Shown: one piece after another, positions 1-64,000 of the stretch
How the letters are laid out: every line of letters starts with the position of its first letter
Position numbering within the stretch: the stretch's first letter is position 1
NCBI GenBank assembly: GCA_949282555.1
Contig: CASDPK010000008.1
Location: forward strand, 3,108-67,107
DNA from: an uncultured Lentisphaeraceae bacterium
GTDB lineage: Bacteria > Verrucomicrobiota > Kiritimatiellia > RFP12 > DVOR01
Direction of reading: 5' to 3'
Length of the DNA: 64,000 bases
Translations under genes and position numbers: made by a program
The notes under the pieces: model-generated
What the model saw: the letters and a program-made list of their open reading frames with translations, nothing else
The model's database searches: none
What the model was told of the DNA's origin: nothing

Positions 1-237
1 CCTGAGCCGTTGCCGACGTCGTTTACCGTTACCGCGCCCGGTCTTGCCGAGCCGGAACCCGAGCCCGAGCCGATGCCGGTGGCTCCCGGCGATGGTTCGC
101 TGGAGTCCCTCATGGATGCGCTGGGCATGAATGCCGCACCCATGCCGCCGCCGCCCGCCGCAATGCCGAAGGTCGGCCGCAACGATCCTTGCCCCTGCGG
201 TTCGGGCAAGAAGTACAAGAACTGCTGCGGACGCTGA
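1..237 (+). CDS. secA: Preprotein translocase SecA, C-terminal fragment; the ORF enters from upstream of the window
   Basis: Frame 1 is open from base 1. The C-terminal motif [20 protein letters not shown] is the SecA zinc-binding tail ([14 protein letters not shown]), preceded by a Pro/Glu-rich linker. Confidence 0.8.
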
Positions 238-363
238 GCCGAAACAGACGGGAGGGCCGCTCCGAAAGGAGCGACGCCTTCCCGATGCCTCCCAAAGGTT
301 GCGGAGGCTCCATGCACCGGCGATGGGCTCGCGCGGTGATGCGAAAACGAGAGGAGTTCCCCC

Positions 364-2208
364 ATGGCAGACCCATCTTTCGGCGCTTCCGCTCCCCTGC
401 CTTCAGACAATGGCCTCGGTCTCGGGCGGCACACGTTTGTGCTGTTCGTTTCGGTGGTCTTCTCGGTGGTGCTTCACTTCGGGCTGATGTTTGCGTTTGG
501 CGATGTGGACGTCACGGAGGCCGATGCGGCCGAGGGGCGGCGCGCGCACGTGACCCCGGAGACGTTGCCTCCGGTCAGGATTGAAGCCTTTGTCGAACGG
601 ACGGAACTGGCCCGGGCCCCCGCGGATTCCGCGCCGGATGCCGCCAAAGCGGCGGAACGTTCCGCCGCGGCGCTCCCCGCCAAGGCGGAAACGGCCCCGC
701 TCCCTGCGCCCGTTTTGCCCGCGCCGCCCCAGCCGAAAGCCTCCGCGACGCCGGGCGAGGCCCTTGCGCCGCCGGCCTCCGCCTTGCCGACGTTGCCCGC
801 CTCCATGTTTCGGCAGGAAGTGGCGACGATCCCCGACACCGCTTTCACCCGAAAGGTGAATCCCGACCCGCGCTGGACGGTGGATGCCGCCATCCCGAAA
901 ATCCCCGACGCCCCCGATTTGGCCTCCTCTGTTGAACCCGCCGAGGGCGCGTGGGGTGGGGGAGAATTGCCCGGTGAATTGCCCCCGCTGGCCGATGGCG
1001 CGCTCGCGGCCGTCATAGAGCGGCTGACACCGGCGGATGATGCGGCCGTCGCTCCGCCGGCGCCAAAGGCCGTGACCGCCGCCACGGAGGCGGGGAAGGC
1101 TGGGGAAAAGGCGCTTGATGATTTGGCCGATCAGGCCGTGCGCTCGGCTTCACGCCCCGCGTTGGGGGAGCCTTCCGTGCCTTTCCGCCCGATTGATGAT
1201 CGCCTGAGCCTTGCGCTCAGCGTGTACGAAACGCCTTCCGATCCCGCGCACCGTTATTTCCGTTTGGACGTGTTGCGCCGGCCTGAGAGTTCCTTGCCCA
1301 TCATGCCGAAGGATGTGGTCTTCATCCAGGACATCTCCGGCTCCATCAAGGCTTGGCGTCTGCGTGCGTGCAAGGAGGCATTGAAGGCGGCCCTGTTCCG
1401 CACGTTGCGGGTTGGCGATCGGTTCAGCCTCTTTGCGTTTCGCGACAACACCCTCACGCCGGCGCGGGGGTGGCTTGCCTTTGATCCTGCCACCCGCCGT
1501 CGGGCCGAGACGTTCATTGAGTCGCTCCGTGCGCTCGGCAACACGGACCTTTTCCTGCTGCTTCAGGACCTTTTTGCGCTCCCCGCCGATCCCAAGCGGC
1601 CGCTGATCGCCGTGATCATCACCGACGGTGAGCCCACCACCGGCATCACGGAAACCACGCGCATCATTGGCGAGTTCTCCCGGTTGAATCAGGGCCGCAT
1701 TGCCGTTTATACCTTTGGCGTCAAATCGCGCGATCCTTACTTCTTGGATATGCTCTGCTATGCCAACCGCGGGGAAAACACCACGGCTTCCGGGGACCTT
1801 GAACGCCTCGCCGAGGAGCTCACGCCCGTCTTCGATTCCATTCGCAACCCCGTGATGAAGGATCTGTCGCTGACCTTCGACGCTCAGAGCGGAGGGGAGA
1901 TTCATCCTCGCCACCTCACCAACCTTTATGCCGACCGTACCCTCACCGTTTATGGTCGAGTGCCCAAGGCCACTCGGAGCGTCACCTGTCAGCTGCGCGG
2001 CGTCTCCGCCGAGGCCCCCTATGACGCCGTCTTTTCCTTCGATTTCGCCGAGGCCACGCCCTCTCGCCTCGATCTTCGCAAGGCGTGGGCCGAGCGCGCC
2101 ATGTTCGACCTGCTTGCTGAGTATGCCGAGAATCCCTCCGCCGCGCTCCTTGGGCGCATAGAGGCCTTCTCGAAGGCGTACGGCGTCCCCAATCCTTACC
2201 GCAAATAA
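364..2208 (+). CDS. Membrane-anchored von Willebrand factor A (vWA) domain protein
   Basis: N-terminal TM helix (FVLFVSVVFSVVLHFGLMFAFG), then a Pro/Ala-rich linker, then MIDAS-like DISGS...ITDGEPT and a vWA-type core. 614-aa ORF with high-GC codon usage. Confidence 0.75.
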   Translation: MADPSFGASAPLPSDNGLGLGRHTFVLFVSVVFSVVLHFGLMFAFGDVDVTEADAAEGRRAHVTPETLPPVRIEAFVERTELARAPADSAPDAAKAAERSAAALPAKAETAPLPAPVLPAPPQPKASATPGEALAPPASALPTLPASMFRQEVATIPDTAFTRKVNPDPRWTVDAAIPKIPDAPDLASSVEPAEGAWGGGELPGELPPLADGALAAVIERLTPADDAAVAPPAPKAVTAATEAGKAGEKALDDLADQAVRSASRPALGEPSVPFRPIDDRLSLALSVYETPSDPAHRYFRLDVLRRPESSLPIMPKDVVFIQDISGSIKAWRLRACKEALKAALFRTLRVGDRFSLFAFRDNTLTPARGWLAFDPATRRRAETFIESLRALGNTDLFLLLQDLFALPADPKRPLIAVIITDGEPTTGITETTRIIGEFSRLNQGRIAVYTFGVKSRDPYFLDMLCYANRGENTTASGDLERLAEELTPVFDSIRNPVMKDLSLTFDAQSGGEIHPRHLTNLYADRTLTVYGRVPKATRSVTCQLRGVSAEAPYDAVFSFDFAEATPSRLDLRKAWAERAMFDLLAEYAENPSAALLGRIEAFSKAYGVPNPYRK

Positions 2209-2258
2209 TCGGGCGTTTGGGCCGGTTGGGCCTTCCCCGCCTGTGGGCGACATCGCGA

Positions 2259-2289
2259 GGCTCCGTATCTCCCGCTGAGATACGGAGCC
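2259..2289. repeat. Perfect 13-bp-stem hairpin GGCTCCGTATCTC-ccgct-GAGATACGGAGCC carrying the GCTCCGTATCTCC core repeat
   Basis: The inverted repeat was read directly. The same 13-mer occurs again at 57978-57990, and with one mismatch in reverse orientation near 44300. Confidence 0.6.
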
Positions 2290-2443
2290 TGCGGTGCTGG
2301 GACCGCCTGTGTGTCTCCACGCCCCGGGGCTGCCTTCACCGTTTGGTTGCCGTTTCCTGTGAGGGTATGTTAGGATCCCCCCAGTGCTCGGGACGTGTTG
2401 CAGAGGGAACAGGTCTGCTTCCCGGGCGGAAGGAACAACGGTG

Positions 2444-3055
2444 ATGGATGTCGCGCGTAAGATTTTGGGATGTTCTTGTGCTGCCGGGTGTGCGTTGGCG
2501 CTGGTGGCGTTGGGAGTGGCCGTTGGCGTAGGGCTCTACTTTGGGGGGAGTCTCCTATTGGGCTTCATTGAGCATTCCGACAAACATGGGTCTTTGAATG
2601 AAGTGTTTCATTCCGAAGAACGTTTTTATTCCATTCGGGGAGATTGGGATTGCGCTCGCGTTCCATTGCGTTTCCCGTATTCATTGGTGACGCTGGATGA
2701 TGACGCTGGGATCACATTGGCCAAGCGAAACACCGTGCTTCTTGAACGTGTCGCTTCCATCGGGTACCAAGGCGGTTATTTCGCGGGTGTCGGATTCCCT
2801 TTGCAGGGTTCGTCCAATTCGGAGGTTCAGCATTGGTTTTTGATTTCTCCCAAGGGGGAATATTTGGCTTTTGATGACTTTGCTCGGTTCTCCGCGGCGC
2901 TTGATGACCGCCATCTTGTAATGTTTACGCTTTATCCTGCAGGCGACCTTCTGTATGTGTTCGGGCAGACGGGGGATTGTCGTCCCCTGTTCAGAATTGA
3001 GGATTTGAGGAAGCCCAAATCCGCCGAGGGTGACGGGAAGGCGTGTCGGCCATGA
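2444..3055 (+). CDS. Hypothetical membrane-anchored protein
   Basis: ATG at 2444 follows GGAAGGAACAACGGTG. N-terminal hydrophobic segment ALALVALGVAVGVGLYFGG. Lower-GC region, no recognisable domain. Confidence 0.45.
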   Translation: MDVARKILGCSCAAGCALALVALGVAVGVGLYFGGSLLLGFIEHSDKHGSLNEVFHSEERFYSIRGDWDCARVPLRFPYSLVTLDDDAGITLAKRNTVLLERVASIGYQGGYFAGVGFPLQGSSNSEVQHWFLISPKGEYLAFDDFARFSAALDDRHLVMFTLYPAGDLLYVFGQTGDCRPLFRIEDLRKPKSAEGDGKACRP

Positions 3056-3192
3056 TTGGGTTCCTCGTTGTTTCGCCTTTGATTGCGCTTTCGGCTTGTC
3101 TTTGCCTCTCACGTTTTTTGATGGACAAGTGGATTTAGGATTTGTGATCGAGTGAAGGCCATGCTGTTATCTTTTGTCAGAAAGGGGGCTTG

Positions 3193-3708
3193 ATGATGAA
3201 TCGTCTGGTTTATGCAGTCGTGGCGTTCGGTTTTGTTGGCATAAACATTGCCGTTGCGGTGTCTGGTTATGATGTGGATGAAGTAAGATGGTGTTCCCCA
3301 CGGTCGCGGACACCTAATGCAAAGCGGGATTGTGACATTACGGATCTTCGTTTGGTGGCGGATGGGCGTGTGAGTGCGCTCTTTTATAAGGTGGAGCCCA
3401 AGTGGCGAATCCCTTTTATCTCGGACGCTTCCGTCGTCGCGAAATTGACCTTTCATGAGATACGGTTTGATCCGGAGACGGAAAACCTCCTGGAAGAGCG
3501 TGAATTACCGACGTGTTTCACAGGCAACATCACTTCTGAGCTTGCGATCTATGAGCCTGCTGCCACGTGGCTAGGGGATTCCATCATTTGCTCTTATCTC
3601 TCCATGGATGAGGGCGAAGAGCTAGACCGCGCGTATGGCTGTTTTGTCCCGGCGCATAGGGGATCGCATGTCGTGTCACTCAAACGGGCTCCCAGCCAAT
3701 TCCAATGA
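3193..3708 (+). CDS. Hypothetical secreted protein
   Basis: ATGATG start after AAAGGGGG. Signal-peptide-like N-terminus MMNRLVYAVVAFGFVGINIAVAVSG. No recognisable domain. Confidence 0.45.
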   Translation: MMNRLVYAVVAFGFVGINIAVAVSGYDVDEVRWCSPRSRTPNAKRDCDITDLRLVADGRVSALFYKVEPKWRIPFISDASVVAKLTFHEIRFDPETENLLEERELPTCFTGNITSELAIYEPAATWLGDSIICSYLSMDEGEELDRAYGCFVPAHRGSHVVSLKRAPSQFQ

Positions 3709-3893
3709 TGACATGTGTCCCGATGGGATATGAAACGGACCGCCCAACCTTATTGTTCCCGCGGTATAGTCGTCGTGCGAATGCAGATTGGGGATTGGGG
3801 AAGGGCGCTGTCCCTCTGCCACATCCATCTTATCTTCTTCAGACTGGACGTGGGGAACGAAAGACGATTGTCCGTGATAGGATTGAGGGGACA

Positions 3894-4196
3894 ATGCAGT
3901 TACGGAGAAACATTTTGCGTGGGTTGTTCTTTTTTGGGCTTGGGGAAGAAAAGGGGACTTCGCGCCTTTTGTTCGTTTTTGAGGATCGGTTACAGGGAGG
4001 TCCTGGAACCGTGTGTGCCTACGACCTTGAGAAGCGTCAAGCCGAGCCCATCTCTCCCCCCATCAGAATGACGTTCCTTCCCCCATTCATGGAAGGAGAT
4101 GGGGGGGATGATGGGGGGGCGCGTACAATGACGCTTGCGTTGCCGCCAGAGGGAATGGGTGATAGGCTACATTATCTTGTCTATGTCTTAAAATAG
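3894..4196 (+). CDS. Questionable small hypothetical ORF in an ORF-poor low-GC segment
   Basis: Internal ATG of ORF 3705..4196 preceded by GAGGGGACA. Overlaps an alternative-frame ORF 3715..4071. Coding status is uncertain. Confidence 0.2.
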   Translation: MQLRRNILRGLFFFGLGEEKGTSRLLFVFEDRLQGGPGTVCAYDLEKRQAEPISPPIRMTFLPPFMEGDGGDDGGARTMTLALPPEGMGDRLHYLVYVLK

Positions 4197-4783
4197 GGGA
4201 CGGACTTCACGGCGTATTGTCTGCGCACGCCCAAGGATGCGAAAACCTTTCGTCTACCTCCGGAATTGACGTTTGTCTTTGGGGGGCGAGAGTGTTTCCA
4301 AACCCTTATCTTTCCCTTTGGGGAAGATGTTTATCTCTTTTCGATTGCTTATATTGCACGTCTTACCCCCGCGACCGCCTCTTGCACGATCCTTTACTCT
4401 CGCTCTCGCCCCTCCTCCTCTTACAGGAAAGATGGGCGTACATTCACGCTTGAGGAGGTGGGGCAAAAGTAGTTCCTATATGCGTAGGCTGGAGTAGGGC
4501 ATTTTGCTGAAGATGATGGGAAGCGTGGCCGGCCTTCCTGTTTCGATGTTTGTCGCAGTTTATCCATACGCCAGGCGATAACGTCGTGCGTGGCTCTTGT
4601 CATTGATTCTTCGCACGCACTCCATTGTTTGCCGTCTGTCCCGTGCCCAGTGTCGCCGGAACGGTGGCATGCGATCGCGGTCATTCATGGTCGGCTTGGT
4701 CGCTCTGCCGACAAGAGTAGGCAAGGGCGTAAGTGGTGAAAGAAGCCTTAGACTTAGAATGATAAAGGCTGTATGATAAAGCC

Positions 4784-7591
4784 ATGAAATGGATGTTTAT
4801 GATGTTGGGCCTGTTCCCGACGGTGTTGAGTGCGGTCACGGTGGCGACACCGCCTTATGTCTTTGAGTTGGATGATGGATTCCCACGCATACGGTCGGTT
4901 CAACGAGAGGGACGGAAGCTTCCTTTTGCCGCGCCAGCGGAGACGCCAGCGTTCCTCCTGAATGGCCATCCGCTTCCGGCCGCGAAGTGCTTTCAGGTGG
5001 ATGAGTCAACGGTGCGTTACACTCTTGGGCCGGTGACGTTGCGTGCGACGGCGAAAGCAGACGGCCTTCTGATTGCTTGCGAGCCGACAGAGGCCACGGG
5101 AGCGTTGTCCTTCTCTGGAGTGGGGCTCTCAACATCGGATGCGAAGGCGCGTTTTATTTGGACGCGCATGAAGCCGATGACCGATTCCCCCGATCATGAA
5201 GGGACGCTTTCTTCTGCACCTTTTTCGGAAGCCTGCAATTATGCGGCGGTCTGGACGCCTGAGGCAGGGGTGATGCTTATCACGAATGGTCTCAATGAGC
5301 GGGAACGGGTGCGCCTTGCGGGCGATGGAAAGGCATTGGCGTTTCATCTGCCGACGTTTACTTTGGCGGGGGATGTGCCGCCTCCGGCGTGGCAATGGGT
5401 TTTTGCGCCTGCTGACCCGCGATTGGCGGCGGAGAACGGTTGGCAGGCGGTTGCCCGTGCGGCGCGGAGGAGGTTGCCTAAGCCTTTCGGGGCGGAGCGC
5501 ACACGTGACATTGTCACCTCGCAGATCGCCATCAATTTCGCAAATCTCACGCAGAATCCCTTTTTGCGTGTGCTCGACGCGGTGAAGCGTGCCGCGTTGG
5601 CCACGGATGGCTTGCCGCAGGAACTCTTGCTGAAGGGATATCAGGGCGGTGGGCACGATTCGTCGCATCCCGATGTGGCGGCGGAGAACCGTCAGGCGGG
5701 AGGTGCCCGTGACATGAACCTACTCATCGAGAAGGCCAAGGCCTATCATGTCTCGGTGGGGGTGCACATGAATTGCACGGAGGCGTATCCAGAGTCGCGC
5801 CATTTTACGGCGCCTTATGTGACGAAGCGGCCAGCGTGGCGGTGGCTTGATCAAGCATGGAAAATCGACAAGGAATTGGATATTCGCTCAGGGGCGCTGT
5901 TTGCGCGTATTGACGAATTGACGTCCCTCTATCCCGGGCTTGGCTTTGTGTATGTGGACGCGTATCAAGACGTGGGCTATGCCCCGTTGAAAATCGCCGA
6001 GTATCTCAACGCCAAAGGGTTGCGCGTGTGGACGGAGTTCGATACGGCGATGGATGCTGTGACGGTGGCCTCGCATGGCCGTGGACGCATAAAAGGGCGG
6101 TTGGTGCGTTTCCTTTGGAACGCCGAGCGCGATATTTTCCGACACGATGCATTGTTGCCTGCGGCCAATCATGACGGCTTTTTAGGCTGGGATTGCGAGC
6201 GGGATTTCAACGCGTTCGTCCGCAATGCGTTTACGCGTTGTTTGCCCGCGAAGTATCTCCAAGGTTTTGACCTTCTGCGTTGGGAAAAGGACCGTGCCGT
6301 CTTCGATGGCCCCGTTTCCGATCGACAGGTAGATGGTTCGGTGCGTATCGTGAACGACGGATTGGAGATTTACCGTGCCACATCGAAGGGGAAGGTGACT
6401 GTGGCGATCCCATGGCCGGCGCGTAAGCCTACGCGACTCTATCTTCGTTCGGATACGGCTGCTCGTGTGGAAGGCCCGCTCCCCAAGGAGTTGGCGGAGG
6501 GTTTGCCGTTACGCCTCTGGCGTGTGACGGATCAGGGCCGTGTGGCATTGCTTTTGCCCGAACGTGCGCTGACGGGGGGACGTTTCATGCTTGACCTCCC
6601 GGCGGGCGAGGTATGGGTGCTTGATGCGAATCCCTCCACGCTTCCTGCCGATCCGATGTGGGGGGAAGGGTATCCGCTTCGTGAGCCAGGGTTTGAGACT
6701 CGGAGTTTTGCCCATTGGAAGAAAATAAAAGGGACGTGCGATATCGCCGATGATTCTTCGGGCAATCCGCGTCTCATCCTTGCCGGGGGTGCCGTGCGCC
6801 AAGAAACCGATGAGCTTCCAATCGGCGTTTACGACGTCTCGGCGTGGGTAAATGCCCGAGGACGCTTTATCCTCACGGCCGCGTCACCCGCGGGAATCGC
6901 CTCAGCCACATTGCGCGAGTCTGTCCCCAATCGTGACAATTCCGCCTGTGGCGGTTCCATACGCTTTAATACGCCTTGGCAACGCGTCCGAGCTCGGGTT
7001 ACGCTTGTGGCTCCCTCGCGACTCTCCCTCACGCTCGCGGGGGATGATGCAGAGGTGGATGACGTACGCATCGTGAAAGTTTCTCCTTCTCCGATCCCCG
7101 AAGGTGCGCTATGGGCGGAAGATTTTGAAGATTGCGACCAAGGTTGGGGGCCTTTTGTTTATGCCGTACCGAAAGGTGGACAACTTTTCACCCATCTTTC
7201 CGAAGCCAATCCGATCGACCGTTCACTCACCCCTGATGTTTTGTATGGGCGGTTCTCGCTGAAAACTTGGCGTGAACCCGTTGGCCCCATTCTCCGGACG
7301 CACGAAGGCCTCCTCCCTCTCCCCGAGGGTCGGCATCTCGTTTTTACTGCTGACGTGGCGCTTGATCATTCGGGTTATGCCCTGAATCTTTGTGATGGTT
7401 CGGGAAAAGTCCTTGCCACACAGGAAATTCCTGAGGGTAAGGGTGTTTTTCGGTTTGCTTTTGAGACTCCTGCAACGCCCGGAGCCTATCTTCGCCTTGA
7501 TAAACTTTCCAAGAATGCCGGAACCCTTCTTCTTGATAACCTCGTCCTTTGGGATGGAAGGGATTACTGCACTGCAAGTGACGAAAACTAA
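4784..7591 (+). CDS. Large secreted protein, putative glycoside hydrolase, with TIM-barrel-like central region and C-terminal beta-sandwich-like domains
   Basis: Signal peptide MKWMFMMLGLFPTVLSAVTVA. Central block LLKGYQGGGHDSSHPDVAAEN...HVSVGVHMNCTEAY...VYVDAYQD resembles endo-acting carbohydrate hydrolases, but family assignment was not possible by eye. Confidence 0.5.
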   Translation: MKWMFMMLGLFPTVLSAVTVATPPYVFELDDGFPRIRSVQREGRKLPFAAPAETPAFLLNGHPLPAAKCFQVDESTVRYTLGPVTLRATAKADGLLIACEPTEATGALSFSGVGLSTSDAKARFIWTRMKPMTDSPDHEGTLSSAPFSEACNYAAVWTPEAGVMLITNGLNERERVRLAGDGKALAFHLPTFTLAGDVPPPAWQWVFAPADPRLAAENGWQAVARAARRRLPKPFGAERTRDIVTSQIAINFANLTQNPFLRVLDAVKRAALATDGLPQELLLKGYQGGGHDSSHPDVAAENRQAGGARDMNLLIEKAKAYHVSVGVHMNCTEAYPESRHFTAPYVTKRPAWRWLDQAWKIDKELDIRSGALFARIDELTSLYPGLGFVYVDAYQDVGYAPLKIAEYLNAKGLRVWTEFDTAMDAVTVASHGRGRIKGRLVRFLWNAERDIFRHDALLPAANHDGFLGWDCERDFNAFVRNAFTRCLPAKYLQGFDLLRWEKDRAVFDGPVSDRQVDGSVRIVNDGLEIYRATSKGKVTVAIPWPARKPTRLYLRSDTAARVEGPLPKELAEGLPLRLWRVTDQGRVALLLPERALTGGRFMLDLPAGEVWVLDANPSTLPADPMWGEGYPLREPGFETRSFAHWKKIKGTCDIADDSSGNPRLILAGGAVRQETDELPIGVYDVSAWVNARGRFILTAASPAGIASATLRESVPNRDNSACGGSIRFNTPWQRVRARVTLVAPSRLSLTLAGDDAEVDDVRIVKVSPSPIPEGALWAEDFEDCDQGWGPFVYAVPKGGQLFTHLSEANPIDRSLTPDVLYGRFSLKTWREPVGPILRTHEGLLPLPEGRHLVFTADVALDHSGYALNLCDGSGKVLATQEIPEGKGVFRFAFETPATPGAYLRLDKLSKNAGTLLLDNLVLWDGRDYCTASDEN

Positions 7592-8100
7592 TCGGACTCC
7601 CACTTACAAGTCAATTGGGTCAGCCGTTTAGGATGACAGAAGTGCGACAACGTGTGTGGCCGGAAAATACCGTTCAGGAGGTGCTGCATGTGCTTGACTT
7701 GGGCGGGGAGATACATGGGAGAAATCCGTGTTCTCGGGAAACCAAAATCGTGAGGGACCGTTGGCGTGTTCGATGGAGCCTGTCTCCCGAGCGTTTTTCG
7801 GTGCTGCGGCTTTTCGGCAAATGGATAGCTTTGCGCACACTGCGCTTCGGTCGGGTTCGCGTGGACGATAACGCAACCGTCCGTACGATAACCGATGGCA
7901 TCGCGCAACTGCCCTTATCGAAAACGCCTTAGACCCTCGCTTGACGTTGGCATTCCACAATTGTTCCGATGCTTGCCATCCTCTGGGTGCCTTCCTTTTC
8001 TTGTCTGCCCTTGACCCACCATATTGTGTGACTTGTCCGGCTCGAAGGGCGTGGTTGGGTCGCAAAGTGAGAGAGGTGTTTGTGGTATACTATCGTTGCC

Positions 8101-9264
8101 ATGAGAACGATTGAGCAACGGTTTACCGTTTCGTATGCTTATCCGGTGATTTTCCTCAGGGATCTGTTCGCCCCGGAGTGTGAGGTCCTTGCGGAGCTGT
8201 TGGCGCGAGACCCGACGTCGCCCGCGCCCCATCGCGTTTTGGTCGTGATGGATCGAGGGGTCGATGAGGCGCATCCGGAACTGTCGCGGCGGGTGACGGA
8301 ATGGCTCTCGGCGCGGCGTGAGCGGATTGAGCTGGTGGTGCCGATCGAGTACTTGCCGGGCAGCGAGTTCGCCAAGCGGCACGATGGCATGGCCGAACGT
8401 TTGGTGAAGCTGGCGTATCAGACGCATTTCGGACGGAAAGACACGTTTGTGGTGATCGGCGGCGGGGCGGTGCAGGACGTGGTGGGTTATGCCGCGGGAA
8501 TCGTCCATCGAGGGTGCCGCGTCATCCGCGTGAACACGACCACGCTGGCACAGGCGGATGCCGGCGTGGGCGTGAAGAATGGCGTGGATTACGGGGCGTG
8601 CAAGAACTTTTTGGGGACATTCGCGCCGCCTTTTGCCGTGGTGAACGACGCAACGTTCCTCCCCACGTTGTCGGATAAGGATTGGCGCAACGGCATTGCG
8701 GAGGCGGTCAAGGTCGCCACCATCAAGGATGCGGCCTTCTTGGCCTGGCTGGAGGCCAATGCCGACGCTCTGCGCACGCGTGATTTGGAGGCGATGGCGG
8801 AGATGGTGGAGCGCACGGCCGCGCTGCACTTGGCGCACATTGCGGGCTCTGGAGATCCCTTTGAACAGGGCTCTGCGCGGCCATTGGATTTTGGGCATTG
8901 GTGCGCGCACCGGTTGGAGGCCATGACGTGTTACCAGCTCTCGCATGGTGAGGCCGTGGCCGTGGGGGTGGCGCTGGACACGGTGTACGCTTCCTTGGCG
9001 GGACTGATCACGCCGCCGGAGTGCACACGGGTGGTGGCGTTGCTGCGCGATTGCGGCCTGCGCGTCTGGAGCGATGAGCTTGCCTTGCGGGGAACGGATG
9101 GGCATCTTGCGGTGCTGGAGGGCTTGCGGCAGTTTCGTGAGCATTTGGGCGGGGTGTTGTGCGTGACGTTCCCCCAAGGCCTCGGCGCGAAAACTGAGTT
9201 GAACGCCATTGACGAACGTCTGCTTGAACGCGCGGTGACGCTGCTGCGCGAGCGTTACGCGTAA
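8101..9264 (+). CDS. 3-dehydroquinate synthase family protein (sugar-phosphate cyclase superfamily)
   Basis: Motifs VVIGGGAVQDVVGYAAG, RVNTTTLAQADAGVGVKNGV and LSHGEAVAVGVALD match the DHQS NAD-binding, Gly-rich and metal-binding His blocks. ATG 8101 was chosen over the upstream TTG 8080 because of the AroB-like N-terminus. Confidence 0.7.
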   Translation: MRTIEQRFTVSYAYPVIFLRDLFAPECEVLAELLARDPTSPAPHRVLVVMDRGVDEAHPELSRRVTEWLSARRERIELVVPIEYLPGSEFAKRHDGMAERLVKLAYQTHFGRKDTFVVIGGGAVQDVVGYAAGIVHRGCRVIRVNTTTLAQADAGVGVKNGVDYGACKNFLGTFAPPFAVVNDATFLPTLSDKDWRNGIAEAVKVATIKDAAFLAWLEANADALRTRDLEAMAEMVERTAALHLAHIAGSGDPFEQGSARPLDFGHWCAHRLEAMTCYQLSHGEAVAVGVALDTVYASLAGLITPPECTRVVALLRDCGLRVWSDELALRGTDGHLAVLEGLRQFREHLGGVLCVTFPQGLGAKTELNAIDERLLERAVTLLRERYA

Positions 9265-9281
9265 TACGGAGGAAGTTTTCC

Positions 9282-11645
9282 ATGGGAGACAACAGCATCG
9301 AGGCGGAACCGCTTCAGGAACCCAAGTGCCCGAAGTGTGGGGCGGCGTTGCCCAAGGAGGCCAAACCTCTGGAAAGCGTGGCGTGCCCGGCGTGCGGGGA
9401 GACGGTGATGGTCCCGGGAATGTTGGGACAATACCGACTGACGCGCCTCATTGGCAAGGGCGGCATGGGCGCGGTTTACGAAGGCGTGGACGATGGGCTC
9501 CAGCGCAAGGTGGCCGTGAAGGTCATTTTGCGGGGGAAGGCCGCGGAGGATCCCACCTTCCTCGAGAGTTTCCGACGTGAGGCGCAGGCCGCCGCGAAGT
9601 TGAACAATCCCCACATCGTGGGGGTGTATGCCTTCGGCGAAAGCGCGGGACAGCCGTATTTGGTGATGGAGCTGGTGCAGCCGGACTCGCTGGATCGCAT
9701 GATGGCTTCGGGCCCCATGATGCCGGCCACGGTCTTGAACATTGGTTCGCAGATCGCGCAGGGGTTGAAGGCCGCCGCCGAGCAGGGACTGGTGCATGGC
9801 GACGTGAAGCCTGAGAACATCCTCATCAATGCCGATCGTGAGGCCAAGCTTGCCGACTTTGGCATTGCGGCGTTGGCCGGTGCCCGCGCCGCGGCCAACA
9901 ATGAGGTTTGGGGAACGCCTTATTACATTGCGCCCGAGACGTTGCGGCGGCAAAAGGTGGATCTCCGGGCCGACATCTATTCGCTTGGAGGCACGCTCTA
10001 TCATGCCATTGCGGGTGTGCCGCCGTTTGAGGGCGCCGACGCGGTGGAGGTGATGAAGGCCCGATTGGTGGGGCCTGCCCGGCCGCTCCAAGAGGTGGCC
10101 CCCGACTGCCCGGAGGCGGTCGCCAAGATTGTCATGCGGATGCTGGAGTCAGAACCGATCCGGCGTTATCCGAACTACGATTCGCTCCTTTCCGACATGG
10201 CCAAGGAACTCCGTGCGGCGAAGTCGCGCACGGGCGGCGGCAAGCGGATTGTGCTCAAGGGCAAGACGGCGCCTGTCGGCGTGGGGAATTCCCGGCCGAT
10301 GCCGTCGGTCGAAAATCTGAATTCGCCGCTTATTCCCGAACGCAAGGGGATGAGCCGTGGGGCCATCATCGGCCTTGCGGCGGGGTTGGGGTGCGGTGTC
10401 CCCCTCTTGCTTGTGGGGATTGGCGCGCTCCTCTTTTTCTCGTTCGCGGCGGAGAAGACGGAAGAGATTGCGTCTGAACTCGCGACGGCGCAGGCCGCCG
10501 TCATGAATCCCGCGTTGGCGCAGGCGGCACAGGATCGCGACGCGCTGAAGGCGTTGGGCGAAGCCGCCGCCACCACGGCCACCCAGGCGAAGGCCCGCGC
10601 CGCGGAGGCCGCCGCCATCGTCAAAGGGCTTGCGCAGCAAGCACGGCGGGCGGTGATGCCGGGGCAGGAGTCGTGGCTGGAGCCATCGGAAGGCGAGGCC
10701 CCGACATCCATGCTCAAGGCGTTGCAGAAGGCATTCGCGCAGAGTGCGTCACTCGCAACGGCCGCGAAGGGCGCGGATGCGCTCCGCGCGAAGGTGGACG
10801 GTTTGACCGCGACGGCGGAAGCCCCCGGAACCGACACGCCGGAGGCGATCGCCAATGCGTTGGCTGAGGCCCGCAAGGCTTCGGAGGCCTATGCCAAGAC
10901 GCCGGAGGCGGCCTCTGCCACTGCGGACATGAACGCACTGTTGGCGCAGAGGAAGGGATGGCGCAAAACGGTGGATGCCGCACGAGCGGAGATGGAGGCC
11001 GCCGTCAAGGCAAAGTTTGCCGCGGAGAATGAGGCAAAGCGCAAGGCCGCGGAGGCCGCCGCCGCCGAACGTGCGCGGGAGGCCGCGCAGGCAGAGGTCG
11101 CTTCGGTCGTGACCATGGAAGCCGCCGTCGGTGAGGAGCTCAACCGATTCATGCCCGAAGCGGCGCTGAAGGCATTCAAGAGTCGGGCCGCCCGGTTGAA
11201 GTCTCCGGAGGCGAAGGCGGCCGCGGAGGTCTCGGTCGAGCGTTTGAAGGCGTATGCTCGCCTCAAGACCTGGTTCGTGGACAAGGCCGCAAAAGGTGAG
11301 CTGGCGAGCTTTGGGATCGCGTCGGCCGACACGGAGGGTGTGACGTTTTCCGGGAAACGGGTTCCATGGGGCGAGTTCGTGGCAGACCGTCAAGCGGTCG
11401 TGTTCCGCATTCTGAACACGCTGGTGGCGGACGATACGGGCGCACGGGCGCTGGGGGCAGGGGAACGGGCCGAATTGGCGGTCTCGGCCCGGCTTTTCGT
11501 GACGCGCTATTTCGGCACGGAGACGCTTGCAAAATCCAAGACGTTGCGCGACATGATGGATAAACTTCGGACCGTGGCCGAAGCGTTGCCGGGGCCCAAA
11601 GCGGAATTGGAGCGCGTGGAGGGGGCGACCCCCACCGCGGAGTGA
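9282..11645 (+). CDS. Hanks-type Ser/Thr protein kinase with N-terminal zinc ribbon and long C-terminal Ala/Glu/Lys-rich coiled-coil region
   Basis: CPKCG...CPACG, then the kinase subdomains GKGGMGAVY, VAVK, HGDVKPENILI, DFGIA and APE. GGAGG RBS lies before the ATG. Confidence 0.85.
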   Translation: MGDNSIEAEPLQEPKCPKCGAALPKEAKPLESVACPACGETVMVPGMLGQYRLTRLIGKGGMGAVYEGVDDGLQRKVAVKVILRGKAAEDPTFLESFRREAQAAAKLNNPHIVGVYAFGESAGQPYLVMELVQPDSLDRMMASGPMMPATVLNIGSQIAQGLKAAAEQGLVHGDVKPENILINADREAKLADFGIAALAGARAAANNEVWGTPYYIAPETLRRQKVDLRADIYSLGGTLYHAIAGVPPFEGADAVEVMKARLVGPARPLQEVAPDCPEAVAKIVMRMLESEPIRRYPNYDSLLSDMAKELRAAKSRTGGGKRIVLKGKTAPVGVGNSRPMPSVENLNSPLIPERKGMSRGAIIGLAAGLGCGVPLLLVGIGALLFFSFAAEKTEEIASELATAQAAVMNPALAQAAQDRDALKALGEAAATTATQAKARAAEAAAIVKGLAQQARRAVMPGQESWLEPSEGEAPTSMLKALQKAFAQSASLATAAKGADALRAKVDGLTATAEAPGTDTPEAIANALAEARKASEAYAKTPEAASATADMNALLAQRKGWRKTVDAARAEMEAAVKAKFAAENEAKRKAAEAAAAERAREAAQAEVASVVTMEAAVGEELNRFMPEAALKAFKSRAARLKSPEAKAAAEVSVERLKAYARLKTWFVDKAAKGELASFGIASADTEGVTFSGKRVPWGEFVADRQAVVFRILNTLVADDTGARALGAGERAELAVSARLFVTRYFGTETLAKSKTLRDMMDKLRTVAEALPGPKAELERVEGATPTAE

Positions 11646-12355
11646 TGCGCCGCTTCTTGCTGTTGTTGCTTGCCGTGGTGGGCCTTCCGATGATTTGGGG
11701 GCTTGCCGTGGCGTTGTTGCAGGGCTTTGCCGCCGATGTCGCGGGGGGACCATTGCTGTCTTCCGGGCGGCTGTGGTTTCTTGGCGGGGCGGTGGCCATG
11801 ACGGTGCTTTACGCGTGGAAGGGCCGTGCGCTGATGGTGGTCTACGTCTTTGCCCATGAGATGACGCACGCCTTGGCGGGGCTTCTCTTCCTCTCGCGCA
11901 TTCATCGGGTGAGTGTGCGGGAGACGGGGGGCTTCGTGGAGCTTTCCAAGAGCAACCTTGTCATCGTCTTGGCCCCTTATTGTGTGCCGCTCTACCTGTT
12001 GGTGGCGGTGGGGGCGCGTGCGCTCACGGCGTGGCTGTGGCCGGGTGCGTTGCCGGAGGGCCCGTGGCTGGGGCTTTTCGGTGCTTTGACGCTCTTTCAC
12101 GTGCTCTATACGCTGAGTGCGTTGCTTTCCGTGGCGCAACCGGACGTCCGTGAGTACGGATGGCTCTTTTCCTACTGGCTGATTCTTTGTGTGAACCTGT
12201 TCTTCGCTTCGGTGGCACTCACCTTCGCCGGTCGCGTTGGGGCATATGCCCAGGGACGGAGGATGGTATCCGAGACGCTTCGTGCCTATGAAGCCGTTGG
12301 CCGTGCGTTTCAAGCGGTTTTGCCGGAGCGCACGTCCGCTCCTGTGCGCCCGTGA
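11645..12355 (+). CDS. Polytopic membrane protein with HExxH motif (putative membrane metallopeptidase)
   Basis: ATG overlaps the kinase stop (TGATG). Multiple TM segments. VFAHEMTHALAG contains HExxH. Confidence 0.45.
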   Translation: MRRFLLLLLAVVGLPMIWGLAVALLQGFAADVAGGPLLSSGRLWFLGGAVAMTVLYAWKGRALMVVYVFAHEMTHALAGLLFLSRIHRVSVRETGGFVELSKSNLVIVLAPYCVPLYLLVAVGARALTAWLWPGALPEGPWLGLFGALTLFHVLYTLSALLSVAQPDVREYGWLFSYWLILCVNLFFASVALTFAGRVGAYAQGRRMVSETLRAYEAVGRAFQAVLPERTSAPVRP

Positions 12356-12366
12356 AGGAGGTCTTC

Positions 12367-13125
12367 ATGAATCTCGTTGGCGAACTGCACGATCTGCTCC
12401 TTTCCTCCACGGCAACCGTGGCCTTTACCGGCGCCGGCGTCTCCACGGCCAGCGGCATTCGCGATTTTCGTGGACGCAACGGAATCTATAACGACACGTT
12501 CAAGGGCTATCGCGTCGAAGAGCTCTTCGGCATTGACCTCTTTCGCCATGATCCCTCCCTCTTCTATGAATGGGCACGTGATTTCGTTTATGGACTTGAC
12601 GCCTTTCGTCCTTGCACGGTGCACAACGTGCTTGCGCGATTGGAGCGTGATGGGTTGTTGCGTGCGGTGATCACGCAGAATATTGATCGCCTCCACACAC
12701 TCGCAGGTTCTCGCAATGTCTTTGAGGTACATGGTTCCCCCCATGTCCATCACTGCCTTGCCTGCGGCAAGGCTTACGATTATGACACGGTGGCGCCGGT
12801 CGTTCGCCGTGGGGACGTGCCGCAGTGTACGTGCGGCGGGGTGCTCAAGCCCGACATCGTCTTCTATGGGGAGGCCCTCCCGGAGACGGTCTTTCGCGGC
12901 GCCTTGGAGGCTTGCCAGCAGGCAGACCTTTGCCTTGTCCTTGGGAGTTCCCTCACGGTTTACCCGGCGGCGGCCCTTCCCGAGGAGGCTTATCGGTGCG
13001 GCGCGCGAATCGTCATTGTGAACGATACGCCGACCGCTCTTGACGCCCGTGCCCTTCTCCGCCTTTCCGATCTCACCGACACGTTTACCCAGCTGGCGGA
13101 AATGCTTCCGCACTCGATGCCCTAA
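12367..13125 (+). CDS. cobB: NAD-dependent protein deacylase (sirtuin, CobB/Sir2 family)
   Basis: GAGVSTASGIRDFRG, QNIDRLH, and zinc-binding CLACG...CTCGG. AAGGAGG RBS at 12355-12361. Confidence 0.85.
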   Translation: MNLVGELHDLLLSSTATVAFTGAGVSTASGIRDFRGRNGIYNDTFKGYRVEELFGIDLFRHDPSLFYEWARDFVYGLDAFRPCTVHNVLARLERDGLLRAVITQNIDRLHTLAGSRNVFEVHGSPHVHHCLACGKAYDYDTVAPVVRRGDVPQCTCGGVLKPDIVFYGEALPETVFRGALEACQQADLCLVLGSSLTVYPAAALPEEAYRCGARIVIVNDTPTALDARALLRLSDLTDTFTQLAEMLPHSMP

Positions 13126-13132
13126 CACGCCC

Positions 13133-14314
13133 ATGCTTACCATTGCCCTTACCCGACACCCTCACGCCCGCAAAGAACTGTTCCTTGGGAAAACGCTTCG
13201 CGTGGTTTCCCGTAGCGGCCTCAACCCTACCGAAGCCGCTCTCATTGAGTTCCTTCCGGAGTTGCCGCAGTCGTTTAACGTGCCGCTTTTTATTGGAGGG
13301 CGCACCGGTGCGCTCGCGATGGCCGTTTGGTTGCGCGGAATGGCCGCGGGGGGGCCTCTCATCCTTCACACGTTCGATGCGCATACGGCTACGACATTCT
13401 CACGGAACCTCGCAGAAAACAATGCGCCGTTATGGGATCCTAAGCTGTGCGTCCAGGTTCCTGGCTTTGAAATCAGTACGGCGTTGGACATCGCTGCCGT
13501 TGGTGACGATATTGCCTTTTGGCAGATGACGCGTGGTGATGGTACGGCCGAGCAACATCTTTTTGTGCTTGAGCAGCTGGTCAGTGATTGCGGTGTGAAG
13601 GAGCTCGTCATCGCCGCAGAAGAGCTGAATCCCACCTTTCTCGAACGTTTTCGCAAGGCTTGCACGAAAGTCGTTCTTCGCAAACAGGCAGGCGTGACCC
13701 TCCTGCGTGGAAGCGTGACCCATCCTTATCCTTTGGCGGAGCTTCCCAATCATTGCGCCACTTTTGAGGTTTCCCTTAGAGGCCATGCTCCCATCACCCT
13801 CGAAACGTGGCCCGGTTGTTTCTGTCATCGCCGCGCCGATATGGGCGGTCTTGCGCTTACCGAGGTCGTTGCCGAACAGGTGACCTTCGATAAGGGGGAT
13901 CGCATCATGGACATGGGGTGTGGTTGCGGTATGGATGGTATCCTCCTTGCCACGGCTTTTCCGGAAAAGGCCCTTCGTATCGACTATCAGGACTCCAATG
14001 CCGCTGCGCGCGACAGTACCGAGGCGAATCTTCGTCGCTACCCTCATGACGCTCGGTTCATCTTCTCCGCCGAAGGGGAGGGCACCCCGAGCTCTTATGA
14101 CCTTCTCTTGGCGAATCCGCCCTATTTCGGGGATTGGCGCATCGCCGAGTTCTTCATTCAGACGGCGGCTCGCTTGCTTAAGAAGGGCGGTTTACTTGCG
14201 TTCGTTTCCAAGCGTGAAGCCAAGCCGATGGAATTGATGAGCGCCGCGGGGTTTGAGCATTTGGGAACCTTCTCCCGCCGAGGTTATACGGTCCTCTTGG
14301 CCGCGCGCCGCTAG
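13133..14314 (+). CDS. Two-domain class I SAM-dependent methyltransferase, RsmC/RlmG-like rRNA (guanine-N2) methyltransferase
   Basis: C-terminal MDMGCGCGMDGIL (SAM motif I) and LLANPPYF (NPPY catalytic motif). ATG at 13133 lies 8 nt after the Sir2 stop. Confidence 0.7.
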   Translation: MLTIALTRHPHARKELFLGKTLRVVSRSGLNPTEAALIEFLPELPQSFNVPLFIGGRTGALAMAVWLRGMAAGGPLILHTFDAHTATTFSRNLAENNAPLWDPKLCVQVPGFEISTALDIAAVGDDIAFWQMTRGDGTAEQHLFVLEQLVSDCGVKELVIAAEELNPTFLERFRKACTKVVLRKQAGVTLLRGSVTHPYPLAELPNHCATFEVSLRGHAPITLETWPGCFCHRRADMGGLALTEVVAEQVTFDKGDRIMDMGCGCGMDGILLATAFPEKALRIDYQDSNAAARDSTEANLRRYPHDARFIFSAEGEGTPSSYDLLLANPPYFGDWRIAEFFIQTAARLLKKGGLLAFVSKREAKPMELMSAAGFEHLGTFSRRGYTVLLAARR

Positions 14315-14323
14315 GAAGTGCTG

Positions 14324-14671
14324 ATGTCTCAGTCGCCCTTGCTTCGATGGGGGCTGTCTTCGATTTTGGGGACAGCACTCTGTGGGCTTGCGATTGGGGC
14401 CGTTCTTGGCATTGACTGGATTTGGGGTGTGACAGACAATCCCGTGTTGCTGGCGCCTTTTTGGCCGTGGCGCAAGGGTGGCATTTCGGTGTTTGTCGCG
14501 GAGAGGATGCTCGCAGGGGCAGTTTTAATGATGTGGGGGGCCGGGATTGGCTGTGCACGTGCGTGGCTGTCGAGAAGTCCGTGGCGATTTTGGGCGTTTC
14601 TGTTCGCCGTGACGGTCTACGCTTTTTGGGCTATGTGTAGCCTTGTGCTCTCCATTGGAGCCGCTTGTTGA
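14324..14671 (+). CDS. Small hypothetical membrane protein
   Basis: Three or four predicted TM helices. ATG follows the upstream TAG within 10 nt. Confidence 0.35.
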   Translation: MSQSPLLRWGLSSILGTALCGLAIGAVLGIDWIWGVTDNPVLLAPFWPWRKGGISVFVAERMLAGAVLMMWGAGIGCARAWLSRSPWRFWAFLFAVTVYAFWAMCSLVLSIGAAC

Positions 14672-14721
14672 GCCGTGGAAGCTGTCAGGGACCCCTTAGC
14701 CTGCCTTTATCGGAAGAGAAT

Positions 14722-14758
14722 AAACAGGCCCCGAACGTCCGTTCGGGGCCTTTGTTTT
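14722..14758. terminator. Bidirectional rho-independent terminator (GGCCCCGAACG-tcc-GTTCGGGGCC followed by TTTGTTTTGGG)
   Basis: Perfect 11-bp stem with T-runs on both strands. It sits between convergent genes. Confidence 0.6.
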
Positions 14759-14779
14759 GGGTTATGGCAGATGCCGCCG

Positions 14780-15706
14780 TTACCACAACTTGGCGGGATA
14801 TTCCCCGGCATCGACCATCTTTTGGATCGCCTCAACGACGACCGGCTTGTCTTCACGGTAGGTCACGCCGAACCAGCTGCTTGCGGTGGGCAACACCTCA
14901 ACCGTGGCCTTGCCGGCCTTGACCAGCTCGTCCACGTAGAAAGGAATGTACCACTCGGCCTTCAACTGGCCTTCGTGTTCCTTGAACCATTCGGCGAAGC
15001 GCTCCTCCATGCCGTCAAAGAGTGCCGGCGTGAAGCCCCAAAGGTTCAAGGAGACAAGATTTTCACCCTTCAGCGGAACAGGCGCGGCGGGGTCTTCCTC
15101 GTTCTGGATGGAGCCATCGGCCTTGCGGGCAATCTTCGTCATTTCCGTGACGCCGATCAGCTTCCCATCGGCCGCCACGTCGCAGATGCCACGGGCCACG
15201 GAGCCATTCTCGGAGAGGGTCTGATCCAGACGGTAACCGACCATCGCGAAACGCTTGGGCTGTGCGGAGACATCCACCTCCGACAAGAACTTCGCCAAAC
15301 GACGGAAGGCGTCCGCGCCATAGAAATCGTCCGCGTTGATGGCCGCGAAAGGCGCATCAATGACGTTGCGGGCGGAACGGATGGCATGAGCGGTACCCCA
15401 AGGCTTTTCACGGCCTTCGGGGAAAACACAACCCGCCGGAAGATCCAAAGGATCCTGAAAGGCCAGCTCAATCCGAATCTTCCCTTCGTACTTGGCGACA
15501 ATCTTTTCGCGGAACGCCTCTTCAAAGTCTTTGCGAATGATGAAGACGACCTTGTCAAACCCGGCACGAATGGCATCATAGATGGAGTAATCCATGATGG
15601 TCTCACCGGAAGGGCCAACGGAATCAATCTGCTTGAGCCCGCCATAACGGCTTCCCATGCCTGCCGCCAAAATGAGAAGAGTGGGTTTCCTGTTCATGTA
15701 TCTCAT
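14780..15706 (-). CDS. Sugar-phosphate nucleotidyltransferase family protein
   Basis: N-terminal LILAAGMGSRYGGLKQ resembles the NTP-transferase GxGTR(L/M) loop. AAAGGAG RBS. The opposite-strand ORF 14675..15916 was judged a shadow. Confidence 0.65.
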   Translation of the reverse strand: MRYMNRKPTLLILAAGMGSRYGGLKQIDSVGPSGETIMDYSIYDAIRAGFDKVVFIIRKDFEEAFREKIVAKYEGKIRIELAFQDPLDLPAGCVFPEGREKPWGTAHAIRSARNVIDAPFAAINADDFYGADAFRRLAKFLSEVDVSAQPKRFAMVGYRLDQTLSENGSVARGICDVAADGKLIGVTEMTKIARKADGSIQNEEDPAAPVPLKGENLVSLNLWGFTPALFDGMEERFAEWFKEHEGQLKAEWYIPFYVDELVKAGKATVEVLPTASSWFGVTYREDKPVVVEAIQKMVDAGEYPAKLW

Positions 15707-15743
15707 GCTCCTTTAGTGTCGTACATCGACTGGATACGTTATA

Positions 15744-15771
15744 GTATAGCGGACCGCTTCCATGAACGCAA
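15744..15771 (-). promoter_or_regulatory. Candidate sigma70-like promoter (TTGCGT-N16-TATACT) for the nucleotidyltransferase gene
   Basis: Read on the minus strand, about 40 nt upstream of the AAAGGAG-ATG. Confidence 0.25.
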
Positions 15772-15940
15772 TGTATACGGGTCGAATGGATATAGGAAAT
15801 CATTCTTCGCGTTTTGTTTGGGGGTGCCTCAAGGGGAACATTACGGCCATAAAGTGGAGCGGTTTACACCGCTGGGCACGAACGAAGCACACACATTGCC
15901 AATCCCATCATGTTAGATATGAAAACGGCAACATACGCGA

Positions 15941-16092
15941 AGGGGCCGTCAATCGGGGGCGATTGGAAACCGTCAAGGTCGATGGCCTCCCGAACGTAAT
16001 CTCGCGCGATCCACAGGGGAACGACACGCCTAACGGGAATCCATCAACCTTGACAGAAAGAATGGTAACAGAAAACGTATAGGGGCCGTCAA
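15941..16092. repeat. Pair of ~20-bp direct repeats (ACG-N3-AGGGGCCGTCAA-N-CG) 140 bp apart, with a third CCGTCAAGG copy between them
   Basis: AGGGGCCGTCAA at 15941-15952 and 16081-16092, and CCGTCAAGG at 15970-15978. They lie in a 430-bp AT-richer intergenic region. Confidence 0.5.
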
Positions 16093-16130
16093 GCGAAACT
16101 ATGCGTATGGAGAGGGTGGAGTAGGGGGAA

Positions 16131-16170
16131 GAAAGAGAAAAGCGCCACCCGAAACGGGCGGCGCTTTTCG
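16131..16170 (-). terminator. Rho-independent terminator downstream of the GGGtGRT gene
   Basis: On the minus strand: AGCGCCGCCCG-tttc-GGGTGGCGCT, then TTTTCTCTTTCTT. Confidence 0.6.
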
Positions 16171-16185
16171 CGGAAGTCGAGAACC

Positions 16186-17193
16186 TTACTTGTTCGCGGC
16201 TTCTTCGATGGCCACGGCCACGGCCACGGTCATGCCGACCATGGGGTTGTTGCCGGCGCCAATGAGGCCCATCATCTCGACGTGCGCAGGCACGGAAGAA
16301 GAACCGGCGAACTGAGCGTCGGAGTGCATGCGGCCCATGGTGTCGGTCATGCCATAGGAGGCGGGGCCGGCGGCCATGTTGTCGGGGTGGAGGGTACGGC
16401 CGGTGCCGCCACCGGAAGCGACGGAGAAGTACTTCTTGCCGGCGAGGACGCATTCCTTCTTGTAGGTACCGGCCACGGGGTGCTGGAAGCGCGTGGGGTT
16501 GGTGGAGTTTCCGGTGATGGAGACGTCCACGCCCTCCTGCCACATGATGGCGACGCCTTCGCGGACATCGTCAGCGCCGTAGCAGCGGACCTTTGCGCGG
16601 GGGCCATCGGAGAAGGCGATCTCGTTGGTGATGGTCAGCTTGCCCGTGAAGTAGTCGAACTCGGTTTCCACAAAGGTGAAGCCGTTGATGCGGCTGATGA
16701 TGTAGGCGGCATCCTTGCCCAGGCCGTTGAGGCACACGCGCAGAGGCTCCTTACGCACCTTGTTGGCCTTCATCGCAATGCCGATGGCGCCTTCGGCGGC
16801 GGCAAAGGATTCATGGCCGGCGAGGAAGCAGAAGCACTTGGTCTCTTCGCGCAGGAGCATGGCCCCCAGATTACCGTGACCAAGGCCGACCTTGCGGTCG
16901 TCGGCGACGGAGCCGGGGATGCAGAAGCTCTGGAGGCCTTCGCCGATGGCTTCGGCGGCATCGGCAGCCTTGGTGCAACCCTTCTTGAGGGCGATGGCCG
17001 CGCCGACGGTGTAGGCCCACTTCGCGTTCTCGAAGCAGATCTTCTGAATGTTCTCGACGATTTCGTAGGGGTCGAAGCCCTTGGCCTTGCAGATCTCGCG
17101 GCATTCCTCGACGGACTTGATACCATACTTATCGAGGACGGCCTGGATTTGCTTGATGCGGCGTTCGTAAGATTCAAACAGTGCCATGGTCAT
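16186..17193 (-). CDS. GGGtGRT family protein (uncharacterised, glycine-rich)
   Basis: Contains the family signature SGGGTGRTLHP. Start ATG 17193 was chosen from the context TAA-GGAGGAG-ATG directly after the upstream gene's stop. Confidence 0.8.
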   Translation of the reverse strand: MTMALFESYERRIKQIQAVLDKYGIKSVEECREICKAKGFDPYEIVENIQKICFENAKWAYTVGAAIALKKGCTKAADAAEAIGEGLQSFCIPGSVADDRKVGLGHGNLGAMLLREETKCFCFLAGHESFAAAEGAIGIAMKANKVRKEPLRVCLNGLGKDAAYIISRINGFTFVETEFDYFTGKLTITNEIAFSDGPRAKVRCYGADDVREGVAIMWQEGVDVSITGNSTNPTRFQHPVAGTYKKECVLAGKKYFSVASGGGTGRTLHPDNMAAGPASYGMTDTMGRMHSDAQFAGSSSVPAHVEMMGLIGAGNNPMVGMTVAVAVAIEEAANK

Positions 17194-17200
17194 CTCCTCC

Positions 17201-17914
17201 TTATTCGTGGCGGGGGTCAATGGACTTCACGGCACCCTGCTCCTCGGTGACGCGACCGTAGGTGCCGGTGCAGGCCTTGAGCGCCTCGTTGGCGTCCTGC
17301 CCCTTCTTCACGGCTTCCATGAACTTGCCCATGTGGACGAATTCGTAGCCGCAGACCTCGCTGTTCTTGTCGAGGTAGATCTTCTTGACGTAGCCCTCGG
17401 CCATTTCGAGGTAGCGCACGCCCTTCTGCTTGGTGGAGTACATCGTTCCCACCTGAGAGCGGAGGCCCTTGCCGAGGTCTTCAAGACCGGCGCCGATGGG
17501 CAAGCCGCCCTCGGAGAACGCGCTCTGGGTGCGCCCGTAGACGATCTGGAGATAAAGCTCGCGCATCGCGGTGTTGATGGCGTCACAGACGAGGTCGGTG
17601 TTCAACGCCTCCTGGATGGTCTTGCCGGGAAGGATCTCGGCGGCCATTGCGGCGGAGTGGGTCATGCCCGAGCAACCGATGGTTTCGACCAATGCTTCCT
17701 GGATGACGCCTTCCTTCACGTTGAGCGTCAGCTTGCAGGCGCCCTGCTGGGGCGCGCACCAGCCCACGCCGTGCGTCAGGCCGGAGATATCCTTGGTCTC
17801 ATAGACCTTGACCCATTTACCCTCTTCAGGAATGGGGGCCGGGGCGTGCTTGGCACCCTTGGCGACCGGGGTCATGCGCTCGACTTCGCTCGAGCAGGCG
17901 TAGGGACAACTCAT
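17201..17914 (-). CDS. IscU/NifU-like Fe-S scaffold domain protein with a C-terminal extra domain
   Basis: GVGWCAPQQGACKL...ETIGCSGMTHSAAMAAEILPGKTIQEALNTD...LVCDAI aligns with IscU GAPACGD...YGCGSAIASSS...KGKSLDEA..NTD...IHCS (three conserved Cys). Start 17914 has a GGAGG RBS. A 7-bp gap separates it from the GGGtGRT gene. Confidence 0.65.
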   Translation of the reverse strand: MSCPYACSSEVERMTPVAKGAKHAPAPIPEEGKWVKVYETKDISGLTHGVGWCAPQQGACKLTLNVKEGVIQEALVETIGCSGMTHSAAMAAEILPGKTIQEALNTDLVCDAINTAMRELYLQIVYGRTQSAFSEGGLPIGAGLEDLGKGLRSQVGTMYSTKQKGVRYLEMAEGYVKKIYLDKNSEVCGYEFVHMGKFMEAVKKGQDANEALKACTGTYGRVTEEQGAVKSIDPRHE

Positions 17915-17942
17915 GTTTCCTCCTTGGTTTGAGAGTGGGGTT

Positions 17943-17972
17943 ATTATACCGCCCCAACCCGTCCAACTGCAA
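17943..17972 (-). promoter_or_regulatory. Candidate sigma70 promoter TTGCAG-N18-TATAAT for the nifU-like/GGGtGRT operon
   Basis: Minus-strand -10 TATAAT at 17943-17948 and -35 TTGCAG at 17967-17972, about 25 nt upstream of the ATG. Confidence 0.4.
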
Positions 17973-18047
17973 GGGAAAACGGTGTGGAGACACGCTTGAG
18001 CGCCCCTAGGGGTGGGTTTGCGTTTCGCTTGTGGGGATACGAAAATG

Positions 18048-18076
18048 AAGAGCCGCCCTGCTCGGGCGGCTCTTTG
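18048..18076 (-). terminator. Rho-independent terminator downstream of tpiA
   Basis: Perfect 10-bp stem AGAGCCGCCC/GGGCGGCTCT, followed on the minus strand by TCATTTTCG. Confidence 0.5.
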
Positions 18077-18098
18077 AGTGGCGTCTGTTGCCTCAGAC

Positions 18099-18851
18099 TC
18101 ACTTCCCGGCGGCGACGATGGCCGCAAACGAGTCAGCCTTGAGGGCCGCTCCACCGATGAGGCCGCCGTCGATGTCGGGCTTGGCCATGAGTTCGCCCGC
18201 ATTTTCGGGCTTCATGGAGCCGCCATACTGAATGCGCACCTTGTCCGCCTGGTCGGGGTTCATCTTGGCGAGGGTGGCACGGATGAGGGCGTGCACTTCC
18301 TGAGCCTGGGTGGCGGTGGCCGTCTTGCCGGTTCCGATGGCCCAAACGGGCTCATAGGCGATGACGATCTTGGCGAAATCGGCCTGACATCCGGCGAGAT
18401 CTTGGGTGACCTGGCGGATGATGACCTCCTGCATCTTGCCCTCTTCGCGCTCTTCAAGCGTCTCACCCACGCACACGATCGGGGTAAGGCCGGCGGCAAG
18501 GGCGGCTTTGAGTTTGAGGTTCACGGTCTCGTCGGTCTCAGCGAAGTACTGACGGCGCTCGGAGTGGCCGAGAATGACGTACTGCACGCCGAGATCCTTG
18601 AGCATGGCGGCGGAGATTTCACCGGTGTAGGCACCGGATTCCTTCCAGTGCATATTCTGGGCGCCGAGGCCGATCTTGGCGCCTTCGAGGGCTTTAGCGG
18701 CGGCGGGGATGGCGGTGAAGGGGACGCAAACGACGACCTCCACGCCGCAATCGCCGTCATTGGTGGCCTTGCGGATGTCCTCGATGAGGGGCGTGGCCTC
18801 GGAGGGGGTCTTGTTCATCTTCCAGTTGCCGGCGACAATCTTGGTGCGCAT
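18099..18851 (-). CDS. tpiA: Triosephosphate isomerase
   Basis: [15 protein letters not shown], and the catalytic blocks [11 protein letters not shown] and GGSMKPENA. Confidence 0.9.
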
Positions 18852-18881
18852 GGCGGGAGGTTCCTTTCTTAGGGTTGGAGA

Positions 18882-19316
18882 TTACTCAACGGGACGCTTA
18901 CCGATGCAATCCTGGGGGCAGGTCTCACAGTTCCCGTCGCAGGACATTTCGGACTCATCCATCGCCAAATCATTAAAGCACTTTTCCGGGAATTCCTCAA
19001 CCGAAAGCGCATCGGCGACGGAGAAATCCTCAAAGTCGGTGCCCTCCGGAAAGGTGACAAGGTAGTAGGCTTCCGGGTCCAACCCCTCCACGGAGGGTTC
19101 CACGAATCCAGTCTCGGCATCCGTTGTCTCAACGAGGGAGAGCCCCAGTCGCTTGAAGGTATCTTCCGTGACGGCTTCGTCGTAGCACAACAGATCCATG
19201 AGATCGTAACCGGGGCAAGCGATTTGCGTTGCGGAGACGGGGCGGAGGTCAAACTCATCTTCTTCCGCCATGTCGTCCATGGCGGAAGGATCGGTGGGAT
19301 TTAGAGGCTCACTCAT
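18882..19316 (-). CDS. Small highly acidic protein with C-terminal CX3CX2CX3C motif, translationally coupled to the GspK-like gene
   Basis: ATGA overlap (start 19316-19314, upstream stop 19315-19313). Rich in D and E. C-terminus is CDGNCETCPQDC. No recognisable family. Confidence 0.5.
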   Translation of the reverse strand: MSEPLNPTDPSAMDDMAEEDEFDLRPVSATQIACPGYDLMDLLCYDEAVTEDTFKRLGLSLVETTDAETGFVEPSVEGLDPEAYYLVTFPEGTDFEDFSVADALSVEEFPEKCFNDLAMDESEMSCDGNCETCPQDCIGKRPVE

Positions 19317-22300
19317 GGCAACAGCTGGTAGTAGATGACGCGATCCGGAAGTTCGCCGTAGGCGTCGCGCCAAACAAGCGCCACGGCCCGTGCGGTGGAG
19401 AGCGGCTTGTGCTGGGAAAGATCCCGTCCGGAATTGTAGGCGATGGAGTCCGCACGCAAAATGTAGAGGAAGAGTTGCTGGCGGTCACCGAAGCATTCCT
19501 TGGCCGAGGCGACAAGGGTCGTGACGTCGTTCTGACCGAGAATCTTTCCGGTGCCTGCGGCGGCATTGTAAGCCTTGAGGCGATCGGCAAAGGAACCGGA
19601 CCCATCCGCGCCGGCAGGCTGGATGATGAAATCCTCCAACGTCTTAGGACGGGCGGGGCGGCCCTTGGTTCCCTTGTAGAGTTCCTGCTCACGCGTCCAG
19701 TCGCTGGCATTTGCGCCCACACCGCCGCCGGTCGTCGGCAGGGGGAAGAGATAATCACGGATAAAGTCATCGTACTTTGGCGCGGCAAGGCCGCCGGAGG
19801 GCACCTCAATATCCTTCAAGGTGTCCAAATCATCAAGCAGTTTGGGTGAGATCCGACCGGCGCTTTGGGCCGCACTGAGGCGATCATAGGTGACCTTGGC
19901 CGCCTGCTTGATGGTGGGGGCAATACCCAACAGTGCGAATTGTCGCAACCGCTGGCAGAGCACGTAATCATCCTGTCCCGCGAAGACATTGACGAGTGCA
20001 CGGTGCTCTTCCGGGAAGTTGTCGCCACTAAAGCTCTGGAACATGGAGCCAGTCTTGACATAGCGGTCGTAATCCAATGCGCCATCGTTGAAGTCCGCCA
20101 CAGGGAGGGTGCGGTAAAACGATTGCTTGGCCACTTTATCGTGATAATCGGCATAACTGTTTGTCAGATAGCCGCCCTTGTCACCCCAAACGGAGGACGC
20201 GACAGGGACCGGCAGGAAACACGCCTCGGCCGGCAGGAGCAATTGGTCCGTGTCGTTGTAGCCGTATCGGACATCCTCGGCCTTAAGACCCCAAGCGAAG
20301 GGCACAATGTCGGCGTGGGCTTCGGCATAACCCGTCGCGACATCCGAGGCGGAGGAAGAACCTCCGGTGATGTCGACGCCCTGCACGAAGGTCCAGTGCG
20401 GGGAAGAGAAGGAGGGCAACGGAGCAATGCCACTACCGCCGAAGTAGGCATTTCCGGAGTCCGACACGCCCAGCATGGGGGAGAGCCAGTTGTAACGCGG
20501 ATCGACGGCCGACCATGTTCCGGTGTCCGGAGAGAGGGTACTCCACGCGGGCGTGCTGGTTCCGGCAACGGCGAGTTTCCGACCACTGCCAAAGTCGAGC
20601 TCTGTGCTTGGCTCAATTTTGGGCGTCACCGTTACGGCATCGGAAAGTTTGGTTTTGCACTTGTAGCCGGTGATGGCACCGTTTTCACCTTCAATGGGCT
20701 CGGACTCCCACTCAAGTGCGAACTCCAGGACGACGGGCCGGGTGATGCGGAAGAACTGGCCGTCGAACTTCTCCATGGAGGCAGAGTTGAAGCGATCATT
20801 CAACGTCTTTGGATAATCCGTCCGCTGGCGGAGGATCTTGCCGGTGCCGACGGGGCAGATGTCCGCACTTCCACCGCCTCCTGTGGTCTTCGCACGGAAA
20901 AGGAAATCCACAGCGAAAGCCAAGCGCACCTTTGTGGCTTCGGGCTGAATGGGGGTGGCGCTTTCCTTGTTGGCGACGGGGAGATCTTTTCCGCTGAGTT
21001 CCAATTTGAGCTTCGCTCCGGACTTCAAGGGCACGGTGCCTTCAGAGAAGAGTGCACCATCGGCCGTGAGTCCGGTGTCGCCGCCGGAAAGGTCGGCAGA
21101 GGCACTTTCGGTCTTGAATTCCAACTGCTTGTTGTTTGAGACCACAACGGCAGAACCGAATGCCGCCGCAAACCCCTCTGCACCAATCGTGTAACTCTCC
21201 TCGGAGGATTCATAACCGGGGAAATAGGAACGGAGGGAAATCTCCGTTTCCGGAGCGGGGAGCTCAATGTCCAGCACAACGGAATCATCCAGCGTTGTCG
21301 GGAATTTGTCGGGAGAGGTGTAGCCAGTGGCAGGCATTCCCTCCGGCGACTTCCCTTCAAATCCTTTGAGTGCTTCGGTGAGGCCGGAAACAAAGTCGCT
21401 CCCGAGAGAAGTGTCACCATCAAAGGGGTAAGACACGTCGGAGATCATGGGGACGTTTTCGACGGTCGGTTGCGCCTGTGCGAGGAAGTCCGGGTCAGAG
21501 CCGCCGTCCGAATCCAACACCCCGGGCTGAGAATCCTTGTCAAGGTAATCGCGGAGCATTCGCAGGAAGACGGTCGGCGCATCCAACGCATTCCCATCGC
21601 TGATGGTCTTGCGGTAGAGCTCTTCGATTCGCCCGCCAACGGAGGATGCGGAGGAGGGATCGCCGATGTCTTCGGCTTTGACCTCGTCACAAGAGATGAG
21701 CGGAGCGCCATCGGACGTCGTGTTGTCTGCGGTGCCGCCGCTCTTCTCGTCCTTTCGCGTATGGCGGGGCCAGAAACTGTAAACCGAGAAGGGGGAGAAC
21801 CCTCCGATGCCCTCTTTGTAGATGGCGGATTCCCAAGAGTAGGGGTAGATGTCGCTGCCGTTGTCGGTCACCAACAGCGCATCGCTGCCACGTGCCGCAT
21901 ACCATGCCAAATCGGCGTTCGAGAGGAACGTTGGAAGATCCAGTTGGCTACTGGCGGGGTTCTGTTCGGAATCCAACAAATCATAGCGGTCGGAAGCTTG
22001 CCCGGAAGCGGAGGTGCCGGGCGCTTGGCCAAAACCGAATTCATTGCCGGTGAGGCCAATGCCGCGGTAGGGGGAGGCGGACGAAATGCCATTGATGTCC
22101 ACGGAGTCGGAGAGGTTCACCACCGCCCACGCCATGCGCCCGACAACGGCGGTGTTGATTTCCGTCTTACTGCCGCCAACGGTGCTTTCGACAGAGGGAA
22201 TCAGGGCATTGACGGGCTTCCAGCCCGCGGTCCAATCGACATAATATTTCCCGCTGTAACCTTTGTGGCTGATACCATCGTAGAAGGGCTCTTGGAGCTC

Positions 22301-22762
22301 CAACGTGGCATAGACGTTGTAGGCGATGGCGGGCGGGAGATGGCGCAACACCGTATCGTCAAGCAGATAGGCAATCGGCTCTTTGTCGGGCTCACGCTGA
22401 GTGGAGGCAGAGAACTCGCTGGACCCGGTGTTGCGGGACGTGATGAGGCGCCCGTAGTAGTCCAGATTAGGGTAACGGAAGGGGGCGAGCGCTTCAACCG
22501 TGCGGGTGTCGGGGTTGTCACGATCAAACGTCCCGGCCTCGTCTCTCTGGCTTTTGAGGGCGAAGTCCACGGTCGCACGCGCATCGGTGAAGGCCGAGGC
22601 GAGCAACTCTCGGGCAATGAGATTCCGGCGATAGGCGGCCGCGGCGGAGCGCTCCGTGCGCATGGAGATGGAGAAGGCCACGGCACTGATCATCAGAAAA
22701 CCGAGGAGCCCCAACACAATGAGCAGGGCTGAACCGCGCTTTGGATCAGAAGAATGGAACAT
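19313..22762 (-). CDS. Giant GspK-like minor pseudopilin (1149 aa) with a long Ser/Gly/Asp/Thr-rich extracellular region
   Basis: N-terminus KRGSALLIVLGLLGFLMISAVAF matches the GspK signature (R-G-x-ALL-x-VL). It is the last pilin-like gene of the pseudopilin operon. Confidence 0.6.
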   Translation of the reverse strand: MFHSSDPKRGSALLIVLGLLGFLMISAVAFSISMRTERSAAAAYRRNLIARELLASAFTDARATVDFALKSQRDEAGTFDRDNPDTRTVEALAPFRYPNLDYYGRLITSRNTGSSEFSASTQREPDKEPIAYLLDDTVLRHLPPAIAYNVYATLELQEPFYDGISHKGYSGKYYVDWTAGWKPVNALIPSVESTVGGSKTEINTAVVGRMAWAVVNLSDSVDINGISSASPYRGIGLTGNEFGFGQAPGTSASGQASDRYDLLDSEQNPASSQLDLPTFLSNADLAWYAARGSDALLVTDNGSDIYPYSWESAIYKEGIGGFSPFSVYSFWPRHTRKDEKSGGTADNTTSDGAPLISCDEVKAEDIGDPSSASSVGGRIEELYRKTISDGNALDAPTVFLRMLRDYLDKDSQPGVLDSDGGSDPDFLAQAQPTVENVPMISDVSYPFDGDTSLGSDFVSGLTEALKGFEGKSPEGMPATGYTSPDKFPTTLDDSVVLDIELPAPETEISLRSYFPGYESSEESYTIGAEGFAAAFGSAVVVSNNKQLEFKTESASADLSGGDTGLTADGALFSEGTVPLKSGAKLKLELSGKDLPVANKESATPIQPEATKVRLAFAVDFLFRAKTTGGGGSADICPVGTGKILRQRTDYPKTLNDRFNSASMEKFDGQFFRITRPVVLEFALEWESEPIEGENGAITGYKCKTKLSDAVTVTPKIEPSTELDFGSGRKLAVAGTSTPAWSTLSPDTGTWSAVDPRYNWLSPMLGVSDSGNAYFGGSGIAPLPSFSSPHWTFVQGVDITGGSSSASDVATGYAEAHADIVPFAWGLKAEDVRYGYNDTDQLLLPAEACFLPVPVASSVWGDKGGYLTNSYADYHDKVAKQSFYRTLPVADFNDGALDYDRYVKTGSMFQSFSGDNFPEEHRALVNVFAGQDDYVLCQRLRQFALLGIAPTIKQAAKVTYDRLSAAQSAGRISPKLLDDLDTLKDIEVPSGGLAAPKYDDFIRDYLFPLPTTGGGVGANASDWTREQELYKGTKGRPARPKTLEDFIIQPAGADGSGSFADRLKAYNAAAGTGKILGQNDVTTLVASAKECFGDRQQLFLYILRADSIAYNSGRDLSQHKPLSTARAVALVWRDAYGELPDRVIYYQLLP

Positions 22763-22783
22763 GATGAAATCTCCGAAGGCGCT

Positions 22784-23326
22784 TTAGGGATTGAGGATTC
22801 GGTGACGCCCTACCGCAGGTACGAGAATGGTATACTCGTCGTCGGCGTCCTGAGCGTCGGTGACCGCCTGTTTCACGCGGATGCGGTAAGGATTGCCCCA
22901 GGGGTCATAAAGTGTGTTGCCCCGCAAGGTGGGATGGTTGGCATTGAAATAGACGGTCTTGGCATCGTTTGCCGAGGGATCGGTAAGTTTGTTGACGATT
23001 GTTCCCTTGGCTTCGTTGATGCCTTCGGAAAGGCCCAAGTCTCCCATGGGATCCCCACCGTCGTCACCATCGCCATCGGAAGTGTCGAGCATTGTCAGGC
23101 AATAGAGACGGATGGCGTCGCCCAGCGCGCGTCCCTCAGCCGTGGCCTTGACGGTACGGGCGTTTTCTCTGGCGGCGTAGGTCGAGAAAGCAAAACTTGC
23201 AATGAGGATGCCGATGATAGCGATCACCACCAACAACTCAATCAACGTGAACCCGGCACGGGCCGCATGTGCGATCTCATCGTACGGACGTGCAGGGAAT
23301 GGATTGCCTAAATGGTTCAGGTTCAT
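22784..23326 (-). CDS. Type II secretion/type IV pilus-like pseudopilin, GspG-like (carries DPWGNPY)
   Basis: Leader ...ARAG|FTLIELLVVIAIIGIL (prepilin cleavage/methylation motif). C-terminal DPWGNPYRIR matches the GspG hallmark. Start 23326 has a GAGGA RBS. Confidence 0.7.
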   Translation of the reverse strand: MNLNHLGNPFPARPYDEIAHAARAGFTLIELLVVIAIIGILIASFAFSTYAARENARTVKATAEGRALGDAIRLYCLTMLDTSDGDGDDGGDPMGDLGLSEGINEAKGTIVNKLTDPSANDAKTVYFNANHPTLRGNTLYDPWGNPYRIRVKQAVTDAQDADDEYTILVPAVGRHRILNP

Positions 23327-23376
23327 GTCGCGGTCCTCAATCCAAAGGGGTTCGTGGGCATACGCTTGTGCCGTTG

Positions 23377-24174
23377 TCACTTGTCCTCACCTTCCGGCCA
23401 AGGGCGGATATCGTCCTCAGTGCCCCACTCACCATCGGGGCCGCAGGAGGCAACGGCGATCTCGTAATCGTTGACGGTGGGGGGCGTTTGAGGTCTGATT
23501 TTGATTTTGACGGCTGGGAGCGGATAGCTGGAGTTGAAGGCGGCGTCGTAATTGCTGCCGGAGACCGTCTCAAAGGTAATGCTACCGCCCTTGAGTGCGT
23601 ATGTCGTGGAGGTGCTCTTGCCGCCGTCGTAAGGTTCTTCCTTGCGTGTCACGGAGGAGCCACCCGAATACGTCACGCGGATCAGCTCACGGAGCGCTCC
23701 GTTGCCGGAGCCTTTGAGCTGTTCGTCCGGGTCCGTCGGTGGGCGAAGAATCCAAAAATCCAGCCCGCCGGACAGTTTCCCCTCCGCCGCGAGATCACTT
23801 TCGCTTGTGAGCGGGGTTTCCCCATCCATCATCACGAAGTTGTAAGGGTCCACCATCATGGCGAGATCGCGGCCAAGCGCGCCGACAACGGCGCGGGTGA
23901 CGGATTGCGCGTCGGCGCGCTTCAAGCCGAGCGACCATGCCAGCCCTGTCTGCTGGAAGATCCCCGCGACGATGAGCACAATGATGGAGAGGATGGTCAT
24001 CGCCACCAACACTTCAATGAGCGAGAACCCTTGGCGGAGCCTTTGGAGTCCGCGGTGTACGCGATTGAGCGGTGCACCGCATCCACGCTCGCGATACGGA
24101 GCCTCTCGCCCCGAGATACGGACTCCATCGGCCGAGGCCTCAGGCTGTCCTGTGCAAAGATGCGTCAAATCCAT
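23377..24174 (-). CDS. Prepilin-type N-terminal methylation domain protein (minor pseudopilin, GspJ-like position)
   Basis: RLRQG|FSLIEVLVAMTILSIIV motif. The annotated start gives an unusually long leader, so the true start may be a downstream non-ATG codon. Confidence 0.5.
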   Translation of the reverse strand: MDLTHLCTGQPEASADGVRISGREAPYRERGCGAPLNRVHRGLQRLRQGFSLIEVLVAMTILSIIVLIVAGIFQQTGLAWSLGLKRADAQSVTRAVVGALGRDLAMMVDPYNFVMMDGETPLTSESDLAAEGKLSGGLDFWILRPPTDPDEQLKGSGNGALRELIRVTYSGGSSVTRKEEPYDGGKSTSTTYALKGGSITFETVSGSNYDAAFNSSYPLPAVKIKIRPQTPPTVNDYEIAVASCGPDGEWGTEDDIRPWPEGEDK

Positions 24175-24184
24175 GGTCGTGCTC

Positions 24185-24718
24185 CTATTTGTTCGTGGAG
24201 GTGACGAACACGTTTACCACGTAGACCGGGGCGGTTTTCAGCGGGCGTGTGTTCTTGCTGCAATCCTCTCCGGTGGCTTGGACGCAGACTTGGACGGCTT
24301 CGGTCTTCCGGTCGCCGTTGTTCACGGTTTCGATGTTCCCGGAATTGGTGACATCGGGTTCTTTCCACCATGCACGGTACCACACGCCGGAATTTTCGGG
24401 ATCTTCGTGCGCTTCCACCCTGTCGTCGTCTTCCACGGGGTCTTCCACGCGAAAGCCGAAATCGCCCTCCAACTCATCCAGCAACGTGTCGGCATCCACC
24501 ACGCCGGGCTTTTCGGCGACGGTCCGGGCGGCCCCCATGAAGCGTTCACAGAAGGCTGCCACGCGCATTTCGTTGCGGGCGGCCAAGCTTTCACGCAATC
24601 CGAGCGGGAAAAGGCCGAGCAATGCCAACGCCCCGCCGGCCAAAACGAAGATGGCCATGTTGACCTCGATCAGGGAGAAGCCTGCACGCAGGGCCGTATG
24701 AAAGGAAATTCGTCGCAT
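24185..24718 (-). CDS. Prepilin-type N-terminal methylation domain protein (minor pseudopilin, GspI-like position)
   Basis: ALRAG|FSLIEVNMAIFVLAGGALALLGL. Confidence 0.5.
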   Translation of the reverse strand: MRRISFHTALRAGFSLIEVNMAIFVLAGGALALLGLFPLGLRESLAARNEMRVAAFCERFMGAARTVAEKPGVVDADTLLDELEGDFGFRVEDPVEDDDRVEAHEDPENSGVWYRAWWKEPDVTNSGNIETVNNGDRKTEAVQVCVQATGEDCSKNTRPLKTAPVYVVNVFVTSTNK

Positions 24719-24729
24719 GGGGGGCCTCC

Positions 24730-25641
24730 TTATTTGACGCTGACGGTACCCTGACCATCAACACTGACGGTGAAGGTGGCGTTCTTGGCATTCTTCGAGA
24801 TCGAGTGCGCCGCAGTGACCGAAGAGGCGGAGCCGGATTGGAGGCTCCCCTCGGGGCCAAAGATGAAGACCGCCCGATCGCCGCCCTCAAACGCATAAGC
24901 GTCGGGCAGAGAGAAGGTCGCCGTCACACGCACGGCCATCGGGAAGGCGCGGTCACTGGGAGCCGAGCCTTCCAGCGTCGCGACCCAAAAACCGGGGTTA
25001 CTCCGGGTGGCGCCTTCCTCGCCAATCTCAAGGTCTGCGTCTCCAGCGAGCATTTCCAACGACTTCTTCTGCCCTGCGACCCAGTAATCATAACTGAGAC
25101 GATTCTTGCGGTTGTTGTTGATTTGCTCGTTCAGATCGTCATTATCCTTTGTGGGATCATCCGCGATTTTGTCAATCCGCATAAAGGTGGACGCATCGGG
25201 GTCGAACAAGTTGATGGCTCGGGCGTTTTTGCGCAAGGCCGCGCCCAAGACTTCCCGCTGAAGGCCAAACGGAGCGAGCAAGGTTTTTCCCTCGTGCCAA
25301 ACGTTCCCGATGGATTGGAAGAGCGCGTAACGTCCCTGCTTTACTTTCTGCTTTTTACTGCCGACCACGATCTCGGTGTCGCTGTTCCAACAAACCACCA
25401 CGTGCGTTTTGCCGAGGATACAGGCCTGCTGTCGCGCCAAGAGGAGCGTGTCTCGGAGTTGGTTGCGGCTTTTGGTGACCCCTTCTTGGCGCATGGCACC
25501 GAAAAAGGAGGTGGCGGCCATGGTGATGAGCATCGCGGCGATGCCGATGACCACCATCAGTTCGATCAGTGTGAAACCCGAACGTCGGGAAAGTGTTCCT
25601 TCCCGTGCCGACGCGTCTGTCCCGAAAAACGTCATACCCAT
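24730..25641 (-). CDS. Prepilin-type N-terminal methylation domain protein (GspH-like pseudopilin)
   Basis: SRRSG|FTLIELMVVIGIAAMLITMA. Its size and position match GspH-type proteins. Confidence 0.55.
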   Translation of the reverse strand: MGMTFFGTDASAREGTLSRRSGFTLIELMVVIGIAAMLITMAATSFFGAMRQEGVTKSRNQLRDTLLLARQQACILGKTHVVVCWNSDTEIVVGSKKQKVKQGRYALFQSIGNVWHEGKTLLAPFGLQREVLGAALRKNARAINLFDPDASTFMRIDKIADDPTKDNDDLNEQINNNRKNRLSYDYWVAGQKKSLEMLAGDADLEIGEEGATRSNPGFWVATLEGSAPSDRAFPMAVRVTATFSLPDAYAFEGGDRAVFIFGPEGSLQSGSASSVTAAHSISKNAKNATFTVSVDGQGTVSVK

Positions 25642-25709
25642 TTGGAAATCCCTTTCGTCGTGCGAGGTTCACAGGGGGTCGCAGATCCGGCGCCCAATGT
25701 TCTGGCCGA

Positions 25710-26363
25710 TCAGTTCAATTGGATCACCTCTGCGAAGCTTCCTTCGTGAGGGGAGGTGACGGAGACATGATCCAAATCAAAATCATAGGTGATTTTGAGC
25801 GGGGCAAACGCTCTCGCTTGGCTGAGACGTTTGTACTTGCTGACGCCGGTCTTGTTCATTGTGACCAAGAACCCGATCATGTCACTGGCCGAAACGCCGC
25901 CGCCTGTGAGCGCATCGTCAAGTTTGGTGACGCGGCGTCCACCTTTGCAGACGTAGAACATTGAGGAATCCGTGATATAAGCGCGCTTTGCGTCATCACG
26001 CTTGCCGTTGGCATCGCGCCCAAGAAGCAACATCACGATTTCGGCATTGCCCTCCTTGGGGCGATTGTTGTTGACGGAGCCGAAGGTCGCGGAGCTAACG
26101 TCGGAGGAGTACGCCTCGGGGAGCGGATAGGCGCCATGCTCGTTCTTGTAGGCCATGATGGCACTTTCGACGATTTCCACGCAAGCGTTGCGCTTTGTCT
26201 TCTCGGCGCCTTTGATTACACGGGTCACGCCAATGACGCCCAATCCGACCAACGTGGCGAGGATGACCACCACCACCATCAGTTCAATCAATGTGAAGCC
26301 TGCACGGGAGCGTTGGGCGGCCTTGAGGGAGCGTAAGGAAGCAAGCGGAGTCGCGATATTCAT
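25710..26363 (-). CDS. Prepilin-type pseudopilin (GspG-like paralog)
   Basis: SRAG|FTLIELMVVVVILATLVGLGVIGV...AIMAYKNEHGAYP, a GspG-like N-terminal helix. Confidence 0.6.
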   Translation of the reverse strand: MNIATPLASLRSLKAAQRSRAGFTLIELMVVVVILATLVGLGVIGVTRVIKGAEKTKRNACVEIVESAIMAYKNEHGAYPLPEAYSSDVSSATFGSVNNNRPKEGNAEIVMLLLGRDANGKRDDAKRAYITDSSMFYVCKGGRRVTKLDDALTGGGVSASDMIGFLVTMNKTGVSKYKRLSQARAFAPLKITYDFDLDHVSVTSPHEGSFAEVIQLN

Positions 26364-26447
26364 GGATGAAATCCTTTTTGAGCGTTGAGGCTGGGAACGT
26401 GAGAAGAGAGGCGCGGCAATGGCAACCGCGCCATGTCTTGCACGCGT

Positions 26448-27089
26448 TTACCAACTTTGGGCGTAGACTTCGCCGTTCTTTTCACCGTCTTCCGCCCAGC
26501 ACCAAACCGCGGCGTCTCCGCGGACTTTGCCGCCGGGCACCGACAATTTGGCGGGAAGGCCATCGGAAGAATCGACGATGCCATCCTCGTTGACATCAAG
26601 GACAAATTGGTAAAGGTGATCGGTCACATCCGAACCGCTCCGGCCTTGCTTAAAGCGCTTGGCGCCGATGGGATCAAGCATGCCGTACTTCAATTCGGCC
26701 TCGTTTTCCCTGTTACGGCGGAGGCCGGCCTGCGTGGTGGAATCCGTCGCGTCGGTGTCGATATAGAGCACGTCCAAAAGGCCGGCCTTGCCCAACACCA
26801 AGCACATATCCGTGTCCATGGACTTCACGCCGGAGGAGGCGATTTTGTATTCTTCCGGCCAAAAGCCGACATCGCGGTGATAGTTGGTCCACGCCACGGC
26901 AATCTGCTTGCAGTCGTCGGCGGCATTTTTTCGACGCGCCGATTCCATGAACGCCGTGTAACCGCCGGCGGTGATGCCCCCCAAAATGCCGAGGATCACG
27001 ATGACGACGAGCAACTCAATGAGCGTGAAACCCGCACGGCGAGCGCCAAGGCCCTGAGTGCGGCGTCCGAAAGCATGCGTTCCGTTCAT
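26448..27089 (-). CDS. Prepilin-type pseudopilin (GspG-like paralog)
   Basis: ARRAG|FTLIELLVVIVILGILGGITAGGYTAF. Confidence 0.6.
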   Translation of the reverse strand: MNGTHAFGRRTQGLGARRAGFTLIELLVVIVILGILGGITAGGYTAFMESARRKNAADDCKQIAVAWTNYHRDVGFWPEEYKIASSGVKSMDTDMCLVLGKAGLLDVLYIDTDATDSTTQAGLRRNRENEAELKYGMLDPIGAKRFKQGRSGSDVTDHLYQFVLDVNEDGIVDSSDGLPAKLSVPGGKVRGDAAVWCWAEDGEKNGEVYAQSW

Positions 27090-27126
27090 AAGAATCTCCC
27101 TCTTCCTCTAGGCATGATGGCCGTAA

Positions 27127-27945
27127 TCAGTCCTCGTCGTCATCGGCGATGCCGCTGGCCGTGATGTCGTCGGCCGTCCCGAAGGCTCCATCCGGGCCGG
27201 CGGAGATGATTTCCCCGGCGCCGCCATCGTTCCGATACTTGAGGGCGTGCTCCCAGGCATCGCTCTTGGCACCTGCGGTATAACGTTGGGCGCCGCATTC
27301 GACACAGACGGTTTCTCCACTTTTCACCAAGCCATCTTTTTGGAGACGTCGCCAAGTACGGTAGATCTGCTGAAGATTGTTGTCTGCGGCTTCATTGGCG
27401 GCAGTGGCGCCCAAGGCGTCGCTCGCGTTTTTGAGCCCTCGGATTTCGGTGGCCCACGGCGTGTCTGCCGCGGGATTCCGATACATTTCTTTGTAGTGGC
27501 CCAGAAGCTCATCGGAAACGGCTTCTGAAATCACGGTTGCACGTGGCACAAAGTGTGAACACAGGCCGAACTGAATTTCGTCGGCATTGTTGCTGTTGGT
27601 GACGGCTTTGAATCCGCAGTATTTGCATCCGGGCGAGCCCGACTCGGAAACAAAGCGGAAGTCCAAAGGGGCGTACCCATTGCTATCCGTATTGGAAACG
27701 ACGGGATAATCGCCGTAGATGGCCTTGTATTCCTCGAGCAAGGTGGCGATGGCGTGGATTTGCGCGGTGGTTTCCGCGATCGCGGCTTTGTCACGCGCGG
27801 CACGGATCATTCGGAAGAGTCCCGCCGCCAAAATGCCGAGGATCACGATGACGACCAACAATTCAATGAGCGTAAACCCCGCGCGTTGCCGAATGCGCGT
27901 TTGCGCCGGCATGACGGCGCGGTTGCCAAACGATAAGTGGTTCAT
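27127..27945 (-). CDS. Prepilin-type pseudopilin (GspG-like paralog) with acidic C-terminal tail
   Basis: RQRAG|FTLIELLVVIVILGILAAGLF...EEYKAIYGDYP. Start 27945 has a GGAGGG RBS. The tail ends ...ASGIADDDED. Confidence 0.6.
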   Translation of the reverse strand: MNHLSFGNRAVMPAQTRIRQRAGFTLIELLVVIVILGILAAGLFRMIRAARDKAAIAETTAQIHAIATLLEEYKAIYGDYPVVSNTDSNGYAPLDFRFVSESGSPGCKYCGFKAVTNSNNADEIQFGLCSHFVPRATVISEAVSDELLGHYKEMYRNPAADTPWATEIRGLKNASDALGATAANEAADNNLQQIYRTWRRLQKDGLVKSGETVCVECGAQRYTAGAKSDAWEHALKYRNDGGAGEIISAGPDGAFGTADDITASGIADDDED

Positions 27946-28029
27946 GGAAAATCCCTCCGACAAAACGGAATGAAGCCTGATGGTGGGCGGGGCCGCACCA
28001 TGCCGTGCGAACCTCGCCCGCCGGGGCTG

Positions 28030-29322
28030 TTAGGCCCCGGTCTGCTGGCCGATGGTGCCGATGATGGAGATCAGCGGCATGAACATGGCGATGACGATGC
28101 CGCCGACCACGACGGCAAGGAAGATGATCATGATGGGCTCGATGATCGAGGTCATGGCGGCCACCGCGTTGTCCACTTCATCGTCGTAGGTGTTGGCCAC
28201 GCGGATGAGCATCTCGGGAAGGGCGCCGGTCTCTTCGCCGACTTCCACCATGGAAACGACCATGGGCGGGAAGACGCCGCTGGCGCCGAGGGGCGCCGTC
28301 ATGCCCTCGCCTTCCTTCACGCTGTCGTGGACGGATTGGAGCGCCTTGGAGATGACTTGGTTGCCGGTGGTCTCCTTGACGATGCTGAGCGCCTGGAGCA
28401 CCGGAACGCCGGAGCTGAGCAGGGTGCCAAGCGTACGGGTGAGACGCGCGACCACGGTCTTTTGGGTGAGTTGTCCGAAGACCGGCGCACGCAGGGCCAT
28501 GACGTCGTGGGCGTAGGAGCCGAAGGGCGTCTTGAAGAAGATCTTGGAGAGGACGACAAAACCGACGATGCCCGCGATGAGGAAGAGCCAGTAGTTTTGC
28601 ACCCACTCGGAGAGGCTGATGACGAACTGCGTAAGCGCGGGCATTCCTTCGCCGCCCATGAGGTCATCGAAGATCTGCTGGAACTTCGGAATGACCGCGA
28701 GCATCAGGAAGATCACAATGCCCAACGCGGCGCAGAGCACCACGATGGGGTAGGTCATCGCGCCCTTGACCTTGTTCTTGATCTTTTCGGCCTTTTCCAT
28801 GAACTCGGCCAAGCGGTTGAGCACCGTTTCCAACACACCGCCGGCCTCGCCGGCCTTGACCATGTTCACATAGAGGTGGTTGAAGATCTTGGGGTAGTTG
28901 CCCAACGATTCCGAGAAGGTGTTGCCGGTCTCCACGGTTTCAATCATTCCGTTGAGGGCGTCCTTGAGCGTTTCGTTGGCCGCCTGCCGGTGAAGCACAC
29001 GCAAACCGCGCAACAGGGGAAGGCCCGCATCCACCAGCGTCGCCAGCTGGCGCGTGAAGACCATCAAGTCTTTGGTCTTCACTTTGGCACGCAGGAACTT
29101 CGGGGTCTTGATTGTGATGTTTGCGGACTTTTTGGGCGCGGAGCCCTTGGCAGGCTTGGGGGCGGCCCCATCTGAAGCGTCTTCCTTGATCAGGCCGATG
29201 GCCTTGGGCGTGAGCTTCATGGCACGAATCTTTTCGATCGCGGCGCCTTGGGAATCGGCCTCGACTGTGCTAAGCACTTCCTTGCCTTGGGAATCCACTG
29301 CCTTGTACCTGAACTTGGCCAT
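28030..29322 (-). CDS. gspF: Type II secretion system / type IV pilus platform protein GspF/PilC family
   Basis: MAKFRYKAVDSQGKEV... N-terminus, two GspF-type repeats, three TM segments. Start 29322 was verified as a CAT reverse complement. Confidence 0.85.
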   Translation of the reverse strand: MAKFRYKAVDSQGKEVLSTVEADSQGAAIEKIRAMKLTPKAIGLIKEDASDGAAPKPAKGSAPKKSANITIKTPKFLRAKVKTKDLMVFTRQLATLVDAGLPLLRGLRVLHRQAANETLKDALNGMIETVETGNTFSESLGNYPKIFNHLYVNMVKAGEAGGVLETVLNRLAEFMEKAEKIKNKVKGAMTYPIVVLCAALGIVIFLMLAVIPKFQQIFDDLMGGEGMPALTQFVISLSEWVQNYWLFLIAGIVGFVVLSKIFFKTPFGSYAHDVMALRAPVFGQLTQKTVVARLTRTLGTLLSSGVPVLQALSIVKETTGNQVISKALQSVHDSVKEGEGMTAPLGASGVFPPMVVSMVEVGEETGALPEMLIRVANTYDDEVDNAVAAMTSIIEPIMIIFLAVVVGGIVIAMFMPLISIIGTIGQQTGA

Positions 29323-29383
29323 CGTCGTGTGTCCTTGTTTTGAGCTCAATGGGGCACGGCCCCAATTCCACATTGCTTTTTCA

Positions 29384-29412
29384 TTATAGCCGAAGCCTCC
29401 GACCTTCTGCAA
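29384..29412 (-). promoter_or_regulatory. Candidate sigma70 promoter TTGCAG-N17-TATAAT upstream of gspF
   Basis: Minus-strand -10 TATAAT at 29384-29389 and -35 TTGCAG at 29407-29412. These are the same hexamers as the promoter at 17943-17972. Confidence 0.4.
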
Positions 29413-29489
29413 CAGGAACGTGCCGCATGGGCTGATTGCTTTCGGGCGGTTCGCGTTTATGGGGGAAATGTGCTATAAGTTGCGGACCT

Positions 29490-31028
29490 ATGGAATGTGT
29501 TGCCCAGTTATTCCCGTTTTCGCCGACGGCCTCCGCGCTGGCGGCGGAGGTGGTTGCCGCGTGCCGTCGAGGACGGGTGCGCGTGGCGACGGCGGAGTCT
29601 TGCACGGGCGGCTTGGTGGGGGCGGTGCTGACGTCGGTGCCCGGGGCCAGCGCGGTTTTCAATGGGGGGACGGTCTGCTATCAGAACCGCCTGAAGGCGT
29701 CGTTCTTGGGGGTTCGTTGGGAAACCTTGGAGCGTGTGGGGGCGGTGAGTGCGGAGTGTGCGCGGCAGATGGCCGAGGGGGTCTGCCATGCGACGGATTC
29801 GGGCTTGGGCCTCGCGGTGACGGGGATTGCCGGGCCGGGGGGAGAGGGGCCGGAGAAGCCCGCGGGATTGGTCTATACGGCCGTGTCGCTCGCGGGGGCG
29901 ACGGTGGTGCGTGAGAACCGGTTCGCGGGGGATCGCGCGTCCGTGCGGGCTCAGAGTGTTGAGATGGTTTTGCAGATGGCACTGGAGTGCCTCAGAAAGA
30001 GAGAAGCGAAGATGGTCAACATCGACTGGTCGAAACTCGGTTTCGCGTATATGCCTACGCGGAGCCACATCCGTTACACTTGGAAAGATGGCGCATGGGA
30101 CAAGGGCGTACTTGTCAACGAGCCGACCATTACGATGTCCGTAGCCGCCGGATGCCTGCACTATGGCCAGGAGGCCTTTGAGGGCTTGAAGGTGTTCCGT
30201 CAGAAGGATGGCCGTGTGGTGGCGTTTCGCCCGGACATGAATGCTGAGCGTTTGCAGCGCACGGCCCGCAAAACGGTGATGCCGCCGGTGTCGACGGAGA
30301 TGTTCTTGGAGGCGCTGGAGCGCGTGGTGCGTGACAACATTGACTATGTGCCGCCCTATGGCACAGGATGCGCGATGTATGTGCGCCCGTTGCTCATCGG
30401 CACGGGGCCTCAGATCGGCGTGGCCCCCGCGCATGAATACACGTTCTTGATGATGGTCATGCCGATGGGTGACTATTACAAGGGCGGAATCAAGCCCGTG
30501 AAGGCCGTCATTTTCGACGAGTACGATCGCGCGGCCCCTCAGGGCATGGGCGACGTGAAGGTGGGTGGCAACTATGCCGCCAGCCTTTATGCCCACGAGC
30601 GCGCCCATGGGATGGGCTTCCCCGTGGAGCTGTATTTGGACGCGAAGACGCATACGAACGTGGAAGAGTTCGCGACCTCCAATTTCCTCGGTTTCAAGAA
30701 GGATGGCACCTTTGTGACCGTGCGTTCCGACTCGGTGTTGCCGTCCGTCACGAACCTTTCCCTGCAACAGTTGGCCACGGATATGGGCCACAAGGTGGAA
30801 GTGCGCACGGTGCCCTATGCGGAGTTGGCCGATTTCGCCGAGATCGGCGCCTGCGGCACGGCGGTGGTGGTGACTCCGGTCTGCGAGATCCACCGGGGCG
30901 AGGAGGTCATCAAAGTGGGTTCGCCGGATGTTTGCGGGCCGAACCTGCTGAAACTGCATGACGCCGTGCAGGACATTCAGTTCGGCCGCGTTCCCGATCC
31001 GTACGGTTGGTGTTACGCCATTCAGTGA
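29490..31028 (+). CDS. ilvE: In-frame fusion ORF: CinA C-terminal domain (PncC-like NMN deamidase) plus branched-chain amino acid aminotransferase (class IV, about 340 aa)
   Basis: N-terminal ATAESCTGGLVGAVLTSVPGASAVFNGGTVCYQN is CinA_C. From the internal Met (30012) MVNIDWSKLGFAYMP...FEGLKVFR... is a typical long-form BCAT. No stop codon lies between the two domains. Confidence 0.7.
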   Translation: MECVAQLFPFSPTASALAAEVVAACRRGRVRVATAESCTGGLVGAVLTSVPGASAVFNGGTVCYQNRLKASFLGVRWETLERVGAVSAECARQMAEGVCHATDSGLGLAVTGIAGPGGEGPEKPAGLVYTAVSLAGATVVRENRFAGDRASVRAQSVEMVLQMALECLRKREAKMVNIDWSKLGFAYMPTRSHIRYTWKDGAWDKGVLVNEPTITMSVAAGCLHYGQEAFEGLKVFRQKDGRVVAFRPDMNAERLQRTARKTVMPPVSTEMFLEALERVVRDNIDYVPPYGTGCAMYVRPLLIGTGPQIGVAPAHEYTFLMMVMPMGDYYKGGIKPVKAVIFDEYDRAAPQGMGDVKVGGNYAASLYAHERAHGMGFPVELYLDAKTHTNVEEFATSNFLGFKKDGTFVTVRSDSVLPSVTNLSLQQLATDMGHKVEVRTVPYAELADFAEIGACGTAVVVTPVCEIHRGEEVIKVGSPDVCGPNLLKLHDAVQDIQFGRVPDPYGWCYAIQ

Positions 31029-31141
31029 CGGAAGTGAATGGCCGATGGGCGGCATGCGGGTGAAGATATCGCATGCCGGAGAAGGTGCCCCGCGTCTCTT
31101 TGGGGTGATCATCGTCCGATGAGTCAATGAAAGGAGCTTTT

Positions 31142-32890
31142 ATGTCGTTTTCCCCCTTGCAGCGAGGCCGTACAGGCGCACAGTGCGTGGTCGATGGACT
31201 CATCAACAACGGTTGTGAGGTCCTTTTCGGGTATCCCGGTGGGCAGGCCATCGATATCTTCGACAAGCTTTACGGCGCGCCGCTTCGGCTCGTCCTCCCG
31301 CGTCACGAACAGGGGGGCGTTCACATGGCCGATGGTTATGCGCGCGCCACGGGCAAGGTGGGATGTGTGCTCGTCACCTCCGGCCCCGGTGCGACCAATG
31401 CGGTCACCGGACTTGCCACGGCCATGATGGACGGCATCCCGCTGGTGGTGATTTCCGGACAGGTGGGTATGGGCCTCATCGGAACCGATGCCTTCCAAGA
31501 GGCAGACACGACGGGAATCACCCGTAGCGTCACGAAGCATAACTTCTTGGTGCGGTCGGTGGACGAGATTCCGCGCACGATCACCGAGGCTTTCCACATT
31601 GCTTCCACCGGAAAGCCTGGGCCTGTGCTTGTGGACATCCCCAAGAATCTCCAGCAGGCTTACACCACGCAACCGGATGTCCGGGACGTGGTCATCCGTG
31701 CTTATCACCCGACGGTGCTTGCGCCGCCTGAGCAGATTGAGCGCCTTGCCGATGCCATCAACAAGAGCCACCGCCCGGTGCTTTACGTGGGCGGCGGCGC
31801 GATCACCTCCGGCGCGTGCGCGCTGATTCGCTCTCTCGCCGAGACTTACGACATCCCTGTCTGCACCACGCTGATGGGGCTGGGCGCTTTCCCCGAAACC
31901 TCGCCGCTTTCGCTGTGGATGGTGGGAATGCACGGCTCCGTGGCCGCCAACAATGCCATTCAGCAGGCGGATCTCGTTATCGCCGCGGGCGCCCGCTTCG
32001 ATGACCGCGTGACGGGGCGTATCTCTGATTTCGCTTGTGCGGCGCAGGTGGCGCACATTGATGTGGATGCCTCCTCCATTGGCAAGAATGTGGAAACCGA
32101 TTTGCCCGTGTGCGGCGACCTTCGGCAAACGCTTGAGGCGCTCTTGCCGTTGCTCAAGCGGGCGGATCGTTCGGATTGGCTGGCGCAAATCTCCAAGTGG
32201 CGCGAGGCCAAACCTGCCGTTTACTTCCCGCGCAAGGATGGTAAGCTCCAGCCGCAGGCGGTGATCGAGGCGATTGATCGCGTCTCCAAGGGTTCCGCCA
32301 CCATCGTCACCGACGTGGGGCAGAACCAGATGTGGGCCGCGCAGTTCTTCCGCTACACGCGGCCGCGGTCCTTCCTCAGTTCCGGCGGATTGGGCACGAT
32401 GGGTTTTGGCGTGCCCGCGGCCATCGGGGCGCAGTTGGGCCGGCCTGATGCGCTGGTGGTTTCGGTGAATGGCGACGGTGGGTTCCAGATGAATATTCAG
32501 GAGCTCGTCGTGGCGGTTGAGCACAAGCTTCCGGTGAAGTTCGTGATCCTCAACAACTCCCGTCTCGGCATGGTGCGCCAGTGGCAGGATCTCTTCTATG
32601 AGGGCCGTCACTCCGCCACCATCCTCACGCAACATGACCGCCCGGAGAATGAGCACATCCATGCGGAGGAGCCGGCGTATCTTCCGGACTTTGTCAAGGT
32701 GGCTGAGGCTTATGGCATCAAGGCCGTGCGCGTAGCCACGTTGGCCGATGCGGAGGCGGCGTTGGCTGAGGCTTTCGCCGACCCGAGCCCTCGCTTGATT
32801 GAGTGCATCGTGGCCGAAGATGAGAACGTGTTGCCGATGGTTGCCCCGGGCGCCGCGCTCTCTGAGATGATCCTTGCCAACGCGAACTAA
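31142..32890 (+). CDS. ilvB: Acetolactate synthase large (catalytic) subunit
   Basis: ThDP-enzyme motifs and the ALS N-terminus GAQCVVDGLINNGCEVLFGYPGG. AAGGAG RBS 5 nt before ATG 31142. Confidence 0.9.
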   Translation: MSFSPLQRGRTGAQCVVDGLINNGCEVLFGYPGGQAIDIFDKLYGAPLRLVLPRHEQGGVHMADGYARATGKVGCVLVTSGPGATNAVTGLATAMMDGIPLVVISGQVGMGLIGTDAFQEADTTGITRSVTKHNFLVRSVDEIPRTITEAFHIASTGKPGPVLVDIPKNLQQAYTTQPDVRDVVIRAYHPTVLAPPEQIERLADAINKSHRPVLYVGGGAITSGACALIRSLAETYDIPVCTTLMGLGAFPETSPLSLWMVGMHGSVAANNAIQQADLVIAAGARFDDRVTGRISDFACAAQVAHIDVDASSIGKNVETDLPVCGDLRQTLEALLPLLKRADRSDWLAQISKWREAKPAVYFPRKDGKLQPQAVIEAIDRVSKGSATIVTDVGQNQMWAAQFFRYTRPRSFLSSGGLGTMGFGVPAAIGAQLGRPDALVVSVNGDGGFQMNIQELVVAVEHKLPVKFVILNNSRLGMVRQWQDLFYEGRHSATILTQHDRPENEHIHAEEPAYLPDFVKVAEAYGIKAVRVATLADAEAALAEAFADPSPRLIECIVAEDENVLPMVAPGAALSEMILANAN

Positions 32891-32900
32891 GGAGGTTCCC

Positions 32901-33377
32901 ATGCAGAAGCATATTCTCAACGTTCTGGTCGAGAACCGCCCGGGCGTCTTGGCGCGTATCGTTGGAATCATTTCCGGCCGTGGCTACAACATTGAGACGC
33001 TCAACGTCGGCCCCACCAACGATGATTCCACGTCCAAGATGACCATTGTGATCCCCGGTGACCGCAAGGTCATCGACCAGGTGGTGGCTCAGTTGGCCAA
33101 GCAGATCAATGTCTTCCGCGTGGACAATGTCACGGCGGTGCCGCACATTGATCGCGAAGCGATTCTGCTCAAGGTCAGCACGCGCGCCACAGGGCGTGCG
33201 CCCGTCATTGAAGTGGCGATGCTTTTCGGTGCGAAGGTCGTTGGCGTTCTCCCCGATGCGCTGACCATTCAGATGATTGGTTCGCAGATGCAGGTGGAGC
33301 AATTCCTCACCCTGATGCATCCCTTCGATGTGCTCGATATCTCCCGTTCCGGGTCCATCGCGGTGACGCAGGCTTGA
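32901..33377 (+). CDS. ilvH: Acetolactate synthase small (regulatory) subunit
   Basis: ACT-domain N-terminus MQKHILNVLVENRPGVLARIVGIISGRGYNIETLNVG. GGAGG RBS. Confidence 0.85.
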   Translation: MQKHILNVLVENRPGVLARIVGIISGRGYNIETLNVGPTNDDSTSKMTIVIPGDRKVIDQVVAQLAKQINVFRVDNVTAVPHIDREAILLKVSTRATGRAPVIEVAMLFGAKVVGVLPDALTIQMIGSQMQVEQFLTLMHPFDVLDISRSGSIAVTQA

Positions 33378-33429
33378 GCCGACGTGCCGCTGCCGTTTCA
33401 TCCGTAAGCAGAAAGAGACGTTCATCGCC

Positions 33430-34263
33430 ATGCAACGCTTCGCCGTCCTTGGCCATCCCATCGGCCACAGTTTCTCGCCGGTCATGCACACGGCGAGCTT
33501 TCGGAAGATTGGTTTCGACGGCGAATATGTCCGCTTGGACGTTCCGCCGGAAACGTTGGCCGACGCGCTCAACGCACTCGCCGACGAGGGGTTCACGGGC
33601 GCCAACCTCACCATCCCTCACAAGCAGTTGGCGGTGCCGATGATGGATCGGCTCACACCCGAGGCTGAACGGCTTGGGGCTGTGAATACGGTTCTCTTTC
33701 GCGACGGCAAGATGTGGGGGCACAATACCGATGGCCCCGGATTCCTTGCGGCGGCAAAGACCATGCTGGATTTTCACCCCGAGGGGCGCCGTGCGGCGGT
33801 GATCGGGTGCGGTGGCGCGGGTCGTGCGATCGCCATCACCCTCGCGCATGCGGGCGTCCGAACGTTGGGACTGATCGACTTGGATACCGCCCGTGCGGAG
33901 GCTCTTGCGCGGGAGATTTCCGAGACGTCCCCCGCGCAGGCCGAAGTTATTGGCCATGACCGTTTGCGTGAGGCTGACCTTGTGGCGCAGTGTTCGCCCA
34001 GCGGGTTGGCGGTGTTCCCTGAGCCCGCGGCCCGAATGGCGGATTTCCGCGAAGGGCAATGTCTGTACGATATTGTCATCCCTCCGGGTGCGCCCGTCAC
34101 CCCCACAATGGCAGAGGCTTCGAAAGCGGGGGTCCGGTGCGCCAATGGCGTTCGGATGCTGGTGGAGCAGGGGGCGCTTTCCTTTGCCTTTTGGACGGGC
34201 CTTGAGGCCGATCGCGAGGCGATGTGCCGCGCGGTGGAGGAAGGTTTGGCCGGGCATGAATGA
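33430..34263 (+). CDS. aroE: Shikimate dehydrogenase
   Basis: FAVLGHPIGHSFSPVMH..., LTIPHKQ, GAVNTV, and the Rossmann motif GCGGAGRA. Confidence 0.85.
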   Translation: MQRFAVLGHPIGHSFSPVMHTASFRKIGFDGEYVRLDVPPETLADALNALADEGFTGANLTIPHKQLAVPMMDRLTPEAERLGAVNTVLFRDGKMWGHNTDGPGFLAAAKTMLDFHPEGRRAAVIGCGGAGRAIAITLAHAGVRTLGLIDLDTARAEALAREISETSPAQAEVIGHDRLREADLVAQCSPSGLAVFPEPAARMADFREGQCLYDIVIPPGAPVTPTMAEASKAGVRCANGVRMLVEQGALSFAFWTGLEADREAMCRAVEEGLAGHE

Positions 34264-35314
34264 GTGGCTCATCGGGCTCCCGGAGGAACAGGCACTTTGG
34301 CTCGCCCGAGTGTCGATTGCCTTTGTGCTTTGCCTTGGGGCCATCATTGGGAGCTTCCTCAACGTCTGCATCTATCGCATCCCGTTGGGGCAATCGGTGA
34401 GTGTGCCGCGGTCGCATTGTTTCGGTTGCGGAAAGACCATCCCTTGGTACTTTAACATCCCGGTGCTCTCCTGGTTTTTCCTGCGGGGGAAATGTGCGTA
34501 TTGCGGCAGTGAGATCAGCGTGCGCTATCCCGTGATTGAGGCGCTGACGGCGGTGCTCTTTCTGCTCGTATTCCAAATGTGGGGCAATCCGGCGTTGTTC
34601 GGGTTGAGCCGCCTCCAAATCCCCGAACTGATCCCGTTCTATTGGCTCTTTGTCGCCTCCACGGTCGTGAACGTCATGATCGACTTGGATCATCGTATTT
34701 TGTTGGACCGGATCTCGTTGGGAGGGACCTTGCTCACGCTTGTCGCCTCGGCGGCCTTTCCTGTGATGCAGGGACAAACGACGCTTCTTGCCGGACTGGG
34801 GCACGCGGTGCTGGGCGCGGTGGTGGGATTCGGCACGGGATTCCTCGTCGCTTGGGCCGGTGAACGTATTTTCCTGCAGGATGCGTTCGGATTCGGCGAC
34901 GTGAAGTGGATGATGTTGTTCGGTGCGCTCTTCGGATGGAAGGGATTCTTTTACATTCTCTTGATCGCCGCAGGGGTGGGGCTTGTGATGGGGCTTTGCG
35001 CCATGCTTGCCCAGCGTGCCCGTGCGGGGCTTCGGGCGGAGCCGTTGGCGATCCCCTTTGGCCCGGCGCTGGGAACCGGGGCGCTGCTGTGGTTGTTTTG
35101 GGGGCATTGGGTGACGCGCGGACTGGAAGCGGCGGTTCTTTGGGCGCAAGCCCGCCAAGGGCTCGTGTTGGCCGTGGTGTTGCCGGTGCTGTTGCTCCTC
35201 TCGATTTGGCTGTGCGTCCGTATCTATTTCATCCGGAAAGCGGTCCGAGAGGAAGAGGCCGCCGAAGAGCTGACGCCCTTGCCCGAGAACCCAACCGACG
35301 GAGACCACCCCTGA
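34256..35314 (+). CDS. Prepilin leader peptidase / N-methyltransferase (A24 family) with C-terminal extension
   Basis: CxxC...CxxC zinc motif (CFGCG...CAYCG) and polytopic membrane domain typical of PilD/GspO. 8-bp overlap with aroE (ATGAATGA). Confidence 0.8.
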   Translation: MNEWLIGLPEEQALWLARVSIAFVLCLGAIIGSFLNVCIYRIPLGQSVSVPRSHCFGCGKTIPWYFNIPVLSWFFLRGKCAYCGSEISVRYPVIEALTAVLFLLVFQMWGNPALFGLSRLQIPELIPFYWLFVASTVVNVMIDLDHRILLDRISLGGTLLTLVASAAFPVMQGQTTLLAGLGHAVLGAVVGFGTGFLVAWAGERIFLQDAFGFGDVKWMMLFGALFGWKGFFYILLIAAGVGLVMGLCAMLAQRARAGLRAEPLAIPFGPALGTGALLWLFWGHWVTRGLEAAVLWAQARQGLVLAVVLPVLLLLSIWLCVRIYFIRKAVREEEAAEELTPLPENPTDGDHP

Positions 35315-35676
35315 TGGATGCGATTCTTTTGGAGGGATTGCGCGTCGAGTGCATCATTGGCGATTTGCCCCACGAACGGACCTTCCCGCAGGAACTGTTC
35401 CTTGATTTGGAGTTGGGCTGCGACCTTCGCCCTGCGGCACGCAGTGACGCCCTCGCCGATACGGTGAACTATGTCGCCGTGGCCGCGGCCGTCCGGGCCG
35501 CGCTCACCGAGGGGCGTTGCCAAATGGTGGAACGCGCCGCCCAACTGGCGGCGGATGCCGCCTTCGCCGTTGATGCCCGCATTCGCACCGTTCGCGTGAC
35601 GTTGCGCAAACCGCACGCGCTCCCCGGCGTGGTCGCTGCCGTTCGCATCTTCCGCGAACGCGAAGACAAGAGTTGA
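35314..35676 (+). CDS. folB: Dihydroneopterin aldolase
   Basis: 120 aa. MDAILLEGLRVECIIG...ADTVNY matches the FolB fold signature. Start overlaps the prepilin peptidase stop (TGATG). Confidence 0.75.
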   Translation: MDAILLEGLRVECIIGDLPHERTFPQELFLDLELGCDLRPAARSDALADTVNYVAVAAAVRAALTEGRCQMVERAAQLAADAAFAVDARIRTVRVTLRKPHALPGVVAAVRIFREREDKS

Positions 35677-35721
35677 CCTTGTCATGCGGTTCCGCCGTTT
35701 TTTTGAGCCTTCCCGCCGTGC

Positions 35722-35762
35722 GTTGGGAAGGCTCGTTTCATTTTTGCCCCATCTTTTCTTGG
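35722..35762 (+). terminator. Rho-independent terminator after folB
   Basis: GCCTTCCC-gccgtgcgtt-GGGAAGGC, followed by TCGTTTCATTTTT. Confidence 0.5.
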
Positions 35763-36095
35763 AAACGATCGCTGGACGTCTTCGAGTTCATGCTTGACAA
35801 ACCCGGTGTCCCAGTGTACCCTATGGAGCACATAGCTTGAGTTGAGGCGGAGTCCCAGTTGGGTCATCCCGCCACGCCTCAGGCGCATAACGATGCGTTA
35901 ACGCATACATTCGTTCGTAGGGAACTACCACTTCTGTTGCAAGGACGAAGGTATTGCGGAGGCGCGTTGGGGTTATTCCCTGGCGTGTTTCTCCCGTACT
36001 GTTTTCTTGCAAGGCTGTGGTAGGCCTCCTACGGAAACGTGAACGGACGGAGGCACGCCTTAATTGTGTCTCCGGTTGAAGAGGAGACACTTGCA

Positions 36096-36824
36096 ATGAC
36101 ATCTTATCCTTCTGATGAACAGGCCCTTCGAGCGGGGATCACCAATCTCATGCAACGTTGGGAAGCGGCTCTGCCGGATGATTTGCGCGAACGTTTTGTT
36201 CCGGACGGTTTCTATCCTAACTACACGCATCAGCGTAACCGCCTGTTGTTTATTGGCCGTGAAGCGTACGGAATGACGGGGTGCGATTATGTTGACGTGT
36301 TCGACCCTATTTACCGTCGTGGATATGGGCTCGGTCGTTTTCATCGCGACATTCTTCACATTGCGTGGGGGCTTCTGAATCGAATTCCACGTTGGCAGGA
36401 CATCCCGGATGCCACGGAAATGGCTGGCCAATTTGGTAAGACGGCAAAGGAGGGTGGCCTTTCGTTCGCTTTCATGAACGCCAACAAGTGCAGCAATGAG
36501 AATGGCGACACGCCTACGAATTGGGCGGAAATGGATCGCTTCCTTGGTGTTTCGATGCCTTTTATCCGCGAGGAAATCGCACTGTTGCGCCCCGATGTCG
36601 TCATTTCGATGAACCTCAACGACAACAAAACCTATTACGAAGGTTTGGGACAACAGTATCTCTTCCACACGGGGAAGGATGGGGATGTCGCCCTTCATCG
36701 GCTCCCCGATGGAACGCTCTTTCTTGATGTTTGGCATTTCTCCGCCTGGGGCAAGGATAGTGGCACGCAACGTTACGAACCAATCGTTGAGGCGCTTCAA
36801 CACCCCGAGATCCGTTGGTGGTGA
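36096..36824 (+). CDS. Hypothetical protein
   Basis: Lower-GC ORF with no signal peptide. No confident family. There is a weak resemblance to uracil-DNA-glycosylase-fold motif spacing (FIGREAYG ... HFSAWG), unverified. Confidence 0.45.
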   Translation: MTSYPSDEQALRAGITNLMQRWEAALPDDLRERFVPDGFYPNYTHQRNRLLFIGREAYGMTGCDYVDVFDPIYRRGYGLGRFHRDILHIAWGLLNRIPRWQDIPDATEMAGQFGKTAKEGGLSFAFMNANKCSNENGDTPTNWAEMDRFLGVSMPFIREEIALLRPDVVISMNLNDNKTYYEGLGQQYLFHTGKDGDVALHRLPDGTLFLDVWHFSAWGKDSGTQRYEPIVEALQHPEIRWW

Positions 36825-36916
36825 GTTTCTGCCAAACGTACCTTCGCGTCAAGAAGAGATCTTCGGAAAGTGGAGGTACGGTTTCTAACCCTTTGAAAAC
36901 AGGAGGAGTGTCCGTG

Positions 36917-37645
36917 ATGAATCGTAAAATTGTTCTTACGGTAAGTGCCGCAATGTTGATGGGAACCTTACGTGCGGAATCTCCGCTCAATATTATCCAA
37001 GTGAACTTGGGGCAGGTGCCAACGCTTATCAAGGAGGAGCCGAAGCAAGTGCGTGAGCCGGAGGCGGATGCCAGGAGCGTCAGGCAGGAGTCGGAGAAGC
37101 CGCAGCCCAAGATTGCGGAGACCGACTTTGAAGGGCGGCTTAAGGTAATTGAAGAAAAGTTGAAATCATCTTTCAAAGAGTTGTTGGACGCTCGGAATAA
37201 AGAGATAGAGGCCTACAAAGCAAACTTCTTTGCCCATCTTGAGACCAAGCTCAAGGAGGCTCAAACGTGTGGCGATTTGGATGCCTATGAGACGTGGAAC
37301 GACCGAAAGGAACGTTTCCAACGTCTTCAGAGCTTGAACGGTTGGACGGACGTACTTTATCGCTGTGGGAACAAAAAGTGGTGGACTATTGTTAACGGTA
37401 TGCGTTTCGATCCCAACGATATTCAAGGTACGGAAGTGCCTAATTTTGAGGAACTCTACGGTGATTCCATTAAGAAGGTGTATCAAGAGGCGGATAAGGC
37501 CGCAGAAGAAGTCCAGCGCGATGCTCTAAGACTGGGTAAAGTGGAGGTGTCCAAAAATGTTCGGGAGTGGCGTAACAAAACATTGTCCAACAATAAAGAA
37601 CGCAGCATGGATTTTCTCATTCGTGGTATTCGTGGCAGAGAGTAA
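36917..37645 (+). CDS. Hypothetical secreted coiled-coil protein
   Basis: AGGAGG RBS. Signal peptide MNRKIVLTVSAAMLMGTLRA. The mature part is Lys/Glu-rich. Confidence 0.5.
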   Translation: MNRKIVLTVSAAMLMGTLRAESPLNIIQVNLGQVPTLIKEEPKQVREPEADARSVRQESEKPQPKIAETDFEGRLKVIEEKLKSSFKELLDARNKEIEAYKANFFAHLETKLKEAQTCGDLDAYETWNDRKERFQRLQSLNGWTDVLYRCGNKKWWTIVNGMRFDPNDIQGTEVPNFEELYGDSIKKVYQEADKAAEEVQRDALRLGKVEVSKNVREWRNKTLSNNKERSMDFLIRGIRGRE

Positions 37646-37650
37646 CTGAG

Positions 37651-40149
37651 ATGAAGACACGTGCATTATTTTGTTGGGTCGGCGCTCTAGGATGCCTCGC
37701 TGTGGCGGGATGCATCCGTGGGCCTTTCCGTTCGGCCATCGTTGGCGACAAAGAGTCCGCCACGGTTCAGTGGGTAAAGGCAAAGCCCGTGTTGGCACCG
37801 CTTTCGGCCCCCGTCGGCATCTTGACGGATGTCGTTTTGGTTCCGATGGATACTGCAACTTTATTGAGCATCAATTGTGCATGGCGGCCATTTCTTGATA
37901 ATGCGACTCTGAGCGGATCCGAGGATCATTACTTCCCTGCAGCCATACCTAACATGTTTGTGCTTCCGTTGTTACCGCACCTGTTCACCATTGGCAGTAC
38001 GTGTGATTACTATGTGGATCTCTTTGGCAATCGAACGGAGTGGCATCTCAAACAGTTACTCTCTGAGAAACGTTATGATGACGCACTAAAAATCGTGACG
38101 GAAGGAAGTGGTATACCAAAGCCGACGGCAGTGCCAAAACGTGGCCTTTATTGGGCGAACGAAAGGAATGAATGGGCTCCCATCATACAGAATACGCAGA
38201 ATGCTTGGCGGGAGCAGTGGACGAAACAGATTTCCAATCTTGTGAAGGATGAGGCCGAACGATTGGGACGCATTTTGCAGACCGCCGATTCCCCTGAGGA
38301 ATGGGACAAGGCCAACGCAGAACTTGCGCGTTTGGGGGCGAACGTCACAGGGGATAAGGCTTCATGGCGAGCACTTGCCGTTTGGCGCGAGGCCTTGAGA
38401 AAAGGGGATTATGAAACGGCGTGGGAGTTGCTCAAAGAGTATCCCTCCGTTTGCTTCGATGGGCTTCCCATGTATTATGCCGAATGTGTCAGTAGAGGAT
38501 TCCCGAAGGCGTTTCGAGCCAAATTGTATGATGTAGGCATGCTTCATCCCTTCCGAGTTGGGGATTGCGCGTTGTTGTTGTGGCAACAGGATACAGATAT
38601 TCTGAAACACCCCCGGTTCCGTCTTCCTTTAGAAGCGGCACTGCCGGCCTTGAATGGTTCGTTGAAGGATCTTCTAGCCTTTTTGGACGTGACGCAGGGC
38701 GTGACCTACGCATTTGCACCTGTTTCCTCGGGAGATTATGCCGCAGTCGATGAACTTTTACAGGCAAAGCACCCCAAGCGCTTGATGCAAGCCATTAAGC
38801 AGAAACTTTTGGCGGGCGACGCTGCGGTGCTTGTGGCACTTGTAGAAATGGGAGAGATGGAAGAAGCTCAGCGGTTATGGGTAGAAGCCAATGATGAAGC
38901 CCAAAATGAAATATTGGCCTTGGCTCTTGACGAAGCGAACCCTAAAGGTGAACAGGTCATCACGGCACTTTCTTGTCCAACACGGGGAGTGTGGTGGCCG
39001 GCTTTCCAGCGCTTGTGTCGGCAAAAGAATAATGCCATGTGCCAACAACGTTTGGTGGCATTGCAAAACGCCGGCTGGATTTCGGAAGAAAAGATATGGT
39101 CCACACGCAAAAGACTCTTCACCGAAGCGGCTAGGGCATTGTTGGCGCGCGCCACGGCAGTTACGATTTCTCTGGAAATCCCGCATGGGGAAGAAGAGGC
39201 CGAGTTACTTACAGACTTCCCGGAGTTCAAGGAATCTTTTGCCAATCTGAAACAGATACGCATGAAGGAACTTTTCACAAACCGTCCGTTTAAGGAGATT
39301 CTCGAAGTCGCCCGAACGGGGAATGGCGCTACGGCCATTGAGATGTTGAAGTGCAATCCCTCCTTAAGGGTTGTCTCTCCCAATGATGTGGTGCTCGGAA
39401 TTGAAACGCAAAATGATGCCTTCGCTAAGGCCCTTATTCAGCGTTGCCCCAACTTGAACGGGGAGCCCGACGCTGTAACACCCCTTATGGCGGCTGTATG
39501 GCACAACCACGCAGAAATCGTCAATCTGTTACTCTCGCGCAAGGTCAATGTGAATCGCAACGTTTCCAAAGAGCAATTCATTGCGTGGGCTTCGACAAAT
39601 GATGCAATGGAACGCTATCTTGAGGAGCGCTTTGACGCACGGAACGACGTGGACGCAATGTATTTGGCGTTGGAGATTCTCCCCTCCCCGGCAAGCGTTC
39701 GCTCCCTGTTGGGTGCAGGAGCCTATTATGACAGTACGCCACCCATCAATACCTGTCTTGCACTCGCTATACGCAAGAATAACATGAGCGATGAGAGGTG
39801 GAATGCGCAATGTGAACAACGGGTGGAATGCGCATTGGCTATTCTGAATGCTGGCGCAGAAGCGAATGTTTTCGTTTGTGAAGAGGAAGAAGTCCATACC
39901 ATTGTACTTTACGCGATCCTTTATACCGATTCTCAGGAACTCGTTCGGGCGTTGGTGCGCAAAGGTGCCCCTGTCTCCCTAGAGGCCGCCAATGCCGCCA
40001 TTCAGAAGGACTGGGTTAAGTTGGGCGAGTGGCTTCACTCAAAGGTCGACGACGATTGCAGGACGGAGAATGCCATTCTTGCGGAGAACCTCATGAAATA
40101 CGCAGACGCCGTCCCTTGGCTCCGTGCGCTTCTCCGGAGCCTCCAGTAA
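37651..40149 (+). CDS. Large lipoprotein with C-terminal ankyrin repeats
   Basis: Lipobox LAVAGC. C-terminal TPLMAAVWHNHAEIVNLLLSRKVNVN-type ankyrin repeats. Confidence 0.55.
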   Translation: MKTRALFCWVGALGCLAVAGCIRGPFRSAIVGDKESATVQWVKAKPVLAPLSAPVGILTDVVLVPMDTATLLSINCAWRPFLDNATLSGSEDHYFPAAIPNMFVLPLLPHLFTIGSTCDYYVDLFGNRTEWHLKQLLSEKRYDDALKIVTEGSGIPKPTAVPKRGLYWANERNEWAPIIQNTQNAWREQWTKQISNLVKDEAERLGRILQTADSPEEWDKANAELARLGANVTGDKASWRALAVWREALRKGDYETAWELLKEYPSVCFDGLPMYYAECVSRGFPKAFRAKLYDVGMLHPFRVGDCALLLWQQDTDILKHPRFRLPLEAALPALNGSLKDLLAFLDVTQGVTYAFAPVSSGDYAAVDELLQAKHPKRLMQAIKQKLLAGDAAVLVALVEMGEMEEAQRLWVEANDEAQNEILALALDEANPKGEQVITALSCPTRGVWWPAFQRLCRQKNNAMCQQRLVALQNAGWISEEKIWSTRKRLFTEAARALLARATAVTISLEIPHGEEEAELLTDFPEFKESFANLKQIRMKELFTNRPFKEILEVARTGNGATAIEMLKCNPSLRVVSPNDVVLGIETQNDAFAKALIQRCPNLNGEPDAVTPLMAAVWHNHAEIVNLLLSRKVNVNRNVSKEQFIAWASTNDAMERYLEERFDARNDVDAMYLALEILPSPASVRSLLGAGAYYDSTPPINTCLALAIRKNNMSDERWNAQCEQRVECALAILNAGAEANVFVCEEEEVHTIVLYAILYTDSQELVRALVRKGAPVSLEAANAAIQKDWVKLGEWLHSKVDDDCRTENAILAENLMKYADAVPWLRALLRSLQ

Positions 40150-40308
40150 CTGGGAAATCTCCGAGGCGTGCAGTATGAACATCGTAAGGCACGCCTTGGT
40201 GGACAACATGGAGAAGGGCCAGTCCTATCTCGTCAAAGGTTTGGCGCGACATTCGGCGAAGACACATCAAGTTGAGGCAGTGTAAAAGACAAACAGAAGG
40301 AAGTTGTT

Positions 40309-42057
40309 ATGGAACAAACCCGTGCAGAACGAAATCGTACACTCGCGTTGTTGTTTTTGGTGCTTGCGACGGTTGTTGCGGGCGTGGCCTCTTTTGTTTG
40401 GCAGAAAGAACCGTTCTCTCAACAAAAGGAAAGGCTTACTTTGGATGAACATGAGGGAAGACTGGAATGGTATCGCAAAGCCGCTGAACAGGGGGATGCG
40501 GCGGCGCAATTTAACCTTGGCGTACTGTATGCCAATGGGGAAGGGGTGCCACAATCGTATGAAGAGGCTGCGAAGTGGTGGCGTAAGGCGGCGGAACAGG
40601 GGAATGCGGAGGCACAATTTAACCTTGGCTTACTGTATGCCAATGGGGATGGTGTGCCGCAGTCTTATGAAGAGGCCGTCAAGTGGTTTCGCAAAGCGGC
40701 CGAACAGGGGCTTGCGGCCGCACAATATACCCTTGGGTTGAGATATCTCAATGGTCAGGGAGTCACTCTGTCTCATGAGGAGGCGGTCAAATGGTTTCGC
40801 AAGTCCGCGGAACAGGGATTTGCGGCCGCACAACATAACCTCGGTGTGATGTATCTCAATGGTCTGGGCGTTTCGCAGTCGTATGAGGAAGCCATCAAGT
40901 GGTTTCGTAAATCTGCGGAACAGGGACTTGCGGCCGCACAATATAACCTTGGCGTGATGTATTTCGAAGGTCAGGGTGTTTCACAGTCGTACAAGGAGGC
41001 GGTTGAGTGGGTTCGCAAAGCTGCGGAACAGGGCCTTGCTGCCGCACAAAATAACCTCGGCCTGATGTATCTCAATGGTCAAGGTGTCCCACAGTCTGAC
41101 GTGGATGCCGTCAGGTGGTTTCGCAAATCTGCCGAACAGGGGATAGCGGAAGCTCAATGCGCGCTTGGTGGGATGTATGCCACGGGCAAGGGGGTGTCAC
41201 AATCCTATGAGAGGGCTGGTAAATGGTTTCGTAAGGCCGCCGAACAGGGAGATGCCGTCGCTCAATATTATCTTGCTTCGTTGTATGCAGAGGGGCAGGG
41301 TGTCGAACAGTCTTATGAAGAAGCAAACAAATGGTATCGCAAGGCCGCGGAACAAGGAGATCCCGACGCTCAATTCGAGCTCGGTGTGATGTATATGGAG
41401 GGAAAATTGGGGCCTCAGAACGCAACAACGGCGATAAGATGGTTGGAGAAGGCTGCAGAACAGGGACATTCTGAGGCACAACAAGCGCTTGATTCACTGA
41501 AGCAGAACAAGCAATCATCTCAGAGACCTGACTTCGGGGCGCCATCTGCGGATGAGCACTCAATGGAGCAAAATAAATCATCTTTTCAAGCTCCCATGAA
41601 GGGATTTTCGTTTTGTGGTATCGCACTGGGAAGTGTGAAAGAGGCCACCGCCAAGAATGATGAGGGTTATCCGCTTTACACTGGGAAATTGGGACAACCG
41701 TTTAGAGGCATTGATGAGGTGAGGTGTTTTCTGACGCCTTCGAAACGGCAGGTCTTTGGAATTCGTTTGGCAAAAGCGTTTTCTTCCTATTCGGAGATGT
41801 GCAAGGAGCAGGAAACAATCAAGCGTCTGCTGGAGATCAAGTATGGAAAGACGCCGGATAGAGTGGAGAAAAATGATGCCCAAAACGACGACTATTATTG
41901 GTTTTTGGAAGACGGGACGATTGTGGTGAACTTGGATGCCCCAACAGACGAAGTGATGGTATTGGATGTAATCTCCCTCCCATTGCAACAGAAAGCCGAA
42001 GAAGAGCTTCGTCAGAAGACGCTTGAAGAGAACGCCGCCGATTTGAAGGCCCTCTGA
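40309..42057 (+). CDS. Sel1-like (TPR-family) repeat protein with C-terminal non-repeat domain
   Basis: About 10 tandem 36-aa units AAEQG-AAQ-NLG-MY-NG-GV-QSYEEA-KWFRK-. Single N-terminal TM or signal segment. Confidence 0.8.
   Translation: MEQTRAERNRTLALLFLVLATVVAGVASFVWQKEPFSQQKERLTLDEHEGRLEWYRKAAEQGDAAAQFNLGVLYANGEGVPQSYEEAAKWWRKAAEQGNAEAQFNLGLLYANGDGVPQSYEEAVKWFRKAAEQGLAAAQYTLGLRYLNGQGVTLSHEEAVKWFRKSAEQGFAAAQHNLGVMYLNGLGVSQSYEEAIKWFRKSAEQGLAAAQYNLGVMYFEGQGVSQSYKEAVEWVRKAAEQGLAAAQNNLGLMYLNGQGVPQSDVDAVRWFRKSAEQGIAEAQCALGGMYATGKGVSQSYERAGKWFRKAAEQGDAVAQYYLASLYAEGQGVEQSYEEANKWYRKAAEQGDPDAQFELGVMYMEGKLGPQNATTAIRWLEKAAEQGHSEAQQALDSLKQNKQSSQRPDFGAPSADEHSMEQNKSSFQAPMKGFSFCGIALGSVKEATAKNDEGYPLYTGKLGQPFRGIDEVRCFLTPSKRQVFGIRLAKAFSSYSEMCKEQETIKRLLEIKYGKTPDRVEKNDAQNDDYYWFLEDGTIVVNLDAPTDEVMVLDVISLPLQQKAEEELRQKTLEENAADLKAL
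40480..41480 (+). repeat. Tandem array of 108-bp coding repeats (Sel1 units) inside the Sel1 gene
   Basis: Near-identical nucleotide units recur (cgcaaagc/tgcggaacagggg...gcacaatataacc...). Confidence 0.7.
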
Positions 42058-42101
42058 TGCGCCCAGTCATTTTTCACTCAAGCAGCAAAGGAGATAGTAT
42101 C

Positions 42102-42689
42102 ATGCACAGCACAAAGACGAGTCATGTTTCGGAAAAGGATGTGTTGGTCGCACTGTCGGCGGCACAATCCACGCGTCCGAAGGACTCCGCAAACAATACC
42201 CGGAACGAGGAGAAACAGACGACTCCTGAGGGTGGATGTCCACAGAGGACGAGTAGCCATCAGCGGCCAAGGCAATGTTTTGCGCCATTCTTTTCTGCGT
42301 GGAAGCATTGCACAACGGTAGGGCGCGCCTCGCGTTCAGAGTTTTGGTTCGGTTTTTTGCAACTGTCGTTGACGTACTTGCTCTTGGAGCAACTCATATT
42401 ACGTGTGAATCCAGAGATATGCGAGTCTTGGTGGTGGACTTTGGTGTTCGGTGGTCTCTATATTGGGCTCGATTTCATGTGGACGACGCGCCGACTTCAC
42501 GATATTGGGATGTCCGGGCTGCTTCCGTTAGTAATTCTGTTGGGAACGTTCGCAGTAGGGGTAGGGGCAGTGGGCTATTTCTTCCTTAAATTAGTCATTT
42601 TCCCTCTTATGGTTATTGTAATTGTTCTTTGTCTGTGGCCGAGTCAGCCGAGAGAGAACAAGTACGGCCCCGTGCCCTACGTTGAGTGA
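42102..42689 (+). CDS. DUF805 (YhaH-like) inner-membrane protein with hydrophilic N-terminal extension
   Basis: RSEFWFGFLQ..., RRLHDIGMSG, and C-terminal TM helices. AAAGGAG RBS before ATG 42102. The alternative ATG 42057 overlaps the Sel1 stop. Confidence 0.55.
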   Translation: MHSTKTSHVSEKDVLVALSAAQSTRPKDSANNTRNEEKQTTPEGGCPQRTSSHQRPRQCFAPFFSAWKHCTTVGRASRSEFWFGFLQLSLTYLLLEQLILRVNPEICESWWWTLVFGGLYIGLDFMWTTRRLHDIGMSGLLPLVILLGTFAVGVGAVGYFFLKLVIFPLMVIVIVLCLWPSQPRENKYGPVPYVE

Positions 42690-43699
42690 TTGGGCTGTCG
42701 GGTGTGGCGTGGATTTGCCGACACTGTGGGCACGAGGAGCCGTATCAAAATCCGGCGGCGGAGGTGGTGTGCCCACAGTGTGGCGTCTTGGGATTCTCGG
42801 ATGACGTGACCTCTTCCCCCGTGCCGCCGACGACGCCTTCGGCGGGCACGGAAACGGAACCTTCCGAAGATGTTGTTCCCTGTTTGGGGCCTGAGGCGGT
42901 TGTCGAGGGCGGACGGGGTGCATTGTCTTCGCAGAGGGAGGTCGTGGGGAACTTTGCGCAGGAGTTGGTTGCCGATGCGGTAGCCAACCCCGACACACCC
43001 GAAATGGCGGAGGCGGCGACGGAGGAGACGGAGCCGTGGGTCGCTCTCGTGGCCTGTGGACTTTGCGTACTGGTGTTTGCCTACCAGCGATTCATTGGCC
43101 CCACGTTGCTTGAGGTGGATACGGCGTGGGTGGATGAGACCTTCGCTTTTTGGTGGTATGGAGGAAAGGCCGAACAGTGGTGGCAGTGGGTGACGGGAGC
43201 CTTTCTCCACGGGGACGGCTTGCATTTGCTGGGAAATATGCTGGCGAGTTGTGGACTCATGTCCGAGGCGGAAAATCGGATCGGTCACTTCTCCATGGTT
43301 GGGCTAATTCTCTTGGGGGCGATTGCCGGAAGCTTTGGTGAGTTGCTCTTTCAGTTTTTCTCGGCGGGAACGATGCCGGGTGGCCTGTATTGTGTTGGGT
43401 TTAGCGGGGTGGTGTGCGCGTTTGGCGGGGTGTTGCTCTTTAGCAGATCTTTTTGGGTTTTGCCGTTTCTTCTGCCATCGCTCATTCCAACGGAGGCGAC
43501 CGGGGATGAAGCGTCTCTCATTGCCTATGGTGGGCATCTCGGCGGCTTCTTGTTGGGTGCCTTTTTTGGGTTCATTTCCATCTTTGCGGGGAAACGCACG
43601 TTTTTGGTGATTATCGCTATTGTGATATCGCTCCTCTTCGTGTGTGCACTCGTCCTTTTTCTTTTAGTGGCCTTAGGAGACACAGAGGGGCTTTCATAG
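42686..43699 (+). CDS. Rhomboid-family intramembrane serine protease with N-terminal zinc ribbon
   Basis: CRHCG...CPQCG, then rhomboid catalytic GFSGVVCAFGG (GxSG) and YGGHLGGFLLG (His). GTG start overlaps the DUF805 stop. Confidence 0.65.
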   Translation: MIGLSGVAWICRHCGHEEPYQNPAAEVVCPQCGVLGFSDDVTSSPVPPTTPSAGTETEPSEDVVPCLGPEAVVEGGRGALSSQREVVGNFAQELVADAVANPDTPEMAEAATEETEPWVALVACGLCVLVFAYQRFIGPTLLEVDTAWVDETFAFWWYGGKAEQWWQWVTGAFLHGDGLHLLGNMLASCGLMSEAENRIGHFSMVGLILLGAIAGSFGELLFQFFSAGTMPGGLYCVGFSGVVCAFGGVLLFSRSFWVLPFLLPSLIPTEATGDEASLIAYGGHLGGFLLGAFFGFISIFAGKRTFLVIIAIVISLLFVCALVLFLLVALGDTEGLS

Positions 43700-43743
43700 T
43701 TCTTCAGATACTTCCATCATCTGTCAGAATAGGAAGGAACTTA

Positions 43744-44232
43744 ATGGTTTTTTTGGATGAGGAAATCTTGGATTATCAGCAACAGTTGGTCGTTCAGGGG
43801 GAGTTTCGGAAACTGTCGCGACGGTATCACACGACGTTTGGCGTTTATCCCGAGCGCGACGATGTATTGCGTCGCACACGCAGATACCTTTTTTGGGCTC
43901 AAGTTAAGCGATGGTGTTGTCTTCTTTTCCTGACGCCAATACTGCTCTTTTGTGCATCGGGTGTTCTATTGTTTTTTAGTCCTGATCTGGTCGAAAAGGT
44001 GTTAGGCGTTATTTTTGGCGTTGTCGGGGTGAAGGTTTTTCGTCCTTGGCGAAAGGCTTTTCTCAATACACCAAGGAACTGGTTCCGCCCAAAGGCAGAA
44101 TCCGATTTTTGGTCGAAGAGATCAGAACAACAAAAGAATGGGACTCGGAAGGATGTTTGGTCGTTCGATGAGAAGGGGTTTCTGCTTCATCGCCTTGCTG
44201 AGATTTACGAAATCACGATAGAAGAGGTTTAA
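43744..44232 (+). CDS. Hypothetical membrane protein
   Basis: GGAAGGAAC RBS. One or two TM helices. No family recognised. Confidence 0.4.
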   Translation: MVFLDEEILDYQQQLVVQGEFRKLSRRYHTTFGVYPERDDVLRRTRRYLFWAQVKRWCCLLFLTPILLFCASGVLLFFSPDLVEKVLGVIFGVVGVKVFRPWRKAFLNTPRNWFRPKAESDFWSKRSEQQKNGTRKDVWSFDEKGFLLHRLAEIYEITIEEV

Positions 44233-44274
44233 ACGTCCCTTGCGGGGGGTGTTTTGGGAGGTTCTGTATCGGAG

Positions 44275-44334
44275 AGGGAGATGTAGTGCATCCCAAGAGG
44301 AGATGCGGAGCATCCTAGGTTGGGGTGCTCCGCG
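44275..44334. repeat. Reverse-oriented copy of the ~38-bp island-boundary repeat (GGAGATGTAGTGCATCCCAAGAGGAGATGCGGAGCA) plus an adjacent inverted GTGCTCCGC arm
   Basis: The reverse complement matches 57977-58014 with 4 mismatches over about 38 bp. Confidence 0.55.
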
Positions 44335-44383
44335 TTTCGTTGTGAGGGTCGCGCTTGGGGATGGGCTGTGCTAGAATGAGGGC

Positions 44384-44854
44384 ATGGTGTGCGGGTATGA
44401 CACGGTTTTTGTTCGGTTGAGGTTGGCCCTTTGGGGGTTGGCGGATCGTTGGCGTTCCCGTGGGGCGGAGGCCTCGGGGCCGTGGGGGGAACGGTGGGCG
44501 GCGCGGTTGCTGCGGGCGAGGGGGTGTCGGATTCTTGGGCGGAATGTGCGCCCGTGTCGGCATGGGGAGTTGGATTTGGTGGCGTGTCATCGGGGGGTGA
44601 TTCTTTTTGTGGAGGTGAAGACGCGCCGTGGGGAGGCGTATGGGCGACCGCTGGAGGCGGTGGGGCGGCGCAAGCGGGAGGTGTTGCGGCGGTGTGCCAC
44701 CCATTGGTTGGCTCAGGAGCGTTTGTTGCGCGCGGAGACGCTTTATCGCTTTGACGCGGTGGAGGTGATCGGGCGCCCCGGCAAGGGGGTGCCGGAGATG
44801 CGCTGGGTGCGCGGGCTGGACATGAGCGGAACCCGGGCGCCGGATCTTTTCTGA
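44384..44854 (+). CDS. YraN family (UPF0102) putative endonuclease
   Basis: GxWGERWAARLL...GCRILGRNVR...GELDLVA...ILFVEVKTR blocks. The true start is probably downstream of the annotated first codon. Confidence 0.6.
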   Translation: MVCGYDTVFVRLRLALWGLADRWRSRGAEASGPWGERWAARLLRARGCRILGRNVRPCRHGELDLVACHRGVILFVEVKTRRGEAYGRPLEAVGRRKREVLRRCATHWLAQERLLRAETLYRFDAVEVIGRPGKGVPEMRWVRGLDMSGTRAPDLF

Positions 44855-44862
44855 GGTGGTTT

Positions 44863-45537
44863 ATGGCAGGCGACAAACGGTGGTTGCTTTTTCTTGTCGG
44901 CGTTTATTTGGCGGTCTTCGCCGTCTGTGCGGTGTCGCCGACGGATCGTGTGACGTGGTGGGCGGAGAATGCCACCGTGTGGGTGTTCGTGGGATGGACG
45001 GCCCTCCTCTACGCGAAGGGGGTGCGTTTCTCCCGCACGGCCTACACGCTGATGACGCTCTTCTTTTGCCTGCATACCATCGGCGGACATTACACCTTTT
45101 CGGAGGTGCCGTTTGGCTGGGTGAGCGATTGGCTGGGGGCGGAGCGCAACCATTATGACCGCCTCTGCCACTTTATGGTCGGCGTGTTTGCGCTTCCGAT
45201 CTACGAGTGGGTGCGGCAACGGTGCGCCGCGTGTCCTCGGGGGCTGGCCTATGGGGTCGGCTGGTTGGGAATCGTGGCGTTTGCGGGATTGTTTGAGATT
45301 TTCGAGTGGCTGTATGCCGTGTGCGCTTCGCCGGATGCGGGGGTGGCTTTTCTCGGCTCACAGGGCGACCCGTGGGATGCACAGAAAGACATGCTGGCCG
45401 ATACGCTTGGGGCGACGGTCACGCTGGGGGTGCATGGGCTGATCACGGGGTGGCGCGCAGGGCGGCCCGCATCCAGCGCAGATCGCGGCGACGCATCGCG
45501 GCGCGCTCGGCGGGGGTGGCGTCGTCCGCGTCGGTGA
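44863..45537 (+). CDS. DUF2238 (YjdF-like) membrane protein
   Basis: Polytopic. ...FCLHTIGGHYTFSEVPFG...ERNHYDRLCHF is typical of the YjdF family. The 3' end overlaps the convergent ybeY. Confidence 0.55.
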   Translation: MAGDKRWLLFLVGVYLAVFAVCAVSPTDRVTWWAENATVWVFVGWTALLYAKGVRFSRTAYTLMTLFFCLHTIGGHYTFSEVPFGWVSDWLGAERNHYDRLCHFMVGVFALPIYEWVRQRCAACPRGLAYGVGWLGIVAFAGLFEIFEWLYAVCASPDAGVAFLGSQGDPWDAQKDMLADTLGATVTLGVHGLITGWRAGRPASSADRGDASRRARRGWRRPRR

Positions 45538-45907
45538 GATGGTCGCACCCGTGGGCGATGTAGAGGACGGTTTCTTCCTCAAAGGTGGTGGTGCCGAGGC
45601 GCTCGGAGGCGCGGGCGGCTTCGTCGAGATTGACGTAGAGCTCGCCGATGAGGCCTTCGGGTTCGCCGGGGAAGGGCTCGTACCGCTGGGTGATGACGTC
45701 GGTGGGGCCTTCGTGCCCGAGGATGGCCGCATTGACTTCCGCGCTCAGGGCATCGTGAACCAAGTGGATGGTGACTTCGCGCCACGGCGTGGCCGTGCGT
45801 GACCAGCGCTGTGCCGCACGGACGCAATAGTCGGCGGCGGCTTGGAGGCGGGCCTTGGAGAGGGGTGGGGTGAGGTGGCCATGGAGTTCGAGGCGGACAT
45901 CGGTCAT
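45443..45907 (-). CDS. ybeY: rRNA maturation endoribonuclease YbeY
   Basis: Metal-binding block ...IAHGCDHLTDADD corresponds to YbeY H-x-x-HG-x-LHLLGYDH. Size is 154 aa. Confidence 0.65.
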   Translation of the reverse strand: MTDVRLELHGHLTPPLSKARLQAAADYCVRAAQRWSRTATPWREVTIHLVHDALSAEVNAAILGHEGPTDVITQRYEPFPGEPEGLIGELYVNLDEAARASERLGTTTFEEETVLYIAHGCDHLTDADDATPAERAAMRRRDLRWMRAALRATP

Positions 45908-45918
45908 GGGAAGGCCTT

Positions 45919-46803
45919 TCAGTGTTTGGAGGCTGCGGTCGAAAGGGCAACGCCGGCGAGAGTGAGGACGACCCCAAGGAGAATGAGGCCGGTGAGGGGC
46001 TCATTCAGCACAAGCGCGGCGGCAAAGACGCCGATCACAGGGTTGAGATAGAGGCAGAGCGTGGCGCGGATGCCGCCGAGGCGGACGACCGCGAGATTCC
46101 ACGCCGCATAGCAGAGGGCACTGGCGAAGAGTCCGAGGAAGAGCAGCCGCCACAGTCCGCCCCACGCGAGGAGGGGCTCCAGCCGCCAAGCCTCCGCCTC
46201 CATGGCGCAAAGCGGGAGCATGAGCAGAAGCCCCCACAGGAAGATTCGGCGGGTCACGGCGAGCTCCCCGGCGGGGTGGGGCACGTGTTGCGGGATGAGG
46301 GTGTAAATGGCCCATGTCAGCGCGCCGAGCGCCGCCAAGCCCGCCCCCAGCCATGCGCCTTCGAGCTGCCGGAGGTCGCCGCGCGTGACGGTGAGGGCGA
46401 CGCCGGCAATGGCCAAGGCAAAGCCGATCCAATAACCCTTCGTCAGGCGTGCCCCTTTGCCGAGGCAGCGGGCGATGAGGGCCGTCATCAGCGGCGCCGT
46501 GCAGACGACCACCGAGACCATGCCGGCGCTTCCGTGGATGAGCGCGAGATTCTCAAAGAAAAAGTAGAGCGAGATCCCCAGCGCGCCCGAGAGCGCCAAC
46601 CGTCCTTCCGTTCGCCAGCCCTGCCATCTGAGCGGGCGGGGGGAGAGCGCCCACAGGGCCGCGTAGCCAACGACAAAGCGCAGAAAAAGGATCTGCGTGG
46701 GCGGAAGGGAGGCCAGCAGTTGCTTGGTGGTGACGAAGGTCGTCCCCCAAATCACGACAGCGATGAGGCAGAGGATATAACCGGAAAGGGTGGAATTGCG
46801 CAT
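45919..46803 (-). CDS. EamA/DMT family transporter
   Basis: Ten TM helices. N-terminus LIAVVIWGTTFVTTKQLL is characteristic of EamA. Confidence 0.75.
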   Translation of the reverse strand: MRNSTLSGYILCLIAVVIWGTTFVTTKQLLASLPPTQILFLRFVVGYAALWALSPRPLRWQGWRTEGRLALSGALGISLYFFFENLALIHGSAGMVSVVVCTAPLMTALIARCLGKGARLTKGYWIGFALAIAGVALTVTRGDLRQLEGAWLGAGLAALGALTWAIYTLIPQHVPHPAGELAVTRRIFLWGLLLMLPLCAMEAEAWRLEPLLAWGGLWRLLFLGLFASALCYAAWNLAVVRLGGIRATLCLYLNPVIGVFAAALVLNEPLTGLILLGVVLTLAGVALSTAASKH

Positions 46804-46859
46804 GGCGAAGAGGGGGCGCGGAGGGGCCTACGGTTGGGGAGATGCGACCCTGGCGGGGG

Positions 46860-47471
46860 TCAGCACGTCATCGCGGGCACACCAAAAGCAGTGGCGCCGG
46901 AACGGAGATTGGAAAGGAGCACGGCGCCCGCACCGAGGGTACACCCGTCACCGACGGTTTTCCCGGGCATCACTTTGGCCCCGGTGTGCAGGGTCACACG
47001 GTCTCCGAGGCGGGCGTGGCCCCCGACGAAGGCGGTGGTATCCATGCGGAGGAAGGCGCCGGCCCGGACATCGTGCCCCAAGACTGCCCCGGTCTGAAGG
47101 AAGGGGAAAGGGCCGGTGGCGGCATCGGCGCCGATGTAGGCAAAGGGCGCAATGACAGCGCCTGGGCCAAGATCGGAGCGGAGGATTTTTGCCTGCGGGT
47201 GGAGCAGATCGGCAAAGGTGGCGCCCCGGGCGATGAGACGCTCAACGCAGGCGACCCGGAGATCGTTTCGGCCGATGGCGCAGAGGATGGGCGCCTCCAC
47301 GGGGGCAGTGTCCACACCGCCGACGATGGGGGGATAGCCTTGAAGCCCGGCCAAGGCGTTGGGGGCGTCATCAATGAAGCCGATGGGCTCCATGCCGGCA
47401 TCGAGGGCCCAGTGGAAGACCTCGCGGCCGAGGCCGCCGGCCCCGAGAATCAGCACGCGGCGCGCGCTCAC
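46860..47471 (-). CDS. NeuD/PglD-family sugar O/N-acetyltransferase (left-handed beta-helix)
   Basis: N-terminal Rossmann-like RVLILGAGGLGREV, then hexapeptide repeats. 4-bp overlap with the upstream gene. Confidence 0.7.
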   Translation of the reverse strand: MSARRVLILGAGGLGREVFHWALDAGMEPIGFIDDAPNALAGLQGYPPIVGGVDTAPVEAPILCAIGRNDLRVACVERLIARGATFADLLHPQAKILRSDLGPGAVIAPFAYIGADAATGPFPFLQTGAVLGHDVRAGAFLRMDTTAFVGGHARLGDRVTLHTGAKVMPGKTVGDGCTLGAGAVLLSNLRSGATAFGVPAMTC

Positions 47472-49579
47472 TTCCCGGTCTCCCGTTCCTTGGGCAACAG
47501 CTCCGCGTAGGCTTGGTAGTGGCGCTTCACGCCCACACCATCGACGAAGCGCCCCACATCAATGAGCAATTGCCCATAAGCGGGGATATAGCGGTCTTTC
47601 TCTTCCTTCGTGGAAACGGTGGAGGCGATCAGTCGGGCCATCCGCAACCCCTCTGCCTCGCGTCCCTTTTGGTGGGCGATGCAACGGGCCTCGAAGAAAC
47701 GCGAGGCGGCGATGTCTTCCGGGGAGCGGGAGGCTTCGACGACTTGGCGCACCAAGGGCTCGGCTTCGGCGTAACGCTTGGCCTCAAAGAGGAAGTCGGC
47801 GTATTGGATGAGGTAGGGGAGCGCCTCGGGTGCCAATTCGCCGGCGAGGCGGTAGAAGGGTTCGGCACGGTCGGGTCTGCCGGCCTTTCGGGCGACGGTG
47901 GCGGCCTCGAGCACGGCGGGAAGGCTGGGTTGCGCGAGCGCAAAGGCCCGGGCATAGCCTTCGAGGGCTTGGCGGTGTTCGGCGATCTTTTCAAGGTCAC
48001 GCGCGGAGCGGAGCTCGCGATCGGCGAGTCCCAGCAGGAAGGGGTCGGTGGGATTGCCGCGCGAGGCGTCCCGGTAGTCGCCGAGCATCGCCTTGCGGCG
48101 GGCCTCGCGCAGGGCCAAGAGCACCTGCCGTGTCTCCGTTGCGGTCGCTTCCGGCACGGAGACCCACGGCATTTCGGTATCATAGACGCTGGCGAAGTCG
48201 GCCAGCAGGCGCTGTCCGCCGAGGCCATCGAAGAGCAATTTCCGGGCTTGGCGGTGTTCGCCGCGGGGGATGCGCGGGGCGATGGGATCTTGCAACGCGG
48301 CTTCGATGGCCGCAGGGTCGGCACTGACGCAAGAGGGGAGCAGGAAGACCGGCGACAGGAGATTGACGGAGGCAAGCGCCGCGGCAACGGCGGGGCGGTC
48401 AAGCAGATCGACGATCGCGGCGAAGTCGGCCGCAATCGGTTGACGGGAGGCGACGATCTGCCAGCGATTGACCCCCGTCATCCATAGCTGGGCATGGGGG
48501 AGGTGCGCGCGCAGAACGCCGAGGCGTTCCATGATCATCCGTGCGTCGAGGGCGCGTGCGTCGAGGTCGTAGACCAAAAGGCCGTTGTCCTTGAGATGGC
48601 TCAACGCCGCATCGAGCGCGGCGGCCCCAAAGTAATCGGCCTCTTCCGGAAGCCATGCGGGGGGAAGCTCCACCCAAAGGGCGTCGTACTGGCCGCGGAG
48701 GGTGCCGGTCTCATAGGTCGGGAGCGCGGGCGCACCGGCTTGGGGACGCACGGCGATGCGGGCCTCGGCGGCGGGACGGAGGAGGGTGGGGATGAATTGG
48801 GAGGCGAAGAGGGAAGCTTCGTCGAGGCCGACGGCACGAACCACACGGCCTTCGCGAAGGGCCACGCCGGCCGTGCCGGTGCCGAGGTAGTGGCTGTCAC
48901 GTGCCGCGATGGTGGCAAAGGGATTCACCGAGGCGAGGGGCTCCAACCGGGTGCGGTTGGAGAGGAAGTACCAACCAAGGAGGAAGAGTGCCGCGAGGGC
49001 GAAGGAGAGGCTTTTGGCCCAGCGCCGGGAGCATTCCACGGCAAGCCACAGCGGGGCGGACAGCAGTGTCCCGACCAAACAGAGGTCTATTAGGGAGACC
49101 GTCGCGACGCGTCCGGCAAGAAGTCGGGCCAAAATGAGGCCCAAGCAGGCGCCGATGAAGACCGTGAGGCGCCCGCGCGGCACACCGTTGAGCTTCCAAA
49201 GGAACGGAAGAGCGAATGCGATGGGCGCGGCCCACCACAACGCCCGGGCAAGGACGAAGCCGTGCCATGCCTCATAGGTCAGCCCCATGCGCATGGAAAG
49301 GAAGGTCCACGCCTTCACGACGCCCTCCGTGTCGCCAAACGTGGCAAAGGCCAGCACCGCAACGAGCGTGCAGAACCCGGCACAGACCTTCGGCCCGACA
49401 CGTCCGGAGGCGAAGGAAGAAAGAAGCCATGCCACCCCAAGCCCCACCACGACGGAGGCGAGGGCCGCGATGGACCAAAGCCCCATGCCACCCGCCCAAA
49501 GGGCGTAGATGCGGGCGGAAAGCCCGCACAGGAGCGATGAGAAAAACGCGAACAGGAAGAGGAGCGAAAGACGGATCAT
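47468..49579 (-). CDS. Polytopic membrane protein with spermidine-synthase-like domain and C-terminal TPR repeats
   Basis: About 8 N-terminal TM helices. Middle block YDALWVELPPAW...FGAAALDAALSHLKDNGLLVYDL resembles the SpeE C-terminal core. TPR-like helices follow at the C-terminus. Confidence 0.5.
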   Translation of the reverse strand: MIRLSLLFLFAFFSSLLCGLSARIYALWAGGMGLWSIAALASVVVGLGVAWLLSSFASGRVGPKVCAGFCTLVAVLAFATFGDTEGVVKAWTFLSMRMGLTYEAWHGFVLARALWWAAPIAFALPFLWKLNGVPRGRLTVFIGACLGLILARLLAGRVATVSLIDLCLVGTLLSAPLWLAVECSRRWAKSLSFALAALFLLGWYFLSNRTRLEPLASVNPFATIAARDSHYLGTGTAGVALREGRVVRAVGLDEASLFASQFIPTLLRPAAEARIAVRPQAGAPALPTYETGTLRGQYDALWVELPPAWLPEEADYFGAAALDAALSHLKDNGLLVYDLDARALDARMIMERLGVLRAHLPHAQLWMTGVNRWQIVASRQPIAADFAAIVDLLDRPAVAAALASVNLLSPVFLLPSCVSADPAAIEAALQDPIAPRIPRGEHRQARKLLFDGLGGQRLLADFASVYDTEMPWVSVPEATATETRQVLLALREARRKAMLGDYRDASRGNPTDPFLLGLADRELRSARDLEKIAEHRQALEGYARAFALAQPSLPAVLEAATVARKAGRPDRAEPFYRLAGELAPEALPYLIQYADFLFEAKRYAEAEPLVRQVVEASRSPEDIAASRFFEARCIAHQKGREAEGLRMARLIASTVSTKEEKDRYIPAYGQLLIDVGRFVDGVGVKRHYQAYAELLPKERETGK

Positions 49580-49586
49580 GGTGGGC

Positions 49587-52500
49587 TCAAGCTTCACGCG
49601 GCACGTAACGGCGGCGGTTGTTTCGGGGTTCCAAAAAGATGTCGGAGGAGCGTAGGGCATAACCGACGGTGTTGCGGCCCCAAAGGGCCTCCAAGGCGGC
49701 AATGCACTCGGCAGAGGGATCGACGGTCCAAGAGGCGTCGGGCTCAAAGGTGACGGAGCGGCCCGGAAGATCCAGCGTCAAAGACACGGGGAAGCCTCCG
49801 GGGTGGGCGGCAAGGAGATCGCGGAGGCGCTCCAGCCGCTCTGCGGAGGGCTTATCGTTGTTCACCTTGCAATGGATGCGGAGACTTTTGCCGAACTTGG
49901 CGGGGGCCTCGGTGAGAGGATAGATCTCGCTGGCGAAGAGGGTTGGGTCGCGCCCCTCCTCAAACTTCACACTGCCACAGACGAGCACCGCAGTGTCGGC
50001 GACGATGGCGGAGCGGAACTTTTCGTAGGCATCGAAGGCAAGGATCTTGCAGGTGCCGGTGCCGTCGTCGAGCGTGAGTTCGGCCCAAGGACGCTTCGTT
50101 TTCTTGGAGATGGCCTCGCGGACGGAGGAGAGATATCCCGCGACGCGAACGGCATCTCCGGACTGGACGGGGTTGGCGGGACGGTGGCTTTCATCGGTTT
50201 GCGGGCCGGAGAGTGTGAGCTTCTCCGCTGTGACGGTTTGGAAGGAGCGCACGAGCGACCGGTAGCGATCAACGGGATGACCGGTGAGGTAGACCCCGAG
50301 GAAGTCGCGCTCGTCTTGAAGGCGCTCCTTCTCGGGGCGTTCGGGGGCGTCCGGGAGATCCTCGCCTCCGAAAGAGCCGGCATCCGCGCCCCCCAACATA
50401 TCAAAGAGGGAGGTTTGGCCGCTGGCGCCATCACGGTCGGCATCCGCCACACGTGAAAAGGCGAAGTCAATGCCGTTCAGAAGGCGTCCTTGGTGCGTTT
50501 CCGTGAAGCAGGCCATCGCGCCGCTGCGGATCAGGGCTTCGACGGCGCGTTTGCCCACCAGCAACTTGTTGTCGTTGGCGGCTCTGGCCTCCGCACCGCA
50601 GAGGCGCTTGCAGAAATCCACGAGGCCTTTGTAGGGGCCGTTGCGGAGGCGTTCGGAGACGATAAGGTCGCCGGCGGCTTCACCGACATTGCGGATGGCG
50701 CCGAGTCCGAAGCGGATGGCGTCCTTCCCCTCCGGGAAAAAGTGGCTTCGGGAGGCGTTGACATCGGGGGGGAGCACCCGCAACCCCATGTCCGCGGCGG
50801 CACTGACGAGCGCGGGCATCTTGTCGAAATTGCCGATTTCCGACGAGATTTGCGCGCACATGAAGTCCGCCGGATAGTGGGCCTTGAGATAGCCGGTCTG
50901 ATAGGCCACGTAGGCGTAGCAAACGGAGTGTGACTTGTTGAACGCGTAGGAGGCGAAGGCCTTCCAGTCGCCCCAAATCTTTTCGGCGCGCTTTCGGGCA
51001 TCCTCTTCGCCCGCGCAGGCGGCCATGAAGTCGGGGTTCTTGAGGCAACCTTCCAGGAACTTGACGTAGAGTTTCTCCATCGTCTCCAGTTGCTTTTTGC
51101 CCATCGCCTTGCGCAACGTGTCGGACTCGCCTCGCGTGAAACCTCCCAGCAGACGCGAGAGCAACATCACCTGTTCCTGGTAGACGGTGATGCCGTAGGT
51201 GTCCTTGAGGTATTTCTCCATCAGCGGGTGGTCGTAGGTGATTTTCTCCTCGCCGTGCTTACGCTTGATGAAGGACGGGATGTAGGCCATGGGGCCGGGC
51301 CGATAGAGGGCGTTCATGGCCACCAAATCCTCGAACCGGTTGGGGCGGAGTGAACGCAAATGGGCCTTCATGCCGTCGGATTCAAACTGGAAGAGGCCGT
51401 CCGTTTCGCCGCGGGAGAAGAGTTCAAAGGTCTCTTTGTCATCGATGGGGATCTTCTCCATGTCCACATCCAGGCCGTGCGACTCTTTGATCGAAGCAAG
51501 GCAGGCCTTGAGGACGGACAGCGTCTTGAGTCCGAGAAAGTCCATCTTCAGCAAGCCGATGGGCTCAACGAAGTGCCCATCGTATTGCGTGGTCATGAGG
51601 CTTTCGTTTGCCGTGGGAATGATGGGGATGGTCTCCATCAGCGGATCGCGGCTGATGATGATGCCGCAGGCATGCACGCCAATGTTGCGTGTGGTTCCCT
51701 CCAACCGGACGGCCAATTCCATGATCTCGCGTTTGGTGGGGTCCGGACCGTCCAGCAGTTCCTTGAGCTTGGGATTCTCCTCAAAGGCCTTCTTAAAGGT
51801 GATCTTCGGGGCTTCGGGGACGAGGGCGGCGAGTGCGTTGGCCTCGGCGATGGGATAATCCATCACGCGGCAGACGTCTTTGATGGCACTTTTGGGCGCC
51901 ATGATGCCGAACGTCGCGATGTGCCCCACATGATCCGCCCCATACTTTTGGGTCACCCACTCCAACACTTGGCCGCGCCCATTGTCGTCGAAGTCCACGT
52001 CGATATCCGGCATGGAGATGCGATCGGGGTTGAGGAAACGTTCAAACAGCAGGTCGTAACGGATGGGGTCGATATCGGTAATCCGAAGGGCATACGCCAC
52101 GGCGCTGCCGGCCGCGCTGCCGCGTCCGGGGCCAACGATAACCCCCAAACCACGCGCGGCGGCGATGTAATCCTGAACGATCAGGAAGTACCCCGGGAAC
52201 CCCATCTGCTTGATGGTGTTGAGCTCGAACTCCAACCGCTCGCGGATCTCCGCCGTCAGTGCGTCCCCGGGCCAACGCTTTGCCGCGCCCTCCCAGGTCA
52301 GATGGGACAAATAGTCGCTTTCAAGTTTGATGCGGACGACCTTGTCGTAACCGTCAAACTTGTCATAACGCTCAAACTCCTTCCGCAAGGCCGCCTCGTC
52401 AAAGCGCTCGGCGTATGCCTTCTCGGTGCCGAACGACTCCGGAATGGGGAAAACGGGCATGATGGGGGCGGAGTTGAGCTCGTATTCCTCCACCTTTGCG

Positions 52501-53366
52501 GCCACTTCAAGCGTATTGTGGATTTGCTCCAGGCAGTCCGGAAGCGTGGCGCACATCTCTTCGTAACTCTTGAACCATTCCTGCTGGGAATAGCGAAGGC
52601 GCTTGGTGTCCGAGAGTTTCTTTCCCGTGCTCACACAGAGGAGCACATCATGCGCCGGGCCATCTTCCTGCCGCAGGAAGTGAACGTCGTTCGTGGCGAT
52701 GGTCTTGACGCCGAGTTTCCGGCCAAGGGCCAAAACGCCGGCATTTACCTTGAGCTGGCGCTTGTAGACTTCCTCGTTGAGTTGCTCAGCAAAGCCCGGC
52801 ACCTCCGAACGGTGCAACATGATTTCGAGATAGTAATCCTCGCCGAAGAGACCTTTGTACCACTGGACGAGACGCTCCGCCTCGTCCATGCGGTCTTCTT
52901 CGATCATTCTTGGCACAATCCCCGCCAAGCAGGCCGATGAACAGATAAGCCCTTCGTGATAACGCTCAAGAAGCTCCGTATCAATGCGCGGCCGCCCGTA
53001 AAAGCCATCGATGTGCGCAATGGAGATGAGCCGCAGAAGGTTGTGGTAGCCCGTCAGATTCTTGGCCAGCAGGATAAGGTGGTCGCCGCTGCGCACCGTC
53101 CGGTCCTTGTGCCCCAAGCGCGCCACGTAGGCTTCGCATCCGAGAATCGGCTTGATGCCTTCTTTGCGGCAAGCGTCGTAAAACGCCTTCAGCCCGTACA
53201 GATTTCCGTGATCCGTGATGGCACACGCCGGCATTCCCAGTGCTTTTGCACGTTTCACCAACGCCGGAACCTGGCAAGCGCCGTCCAACAATGAATAACC
53301 CGTGTGCACATGCAAATGCACGAACGGCACCGTTGTCTCCGCCTCGCTCTTGGACTCTCCACTCAT
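49587..53366 (-). CDS. dnaE: DNA polymerase III alpha subunit
   Basis: PHP domain VHLHVHTGYSLLDGA, and the polymerase core GLLKMDFLGLKTL, FNKSHS. Confidence 0.95.
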   Translation of the reverse strand: MSGESKSEAETTVPFVHLHVHTGYSLLDGACQVPALVKRAKALGMPACAITDHGNLYGLKAFYDACRKEGIKPILGCEAYVARLGHKDRTVRSGDHLILLAKNLTGYHNLLRLISIAHIDGFYGRPRIDTELLERYHEGLICSSACLAGIVPRMIEEDRMDEAERLVQWYKGLFGEDYYLEIMLHRSEVPGFAEQLNEEVYKRQLKVNAGVLALGRKLGVKTIATNDVHFLRQEDGPAHDVLLCVSTGKKLSDTKRLRYSQQEWFKSYEEMCATLPDCLEQIHNTLEVAAKVEEYELNSAPIMPVFPIPESFGTEKAYAERFDEAALRKEFERYDKFDGYDKVVRIKLESDYLSHLTWEGAAKRWPGDALTAEIRERLEFELNTIKQMGFPGYFLIVQDYIAAARGLGVIVGPGRGSAAGSAVAYALRITDIDPIRYDLLFERFLNPDRISMPDIDVDFDDNGRGQVLEWVTQKYGADHVGHIATFGIMAPKSAIKDVCRVMDYPIAEANALAALVPEAPKITFKKAFEENPKLKELLDGPDPTKREIMELAVRLEGTTRNIGVHACGIIISRDPLMETIPIIPTANESLMTTQYDGHFVEPIGLLKMDFLGLKTLSVLKACLASIKESHGLDVDMEKIPIDDKETFELFSRGETDGLFQFESDGMKAHLRSLRPNRFEDLVAMNALYRPGPMAYIPSFIKRKHGEEKITYDHPLMEKYLKDTYGITVYQEQVMLLSRLLGGFTRGESDTLRKAMGKKQLETMEKLYVKFLEGCLKNPDFMAACAGEEDARKRAEKIWGDWKAFASYAFNKSHSVCYAYVAYQTGYLKAHYPADFMCAQISSEIGNFDKMPALVSAAADMGLRVLPPDVNASRSHFFPEGKDAIRFGLGAIRNVGEAAGDLIVSERLRNGPYKGLVDFCKRLCGAEARAANDNKLLVGKRAVEALIRSGAMACFTETHQGRLLNGIDFAFSRVADADRDGASGQTSLFDMLGGADAGSFGGEDLPDAPERPEKERLQDERDFLGVYLTGHPVDRYRSLVRSFQTVTAEKLTLSGPQTDESHRPANPVQSGDAVRVAGYLSSVREAISKKTKRPWAELTLDDGTGTCKILAFDAYEKFRSAIVADTAVLVCGSVKFEEGRDPTLFASEIYPLTEAPAKFGKSLRIHCKVNNDKPSAERLERLRDLLAAHPGGFPVSLTLDLPGRSVTFEPDASWTVDPSAECIAALEALWGRNTVGYALRSSDIFLEPRNNRRRYVPREA

Positions 53367-53435
53367 GCGCCCATTATAGCATGGACCTCCCACCGTTGGA
53401 ACCGCGGACCAAGTCGACGGACAGGCAACGGCCCG

Positions 53436-54032
53436 TCACAGTCCGTACGTTTGGTTGATGCCCTTGATGATGAGCCCAATGGCCAAACAGGTGAGAAGCA
53501 ACCCCATCAACGATTCCAAAGCGTCGAGACCGCGCCGCCCGAGCACGCGTGCGAGCGAACGCCCACAGAGCATGATGGACGTTTGGACCAGCCACGCGAG
53601 GGAGACGGCGGCGAGGCAGTTGGGAAGCGTGGCTTGGGGCACGCTGCCACGCAAGGTCGAAAGGATCGCGATCAGACCCGGGCCGCAGATCAGCGGAATC
53701 GCAAGCGGCACGATGAAGGGCTCCGCGTTGGATTCCGGGGCGCTCTCCGCCAAGGAGGCAAACACCATCTTGAGCCCTGTGAGGAAGAGAATGACGCCCC
53801 CGGCGATGGCAAGGGTTCCGGGCGCGATATGGAGCAGACCAAAGAACGCTCTTCCCGCCGTCAGCGCCAGCAACATCGCGATGAGCGCAAAGACGAGCTC
53901 CCGCAACAACACGCGGGTTTGCCGCTCGGGCGGCACATTCCGCAGGGTCGCCATGAACACCGGGAGATTCCCGAAGGGGTCCATGAGCATGAGGAAAAGC
54001 ATTGCGGTGCTGTAAATAAAGGGGAAATCCAT
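53436..54032 (-). CDS. MarC family (UPF0056/NAAT) membrane protein
   Basis: LFLMLMDPFGNLPVFMA... is the MarC signature. Confidence 0.75.
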   Translation of the reverse strand: MDFPFIYSTAMLFLMLMDPFGNLPVFMATLRNVPPERQTRVLLRELVFALIAMLLALTAGRAFFGLLHIAPGTLAIAGGVILFLTGLKMVFASLAESAPESNAEPFIVPLAIPLICGPGLIAILSTLRGSVPQATLPNCLAAVSLAWLVQTSIMLCGRSLARVLGRRGLDALESLMGLLLTCLAIGLIIKGINQTYGL

Positions 54033-54113
54033 CTTCCAGCTCTATGAAGCGTGAGACGCAAAGCGCCCATCGGGATGGGAAACACGTCGCTCAGCGTCTC
54101 TTCCAAAAAGATC

Positions 54114-54854
54114 TTACAGAATGCCGCTGGAGGTGTCCGCATCCGGAATGGGGCGGAGCGCGGCGAGTTTGGGGCGGGCACCGAAAAGGGCGGTCCCCAC
54201 GCGGATATCGGTCGCCCCCTCCTCAATGGCCACCTCAAAATCCCCGCTCATGCCCATGGAAAGGTGGGGCAGGTCAAGGCCGAACCGCGAAGCGAGGTCG
54301 TCGCGCAACGTCCGGAGGCGTGCAAAGTGAGGCCGGGCGTCTTCGGGGTCGGTACTGAAGGGGGCCATGGTCATGAGGCCGGTGAGCGAGAGCGCTTGGG
54401 CATTGGCCAAAATATGCTCGACGGTCTCGGGGAGCGCTTCCGGGGTGAGGCCGTATTTGGAGGGCTCACCGGAAACGTTCACCTCCAGGTAGATTTCCGG
54501 GCGGGTGCCGGCCTGTCGGGCGGCGGCCTCAAGCGTGTCAAACAGTTTGATGCTGTCCACGGAGTGGATGGTCTCAAAGAGACGCACGGCGTGGCGTGCC
54601 TTGTTGCTCTGAAGGTGGCCAATGAGCTGCCACCGGGCGGCGGCGGGGCACAGCGGAATCTTCCACGCGGCCTCTTGCACCTTGTTTTCCCCGAAGAGCG
54701 TCATGCCGGCGTCCACGGCGTCGCGGACGGTTTCGGGGCCATGGGTCTTGGTCACGGCCACAAGGGTGATGTCCTCTCCCACGCGCCCGCTGCGCTTGGC
54801 GGCGGCGTCAATGCGGGAAAGGAGCGCTTCGTAAAGGGGAATGAGATCGTTCAT
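54114..54854 (-). CDS. yggS: YggS family pyridoxal-phosphate homeostasis protein
   Basis: LVAVTKT (PLP-binding Lys), LIGHLQSNK, and MGMSGDF blocks. Confidence 0.85.
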   Translation of the reverse strand: MNDLIPLYEALLSRIDAAAKRSGRVGEDITLVAVTKTHGPETVRDAVDAGMTLFGENKVQEAAWKIPLCPAAARWQLIGHLQSNKARHAVRLFETIHSVDSIKLFDTLEAAARQAGTRPEIYLEVNVSGEPSKYGLTPEALPETVEHILANAQALSLTGLMTMAPFSTDPEDARPHFARLRTLRDDLASRFGLDLPHLSMGMSGDFEVAIEEGATDIRVGTALFGARPKLAALRPIPDADTSSGIL

Positions 54855-54892
54855 GGCAGACAAAGAATCGAACGGGTGAAACGGTCGGCCGC

Positions 54893-55303
54893 TCATCGCG
54901 CCGCGAGGGCTTGCCGCAACGCAAGCGGCGGGCGGCAGGGCTGGTGCGTCTCGGACGAGATGAAGGCGAGGTCGGTGGTGCCCTCCAAGACGCTCTCTCC
55001 GGCGGCGTTTCGCACGTCATAGCGGAAGTGGATGGTGGCCCGCACGGGTTCCTCCACGAAGACGTGAACGGTGAGCACTTCGTCGTAGAGGGCCGGGCGA
55101 TGATAGCGCAGATGAACATCCACAAGCGGGGTCATGACGCCTGCGGCCTCCATCTCGGCATACGAACCGCACCCGAGATGACGGAGGGCCTCGCCGCGCG
55201 CCTCTTCAAGGTAGAGAAGATAATTGCCGTGCCAGCAGACCCCCATCTGATCGGTCTCGGCGTAGCGGACACGGACGGTGTGTTCGTAGTGGTAGGGCAA
55301 CAT
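54893..55303 (-). CDS. Hotdog-fold acyl-CoA thioesterase (YbgC/4HBT-like)
   Basis: VRVRYAETDQMGVCWHGNYLLYLEEAR is the 4HBT motif. 4-bp overlap with yggS. Confidence 0.75.
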   Translation of the reverse strand: MLPYHYEHTVRVRYAETDQMGVCWHGNYLLYLEEARGEALRHLGCGSYAEMEAAGVMTPLVDVHLRYHRPALYDEVLTVHVFVEEPVRATIHFRYDVRNAAGESVLEGTTDLAFISSETHQPCRPPLALRQALAAR

Positions 55304-55310
55304 GGGAGCC

Positions 55311-57731
55311 TCACTTTTTGGCTTTGCGGGTCCGGGAGGGGGCCTTGATGGCGTGGCGTTCGGCCAAGGCGGGATAGTCGGGGATCTGCCCGCGGTAGCT
55401 TCTCACCAAGCGTTTGAGCGCCTCGAACTGACGTTCCGTGAGGAAGTGGCGGTCGTTGAGCTGGCGGGTGAGGCTTTCCAAGAACTCCCGGTCATCGTAG
55501 GTCCGCTTGCCGCGCTTGACGGGCTCGGCCCATTCGGTGACGTGGTCAAACGCCTTCAAGAGGTCTTTGGCGGCCGCTTCGTTGTCGGGGTGCGCGGTGT
55601 CTTCCGCCGGCACGGCAATCCGGCGCAGCAGGGCCAATTGTTTCGGCGAGAGGTCACCCTTTCGGGCGAATTGATCGCGCACGGATTCGGTGAAGCGCTT
55701 TTCCCACGCGGAGAGCTCGCGGCCTTCCAGCGCATCGAAGAGGGATTGCACTTCGGCCTTGTCGAGCGTCGGGGGAAGGGGCCCGACCACGTCTTCCAGC
55801 TGAGGCAGTTGGTCACGATACGAAATGGCCATGCGCGTGAGGGTCGCCAGCTGGGCCTTGGTCAGCGCCTCACCTTGGGCGACGGTGCCGCGCATTTCTT
55901 CGAAGAACGCCTGATCGTCCCACGAGACCTTCCCGGTCTTGGTGAGGGTGGGAGCCTTCCACTCGCGCACCTGCGCCAACTGGTCGAGCACGGGCCCCAC
56001 ACGCTTGGGGTCGGCGGCGAGCCATTCGGTGAGCTTGGCGTAAAAATCGGACACCTTCTGTTCCCAATCCAGCGAACCATCGGCGACCTTGTCGAGGGCA
56101 TCTTCCATTTGCGCGGTGAACTCCACGTTCACGAAGTCCGGCATTTGGGCGAGGAGATAATCCGTGGCGGCAATGCCCATGTCGGTGGGCGTGAGCACGT
56201 GCCCCTTGCCGCTCTTCACATAATCGCGGGCCAAGAGGGTGCGCACGGTGGCGGCGTAGGTCGAGGGGCGGCCGATGCCGTTTTCTTCCAGGGCCTTGAC
56301 GAGGGAGGCTTCGTTGTAGCGGGCCGGCGGCTGAGTCTCTTTCCCTTCGCAGAGCCATTCGCGGCAACGCACGCAATCGCCTTTGTCGAGGGCTGGCAAT
56401 GCTTTGACGTCACCCTCTTCGCCCTCGTCCTTGCCGTGCGACCACACGTTCAGATAGCCCTTGAAGACCACCTTTTGCGCGGAGGCGGTGAAGCGGTAGG
56501 CGTGGCGCGTGGGCGGGGGGACGGTCGGCTCGAAGGTCAGGGTTGTGCGCTCGAAACGGGCGGCGGCCATTTGGCTGGCCACAAAGCGCCGCCAAATGAG
56601 GTCGTAAAGCTTGGCTTGCTGGGGCTCCACGCCCTCCAGCTTCGGCTTCGTCACGTCGGTGGGGCGGATCGGTTCGTGGGCCTCTTGGGCGTTCTTTACC
56701 TTGTTGCCGTAGAAGTTGGGGGTGGCGGGCACACATTCTTTGCCGAACAGGCGCGCGATCTCCGCCTCCACCGCACCGCGGATGGAGGCGCTCACGGTGT
56801 ACCCATCGGTACGCATATAGGTGATGTGCCCCTCTTCGTAGAGCGCTTGGGCGATGCGCATGGTCTGGTCGGGCGAATAGCCCAAATGGGTGGCGGCGGC
56901 CTGCTGGAGGGTGGAGGTGATGAAGGGCGGCTGGGGCCGCTTGCCCACCGTCTTGCGCTCCACGGAGAGCACACGCACGTCGCGCCCTCGGAGGTCTTCC
57001 AAGTAGGCGTTGGCGGTGGTTTCCTCAGCGATGCCCTGCACCTCCTTGTCATAGGCCATGAATTTGGGCGCCGTGCCATCAACGGAGGCCAACCGGGCAT
57101 CGAAGGCGCACGCCCCCTTTTCCAAGCGGGCGCCCAAGAGCCAATAAGGGGTGGGGCGGAAGGCCTGCACCGCGCGTTCGCGGTCAACAATCAGGCGCAG
57201 GGCCACCGATTGCACACGCCCCGCGCTGCGGGCTCCGCGCACGGTGTTGGAGATGAGTTTGGAAATCTTGAACCCCGAAAGCCGATCCTCAATCCGTCGG
57301 GCCTGCTGGGCGTTCACAAGGTTGGTGTCGATTTCCGTGGGGTTCGCCAGCGCGTCGAGCACGGCCCCCTTCGTCACCTCGTTGTAGCGCACGCGGAAGA
57401 AGCGCCGCTCGCCCGGGACATCCTTCAGCACTTCGTAAAGGTGCCAAGCGATGCTCTCACCCTCTCGGTCAGGGTCGCTTGCGAGATAAACCGTCGTGGC
57501 TTTGGCGGTGGCCTTGCGCAAATCGTCCACAACCTTCTGCTTGTCCTTCGGGATCACGTAATTGGGCGCAAAATGGTCGGAGACGTTCACGCCAAGCACA
57601 AATTGCGGCAAATCGCGGATATGCCCCACCGAGGCCATGACCATGGTCTCTTTCGACACGTAGGAGGCAATCTTCTTCGCCTTGCTGGGCGATTCCACGA
57701 TAATGAGCGAACGGTTCTTCTTGGCTGCCAT
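55311..57731 (-). CDS. topA: DNA topoisomerase I with C-terminal extension
   Basis: Toprim N-terminus LIIVESPSKAKKI, the catalytic tyrosine region, and size typical of type IA TopA. Confidence 0.9.
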   Translation of the reverse strand: MAAKKNRSLIIVESPSKAKKIASYVSKETMVMASVGHIRDLPQFVLGVNVSDHFAPNYVIPKDKQKVVDDLRKATAKATTVYLASDPDREGESIAWHLYEVLKDVPGERRFFRVRYNEVTKGAVLDALANPTEIDTNLVNAQQARRIEDRLSGFKISKLISNTVRGARSAGRVQSVALRLIVDRERAVQAFRPTPYWLLGARLEKGACAFDARLASVDGTAPKFMAYDKEVQGIAEETTANAYLEDLRGRDVRVLSVERKTVGKRPQPPFITSTLQQAAATHLGYSPDQTMRIAQALYEEGHITYMRTDGYTVSASIRGAVEAEIARLFGKECVPATPNFYGNKVKNAQEAHEPIRPTDVTKPKLEGVEPQQAKLYDLIWRRFVASQMAAARFERTTLTFEPTVPPPTRHAYRFTASAQKVVFKGYLNVWSHGKDEGEEGDVKALPALDKGDCVRCREWLCEGKETQPPARYNEASLVKALEENGIGRPSTYAATVRTLLARDYVKSGKGHVLTPTDMGIAATDYLLAQMPDFVNVEFTAQMEDALDKVADGSLDWEQKVSDFYAKLTEWLAADPKRVGPVLDQLAQVREWKAPTLTKTGKVSWDDQAFFEEMRGTVAQGEALTKAQLATLTRMAISYRDQLPQLEDVVGPLPPTLDKAEVQSLFDALEGRELSAWEKRFTESVRDQFARKGDLSPKQLALLRRIAVPAEDTAHPDNEAAAKDLLKAFDHVTEWAEPVKRGKRTYDDREFLESLTRQLNDRHFLTERQFEALKRLVRSYRGQIPDYPALAERHAIKAPSRTRKAKK

Positions 57732-57976
57732 CGAAAAGGGTCCTTTCGGAAAAGTCCCTAAAGCAATAGCACTCTCCCGTGCCTCTTGGCAAGCCTTTTT
57801 TCTCCCCAAGTCCCCTATACTATATTCTATAGTATAAAGTGCGGCGCGATGGCCGACGTTGGCCGCAAACTCCAAAAACCTGCGCGAAGGGAACCCCTAA
57901 AACCCCCGATCCCGGTCATAGGATTAAGATGGGGCAATGCGGGCGTTGTCGAAGCCTACCGTCCTTCATCCCCAAG

Positions 57977-58014
57977 TGCTCCGTATCTCCCCATGGGATG
58001 CACTGCATCTCCCT
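57977..58014. repeat. Forward copy of the ~38-bp island-boundary repeat (TGCTCCGTATCTCCCCATGGGATGCACTGCATCTCCCT)
   Basis: Shares the exact 13-mer GCTCCGTATCTCC with 2260-2272. Shares about 34 of 38 bp with the reverse complement of 44277-44312. Confidence 0.55.
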
Positions 58015-58236
58015 ATGAGACATGCCGTGCCACGATTGGAACCCCTCTGCAGGCTTGGTGGAGCGTCTCGGTCTTATAAGGTGAACGCCTTGTCACCTTG
58101 CCTGCTTCACATACGTTGAGAAAGAACTTGCAGTCGCTATCGGTTGTGCGATAAAGTTACTGGTATGTCTTTTATGTTTAGGACTGTGAAGGGAACTTTT
58201 GCGATTGGTTGTTACATGAGAGAGGAATGCTAAGAG

Positions 58237-58845
58237 ATGAAAGCAATTTGGTGCCTTCCATTGTGTCTCCTTTTGGGGTGTACGAATTATTCCGGGTTCT
58301 TGTCGTCTCGCTGGAATCCGCCCATCGTTTCGCCGCCGCCGGTTCCGGGGTCTATGGTTTCAATTGGTTTTATCGGTCTTGGATTCCGCGAACACCTTGG
58401 TTATGCATCAACGGGGGAGCGCCCTTTCATCCAAGGTCGGCTTCTGCAAATAGGAAAACCTCGCGATTCGCAGGGAGCCTATTATCCCCATTCCCCATGC
58501 CGCCCAATTCGGGTGGAGATTAGTATTTGCCATCGTGAAGGGGATGACCGCTTTAAGTACGACTACCTACTGTTTGTGCACCGGTTGCCGGCGGAGCTCG
58601 TCATCAAATCGGTGAACCGGGTTACAGGCGAAGAGGAATTGGCTTGGCCTGCCAACATCATGATGTCAGGGTCGCACTATTCATGGATTACGCCCTTCCC
58701 CGAAAACACCACCATCACGCTGACGGAGTTGTTTTGGGTTTCCGGCGCAAGCGATTATCGGAAGACGCACGATCTTTATATTGTTTATTGGAATGAGGAG
58801 GTTCGCGTAGAGACGCCGCTTGAGGTCGAGGAAATACCGTGGTGA
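58237..58845 (+). CDS. Hypothetical lipoprotein
   Basis: Lipobox LLLGC. Low-GC island. Confidence 0.5.
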   Translation: MKAIWCLPLCLLLGCTNYSGFLSSRWNPPIVSPPPVPGSMVSIGFIGLGFREHLGYASTGERPFIQGRLLQIGKPRDSQGAYYPHSPCRPIRVEISICHREGDDRFKYDYLLFVHRLPAELVIKSVNRVTGEEELAWPANIMMSGSHYSWITPFPENTTITLTELFWVSGASDYRKTHDLYIVYWNEEVRVETPLEVEEIPW

Positions 58846-59036
58846 TGGTGTGGTGAAAGACCAATGCCCTCCACTGTTGCTTCAATTTCGAGAGCGCCTT
58901 GCCCCGTTTTCACGGCGGTTTCCGTCAATTGTTCTTTAGCAGCCCAATGGGACCACGGTTTGTATGGGTATAATGTCTTTGAATGCGGTGGTGTTATGAG
59001 GAGTGCATTGGGTCACTTTGTCAAAGGAGAGAGGTG

Positions 59037-59708
59037 ATGTTCCGTAACTTACCTACACATCTTGTGGTCTTGGCACTCCTGTTGATTTCAGGATGCTTAT
59101 CAGCACCGACAAATACACGGACTTGGAAACTTCGCCTAACGGATAGGACATTGGAGTTTGAAGAACCCGTTACGTTTTCTGTCCCAGTTTCATCAATTGG
59201 GGAAAAGCGTCTTGCAACGCATGTGGAGGGGATTGTCAAAGACAATTTGAGGGATGCACCATTCTTGGTAGAAGTCGAGTTGGATGACGTGGATAATTTG
59301 TCTTCGTGCTCATATTGGAAAATGATGCATTCCGTATTGGACTATTTGTGCATCGGAGGGAGAGTGAAGGTGCACATGAAGACAGGGGGAGCACCCATTG
59401 AATATATGTATGCCACGGAATATCCTTCAGGCTCGCCCGAGGAAATAATCAATGGCAACTTTCCTTACAGAGTTCTCGGCGAAAACAATTACCTTTTGAT
59501 GGCTGAAACCTACTTCGTAATCAACGGACAACGGTATGAGCATGGAGAGACGCTAGATAAAGAGTTGCAACGTTGTCTCCAAAAGGCGCCGTTGATTGTT
59601 TTCCTTACGCCTCGAGTAAAGATAAAAGAGGTGATTGTCTTTTTGCAGTCATTAAACATGACGTCCTTTCCTCTCGGTTTTTTGCCATTGCCGTCTTGGG
59701 AACGTTGA
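59037..59708 (+). CDS. Hypothetical lipoprotein
   Basis: AAGGAGAGAGG RBS. Lipobox LLISGC. Confidence 0.5.
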   Translation: MFRNLPTHLVVLALLLISGCLSAPTNTRTWKLRLTDRTLEFEEPVTFSVPVSSIGEKRLATHVEGIVKDNLRDAPFLVEVELDDVDNLSSCSYWKMMHSVLDYLCIGGRVKVHMKTGGAPIEYMYATEYPSGSPEEIINGNFPYRVLGENNYLLMAETYFVINGQRYEHGETLDKELQRCLQKAPLIVFLTPRVKIKEVIVFLQSLNMTSFPLGFLPLPSWER

Positions 59709-59718
59709 CCCAAAGGTT

Positions 59719-60414
59719 ATGGAGGTGGTGAAGATGCGGCGAATAGGGTTTGCGGGCAGGCTTGCTTCTCGCAGAACAAGGACACGAATGAGCGAGAGGC
59801 ACATATCGATGGGGAAATGGATTGTTTGTCCCTTGTTGCTCATGGGCTTCGCCTGTCTTGCCGGCCAGCAGGTTCTCCCTCATTCGGAGGAGGCGAATGT
59901 GTCCCATCTTCACTTCGATTATCTCCCGTCTTCAACGAATGTATCAACAAGAATAGACGTTCGTTTTGACGTAAAACCGGTGGTTGTGCCGACGGGTGAA
60001 CGTTTGACGGTGTGGATTCAACTTGCGAATCGAGGTGAACTTCCCGTCGATGTTGGGGCACTTCCGGTCGACTCGTTTATGGAAAAGATGAATGTGGCAA
60101 CGAAGGCATGGGCGCCGATGAGGGAAGATCTTCCCGCGCTCTCAAAGAGAGACGGAATCTATCTCTCTGAGGGGATTAAAGGCTTTTATCCGCTAAGTCA
60201 GGTAGAGGCAATGAAGGTGACGGTTTTAAAAGAAGGACGGGCGTGGCGCTCTGAGGGATGTGTCCCTCCCGCTTACATGTTGCGAAGTGGAATGACGGTT
60301 GTTTTCTCGCAGGAACTCACGTTTCTGAGAGAGGGGCGGTGGCGATTGTATTATCGTGTCAATGGAAAGATCTATGGCCGAGACATTATCAGCCAAGAGC
60401 GAAAGGGCCGATGA
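59719..60414 (+). CDS. Hypothetical secreted protein (start probably at ATG 59788 or 59809)
   Basis: Signal-peptide-like MGKWIVCPLLLMGFACLAGQQ after internal Met codons. Confidence 0.4.
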   Translation: MEVVKMRRIGFAGRLASRRTRTRMSERHISMGKWIVCPLLLMGFACLAGQQVLPHSEEANVSHLHFDYLPSSTNVSTRIDVRFDVKPVVVPTGERLTVWIQLANRGELPVDVGALPVDSFMEKMNVATKAWAPMREDLPALSKRDGIYLSEGIKGFYPLSQVEAMKVTVLKEGRAWRSEGCVPPAYMLRSGMTVVFSQELTFLREGRWRLYYRVNGKIYGRDIISQERKGR

Positions 60415-60448
60415 AGCAGACTCTTCACGGGTTACAAAGGGAGAAGGC

Positions 60449-60913
60449 ATGTTGGGGAAGATTGCCATGAAGTTGAAGTTTCGCTGTTGCTTCTTTTGGG
60501 GGATGGGCGTCTTTTTTCTCCTTCTGCTTCTCTTCGTCGGAGGAGCCTTGTTGCAGCCATTCCTGCTCCGGAATGCGATATTTGGGGAGGCTCGCAGTCA
60601 GCTGCATTTGGAATCGGTTGAGTGTGAGAAATTATCCCAATCGGTTGAGCCATTCATTTTCGGCCCGTCGGGTTACGCTTGCTTGATACGCCTGAAGACG
60701 TCGTGGAAATTGCCTGACAGTATGCGACGGATAAGGGAGGCAGAGGCGTGCAGACATCTTTTGGATAGGAGTGCACGTTCTACCGGAATCTCCTTCAATC
60801 CTTCTGATGCGCGTTGTTATTGGGCGCCTTATCGTAAGGGGACACGTCAAGGTGAACTTGCGATTGTCTATGACGACAAGCAATCACTCCTGTGGATTCA
60901 TGTGTGGATTTAA
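60449..60913 (+). CDS. Hypothetical membrane-anchored protein
   Basis: AAAGGGAGAAGG RBS. N-terminal TM segment GMGVFFLLLLLFVGGALL. Confidence 0.35.
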   Translation: MLGKIAMKLKFRCCFFWGMGVFFLLLLLFVGGALLQPFLLRNAIFGEARSQLHLESVECEKLSQSVEPFIFGPSGYACLIRLKTSWKLPDSMRRIREAEACRHLLDRSARSTGISFNPSDARCYWAPYRKGTRQGELAIVYDDKQSLLWIHVWI

Positions 60914-61089
60914 GGGGTAAAGCTGTTTTAGCCCGTGTCATGGAGATCACACATTGGGTAGGGAACCTTCTTTGCCGTGTCGCCCCCCGCCCATTGTCCT
61001 TTGATTGCCGGGAGGGCGAACGTGCTTTTTCTGTGATAAACTATGCGCCCATTTCATCCTACGTTCAACGAGAGACGGAGAGTTATCAC

Positions 61090-61989
61090 ATGGCAGAGAC
61101 GATCGTGGCAACCGTGAATGGCGAACCTATCCCGCAGCAAGCGGTGGATTTTGAATTGCAGCGCCTCATTCACTTTTATCAGCAGCAGGGAATGCCGGAG
61201 CATCAGATCCGCCAGCAGCTCGACACGTTGCGTGCGCGTGCCCTGGAGCAGGCGATTGGCACCAAGTTGCTCATTGATGAGGCTCGGCGGCTGGATATCC
61301 CCGTGTCGGGGGAGGAGTTGGACGCGCAGTTCGAGACGTATGTGCAGCAGTTCGGCGGAGACCGTGAGAAGCTGGTCAAGGCGATTGAGGCGCAGGGGAT
61401 GACCGTGGAGGGGTTCAAGCAGGAGTTGCGCCAAGGGGCGATGATCAACAAGCTCATCGACCGCGTGTGCGCCGATGCCCCGCAACCGACGGAAGAGGAC
61501 ATCAAGGCTCATTATGAGGCGCACAAGGATGAGTATGTGACGCAGGATCGCGTCCTTGCGCAGCATATTCTCGTCAAGCCCGACGGCGACAAGCCGGAGG
61601 ACAAAGCCGCGGCGAAGGCGAAGCTGGAGGTCATCCGCAACCGCATCGTGAATGGGGAGAGCACGTTTGCCGACGAGGCGAAGGCGCATTCCGATTGCCC
61701 CAGCGGCAAGTCCAATGGTGGTTCGTTGGGTTGGTTTGGCCGCGGCATGATGGTGAAGCCCTTTGAGGATGTGGCGTTCACGCTGGCGTTGAATACGGTG
61801 TCCGACATTCTGGAGACGCAGTTTGGCTATCACATCATCGTGAAGACCGGAGAGGAGAAGGGGCACACGCCCACGCTCGACGAGATCCACGACAAGGTGC
61901 GCGATTTCCTCTTCCACACCGCACGCGGACAGGCCGTCTCCGACCACGTGGCCGAACTCCGCGCGAAGGCCGATGTGAAGATCGGGTAA
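61090..61989 (+). CDS. Parvulin-type peptidyl-prolyl cis-trans isomerase (SurA/PrsA-like)
   Basis: Chaperone N-domain, then the parvulin block VLAQHILVK...CPSGKSNGGSLGWFGRGMMVKPFEDVAF...GYHIIV. Confidence 0.8.
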   Translation: MAETIVATVNGEPIPQQAVDFELQRLIHFYQQQGMPEHQIRQQLDTLRARALEQAIGTKLLIDEARRLDIPVSGEELDAQFETYVQQFGGDREKLVKAIEAQGMTVEGFKQELRQGAMINKLIDRVCADAPQPTEEDIKAHYEAHKDEYVTQDRVLAQHILVKPDGDKPEDKAAAKAKLEVIRNRIVNGESTFADEAKAHSDCPSGKSNGGSLGWFGRGMMVKPFEDVAFTLALNTVSDILETQFGYHIIVKTGEEKGHTPTLDEIHDKVRDFLFHTARGQAVSDHVAELRAKADVKIG

Positions 61990-62035
61990 TCCCGCACGCC
62001 CCTCGCTTCCGCGTTGTCCCATTGAAGAGGTGGCC

Positions 62036-64000
62036 ATGATTGACCGCATTTCCCTTGAGCTCAACATCTCCCCCCGGCAAGTCGCCGCCGTCGCCAGACT
62101 GTTGGAGGAGGGGTGCACCGTGCCGTTCATCGCGCGTTACCGGAAGGAGGCCCATGGCAACTTGGACGAGGTGCAGATCGGCGCCATTCAGGAACGCTTG
62201 GCCTATCATCGAGAGTTGGAGGCGCGCCGTGAGACGGTGCTCTCTTCCATCATCCAACAAGGGAAGCTGACCGACGAGCTCAAGGCGCGCATTCTTGCGT
62301 GTACCACACGCACCGCGCTGGAAGATCTCTATCTGCCGTATCGGCCCAAGCGCCGCACACGCGCCATGATCGCCCGCGAACGCGGCCTCGAGCCTTTGGC
62401 CGAACGTATCTTGGCCCAAGCCGAGGGCGATCCGGAAGCCGAGGCCGCCGCATACGTCGATGCCGCGAAGGAGGTGCCCGATGTCGCCTCCGCGCTCAAG
62501 GGCGCGCGCGACATCGTCGCCGAGCGCATGGCCGAATCCTCCGAGGTGCGCGGATTTGCCCGTGAGTGGTTGGCCACCCATGGCACGGTCCGCTCCGAGG
62601 CGGCCGACCCCGAGAATGCCCAGCCCACCAAGTTTGAGCAGTACTACGACTTCTCCGAAGCCGTCGCCACCATCCCCTCGCACCGCTTTTTGGCCATCAA
62701 GCGCGGCGAGGCCGAGGGGGTGCTCCGCTCCACGCTGGAGGTCGATGGCGACCCCGTGGTGCGCAAGGCCTTGGAGCTTTTTGCCTTGCGTGAGGGAAGT
62801 CCGTGGGCAGACCACCTGCGCACGGCGGCGGAGGATGCCTACCGCCGACTCATTGCCCCGAGTGTCGAGCTTGATGTGGCGGTGGAGCTCAAACAACGTT
62901 CCGATCGTGCGGCGGTGGAGGTGTTCGCGGAGAACCTGCGCCATTTGCTCCTTCAGGCCCCTCTTGGGGAGCGGAGCGTCCTGGGTGTCGACCCCGGTGT
63001 GCGCACCGGTTGCAAGTGCGCCGCGCTGGACGCGACCGGAAAGTTTCTCCAAAACGTTACCATCTACCTTTCGCAAGGTTCGCAACGGGAGGCCGAGGCG
63101 GCGATGGAGCTGCTCCGGCTCGTGGCGCGTCATCGGCCCTACGCCGTCGCGGTGGGCAATGGCACCGCAGGGCGTGAAACGGAGCGTTTCGTCCGGCGCG
63201 TGTTGCGGGAAAGCGGCAATGAGGATGTGCTCGTGGTTTCCGTGAGTGAGGCGGGGGCCTCGGTCTATTCCGCCAGCGAAGTCGCGCGCGAAGAGTTCCC
63301 CGAGTTGGATCTCACCGTCCGCGGGGCCATCTCCATTGGCCGCCGACTGCAAGATCCGCTGGCGGAGCTTGTGAAGATCGACCCCAAGGCCATCGGCGTT
63401 GGGCAATATCAGCACGATGTGAACCAAACGTTGCTCGGCGCCAAACTCGACGAGGTGGTGGTGAGTTGCGTCAACCGTGTGGGCGTGGAGCTCAATACGG
63501 CCAGCGCCCCGTTGCTCACCCGTGTGTCGGGCATTGGCCCTGCCATGGCCCGAAAGATTGTGGACTATCGCAATGAGCACGGCGCCTTCCGCTCCCGCGG
63601 GGAATTGTTGCGCGTGCCGGGGCTTGGCGCCAAAACCTTTGAGCAATGCGCGGGCTTCCTGCGGATTCGCGAAAGCGAAAATCCGCTCGATCGCTCGGCG
63701 GTTCACCCCGAACGCTACGCACTCGTGCGCCGCATGGCCGAAGACGCGGGGTTCACGCTGGAGCATCTCGTGGGCAACGCCGAGGCCGTGGGCCGCATTC
63801 AGGCCAGCCGATATGAGAGTGACGATGTGGGCGCCCTCACCCTTCGGGACATTCTCGATGAACTCCGCAAACCGGGACGCGATCCCCGTGCGGTCTTTGA
63901 GCCGCCCGCCTTCCGTGAGGATGTCTGCACCATCGAGGACGTCCGCCCCGGCATGACGCTCGAGGGGATTGTGACCAACGTCACGGCCTTTGGCGCCTTT
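62036..64000 (+). CDS. tex: Transcription accessory protein Tex (S1 domain-containing), 5' part; the ORF leaves the window
   Basis: ISLELNISPRQVAAVARLLEEGCTVPFIARYRKEAHGNLDEVQ is the Tex N-terminus. YqgF-like LGVDPGVRTGCKCAALDATGKFL follows, and an HhH region at the end. No stop occurs before the window ends, so the ORF is absent from the supplied ORF track. Confidence 0.85.
   Translation, partial: MIDRISLELNISPRQVAAVARLLEEGCTVPFIARYRKEAHGNLDEVQIGAIQERLAYHRELEARRETVLSSIIQQGKLTDELKARILACTTRTALEDLYLPYRPKRRTRAMIARERGLEPLAERILAQAEGDPEAEAAAYVDAAKEVPDVASALKGARDIVAERMAESSEVRGFAREWLATHGTVRSEAADPENAQPTKFEQYYDFSEAVATIPSHRFLAIKRGEAEGVLRSTLEVDGDPVVRKALELFALREGSPWADHLRTAAEDAYRRLIAPSVELDVAVELKQRSDRAAVEVFAENLRHLLLQAPLGERSVLGVDPGVRTGCKCAALDATGKFLQNVTIYLSQGSQREAEAAMELLRLVARHRPYAVAVGNGTAGRETERFVRRVLRESGNEDVLVVSVSEAGASVYSASEVAREEFPELDLTVRGAISIGRRLQDPLAELVKIDPKAIGVGQYQHDVNQTLLGAKLDEVVVSCVNRVGVELNTASAPLLTRVSGIGPAMARKIVDYRNEHGAFRSRGELLRVPGLGAKTFEQCAGFLRIRESENPLDRSAVHPERYALVRRMAEDAGFTLEHLVGNAEAVGRIQASRYESDDVGALTLRDILDELRKPGRDPRAVFEPPAFREDVCTIEDVRPGMTLEGIVTNVTAFGAF

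Follow-up and report, generated by a model that had tools for sequence, protein, structure and literature searches.

The reading frame at 29490..31028 on the plus strand of the window, the whole 64,000-nucleotide stretch of DNA that was analyzed, is very probably a genuine and heritable in-frame fusion of a cinA (pncC-like) gene with ilvE, the pair of genes that opens a conserved block. The frame comprises 512 codons plus a TGA stop. It encodes a CinA/PncC-type amidohydrolase domain and a type II, class IV branched-chain aminotransferase (BCAT) domain, both of which are complete. Fused frames recur in diverged relatives under purifying selection, and RNA features upstream of the former ilvE start codon are conserved in fused and unfused loci alike. 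The resulting domain architecture is new and of narrow distribution; its parts are known, and nothing points to new chemistry.

The fused reading frame and its two domains

The frame stays open from the ATG at 29490 to the TGA at 31026-31028. An earlier note on this DNA had described a single CinA_C-BCAT reading frame without an intervening stop and had placed its junction, AAG-ATG, at 30009-30014. The DNA and the frame arithmetic bear out both points: AAG occupies 30009-30011, ATG occupies 30012-30014, and both share the frame of the start codon (30009-29490 = 519 = 3 x 173). The mechanically called open reading frame spans 29436-31028 and opens with TTG; the start was taken as 29490 because the orthologs of the clade all begin with "ME..", which matches that position. 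Across the junction the protein reads ...LECLRKREAK and then MVNIDWSKLGFAYMP... (MVNIDWSKLGF...), and the peptide that spans the CinA/BCAT boundary is ...REAKMVNIDWSK... (...REAKMVNIDW...). Calculated masses are 55.2 kDa (whole fusion), 17.9 kDa (CinA part), and 37.4 kDa (BCAT counted from M175); the earlier figures of ~57 kDa and ~38 kDa for the whole and the BCAT product are adjusted accordingly. The window holds no second copy of either cinA or ilvE.

The CinA/PncC-type domain (29490..30011, plus strand; aa 1-174) was delimited by Pfam, TIGR00199, and motif blocks. PF02464 (CinA) matched aa 16-168 over model positions 3-155 of 155 (E 9e-50; 168.8 bits against a cut-off of 23.5), the TIGR00199 PncC_domain model was passed with 149.3 bits against 68.9, and the nearest solved CinA structure was 2A9S (E 5e-28 over aa 16-165). 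The models for two-domain CinA proteins were missed (NF001813, 159.9 bits against 379; TIGR00200, 113.1 against 243), with a match solely over positions 252-412 of 414, and the MocF/COG1058 domain is absent, there being no PF00994 match in the fused protein.

Sequence blocks have been described that separate active from inactive NMN deamidases (PMC3855486). The blocks tested, a set without P-II, were P-I AESCTGG, P-III YxNxxK, P-IV G(A/V)VS, P-VI (S/T)G(I/V)AGP, P-VII KPxG, and P-VIII Rxx(V/I)R (PMC3855486), and all of these active-type blocks were present, at aa 35, 64, 84, 111, 123, and 149, respectively. AESCTGG lies at 29592-29612 and YQNRLK at 29679-29696; the further blocks of the domain read GAVS, MAEG, TGIAGP, KPAG, and RASVR. 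The P-VI region, TGIAGPGGE, is one residue away from the AGPxGG consensus. The equivalog model for nicotinamide-nucleotide amidase (PncC; NF002975) was missed, at 121.6 bits against a cut-off of 212, so that "NMN deamidase" is a family-level designation only and NMN may not be the substrate of this domain.

The BCAT domain (30012..31025, plus strand; aa 175-512) was delimited by Pfam, NF009897, and TIGR01123. PF01063 (Aminotran_4) matched aa 229-467 (E 2.5e-28), and the score exceeded the cut-off both for NF009897 (BCAT; 396.1 bits against 307) and for TIGR01123 (ilvE_II; 343.5 against 250). The best solved BCAT relative was 7lv7 (E 2e-114), with 4DQN and 3UYY also among the nearest structures, and residues 6-343 of 4dqn align to aa 175-511 of the fusion. 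The PLP-lysine motif KVGGNY begins at 30558 (aa 357-362); its residues K357, G359, G360, N361, and Y362 were invariant in an alignment of 13 sequences, and in this family the lysine of K-x-GGNY is the Schiff-base residue. Each domain is thus an ordinary member of its family.

Fused and separate gene pairs in one clade

The conserved order of the block is cinA (C-domain only)-ilvE-ilvB-ilvN-aroE-prepilin peptidase. In the window, the fused gene is followed on the plus strand by ilvB (acetolactate synthase large subunit; 31142..32890; Shine-Dalgarno [SD] sequence AAAGGAG, -8.2 kcal/mol), ilvN (acetolactate synthase small subunit; 32901..33377; SD AAGGAGG, -12.3 kcal/mol), aroE (shikimate dehydrogenase; 33430..34263), and the prepilin peptidase gene, where the block ends. 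The block was found in one clade of uncultured gut and rumen bacteria of the PVC group, the records of which are named Kiritimatiellia, 'Ca. Spyradenecus', or Lentisphaeraceae. The whole block, with cinA adjacent to ilvE, was present at every locus with a BCAT at least 79% identical to that of the window; the genes upstream of the block varied. At loci with a BCAT identity of 67% or lower, which belong to rumen Kiritimatiellae, Lentisphaeria/Victivallales, and other phyla, no cinA was present within the fetched stretch of up to 3 kb on each side.

Orthologous loci were compared for a stop codon at the junction, as the earlier note had proposed; about 22 distinct related lineages carry two separate genes and five carry the fusion. 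The separate genes are always tightly juxtaposed; counted from the first base of the ilvE ATG, the cinA stop lies between 8 nt upstream and 13 nt downstream. The arrangements were as follows: a 7-nt gap (L028); a 2-nt spacer (L002, L019, L021, and L023); a 1-nt spacer (L001, L004, L013, L015, L017, and L018); an ATGA overlap (L051, L058, and L059); an 8-nt overlap (L008, L020, L022, L024, and L040); and a 14-nt overlap (L010, L011, L012, L014, L016, and L025). All 18 GTDB species representatives that carry the pair have it unfused, so that fusion is the minority state.

Fused frames were nevertheless found repeatedly. A 512-aa protein (P0001), 99% identical to that of the window and with the identical junction, was encoded on contigs of four other samples (ERZ16268080, ERZ16268161, ERZ16268180, and ERR10610470), and there were four diverged fused orthologs, P0002/L052 (87% identity), P0004/L005 (81%; NCBI GCA_965320725.1), P0005/L006 (73%), and P0006/L007 (71%). 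The junction DNA of these four lineages is unlike that of the window, yet the two parts are in frame in each. Between the fused lineages, dS was 0.6-1.9, while dN/dS ranged over 0.10-0.34 in the CinA part and over 0.02-0.12 in the BCAT part; such low ratios at this divergence indicate that both halves have been kept by selection while fused, and the BCAT ratio is an indirect indication that the fused enzyme may act as a transaminase.

This evidence bears on two further explanations. That the CinA part is a decaying pseudogene, by now only an untranslated or irrelevant leader for ilvE, is very improbable: the start at 29490 does lack a recognizable SD sequence (-3.2 kcal/mol), and an allele 99% identical to that of the window, P0003, has a 56-aa in-frame gap within the CinA domain, but the constraint between fused lineages, the full-length PF02464 match with every catalytic block tested, and a GC3 of 0.80, which matches that of ilvE, all argue against decay. 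Even less credence is due to a sequencing or assembly artefact, that is, a stop or frameshift missed in the window, which the two-gene state of most relatives, including every GTDB representative with the pair, and the position of the junction in a low-complexity purine tract might have suggested; the longest homopolymer in that tract is AAA, the frame stayed open while dS rose to the values given above, and sequencing error is refuted by five independent assemblies from different samples that agree on the junction and by four diverged lineages, from different projects, that are fused through different junction sequences. The earlier note had coupled sequencing error with a lost stop codon, and the latter stands in an evolutionary sense only: relative to the unfused relatives, a 1-nt indel brought cinA into the frame of ilvE. 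Nor is this genome the sole exception among orthologs, the outcome that the note had held to speak against a fusion, since the four diverged lineages are likewise fused.

A neighbor-joining tree was built from a single gene (ilvE DNA) with bootstrap analysis. The fused window, the three lineages with an ATGA overlap (L051, L058, and L059), and the fused L052 formed one group (94%); L006 and L007, both fused, formed a separate clade (fused clade B; 100%); and the fused L005 was a weakly supported sister of the window's group (53%). This topology requires two independent fusions and at least one further switch within the window's group. The sequences of L052 (...GAGAGACGAAG ATGACC) and L059 (...GAGAGACACC ATGACC) differ by one base in length at the junction. 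The pair has changed from one state to the other at least three times through 1-base indels in the purine-rich junction, the exact number being uncertain because the tree rests on one gene and places L005 with 53% support. The junction is thus labile, and fusion is one of its states: 1-base indels shift the cinA frame relative to a fixed ilvE ATG. Two-gene orthologs in the same order, fused forms nested among them, and a small indel at the boundary are what the origin of a fusion from an adjacent pair would leave behind, and all three were found. Since the two states have been interchanged several times, the fusion looks tolerated and near-neutral rather than the mark of a new pathway. For annotation, the locus should be kept as one gene and should not be "repaired" as a frameshift.

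The start region of ilvE and the expected products

A conserved RNA hairpin, GGCAC-UGGA-GUGCC (29978..29991, plus strand), lies within the 3' end of cinA, shows covariation, and is part of the minimum-free-energy fold. Its 5-bp stem (GGCAC-N4-GUGCC) was paired in 95.8% of the cells of an alignment of 24 lineages, and five cells had compensatory double changes, distributed over three of the five pairs. Neither the paired fraction nor the number of compensatory cells was reached in any of 500 shuffles, and three compensatory pairs were reached in 2 of the 500; when the partners were slid, 18-54% were paired. Alanine is encoded in the stem by GCA, a codon that accounts for only 4% of the alanine codons in cinA-ilvE, ilvB, ilvN, and aroE. 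In fused clade B, the outer pair of the hairpin is A-U in L006 and G-C in L007, an exchange made through synonymous changes.

The hairpin is followed by a purine tract, GAAAGAGAG (29995..30003, plus strand), which is a weak, split SD-like element for ilvE; its GAAAG ends 12 nt upstream of the ilvE ATG in the window. The GAAAGNGAG tract (GAAAG(N)GAG) was present in 27 of 27 loci, and in 26 of these GAAAG ended 10-14 nt ahead of the ATG. Relative to the cinA codons the tract occurs in each of the three phases (11, 10, and 6 loci), so that what is conserved is the nucleotide sequence rather than the peptide. Pairing with the anti-SD sequence involves a one-base bulge and is weak, at -5.2 kcal/mol (30th percentile of the ATGs in the window); for fused clade B the value is only -2.9 kcal/mol. 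A weak SD at the ilvE ATG is common to fused and unfused loci, while those of ilvB and ilvN are strong, and SD strength does not set the internal ATG apart from background ATGs. The former ilvE start codon itself, now the internal Met175 (30012..30014, plus strand), does not vary among the relatives, whether fused or unfused, and the segment from -20 to +19 around it ranks within the 1.7% least folded and the 3% least GC-rich of all 40-nt windows in the reading frame.

An Rfam scan of the whole window gave no matches, so that the locus shows no leader or riboswitch of a known type. Likewise, a scan of 29200-31300 for sigma-70 promoters and intrinsic terminators, of a kind that may not suit this phylum, found none, which leaves no indication of a promoter inside the gene or of a terminator separating the two domains. 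Programmed recoding by frameshift or readthrough was also considered and rejected: the two parts share one frame with no stop between them, and the sole conserved structure lies upstream of the junction.

From the gene layout, that is, the weak SD and the proximity of stop and start, we infer that in the unfused members translation of ilvE would be coupled to that of cinA. A 1-base indel downstream of the purine tract and upstream of the ATG places cinA in the ilvE frame and removes every stop, and ribosomes initiating at 29490 would read through to give a 55-kDa polypeptide; with the stop gone, a two-domain product of this size is what the reading frame predicts. Its N-terminal part would be a PncC-type (NMN-deamidase-like) amidohydrolase and its C-terminal part a PLP-dependent branched-chain aminotransferase, with some six residues left from the former CinA tail (RKREAK) probably linking the two. 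An AF2 model computed from a 13-row alignment was of modest quality (mean pLDDT 71.9; 52-63 in the junction blocks) and is no reliable guide to the packing of the domains or to the compatibility of two dimeric enzymes. In this model, the terminal CinA helix (aa 149-173) runs into the first BCAT strand (aa 175-179); because helix and strand abut, the linker would consist of the six-residue old CinA tail, with no long linker between the domains.

Met175 may also serve as the start of some free 37-kDa BCAT, since the hairpin, the purine tract, the open RNA, and the ATG have all been retained. The earlier note had offered an internal start as one of its three readings. With the ilvE initiation module retained, such a start is rather favored as the source of an additional product, the chances that free BCAT is formed being roughly balanced. 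A stronger form of this proposal, in which the frame functions chiefly as two cistrons, ribosomes initiate independently at Met175 (30012), the free 37-kDa BCAT serves as the principal aminotransferase, and the 55-kDa protein is a by-product, has a probability that we would put a little under one-half; it is compatible with the preferred reading of a heritable fusion, from which it differs only in which product matters. In its favor, the ATG is invariant across the five fused lineages, the tract keeps its usual distance from the ATG in nearly all loci, in each codon phase and in the fused alleles as well, the hairpin was maintained in fused clade B by paired synonymous changes, the RNA around the ATG is among the least folded of the reading frame, and the same ATG is the start codon in the three unfused lineages with an ATGA overlap, which group with the window and L052. 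The weak SD-like duplex, even weaker in fused clade B, speaks against it, termination-reinitiation is lost without a nearby stop, and at the observed dN the persistence of the methionine in five lineages is not compelling statistical evidence.

The clade as a whole offers a clean natural series in which overlapping, apparently coupled genes become fused or separate through single-base indels, and the initiation signals of the downstream gene persist inside the fused reading frame throughout the series.

Functional significance and relation to known architectures

The earlier note had suggested a bifunctional protein linking NAD salvage to branched-chain amino acid (BCAA) transamination. The reading frame is real, conserved, and under selection, and to that extent the suggestion holds; for the metabolic link we found no evidence beyond the adjacency and the fusion of the genes. 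We know of no substrate or intermediate common to NMN deamidation and BCAA transamination, and a text search of a library of papers for CinA with branched-chain aminotransferase and fusion returned irrelevant matches only.

A "Rosetta-stone" interpretation would tie the CinA-like role to BCAT or BCAA synthesis in another way, for example through a pathway or cofactor metabolite other than NMN, through a complex, or through coupled stoichiometry. The constant position of cinA (C-domain) directly upstream of ilvE throughout the loci of the clade, irrespective of the genes that precede it, would accord with such a role, as would the origin of the fusion on at least two occasions and the score of the CinA domain below the PncC equivalog cut-off. 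Set against these points are the lack of a shared metabolite, the empty text search, the intact state of all active-type PncC blocks tested, and the alternation of fused and unfused states among close relatives, which suggests little selective benefit, and we regard the interpretation as unlikely. Because the states alternate so often, the fusion itself probably matters little. Similarly doubtful is a combined proposal in which a CinA-like partner acts on a BCAT-relevant metabolite and the hairpin and purine tract form a dedicated intragenic element that sets the ratio of fusion to free BCAT.

The physiological roles of CinA-family domains are still debated, and the fusion offers a cheap test for a function of the family tied to amino acid metabolism. 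If the two domains prove to be independent, the case would counsel caution in inferring function from "Rosetta-stone" fusions. The main value of the locus lies in its correct annotation and in the example it gives of fusion and fission at an abutting, probably coupled, gene junction.

The fusion of adjacent operon genes through loss of the intervening stop is known from hisI-hisE and trpC-trpF, which are fused in some bacteria. The cinA-ilvE pair resembles these in that abutting or overlapping, co-transcribed genes became one reading frame by a small indel, and in that fused and split forms coexist. In contrast, hisI-hisE and trpC-trpF join consecutive steps of one pathway, whereas the two activities encoded here come from unrelated pathways. 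In-frame internal starts that yield two proteins from one reading frame are known in E. coli infB, cheA, and clpB, and the fused gene is like these in that its long reading frame contains a retained SD-like tract, open RNA, and an ATG, although the SD is weak and the internal start is putative.

The CinA domain of the fusion shares the PF02464 domain of ~165-170 aa with E. coli YgaD and Agrobacterium tumefaciens CinA (2A9S), and AESCTGG, YxNxxK, GAVS, MAxG, TGIAGP, KPxG, and RxxVR are held in common with single-domain PncC/CinA proteins. Unlike single-domain PncC, it has no stop, continues into the BCAT, and scores below the equivalog cut-off. A PncC domain within a bifunctional polypeptide is also found in the two-domain CinA proteins of Thermus thermophilus and Shewanella oneidensis, which combine a MocF/COG1058 ADP-ribose pyrophosphatase with PncC (PMC3680494, PMC4246079, and PMC3855486). 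In those proteins, however, the partner is N-terminal and the context is pyridine-nucleotide recycling, whereas in the window PncC is N-terminal, MocF is absent, and the partner is an enzyme of BCAA metabolism. The CinA architectures in PMC3855486 have N-terminal additions only (MocF/COG1058 or extensions), and a C-terminal BCAT partner is absent from the architectures described in PMC3855486, PMC3680494, and PMC4246079. The BCAT domain resembles the type II IlvE proteins 7LV7, 4DQN, 3UYY, and 3HT5 in its full-length match, its scores above the NF009897 and TIGR01123 cut-offs, and its PLP-lysine motif; it differs from them in carrying a 174-aa N-terminal CinA domain, and it starts exactly at the former methionine with no added linker.

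No other protein combining CinA with BCAT was found among the 150 best matches from 1.84 billion representatives of clusters at 50% identity, a search that would miss fusions clustered under an unfused representative. A 161-aa query spanning the junction returned short proteins only and missed even the known fused ones, and so carries no information on fusions in more distant organisms. Pfam scans were applied to ten selected matches of the cluster search, which comprised the best match to CinA, P0222, together with nine long BCATs. The long BCATs of the cluster search were joined to unrelated neighbors, including NFACT, UvrB, DinB, and methyltransferases.

Hairpin and start sites in the cinA-ilvE region

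A 5-bp hairpin (GGCAC-N4-GUGCC) lies within the 3' end of cinA, at window positions 29978 to 29991, and occupies the same place in the related loci with fused or separate cinA and ilvE (L001 to L059), among which compensatory changes between lineages were seen. The rare Ala codon GCA is used in this hairpin, which may insulate the region where ilvE translation is initiated, serve in coupling, or be a processing site.

Strong Shine-Dalgarno sequences are in use in this organism at ilvB (AAAGGAG) and ilvN (AAGGAGG), unlike at the starts of cinA (29490) and ilvE (30012). The true starts of ilvB and ilvN are likely to be ATG 31142 (window 31127 to 31142) and ATG 32901 (window 32874 to 32901), respectively, each downstream of the first start codon of its ORF. 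The 512-aa fused orthologs start near MD(G/I)VFTD. In the clade B fused locus L007, the gene call for the protein P0006 is 572 aa, and its N-terminus (L007 positions 4001 to 4180) seems to be about 60 residues too long.

A fusion allele and the naming of related records

The fusion allele P0003, which is 99% identical and lies on an ENA contig of 3766 nt, has an in-frame gap of 56 aa within the CinA domain (approximately window 29790 to 29957), owing to which the TGIAGP, KPxG, and RxxVR blocks are missing. P0003 would be either a natural CinA-dead variant retaining BCAT or a misassembly.

Clade taxonomy varies from record to record: close-relative metagenome-assembled genomes among L001 to L059 are titled Kiritimatiellia/Kiritimatiellaeota, Lentisphaeraceae, or “Candidatus Spyradenecus,” the last assigned to Lentisphaerota by NCBI. 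The record of locus L020 (CAVDHG010000044.1) is titled “Agathobacter rectalis,” and its contig carries a PVC-type cinA-ilvE block with 83% identity to the window protein; the bin holding it is probably contaminated.

Prepilin-type genes beside the fusion

Divergent from the fusion gene, a T2SS-F/PilC-like gene occupies window 28030 to 29412 on the minus strand, together with five minus-strand ORFs bearing prepilin N-methylation motifs (27127 to 27963, 26448 to 27089, 25710 to 26363, 24730 to 25641, and 23377 to 24174) and, next after these, a 1149-aa minus-strand ORF without a Pfam match (19313 to 22762). The counterpart of this gene set (window 19313 to 29412) is the plus-strand prepilin peptidase gene at approximately 34256 to 35314, the last gene of the ilv/aro block.

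Follow-up and report, generated by a model that had tools for sequence, protein, structure and literature searches.

In the window analysed here, a 64,000-nt stretch from the genome of an uncultured Lentisphaeraceae bacterium, the DNA directly behind folB is AT-richer than its surroundings and encodes proteins with ankyrin and Sel1 repeats, raising the question of whether it is laterally acquired, eukaryote-like cargo or an ordinary part of the chromosome. Our results show that this stretch of ~8.5 kb is a self-contained, strain-variable accessory operon (hereafter, the cassette); they support neither a mobile island of the classic kind nor cargo derived from eukaryotes. The initial annotation had treated it as a single piece; it is instead built of three layers: the leader and the swappable gene behind it, the conserved envelope module, and a 3' end that is hypervariable (Table 1).

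Table 1. Features of the cassette and its borders, in window coordinates.
Feature	Position	Strand	Basis or remarks
folB intrinsic terminator	35704..35745	+	12-pair hairpin 35704-35735, then T-run
Cassette promoter	35794..35822	+	TTGACA, 17 nt, TACCCT; read from sequence
5' leader RNA, 266 nt, non-coding	35829..36095	+	folding, covariation, cross-lineage identity
p242, 242 aa, divergent, predicted UDG-superfamily fold	36096..36824	+	AF2 and Foldseek
cc242, 242 aa, secreted, helical coiled-coil-like; module gene 1	36917..37645	+	signal-like N-terminus MNRKIVLTVSAAMLMGTLRA
ank832, 832-aa lipoprotein; module gene 2	37651..40149	+	lipobox ..VAGC, Cys21; all-helical
Intergenic stretch with hairpin AGGCGTGC..GCACGCCT	40150..40308	+	accompanies the Sel1 gene
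sel582, 582 aa, membrane-anchored, 9 Sel1 repeats and C-terminal domain	40309..42057	+	Pfam Sel1, 355 bits
DUF805 inner-membrane protein	42057..42689	+	Pfam DUF805, 56 bits
Zn-ribbon rhomboid intramembrane serine protease	42686..43699	+	Pfam Rhomboid, 53.8 bits
p162, small two-TM orphan protein	43744..44232	+	ORF; hydrophobic segments aa 56-93
REP-like composite repeat, units GAGATRCGGAGC / GGAGATGYAGTGCATCC	44252..44335	+	ends in hairpin 44305-44333

Composition and boundaries

The drop in GC noticed in the initial annotation is borne out by both the window profile and the per-gene GC3. The 1-kb windows between 36001 and 44000 have a GC of 0.503-0.551 (~0.51 for the block), against 0.599-0.619 in the left flank (33-36 kb) and 0.599-0.685 in the right flank (44-49 kb), and in 300-nt windows the fall begins at ~35.6-35.7 kb and recovers at ~44.25 kb. 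GC3 ranges from 0.48 to 0.65 (mean 0.557) in the seven island genes; for core genes of the window (n = 30) it is 0.759 +/- 0.044 (minimum 0.653), a difference with a Mann-Whitney p of 3.9e-7. The block is not alone in its composition, as the window has comparable low-GC patches at 2.4-4.2 kb and 58.1-60.9 kb. The islet at 58-61 kb is fixed, being 99.5-99.7% identical across four strains, and low GC alone is therefore no proof of turnover.

Upstream, the order cinA-ilvB-ilvN-aroE-pepD-folB is kept in 20/20 related species, and the block begins exactly where this conserved segment ends on its 3' side, behind the folB terminator, which the initial annotation had also recognized and which was confirmed as a hairpin with a T-run. 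Within 10 kb after folB, neither yraN nor DUF2238 nor the cargo was found in any of these 20 species; the comparison with relatives that had been proposed as a check thus finds the block missing at the folB site in all of them. These observations support the view of the block as putative accessory DNA of atypical composition, inserted where synteny breaks. Since none of the strains found had an empty folB-yraN site, the insertion event itself is deduced from the other species; no donor with a matching GC was found. In addition, gene order 3' of folB is poorly kept in each of the 20 related species, and the different loci of the cassette described below could therefore reflect rearrangement instead of transfer.

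Leader RNA and first gene

The cassette is one predicted transcription unit with its own sigma70-type promoter and a structured leader, the latter missed in the initial description of the block. The promoter is kept in L022, L023, L024, L027 and L016, its -10 box reading TACCCT here and TATCCT or TATACT in relatives, and cross-lineage homology starts at the -35 box. The leader is composed of a small hairpin (35893-35906), a rod hairpin of ~134 nt (35908-36041) and a third hairpin (36049-36073), with the Shine-Dalgarno (SD) sequence GAGGAG at 36081-36086. Its nucleotide identity between lineages is 77-89%, while coding DNA of the same lineages reaches ~69%, and its folding yields an MFE z of -5.7. 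Paired cells amount to 95.5% (40-51% in slid controls), and 14 compensatory pairs were counted (1-2 in slid controls), or 15 once L016, a GTDB 'Ca. Spyradenecus' genome that also carries the leader, was added (five lineages). A search against 4227 Rfam families gave no match even at E<=10. Full-length folding predicts a paired SD for four lineages (0.8-1.0) and one that is just partly paired for L027, and a competing predicted hairpin would be able to free it. Folding predictions, together with covariation in only five lineages, suggest that the leader may be regulatory, keeping the first gene's ribosome-binding site base-paired until it is freed by a signal.

Translational riboswitches and other structured 5' leaders sequester the SD, and long-hairpin leaders such as that of pnp are processed by RNase III. 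Like the SD-sequestering leaders, the cassette leader lies on the coding strand, downstream of a conserved promoter and ahead of the start codon, and combines conserved covarying helices with a predicted paired SD and a competing hairpin. In contrast to translational riboswitches, it is dominated by one ~56-bp rod hairpin instead of a compact ligand pocket, and it differs from known leaders in having no Rfam family and in that the genes behind it vary by lineage.

The first gene, p242, has no match in Pfam, NCBIfam, PADLOC or PHROGs, and 19 homologues were found, among which the motifs FIGRE..G and HFS are invariant. Its AF2 model (pLDDT 92.6) retrieves with Foldseek PDB structures that nearly all belong to the UDG superfamily (TDG, family-4 UDG, MUG, UdgX and SMUG1); identity to known members is 10-17%, with no detectable sequence relationship to characterised glycosylases. 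From its model, p242 is thus a protein with a confidently predicted uracil-DNA-glycosylase-superfamily fold. It occupies the first slot behind the leader in the window, L022 and L027, while this slot contains Mrr_cat in L024, a deleted Mrr_cat remnant in L023 and L025, and a DO-GTPase2-like gene (P-loop NTPase) in L016, the last with a match of 20.8 bits, under the Pfam cut-off of 27. Across these loci, the first gene behind the leader is thus interchangeable, an Mrr-type nuclease or a P-loop NTPase taking the place that the UDG-fold protein has here.

Systems of defence or conflict are known to include each of the UDG-fold, Mrr-type and DO-GTPase2-like classes (PMC11078745; 10.1101/2025.10.29.685425; PMC7159879), and UDG-fold proteins are encoded by antiphage genes that stand alone within acquired, AT-rich DNA (PMC11078745; bioRxiv 10.1101/2025.10.29.685425, section 9). 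The three neighbourhoods of p242 relatives that were inspected are all mobile or defence-type (AbiEii/HipA; ParA/RPA/MTase/HTH_17; integrase/HerA/DEAD-MZB), and in P0010 a p242 relative stands alone, without the rest of the cassette. Compared with Brig1/Brig2-type glycosylases, p242 shares the predicted UDG fold, the location in AT-rich accessory DNA and relatives near mobile or defence genes, but it is preceded by a leader RNA and followed by further genes of its operon, has no detectable sequence kinship with them and has no match in PADLOC, whose database version dates from 2023 and predates Brig1.

Envelope genes

All six genes listed in the initial annotation exist, and a seventh, p162, had been overlooked. 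The stop/start overlaps claimed for each of them hold for two of the six junctions (1 and 4 nt), the others being gaps of 92, 5, 159 and 44 nt. Behind the first gene lies a conserved envelope module, made up of the secreted coiled-coil protein, the large lipoprotein of helical make-up, DUF805, the rhomboid with its Zn ribbon and a small membrane protein, with the Sel1 gene interposed.

The coiled-coil-like protein cc242 is rich in charged helices, has a predicted signal peptide, and shows 48-56% amino acid identity to its counterparts in L023, L024, L025, L027 and L028, where it is always immediately upstream of the large lipoprotein. The latter had been described as an ankyrin-repeat lipoprotein; its lipoprotein nature stands, but the ankyrin signal concerns only ~50 of its 832 residues, being restricted to residues 587-637 (Pfam Ank_2, 36.7 bits, and Ank; one ankyrin pair). 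Outside this segment, ank832 is helical with no family match, and its AF2 model is of low confidence (pLDDT 52). Among 1.84 billion representatives it has 29 relatives at E<=1e-3. Six close homologues were found, all six in ENA or Logan metagenome assemblies and none from NCBI genomes.

The intergenic stretch behind ank832 differs by one base in strain L022, has AGGCACGCCTT in common with the leader, and is missing where DUF805 directly follows Ank (L023-L025). The same three loci have no sel582 in the module, into which it is inserted here as an extra gene. Its repeats are encoded by 108-nt tandem units at 40466-41413 (repeat family D1), and the L022 counterpart, of 500 aa, has another repeat set and 65% amino acid identity. 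Sel1 genes are common in the lineage (L001, L005, L007 and L008). Bacterial Sel1-repeat proteins include Helicobacter Hcp and Legionella LpnE/EnhC; sel582 resembles them in its nine canonical repeats, but is anchored in the membrane by its N-terminus and ends in a distinct C-terminal domain of ~150 aa. It is one of many Sel1 paralogues of its lineage, and its repeat number varies from strain to strain.

The rhomboid protein presents an N-terminal CxxC..CxxC followed by HxxxN, GFSG and a later His; it has only three close homologues and is ~27% identical to the L023 rhomboid in the equivalent position. Its domain shares HxxxN, GxSG and His with GlpG and rhombosortase, but scores well below their equivalog cut-offs (36 vs 250 bits and 29 vs 84 bits, respectively); moreover, it carries an N-terminal zinc ribbon, and the cassette has no GlyGly-CTERM partner. 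The last gene product, p162, has no family match in Pfam, PADLOC, PHROGs and further family searches, and is unrelated to p185 of L023.

Variation among strains and lineages

Relative to L022, identity is 97-99.8% in the core, 93-99.6% at 35.8-40.5 kb, and 52-93% or unalignable at 40.5-44.25 kb. The DUF805 gene is 93% identical at the nucleotide level to ~42352 and divergent beyond, its N-terminal part being shared and its membrane part replaced. L022 contains a ZnR-TM2 gene absent from the window, and L001 carries another Sel1 gene as far as 44252, with 98.7% identity thereafter. These alignments show a 3' half exchanged between strains, with breakpoints in the Sel1 array, in the DUF805 gene and at the REP-like repeat. 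The repeat copy that had been noticed at the 3' edge is indeed present and marks where the strain-variable DNA ends on the right, L001 homology resuming at its first position; other copies lie at 2257-2291 and, in inverted orientation, at 57977-58013, and it was not found at the loci of other species. Since the two strains resemble each other in the 5' half as closely as in the core, any acquisition is older than their split.

In other lineages, the cassette lies at different chromosomal loci, always with a GC below that of its surroundings. Two further loci were found in other uncultured bacteria: in L023 it is located between Dus and CdsA/Dxr (GC 0.54-0.59 vs 0.60-0.74), and in L027 it adjoins rplQ-rpoA (0.50-0.57 vs 0.61-0.68), with leader, p242, cc and Ank present and without any DUF805 or protease. 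In L016, the same leader precedes the NTPase, a PrsW protease and DUF805. Ank identity between lineages is 59-66%, and that of the core protein PepD between species is 58-69%. The proposal of a laterally acquired block is therefore sustained in part: the absence from the folB site, the other loci and the strain-variable 3' half speak for lateral exchange, and the species-stable 5' half against it.

Origin and role of the cassette

Atypical GC and sharp borders would suit a classical integrase-mediated island or prophage remnant, yet this reading is largely refuted and hardly credible: the block contains no integrase, transposase or phage genes (Pfam, PHROGs), the window has no tRNA, no flanking direct repeats were found, 50,697 phage records gave no match and the leader 19-mer is absent from IMG/VR. 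Matches in phage and plasmid searches were limited to generic Sel1 repeats. This includes the Sel1-like genes on Legionella, Vibrio and Acinetobacter plasmids (~65% matches), which, together with the Ank_2 and Sel1 hits and the animal-gut habitat, might point to host mimics derived from eukaryotes or pathogens. We regard such host-interaction effectors as very unlikely given the short ankyrin segment, the tiny, solely metagenomic set of lipoprotein relatives, the frequency of Sel1 genes in the lineage and the lack of secretion-system linkage in the cassette. The fetched loci of ank832 relatives are bacterial neighbourhoods, so nothing suggests recent import from eukaryotes, and the initial idea of eukaryote-like cargo was not upheld.

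A vertically inherited, lineage-specific operon deserves more attention, even if we consider it rather doubtful. The cassette would then be an old family resident whose poorly expressed orphan genes owe their low GC to mutation biased towards AT and to weak selection on codons; its loci would differ by ordinary rearrangement, and the strains by local decay and repeat reshuffling. The lack of mobility genes, tRNA and direct repeats, the core-like 5' half, the poor synteny behind folB, the fixed low-GC orphan-gene patches elsewhere in the window, the leader in a member of the family (L016) and an Ank divergence within the core-protein range all agree with it. Nevertheless, the distribution is patchy, with no Ank homologue from NCBI-sourced genomes although 20 related species are represented there, and the 3' half reflects non-orthologous replacement rather than decay (TM2 present or absent, DUF805 membrane domain and rhomboid swapped, a different Sel1 gene in L001). 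Moreover, GC is below the flanks in three independent contexts, and p242 relatives are mobile-element cargo elsewhere. Another conceivable, if unlikely, reading takes all parts of the cassette together as a single anti-phage (biological-conflict) system. The first slot would then encode a sensor/effector, either DNA-targeting or an NTPase, gated by the leader, and a membrane arm for effector or exclusion functions would consist of the lipoprotein, the intramembrane protease and the membrane proteins with zinc ribbons. The defence classes of the first slot, the p242 relatives adjoining AbiEii, HipA, HerA and integrase, the AT-rich, strain-variable and rare nature of the cassette and the recurrence in L016 of leader, enzyme, intramembrane protease and DUF805 are in line with this idea; against it, no island protein has a significant PADLOC or PHROGs match, the DO-GTPase2 match is sub-threshold, and the parts are separable, as seen in L027 and P0010.

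The cassette is thus probably a flexible genomic islet, an operon-sized accessory unit just 3' of folB in a 'Ca. Spyradenecus'-like gut Kiritimatiellae bacterium. Replacement-type flexible genomic islands have reportedly been described by Rodriguez-Valera and Lopez-Perez in Alteromonas and other pangenomes. In such islands the flanks are conserved, and the locus they enclose carries gene sets that are specific to each strain and not orthologous to one another, usually for envelope or surface functions. The cassette is similar in lying between core genes, in its lower GC, lack of integrase and envelope proteins, and in a 3' half swapped at sharp breakpoints for analogous, non-orthologous genes. 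In contrast to these islands, it is hypervariable over only ~3.7 kb, its 5' half is conserved and recurs at other loci in other lineages, and both a structured leader RNA of its own and a swappable first gene set it apart. Its spread and diversification may have proceeded by homologous or illegitimate recombination between related lineages, which would use the shared gene ends and the repeat, without integrase or transposase. Except for the cytoplasmic DNA enzyme, its products would be active in the cell envelope and take part there in an interaction subject to diversifying pressure, more probably with phage than with host.

Composition and position of the low-GC block

The drop in GC content that the initial annotation had described 3' of folB is confirmed by our profiles: the 1-kb windows from 36001 to 44000 have GC contents of 0.50-0.55, against 0.60-0.62 in the left flank and 0.60-0.69 in the right, and with 300-nt windows the change is sharp, the borders lying at ~35.6-35.7 kb and 44.25 kb. 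Codon usage differs as well, with a GC3 of 0.48-0.65 in the seven island genes and of 0.759 ± 0.044 (minimum 0.653) in 30 core genes of the window (Mann-Whitney p = 3.9e-7). Both composition and codon usage of the block are unlike those of the core, as is typical of genomic islands. The gene list previously drawn up for the block was essentially right but had overlooked p162 and the non-coding leader, and the stop/start overlap that it attributed to each gene exists at two of the six gene junctions and not at the other four. A minus-strand ORF proposed by crude gene calling (36060-36803) was discarded in favour of the plus-strand p242, for which 19 homologues exist.

Features of the low-GC block and of other parts of the window discussed in the text
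Feature	Position	Strand	Description
Promoter	35794-35822	+	TTGACA, 17 nt, TACCCT; then leader up to the ATG at 36096
Leader	35829-36095	+	266 nt, non-coding
Leader, small hairpin	35893-35906	+	mapped consensus fold
Leader, rod hairpin	35908-36041	+	~134 nt, G-U-rich
Leader, 3' hairpin	36049-36073	+	adjoins the Shine-Dalgarno sequence
p242	36096-36824	+	first gene
Lipoprotein gene	37651-40149		832 aa
Sel1-repeat gene	40309-42057		582 aa
DUF805 gene	42057-42689		
Rhomboid gene	42686-43699		
p162	43744-44232		
REP-like repeat	44252-44335		3' edge of the block
REP-like repeat	2257-2291		
REP-like repeat	57977-58013		inverted
Third low-GC patch	2384-4196		three small orphan ORFs
GH101 gene	4784-7591		935 aa
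Prepilin-type genes	22784-27963	-	six tandem paralogues
Second low-GC islet	58100-60950		four orphan ORFs

The genes cinA-ilvB-ilvN-aroE-pepD-folB are collinear in all 20 related species recovered, and the DNA 3' of folB is different in each of them; therefore, the island lies exactly at a synteny breakpoint. Neither yraN nor DUF2238 nor any of the island genes occurs within 10 kb past folB in these 20 species. At one of their loci (L003), the genes of the window's 61.1-64 kb come 2.1 kb after folB, and at another (L007) topA and its neighbours come 3.8 kb after it, in the orientation opposite to that of the window. The neighbouring prepilin peptidase has its best matches (57-69% identity) in uncultured gut Kiritimatiellae, several of them 'Candidatus Spyradenecus'. 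Upstream of this peptidase and adjoining GspF, the six prepilin-type paralogues share a stretch of DNA (repeat family D2) that encodes their N-terminal methylation and hydrophobic segment of the prepilin type.

Strain variation and the REP-like repeat

In L022, another strain of the species, the core is 97-99.8% identical to the window and the 35.8-40.5 kb segment is 93-99.6% identical, whereas 40.5-44.25 kb is either a mosaic (52-93%) or unalignable. The two strains have different sets of repeats in the Sel1 array (500 aa in L022 vs. 582 aa in the window), only the N-terminal part of the DUF805 gene is common to both, and L022 continues with a zinc-ribbon TM2 gene, absent from the window, that resembles the one in L023, a contig of another uncultured bacterium. 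The rhomboids of the window and of L023 occupy equivalent places but are only ~27% identical, and p162 has no relationship to p185 of that contig. In the strain L001, identity to the window (98.7%) begins at 44252 and continues rightwards, and directly to the left there is a different Sel1 gene; on its right side, the variable DNA therefore ends at the REP-like repeat. The 40.5-44.25 kb segment thus differs in all three strains between flanks that are 97-99.8% identical, as in a flexible islet of the replacement type. A cassette-free site was not seen in the strains compared.

The repeat copy noted at the 3' edge of the block is indeed there and has relatives at two further places in the window. 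Its units, GAGATRCGGAGC / GGAGATGYAGTGCATCC, are species-specific. A role of this motif as a family-wide recombination site was rejected, as it is absent from the loci of all other species and two of its seven loose matches lie in coding DNA, and we retain it only as a REP-like element of this species. Each of its three clear intergenic copies is located at a junction between core DNA and a low-GC patch. The copies at 44.3 and 58.0 kb, mutually inverted, bracket a 13.7-kb segment, and folB is adjoined in other species by the topA-side genes of that segment (L007) or by ppiC from just past the second low-GC patch (L003). Together, the inverted copies and the gene order of other species suggest inversion or translocation at the REP-like repeats.

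A layered cassette across lineages

Comparison with contigs encoding relatives of the 832-aa lipoprotein shows that the block is layered. Over its last ~200 nt (35893-36090), the leader has 77-89% nucleotide identity across lineages whose coding DNA is only ~69% identical. The first gene behind the leader is p242 in the window, L022 and the contig L027, a Mrr_cat nuclease in L024, and an internally deleted remnant in L023 and L025. This remnant, a 90-aa ORF (L023 9021-9293, L025 230-502), retains both ends of the 353-aa Mrr_cat gene of L024 (899-1960), and such remnants show that the gene in the first slot has decayed there while leader and module persist. In the 'Ca. Spyradenecus' genome (L016), the leader is followed by a P-loop NTPase with a weak DO-GTPase2 match, and then by a PrsW protease, an unknown gene and DUF805. 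This operon (1093-5131; MAHA01_bin.015, GTDB 'Ca. Spyradenecus sp.') has the same promoter and leader and lies just upstream of cinA; homologues of its NTPase, unknown protein and DUF805 are also found at L007, preceded by a Sel1 gene. We rejected the notion of p242 and the leader as one unit, given that distant p242 homologues have no leader and that the leader precedes other genes.

The conserved module behind the first slot comprises the secreted coiled-coil protein (48-56% amino acid identity), the large lipoprotein (59-66%) and DUF805 (~33%), and continues in L023-L025 with zinc-ribbon TM2, zinc-ribbon rhomboid and zinc-ribbon p185 proteins. In the species of the window, and there alone, the lipoprotein and DUF805 are separated by an inserted Sel1 gene that has a 160-nt upstream stretch of its own. 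We found the module in three contexts, namely folB/yraN (window), Dus and CdsA/Dxr (L023), and the end of the ribosomal cluster at rplQ-rpoA (L027), and in each of them its GC content is 5-12 points under that of the flanks.

The leader RNA

The minimum free energy of the leader is -114.4 kcal/mol vs. -88.6 ± 4.5 kcal/mol in shuffled sequences (z = -5.7). RNAalifold on the leaders of four lineages predicted 81 pairs, and compensatory double changes occur in 14 of these; 95.5% of the alignment cells were paired, against 40-51% with the partners slid, the controls had one or two double-change pairs, and none of 500 shuffles reached the observed values. Addition of the divergent L016 copy left the structure intact and brought further compensatory pairs (15 of 73). 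The covariation over five lineages is convincing for the rod and weaker for the outer helices, and the many G-U pairs of the rod, which would be mismatches on the other strand, make it strand-specific. Between the promoter and the start codon, the sense strand thus has a conserved fold backed by covariation. Rfam 15 had no match to the leader at the gathering score and nothing relevant at E<=10, while an invariant 19-mer of the leader retrieved only the L024 contig again in a metagenome scan, with no new copy, and had no match in a viral scan.

In full-length predicted folds, the Shine-Dalgarno sequence is paired with a probability of ~0.8-1.0 in four of five lineages and partly in L027, and it is predicted to be free when the 3' hairpin forms alone. 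From these folds we infer that the leader may act as a translational switch of Shine-Dalgarno accessibility. The 11-mer AGGCACGCCTT occurs twice, in the 3' hairpin of the leader (36051-36061) and in a hairpin upstream of the Sel1 gene (40187-40197); it could be a protein- or RNA-binding motif or due to chance, its total count being reached by 2 of 100 shuffles.

p242, a divergent UDG-fold protein

No family match was found for p242 in Pfam, NCBIfam, PADLOC or PHROGs. Its AF2 model is confident (pLDDT 92.6), and nearly all Foldseek matches belong to the UDG superfamily (E down to 1.7e-4, TM 0.44-0.61), with TDG, family-4 UDG, MUG, UdgX and SMUG1 at the top; the predicted structure has the alpha/beta/alpha UDG fold. 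The motifs FIGRE(A)xG and HFS are invariant in the p242 alignment, where their positions make them possible counterparts of the UDG catalytic motifs A (e.g. GEAPG / GINPG) and B (HPS). A PDB profile search with this alignment was not significant (E = 1.2 to family-4 UDG). Distant relatives were found in three neighbourhoods, with AbiEii/HipA, in a ParA/RPA/methylase/excisionase-type element, and with an integrase, HerA and a DEAD/MZB helicase. Brig1 and Brig2, divergent UDG-fold proteins encoded in acquired DNA that is AT-rich, are documented as stand-alone antiphage enzymes (PMC11078745; bioRxiv 10.1101/2025.10.29.685425). Because such enzymes are documented, and because mobile-element and defence genes neighbour this family elsewhere, p242 is a candidate antiphage glycosylase of the Brig1/Brig2 kind.

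Envelope and repeat proteins

The 832-aa lipoprotein had been described as an ankyrin-repeat protein; the match exists (Ank_2 36.7 bits, cut-off 27.3; Ank 32.1 bits, cut-off 21.1) but is confined to residues 587-637, with no family assigned to the other residues. Its predicted structure is of low confidence (pLDDT 52) and unusable. The N-terminal 150-200 residues are the sole part shared with several proteins of 730-940 aa (P0031, P0032, P0035, P0037-P0039), suggesting an anchoring domain reused with different C-terminal parts. The Sel1 protein matches its family at 355 bits in nine stretches. The rhomboid matches PF01694 (53.8 bits, cut-off 22.6), with GFSG and, later, GGH visible in the sequence, and stays below the NCBIfam cut-offs of the rhombosortase (28.8 vs. 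84 bits) and GlpG (36.1 vs. 250 bits) equivalogs. From localisation signals and domain content we infer a probable function of the module at the envelope, and the strain-level replacement suggests interaction under diversifying selection.

These proteins are rare. The lipoprotein has six close family members, none of them from NCBI genomes, and when 1.84 billion representatives were searched exhaustively with HMMER, 29 matched at E<=1e-3, of which four reached E<=1e-30; for the rhomboid, three close relatives were found.

Other low-GC patches of the window

The second islet (GC 0.47-0.51) lies between topA, on the minus strand, and a SurA/PpiC-like gene, and none of its ORFs, which carry lipoprotein or membrane signals, matches Pfam. 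Four other strains (L037-L040) have it in collinear form with 99.5-99.7% identity; in contrast to the 3' half of the block studied here, it is therefore fixed in the species. The ORFs of the third patch have a GC3 of 0.51-0.56; after it comes a GH101 endo-alpha-N-acetylgalactosaminidase (GC3 0.60), an enzyme of mucin O-glycans, which fits a gut lifestyle.

Origin of the block

No integrase, recombinase, transposase or phage protein was found among the seven island proteins (Pfam, NCBIfam, PHROGs), no tRNA in the 64 kb (tRNA scan), and no pair of direct repeats flanking the block, which essentially refutes a classical, integrative genomic island. BLAST of the island gave no match to phages and only generic Sel1-repeat matches to plasmids. 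We consider it probable that the block is a flexible genomic islet, that is, a cassette the size of one operon that has a promoter and a leader of its own. The cassette would have moved and been reshaped by recombination between related lineages, without a dedicated mobility system, and the 5' part of the islet would be stable and its 3' part of the replacement type. The main alternative, an operon specific to the lineage and inherited vertically, its low GC content resulting from weak selection, seems unlikely. The cassette is missing from this site in 20 other species, and its 3' half is unlike among three strains; for the 5' half, vertical inheritance may still hold. The second islet, low in GC yet near-identical in four strains, shows that low GC alone is no evidence of ongoing turnover.

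The idea that the block carries eukaryote-like cargo was judged unsupported. Decidedly improbable, in our opinion, is a broader proposal in which the leader would be a new class of cis-regulatory RNA by which interchangeable conflict genes, DNA- or NTP-dependent (UDG-fold glycosylase, Mrr-type nuclease, DO-GTPase-like NTPase), are gated at the level of translation and, with DUF805 and an intramembrane protease (rhomboid or PrsW), would form leader-controlled, membrane-linked defence modules of gut Kiritimatiellae, unlike any known defence system. The component models of PADLOC 2.0 gave only spurious, low-score repeat or zinc-ribbon matches among the island proteins, nothing meaningful was retrieved by PADLOC, PHROGs and NCBIfam when the module proteins of L023 and L024 were included, and nothing relevant was found in the literature on a DUF805/rhomboid/zinc-ribbon/TM2 module or on 'Spyradenecus'.

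Significance for the gut Kiritimatiellae

The gut Kiritimatiellae have not been cultured, and there is essentially no description of their accessory genome. The locus provides a worked example of islet turnover between strains in which no mobility gene takes part and the breakpoints could be placed in a repeat array, within a gene and at a REP-like element. It also yields a candidate for a new structured leader RNA, which shows real covariation, occurs in at least five lineages and has different first genes behind it, and a rare UDG-fold family, that of p242. No concept is overturned by these observations; nevertheless, both the RNA motif and the p242 family are directly testable.
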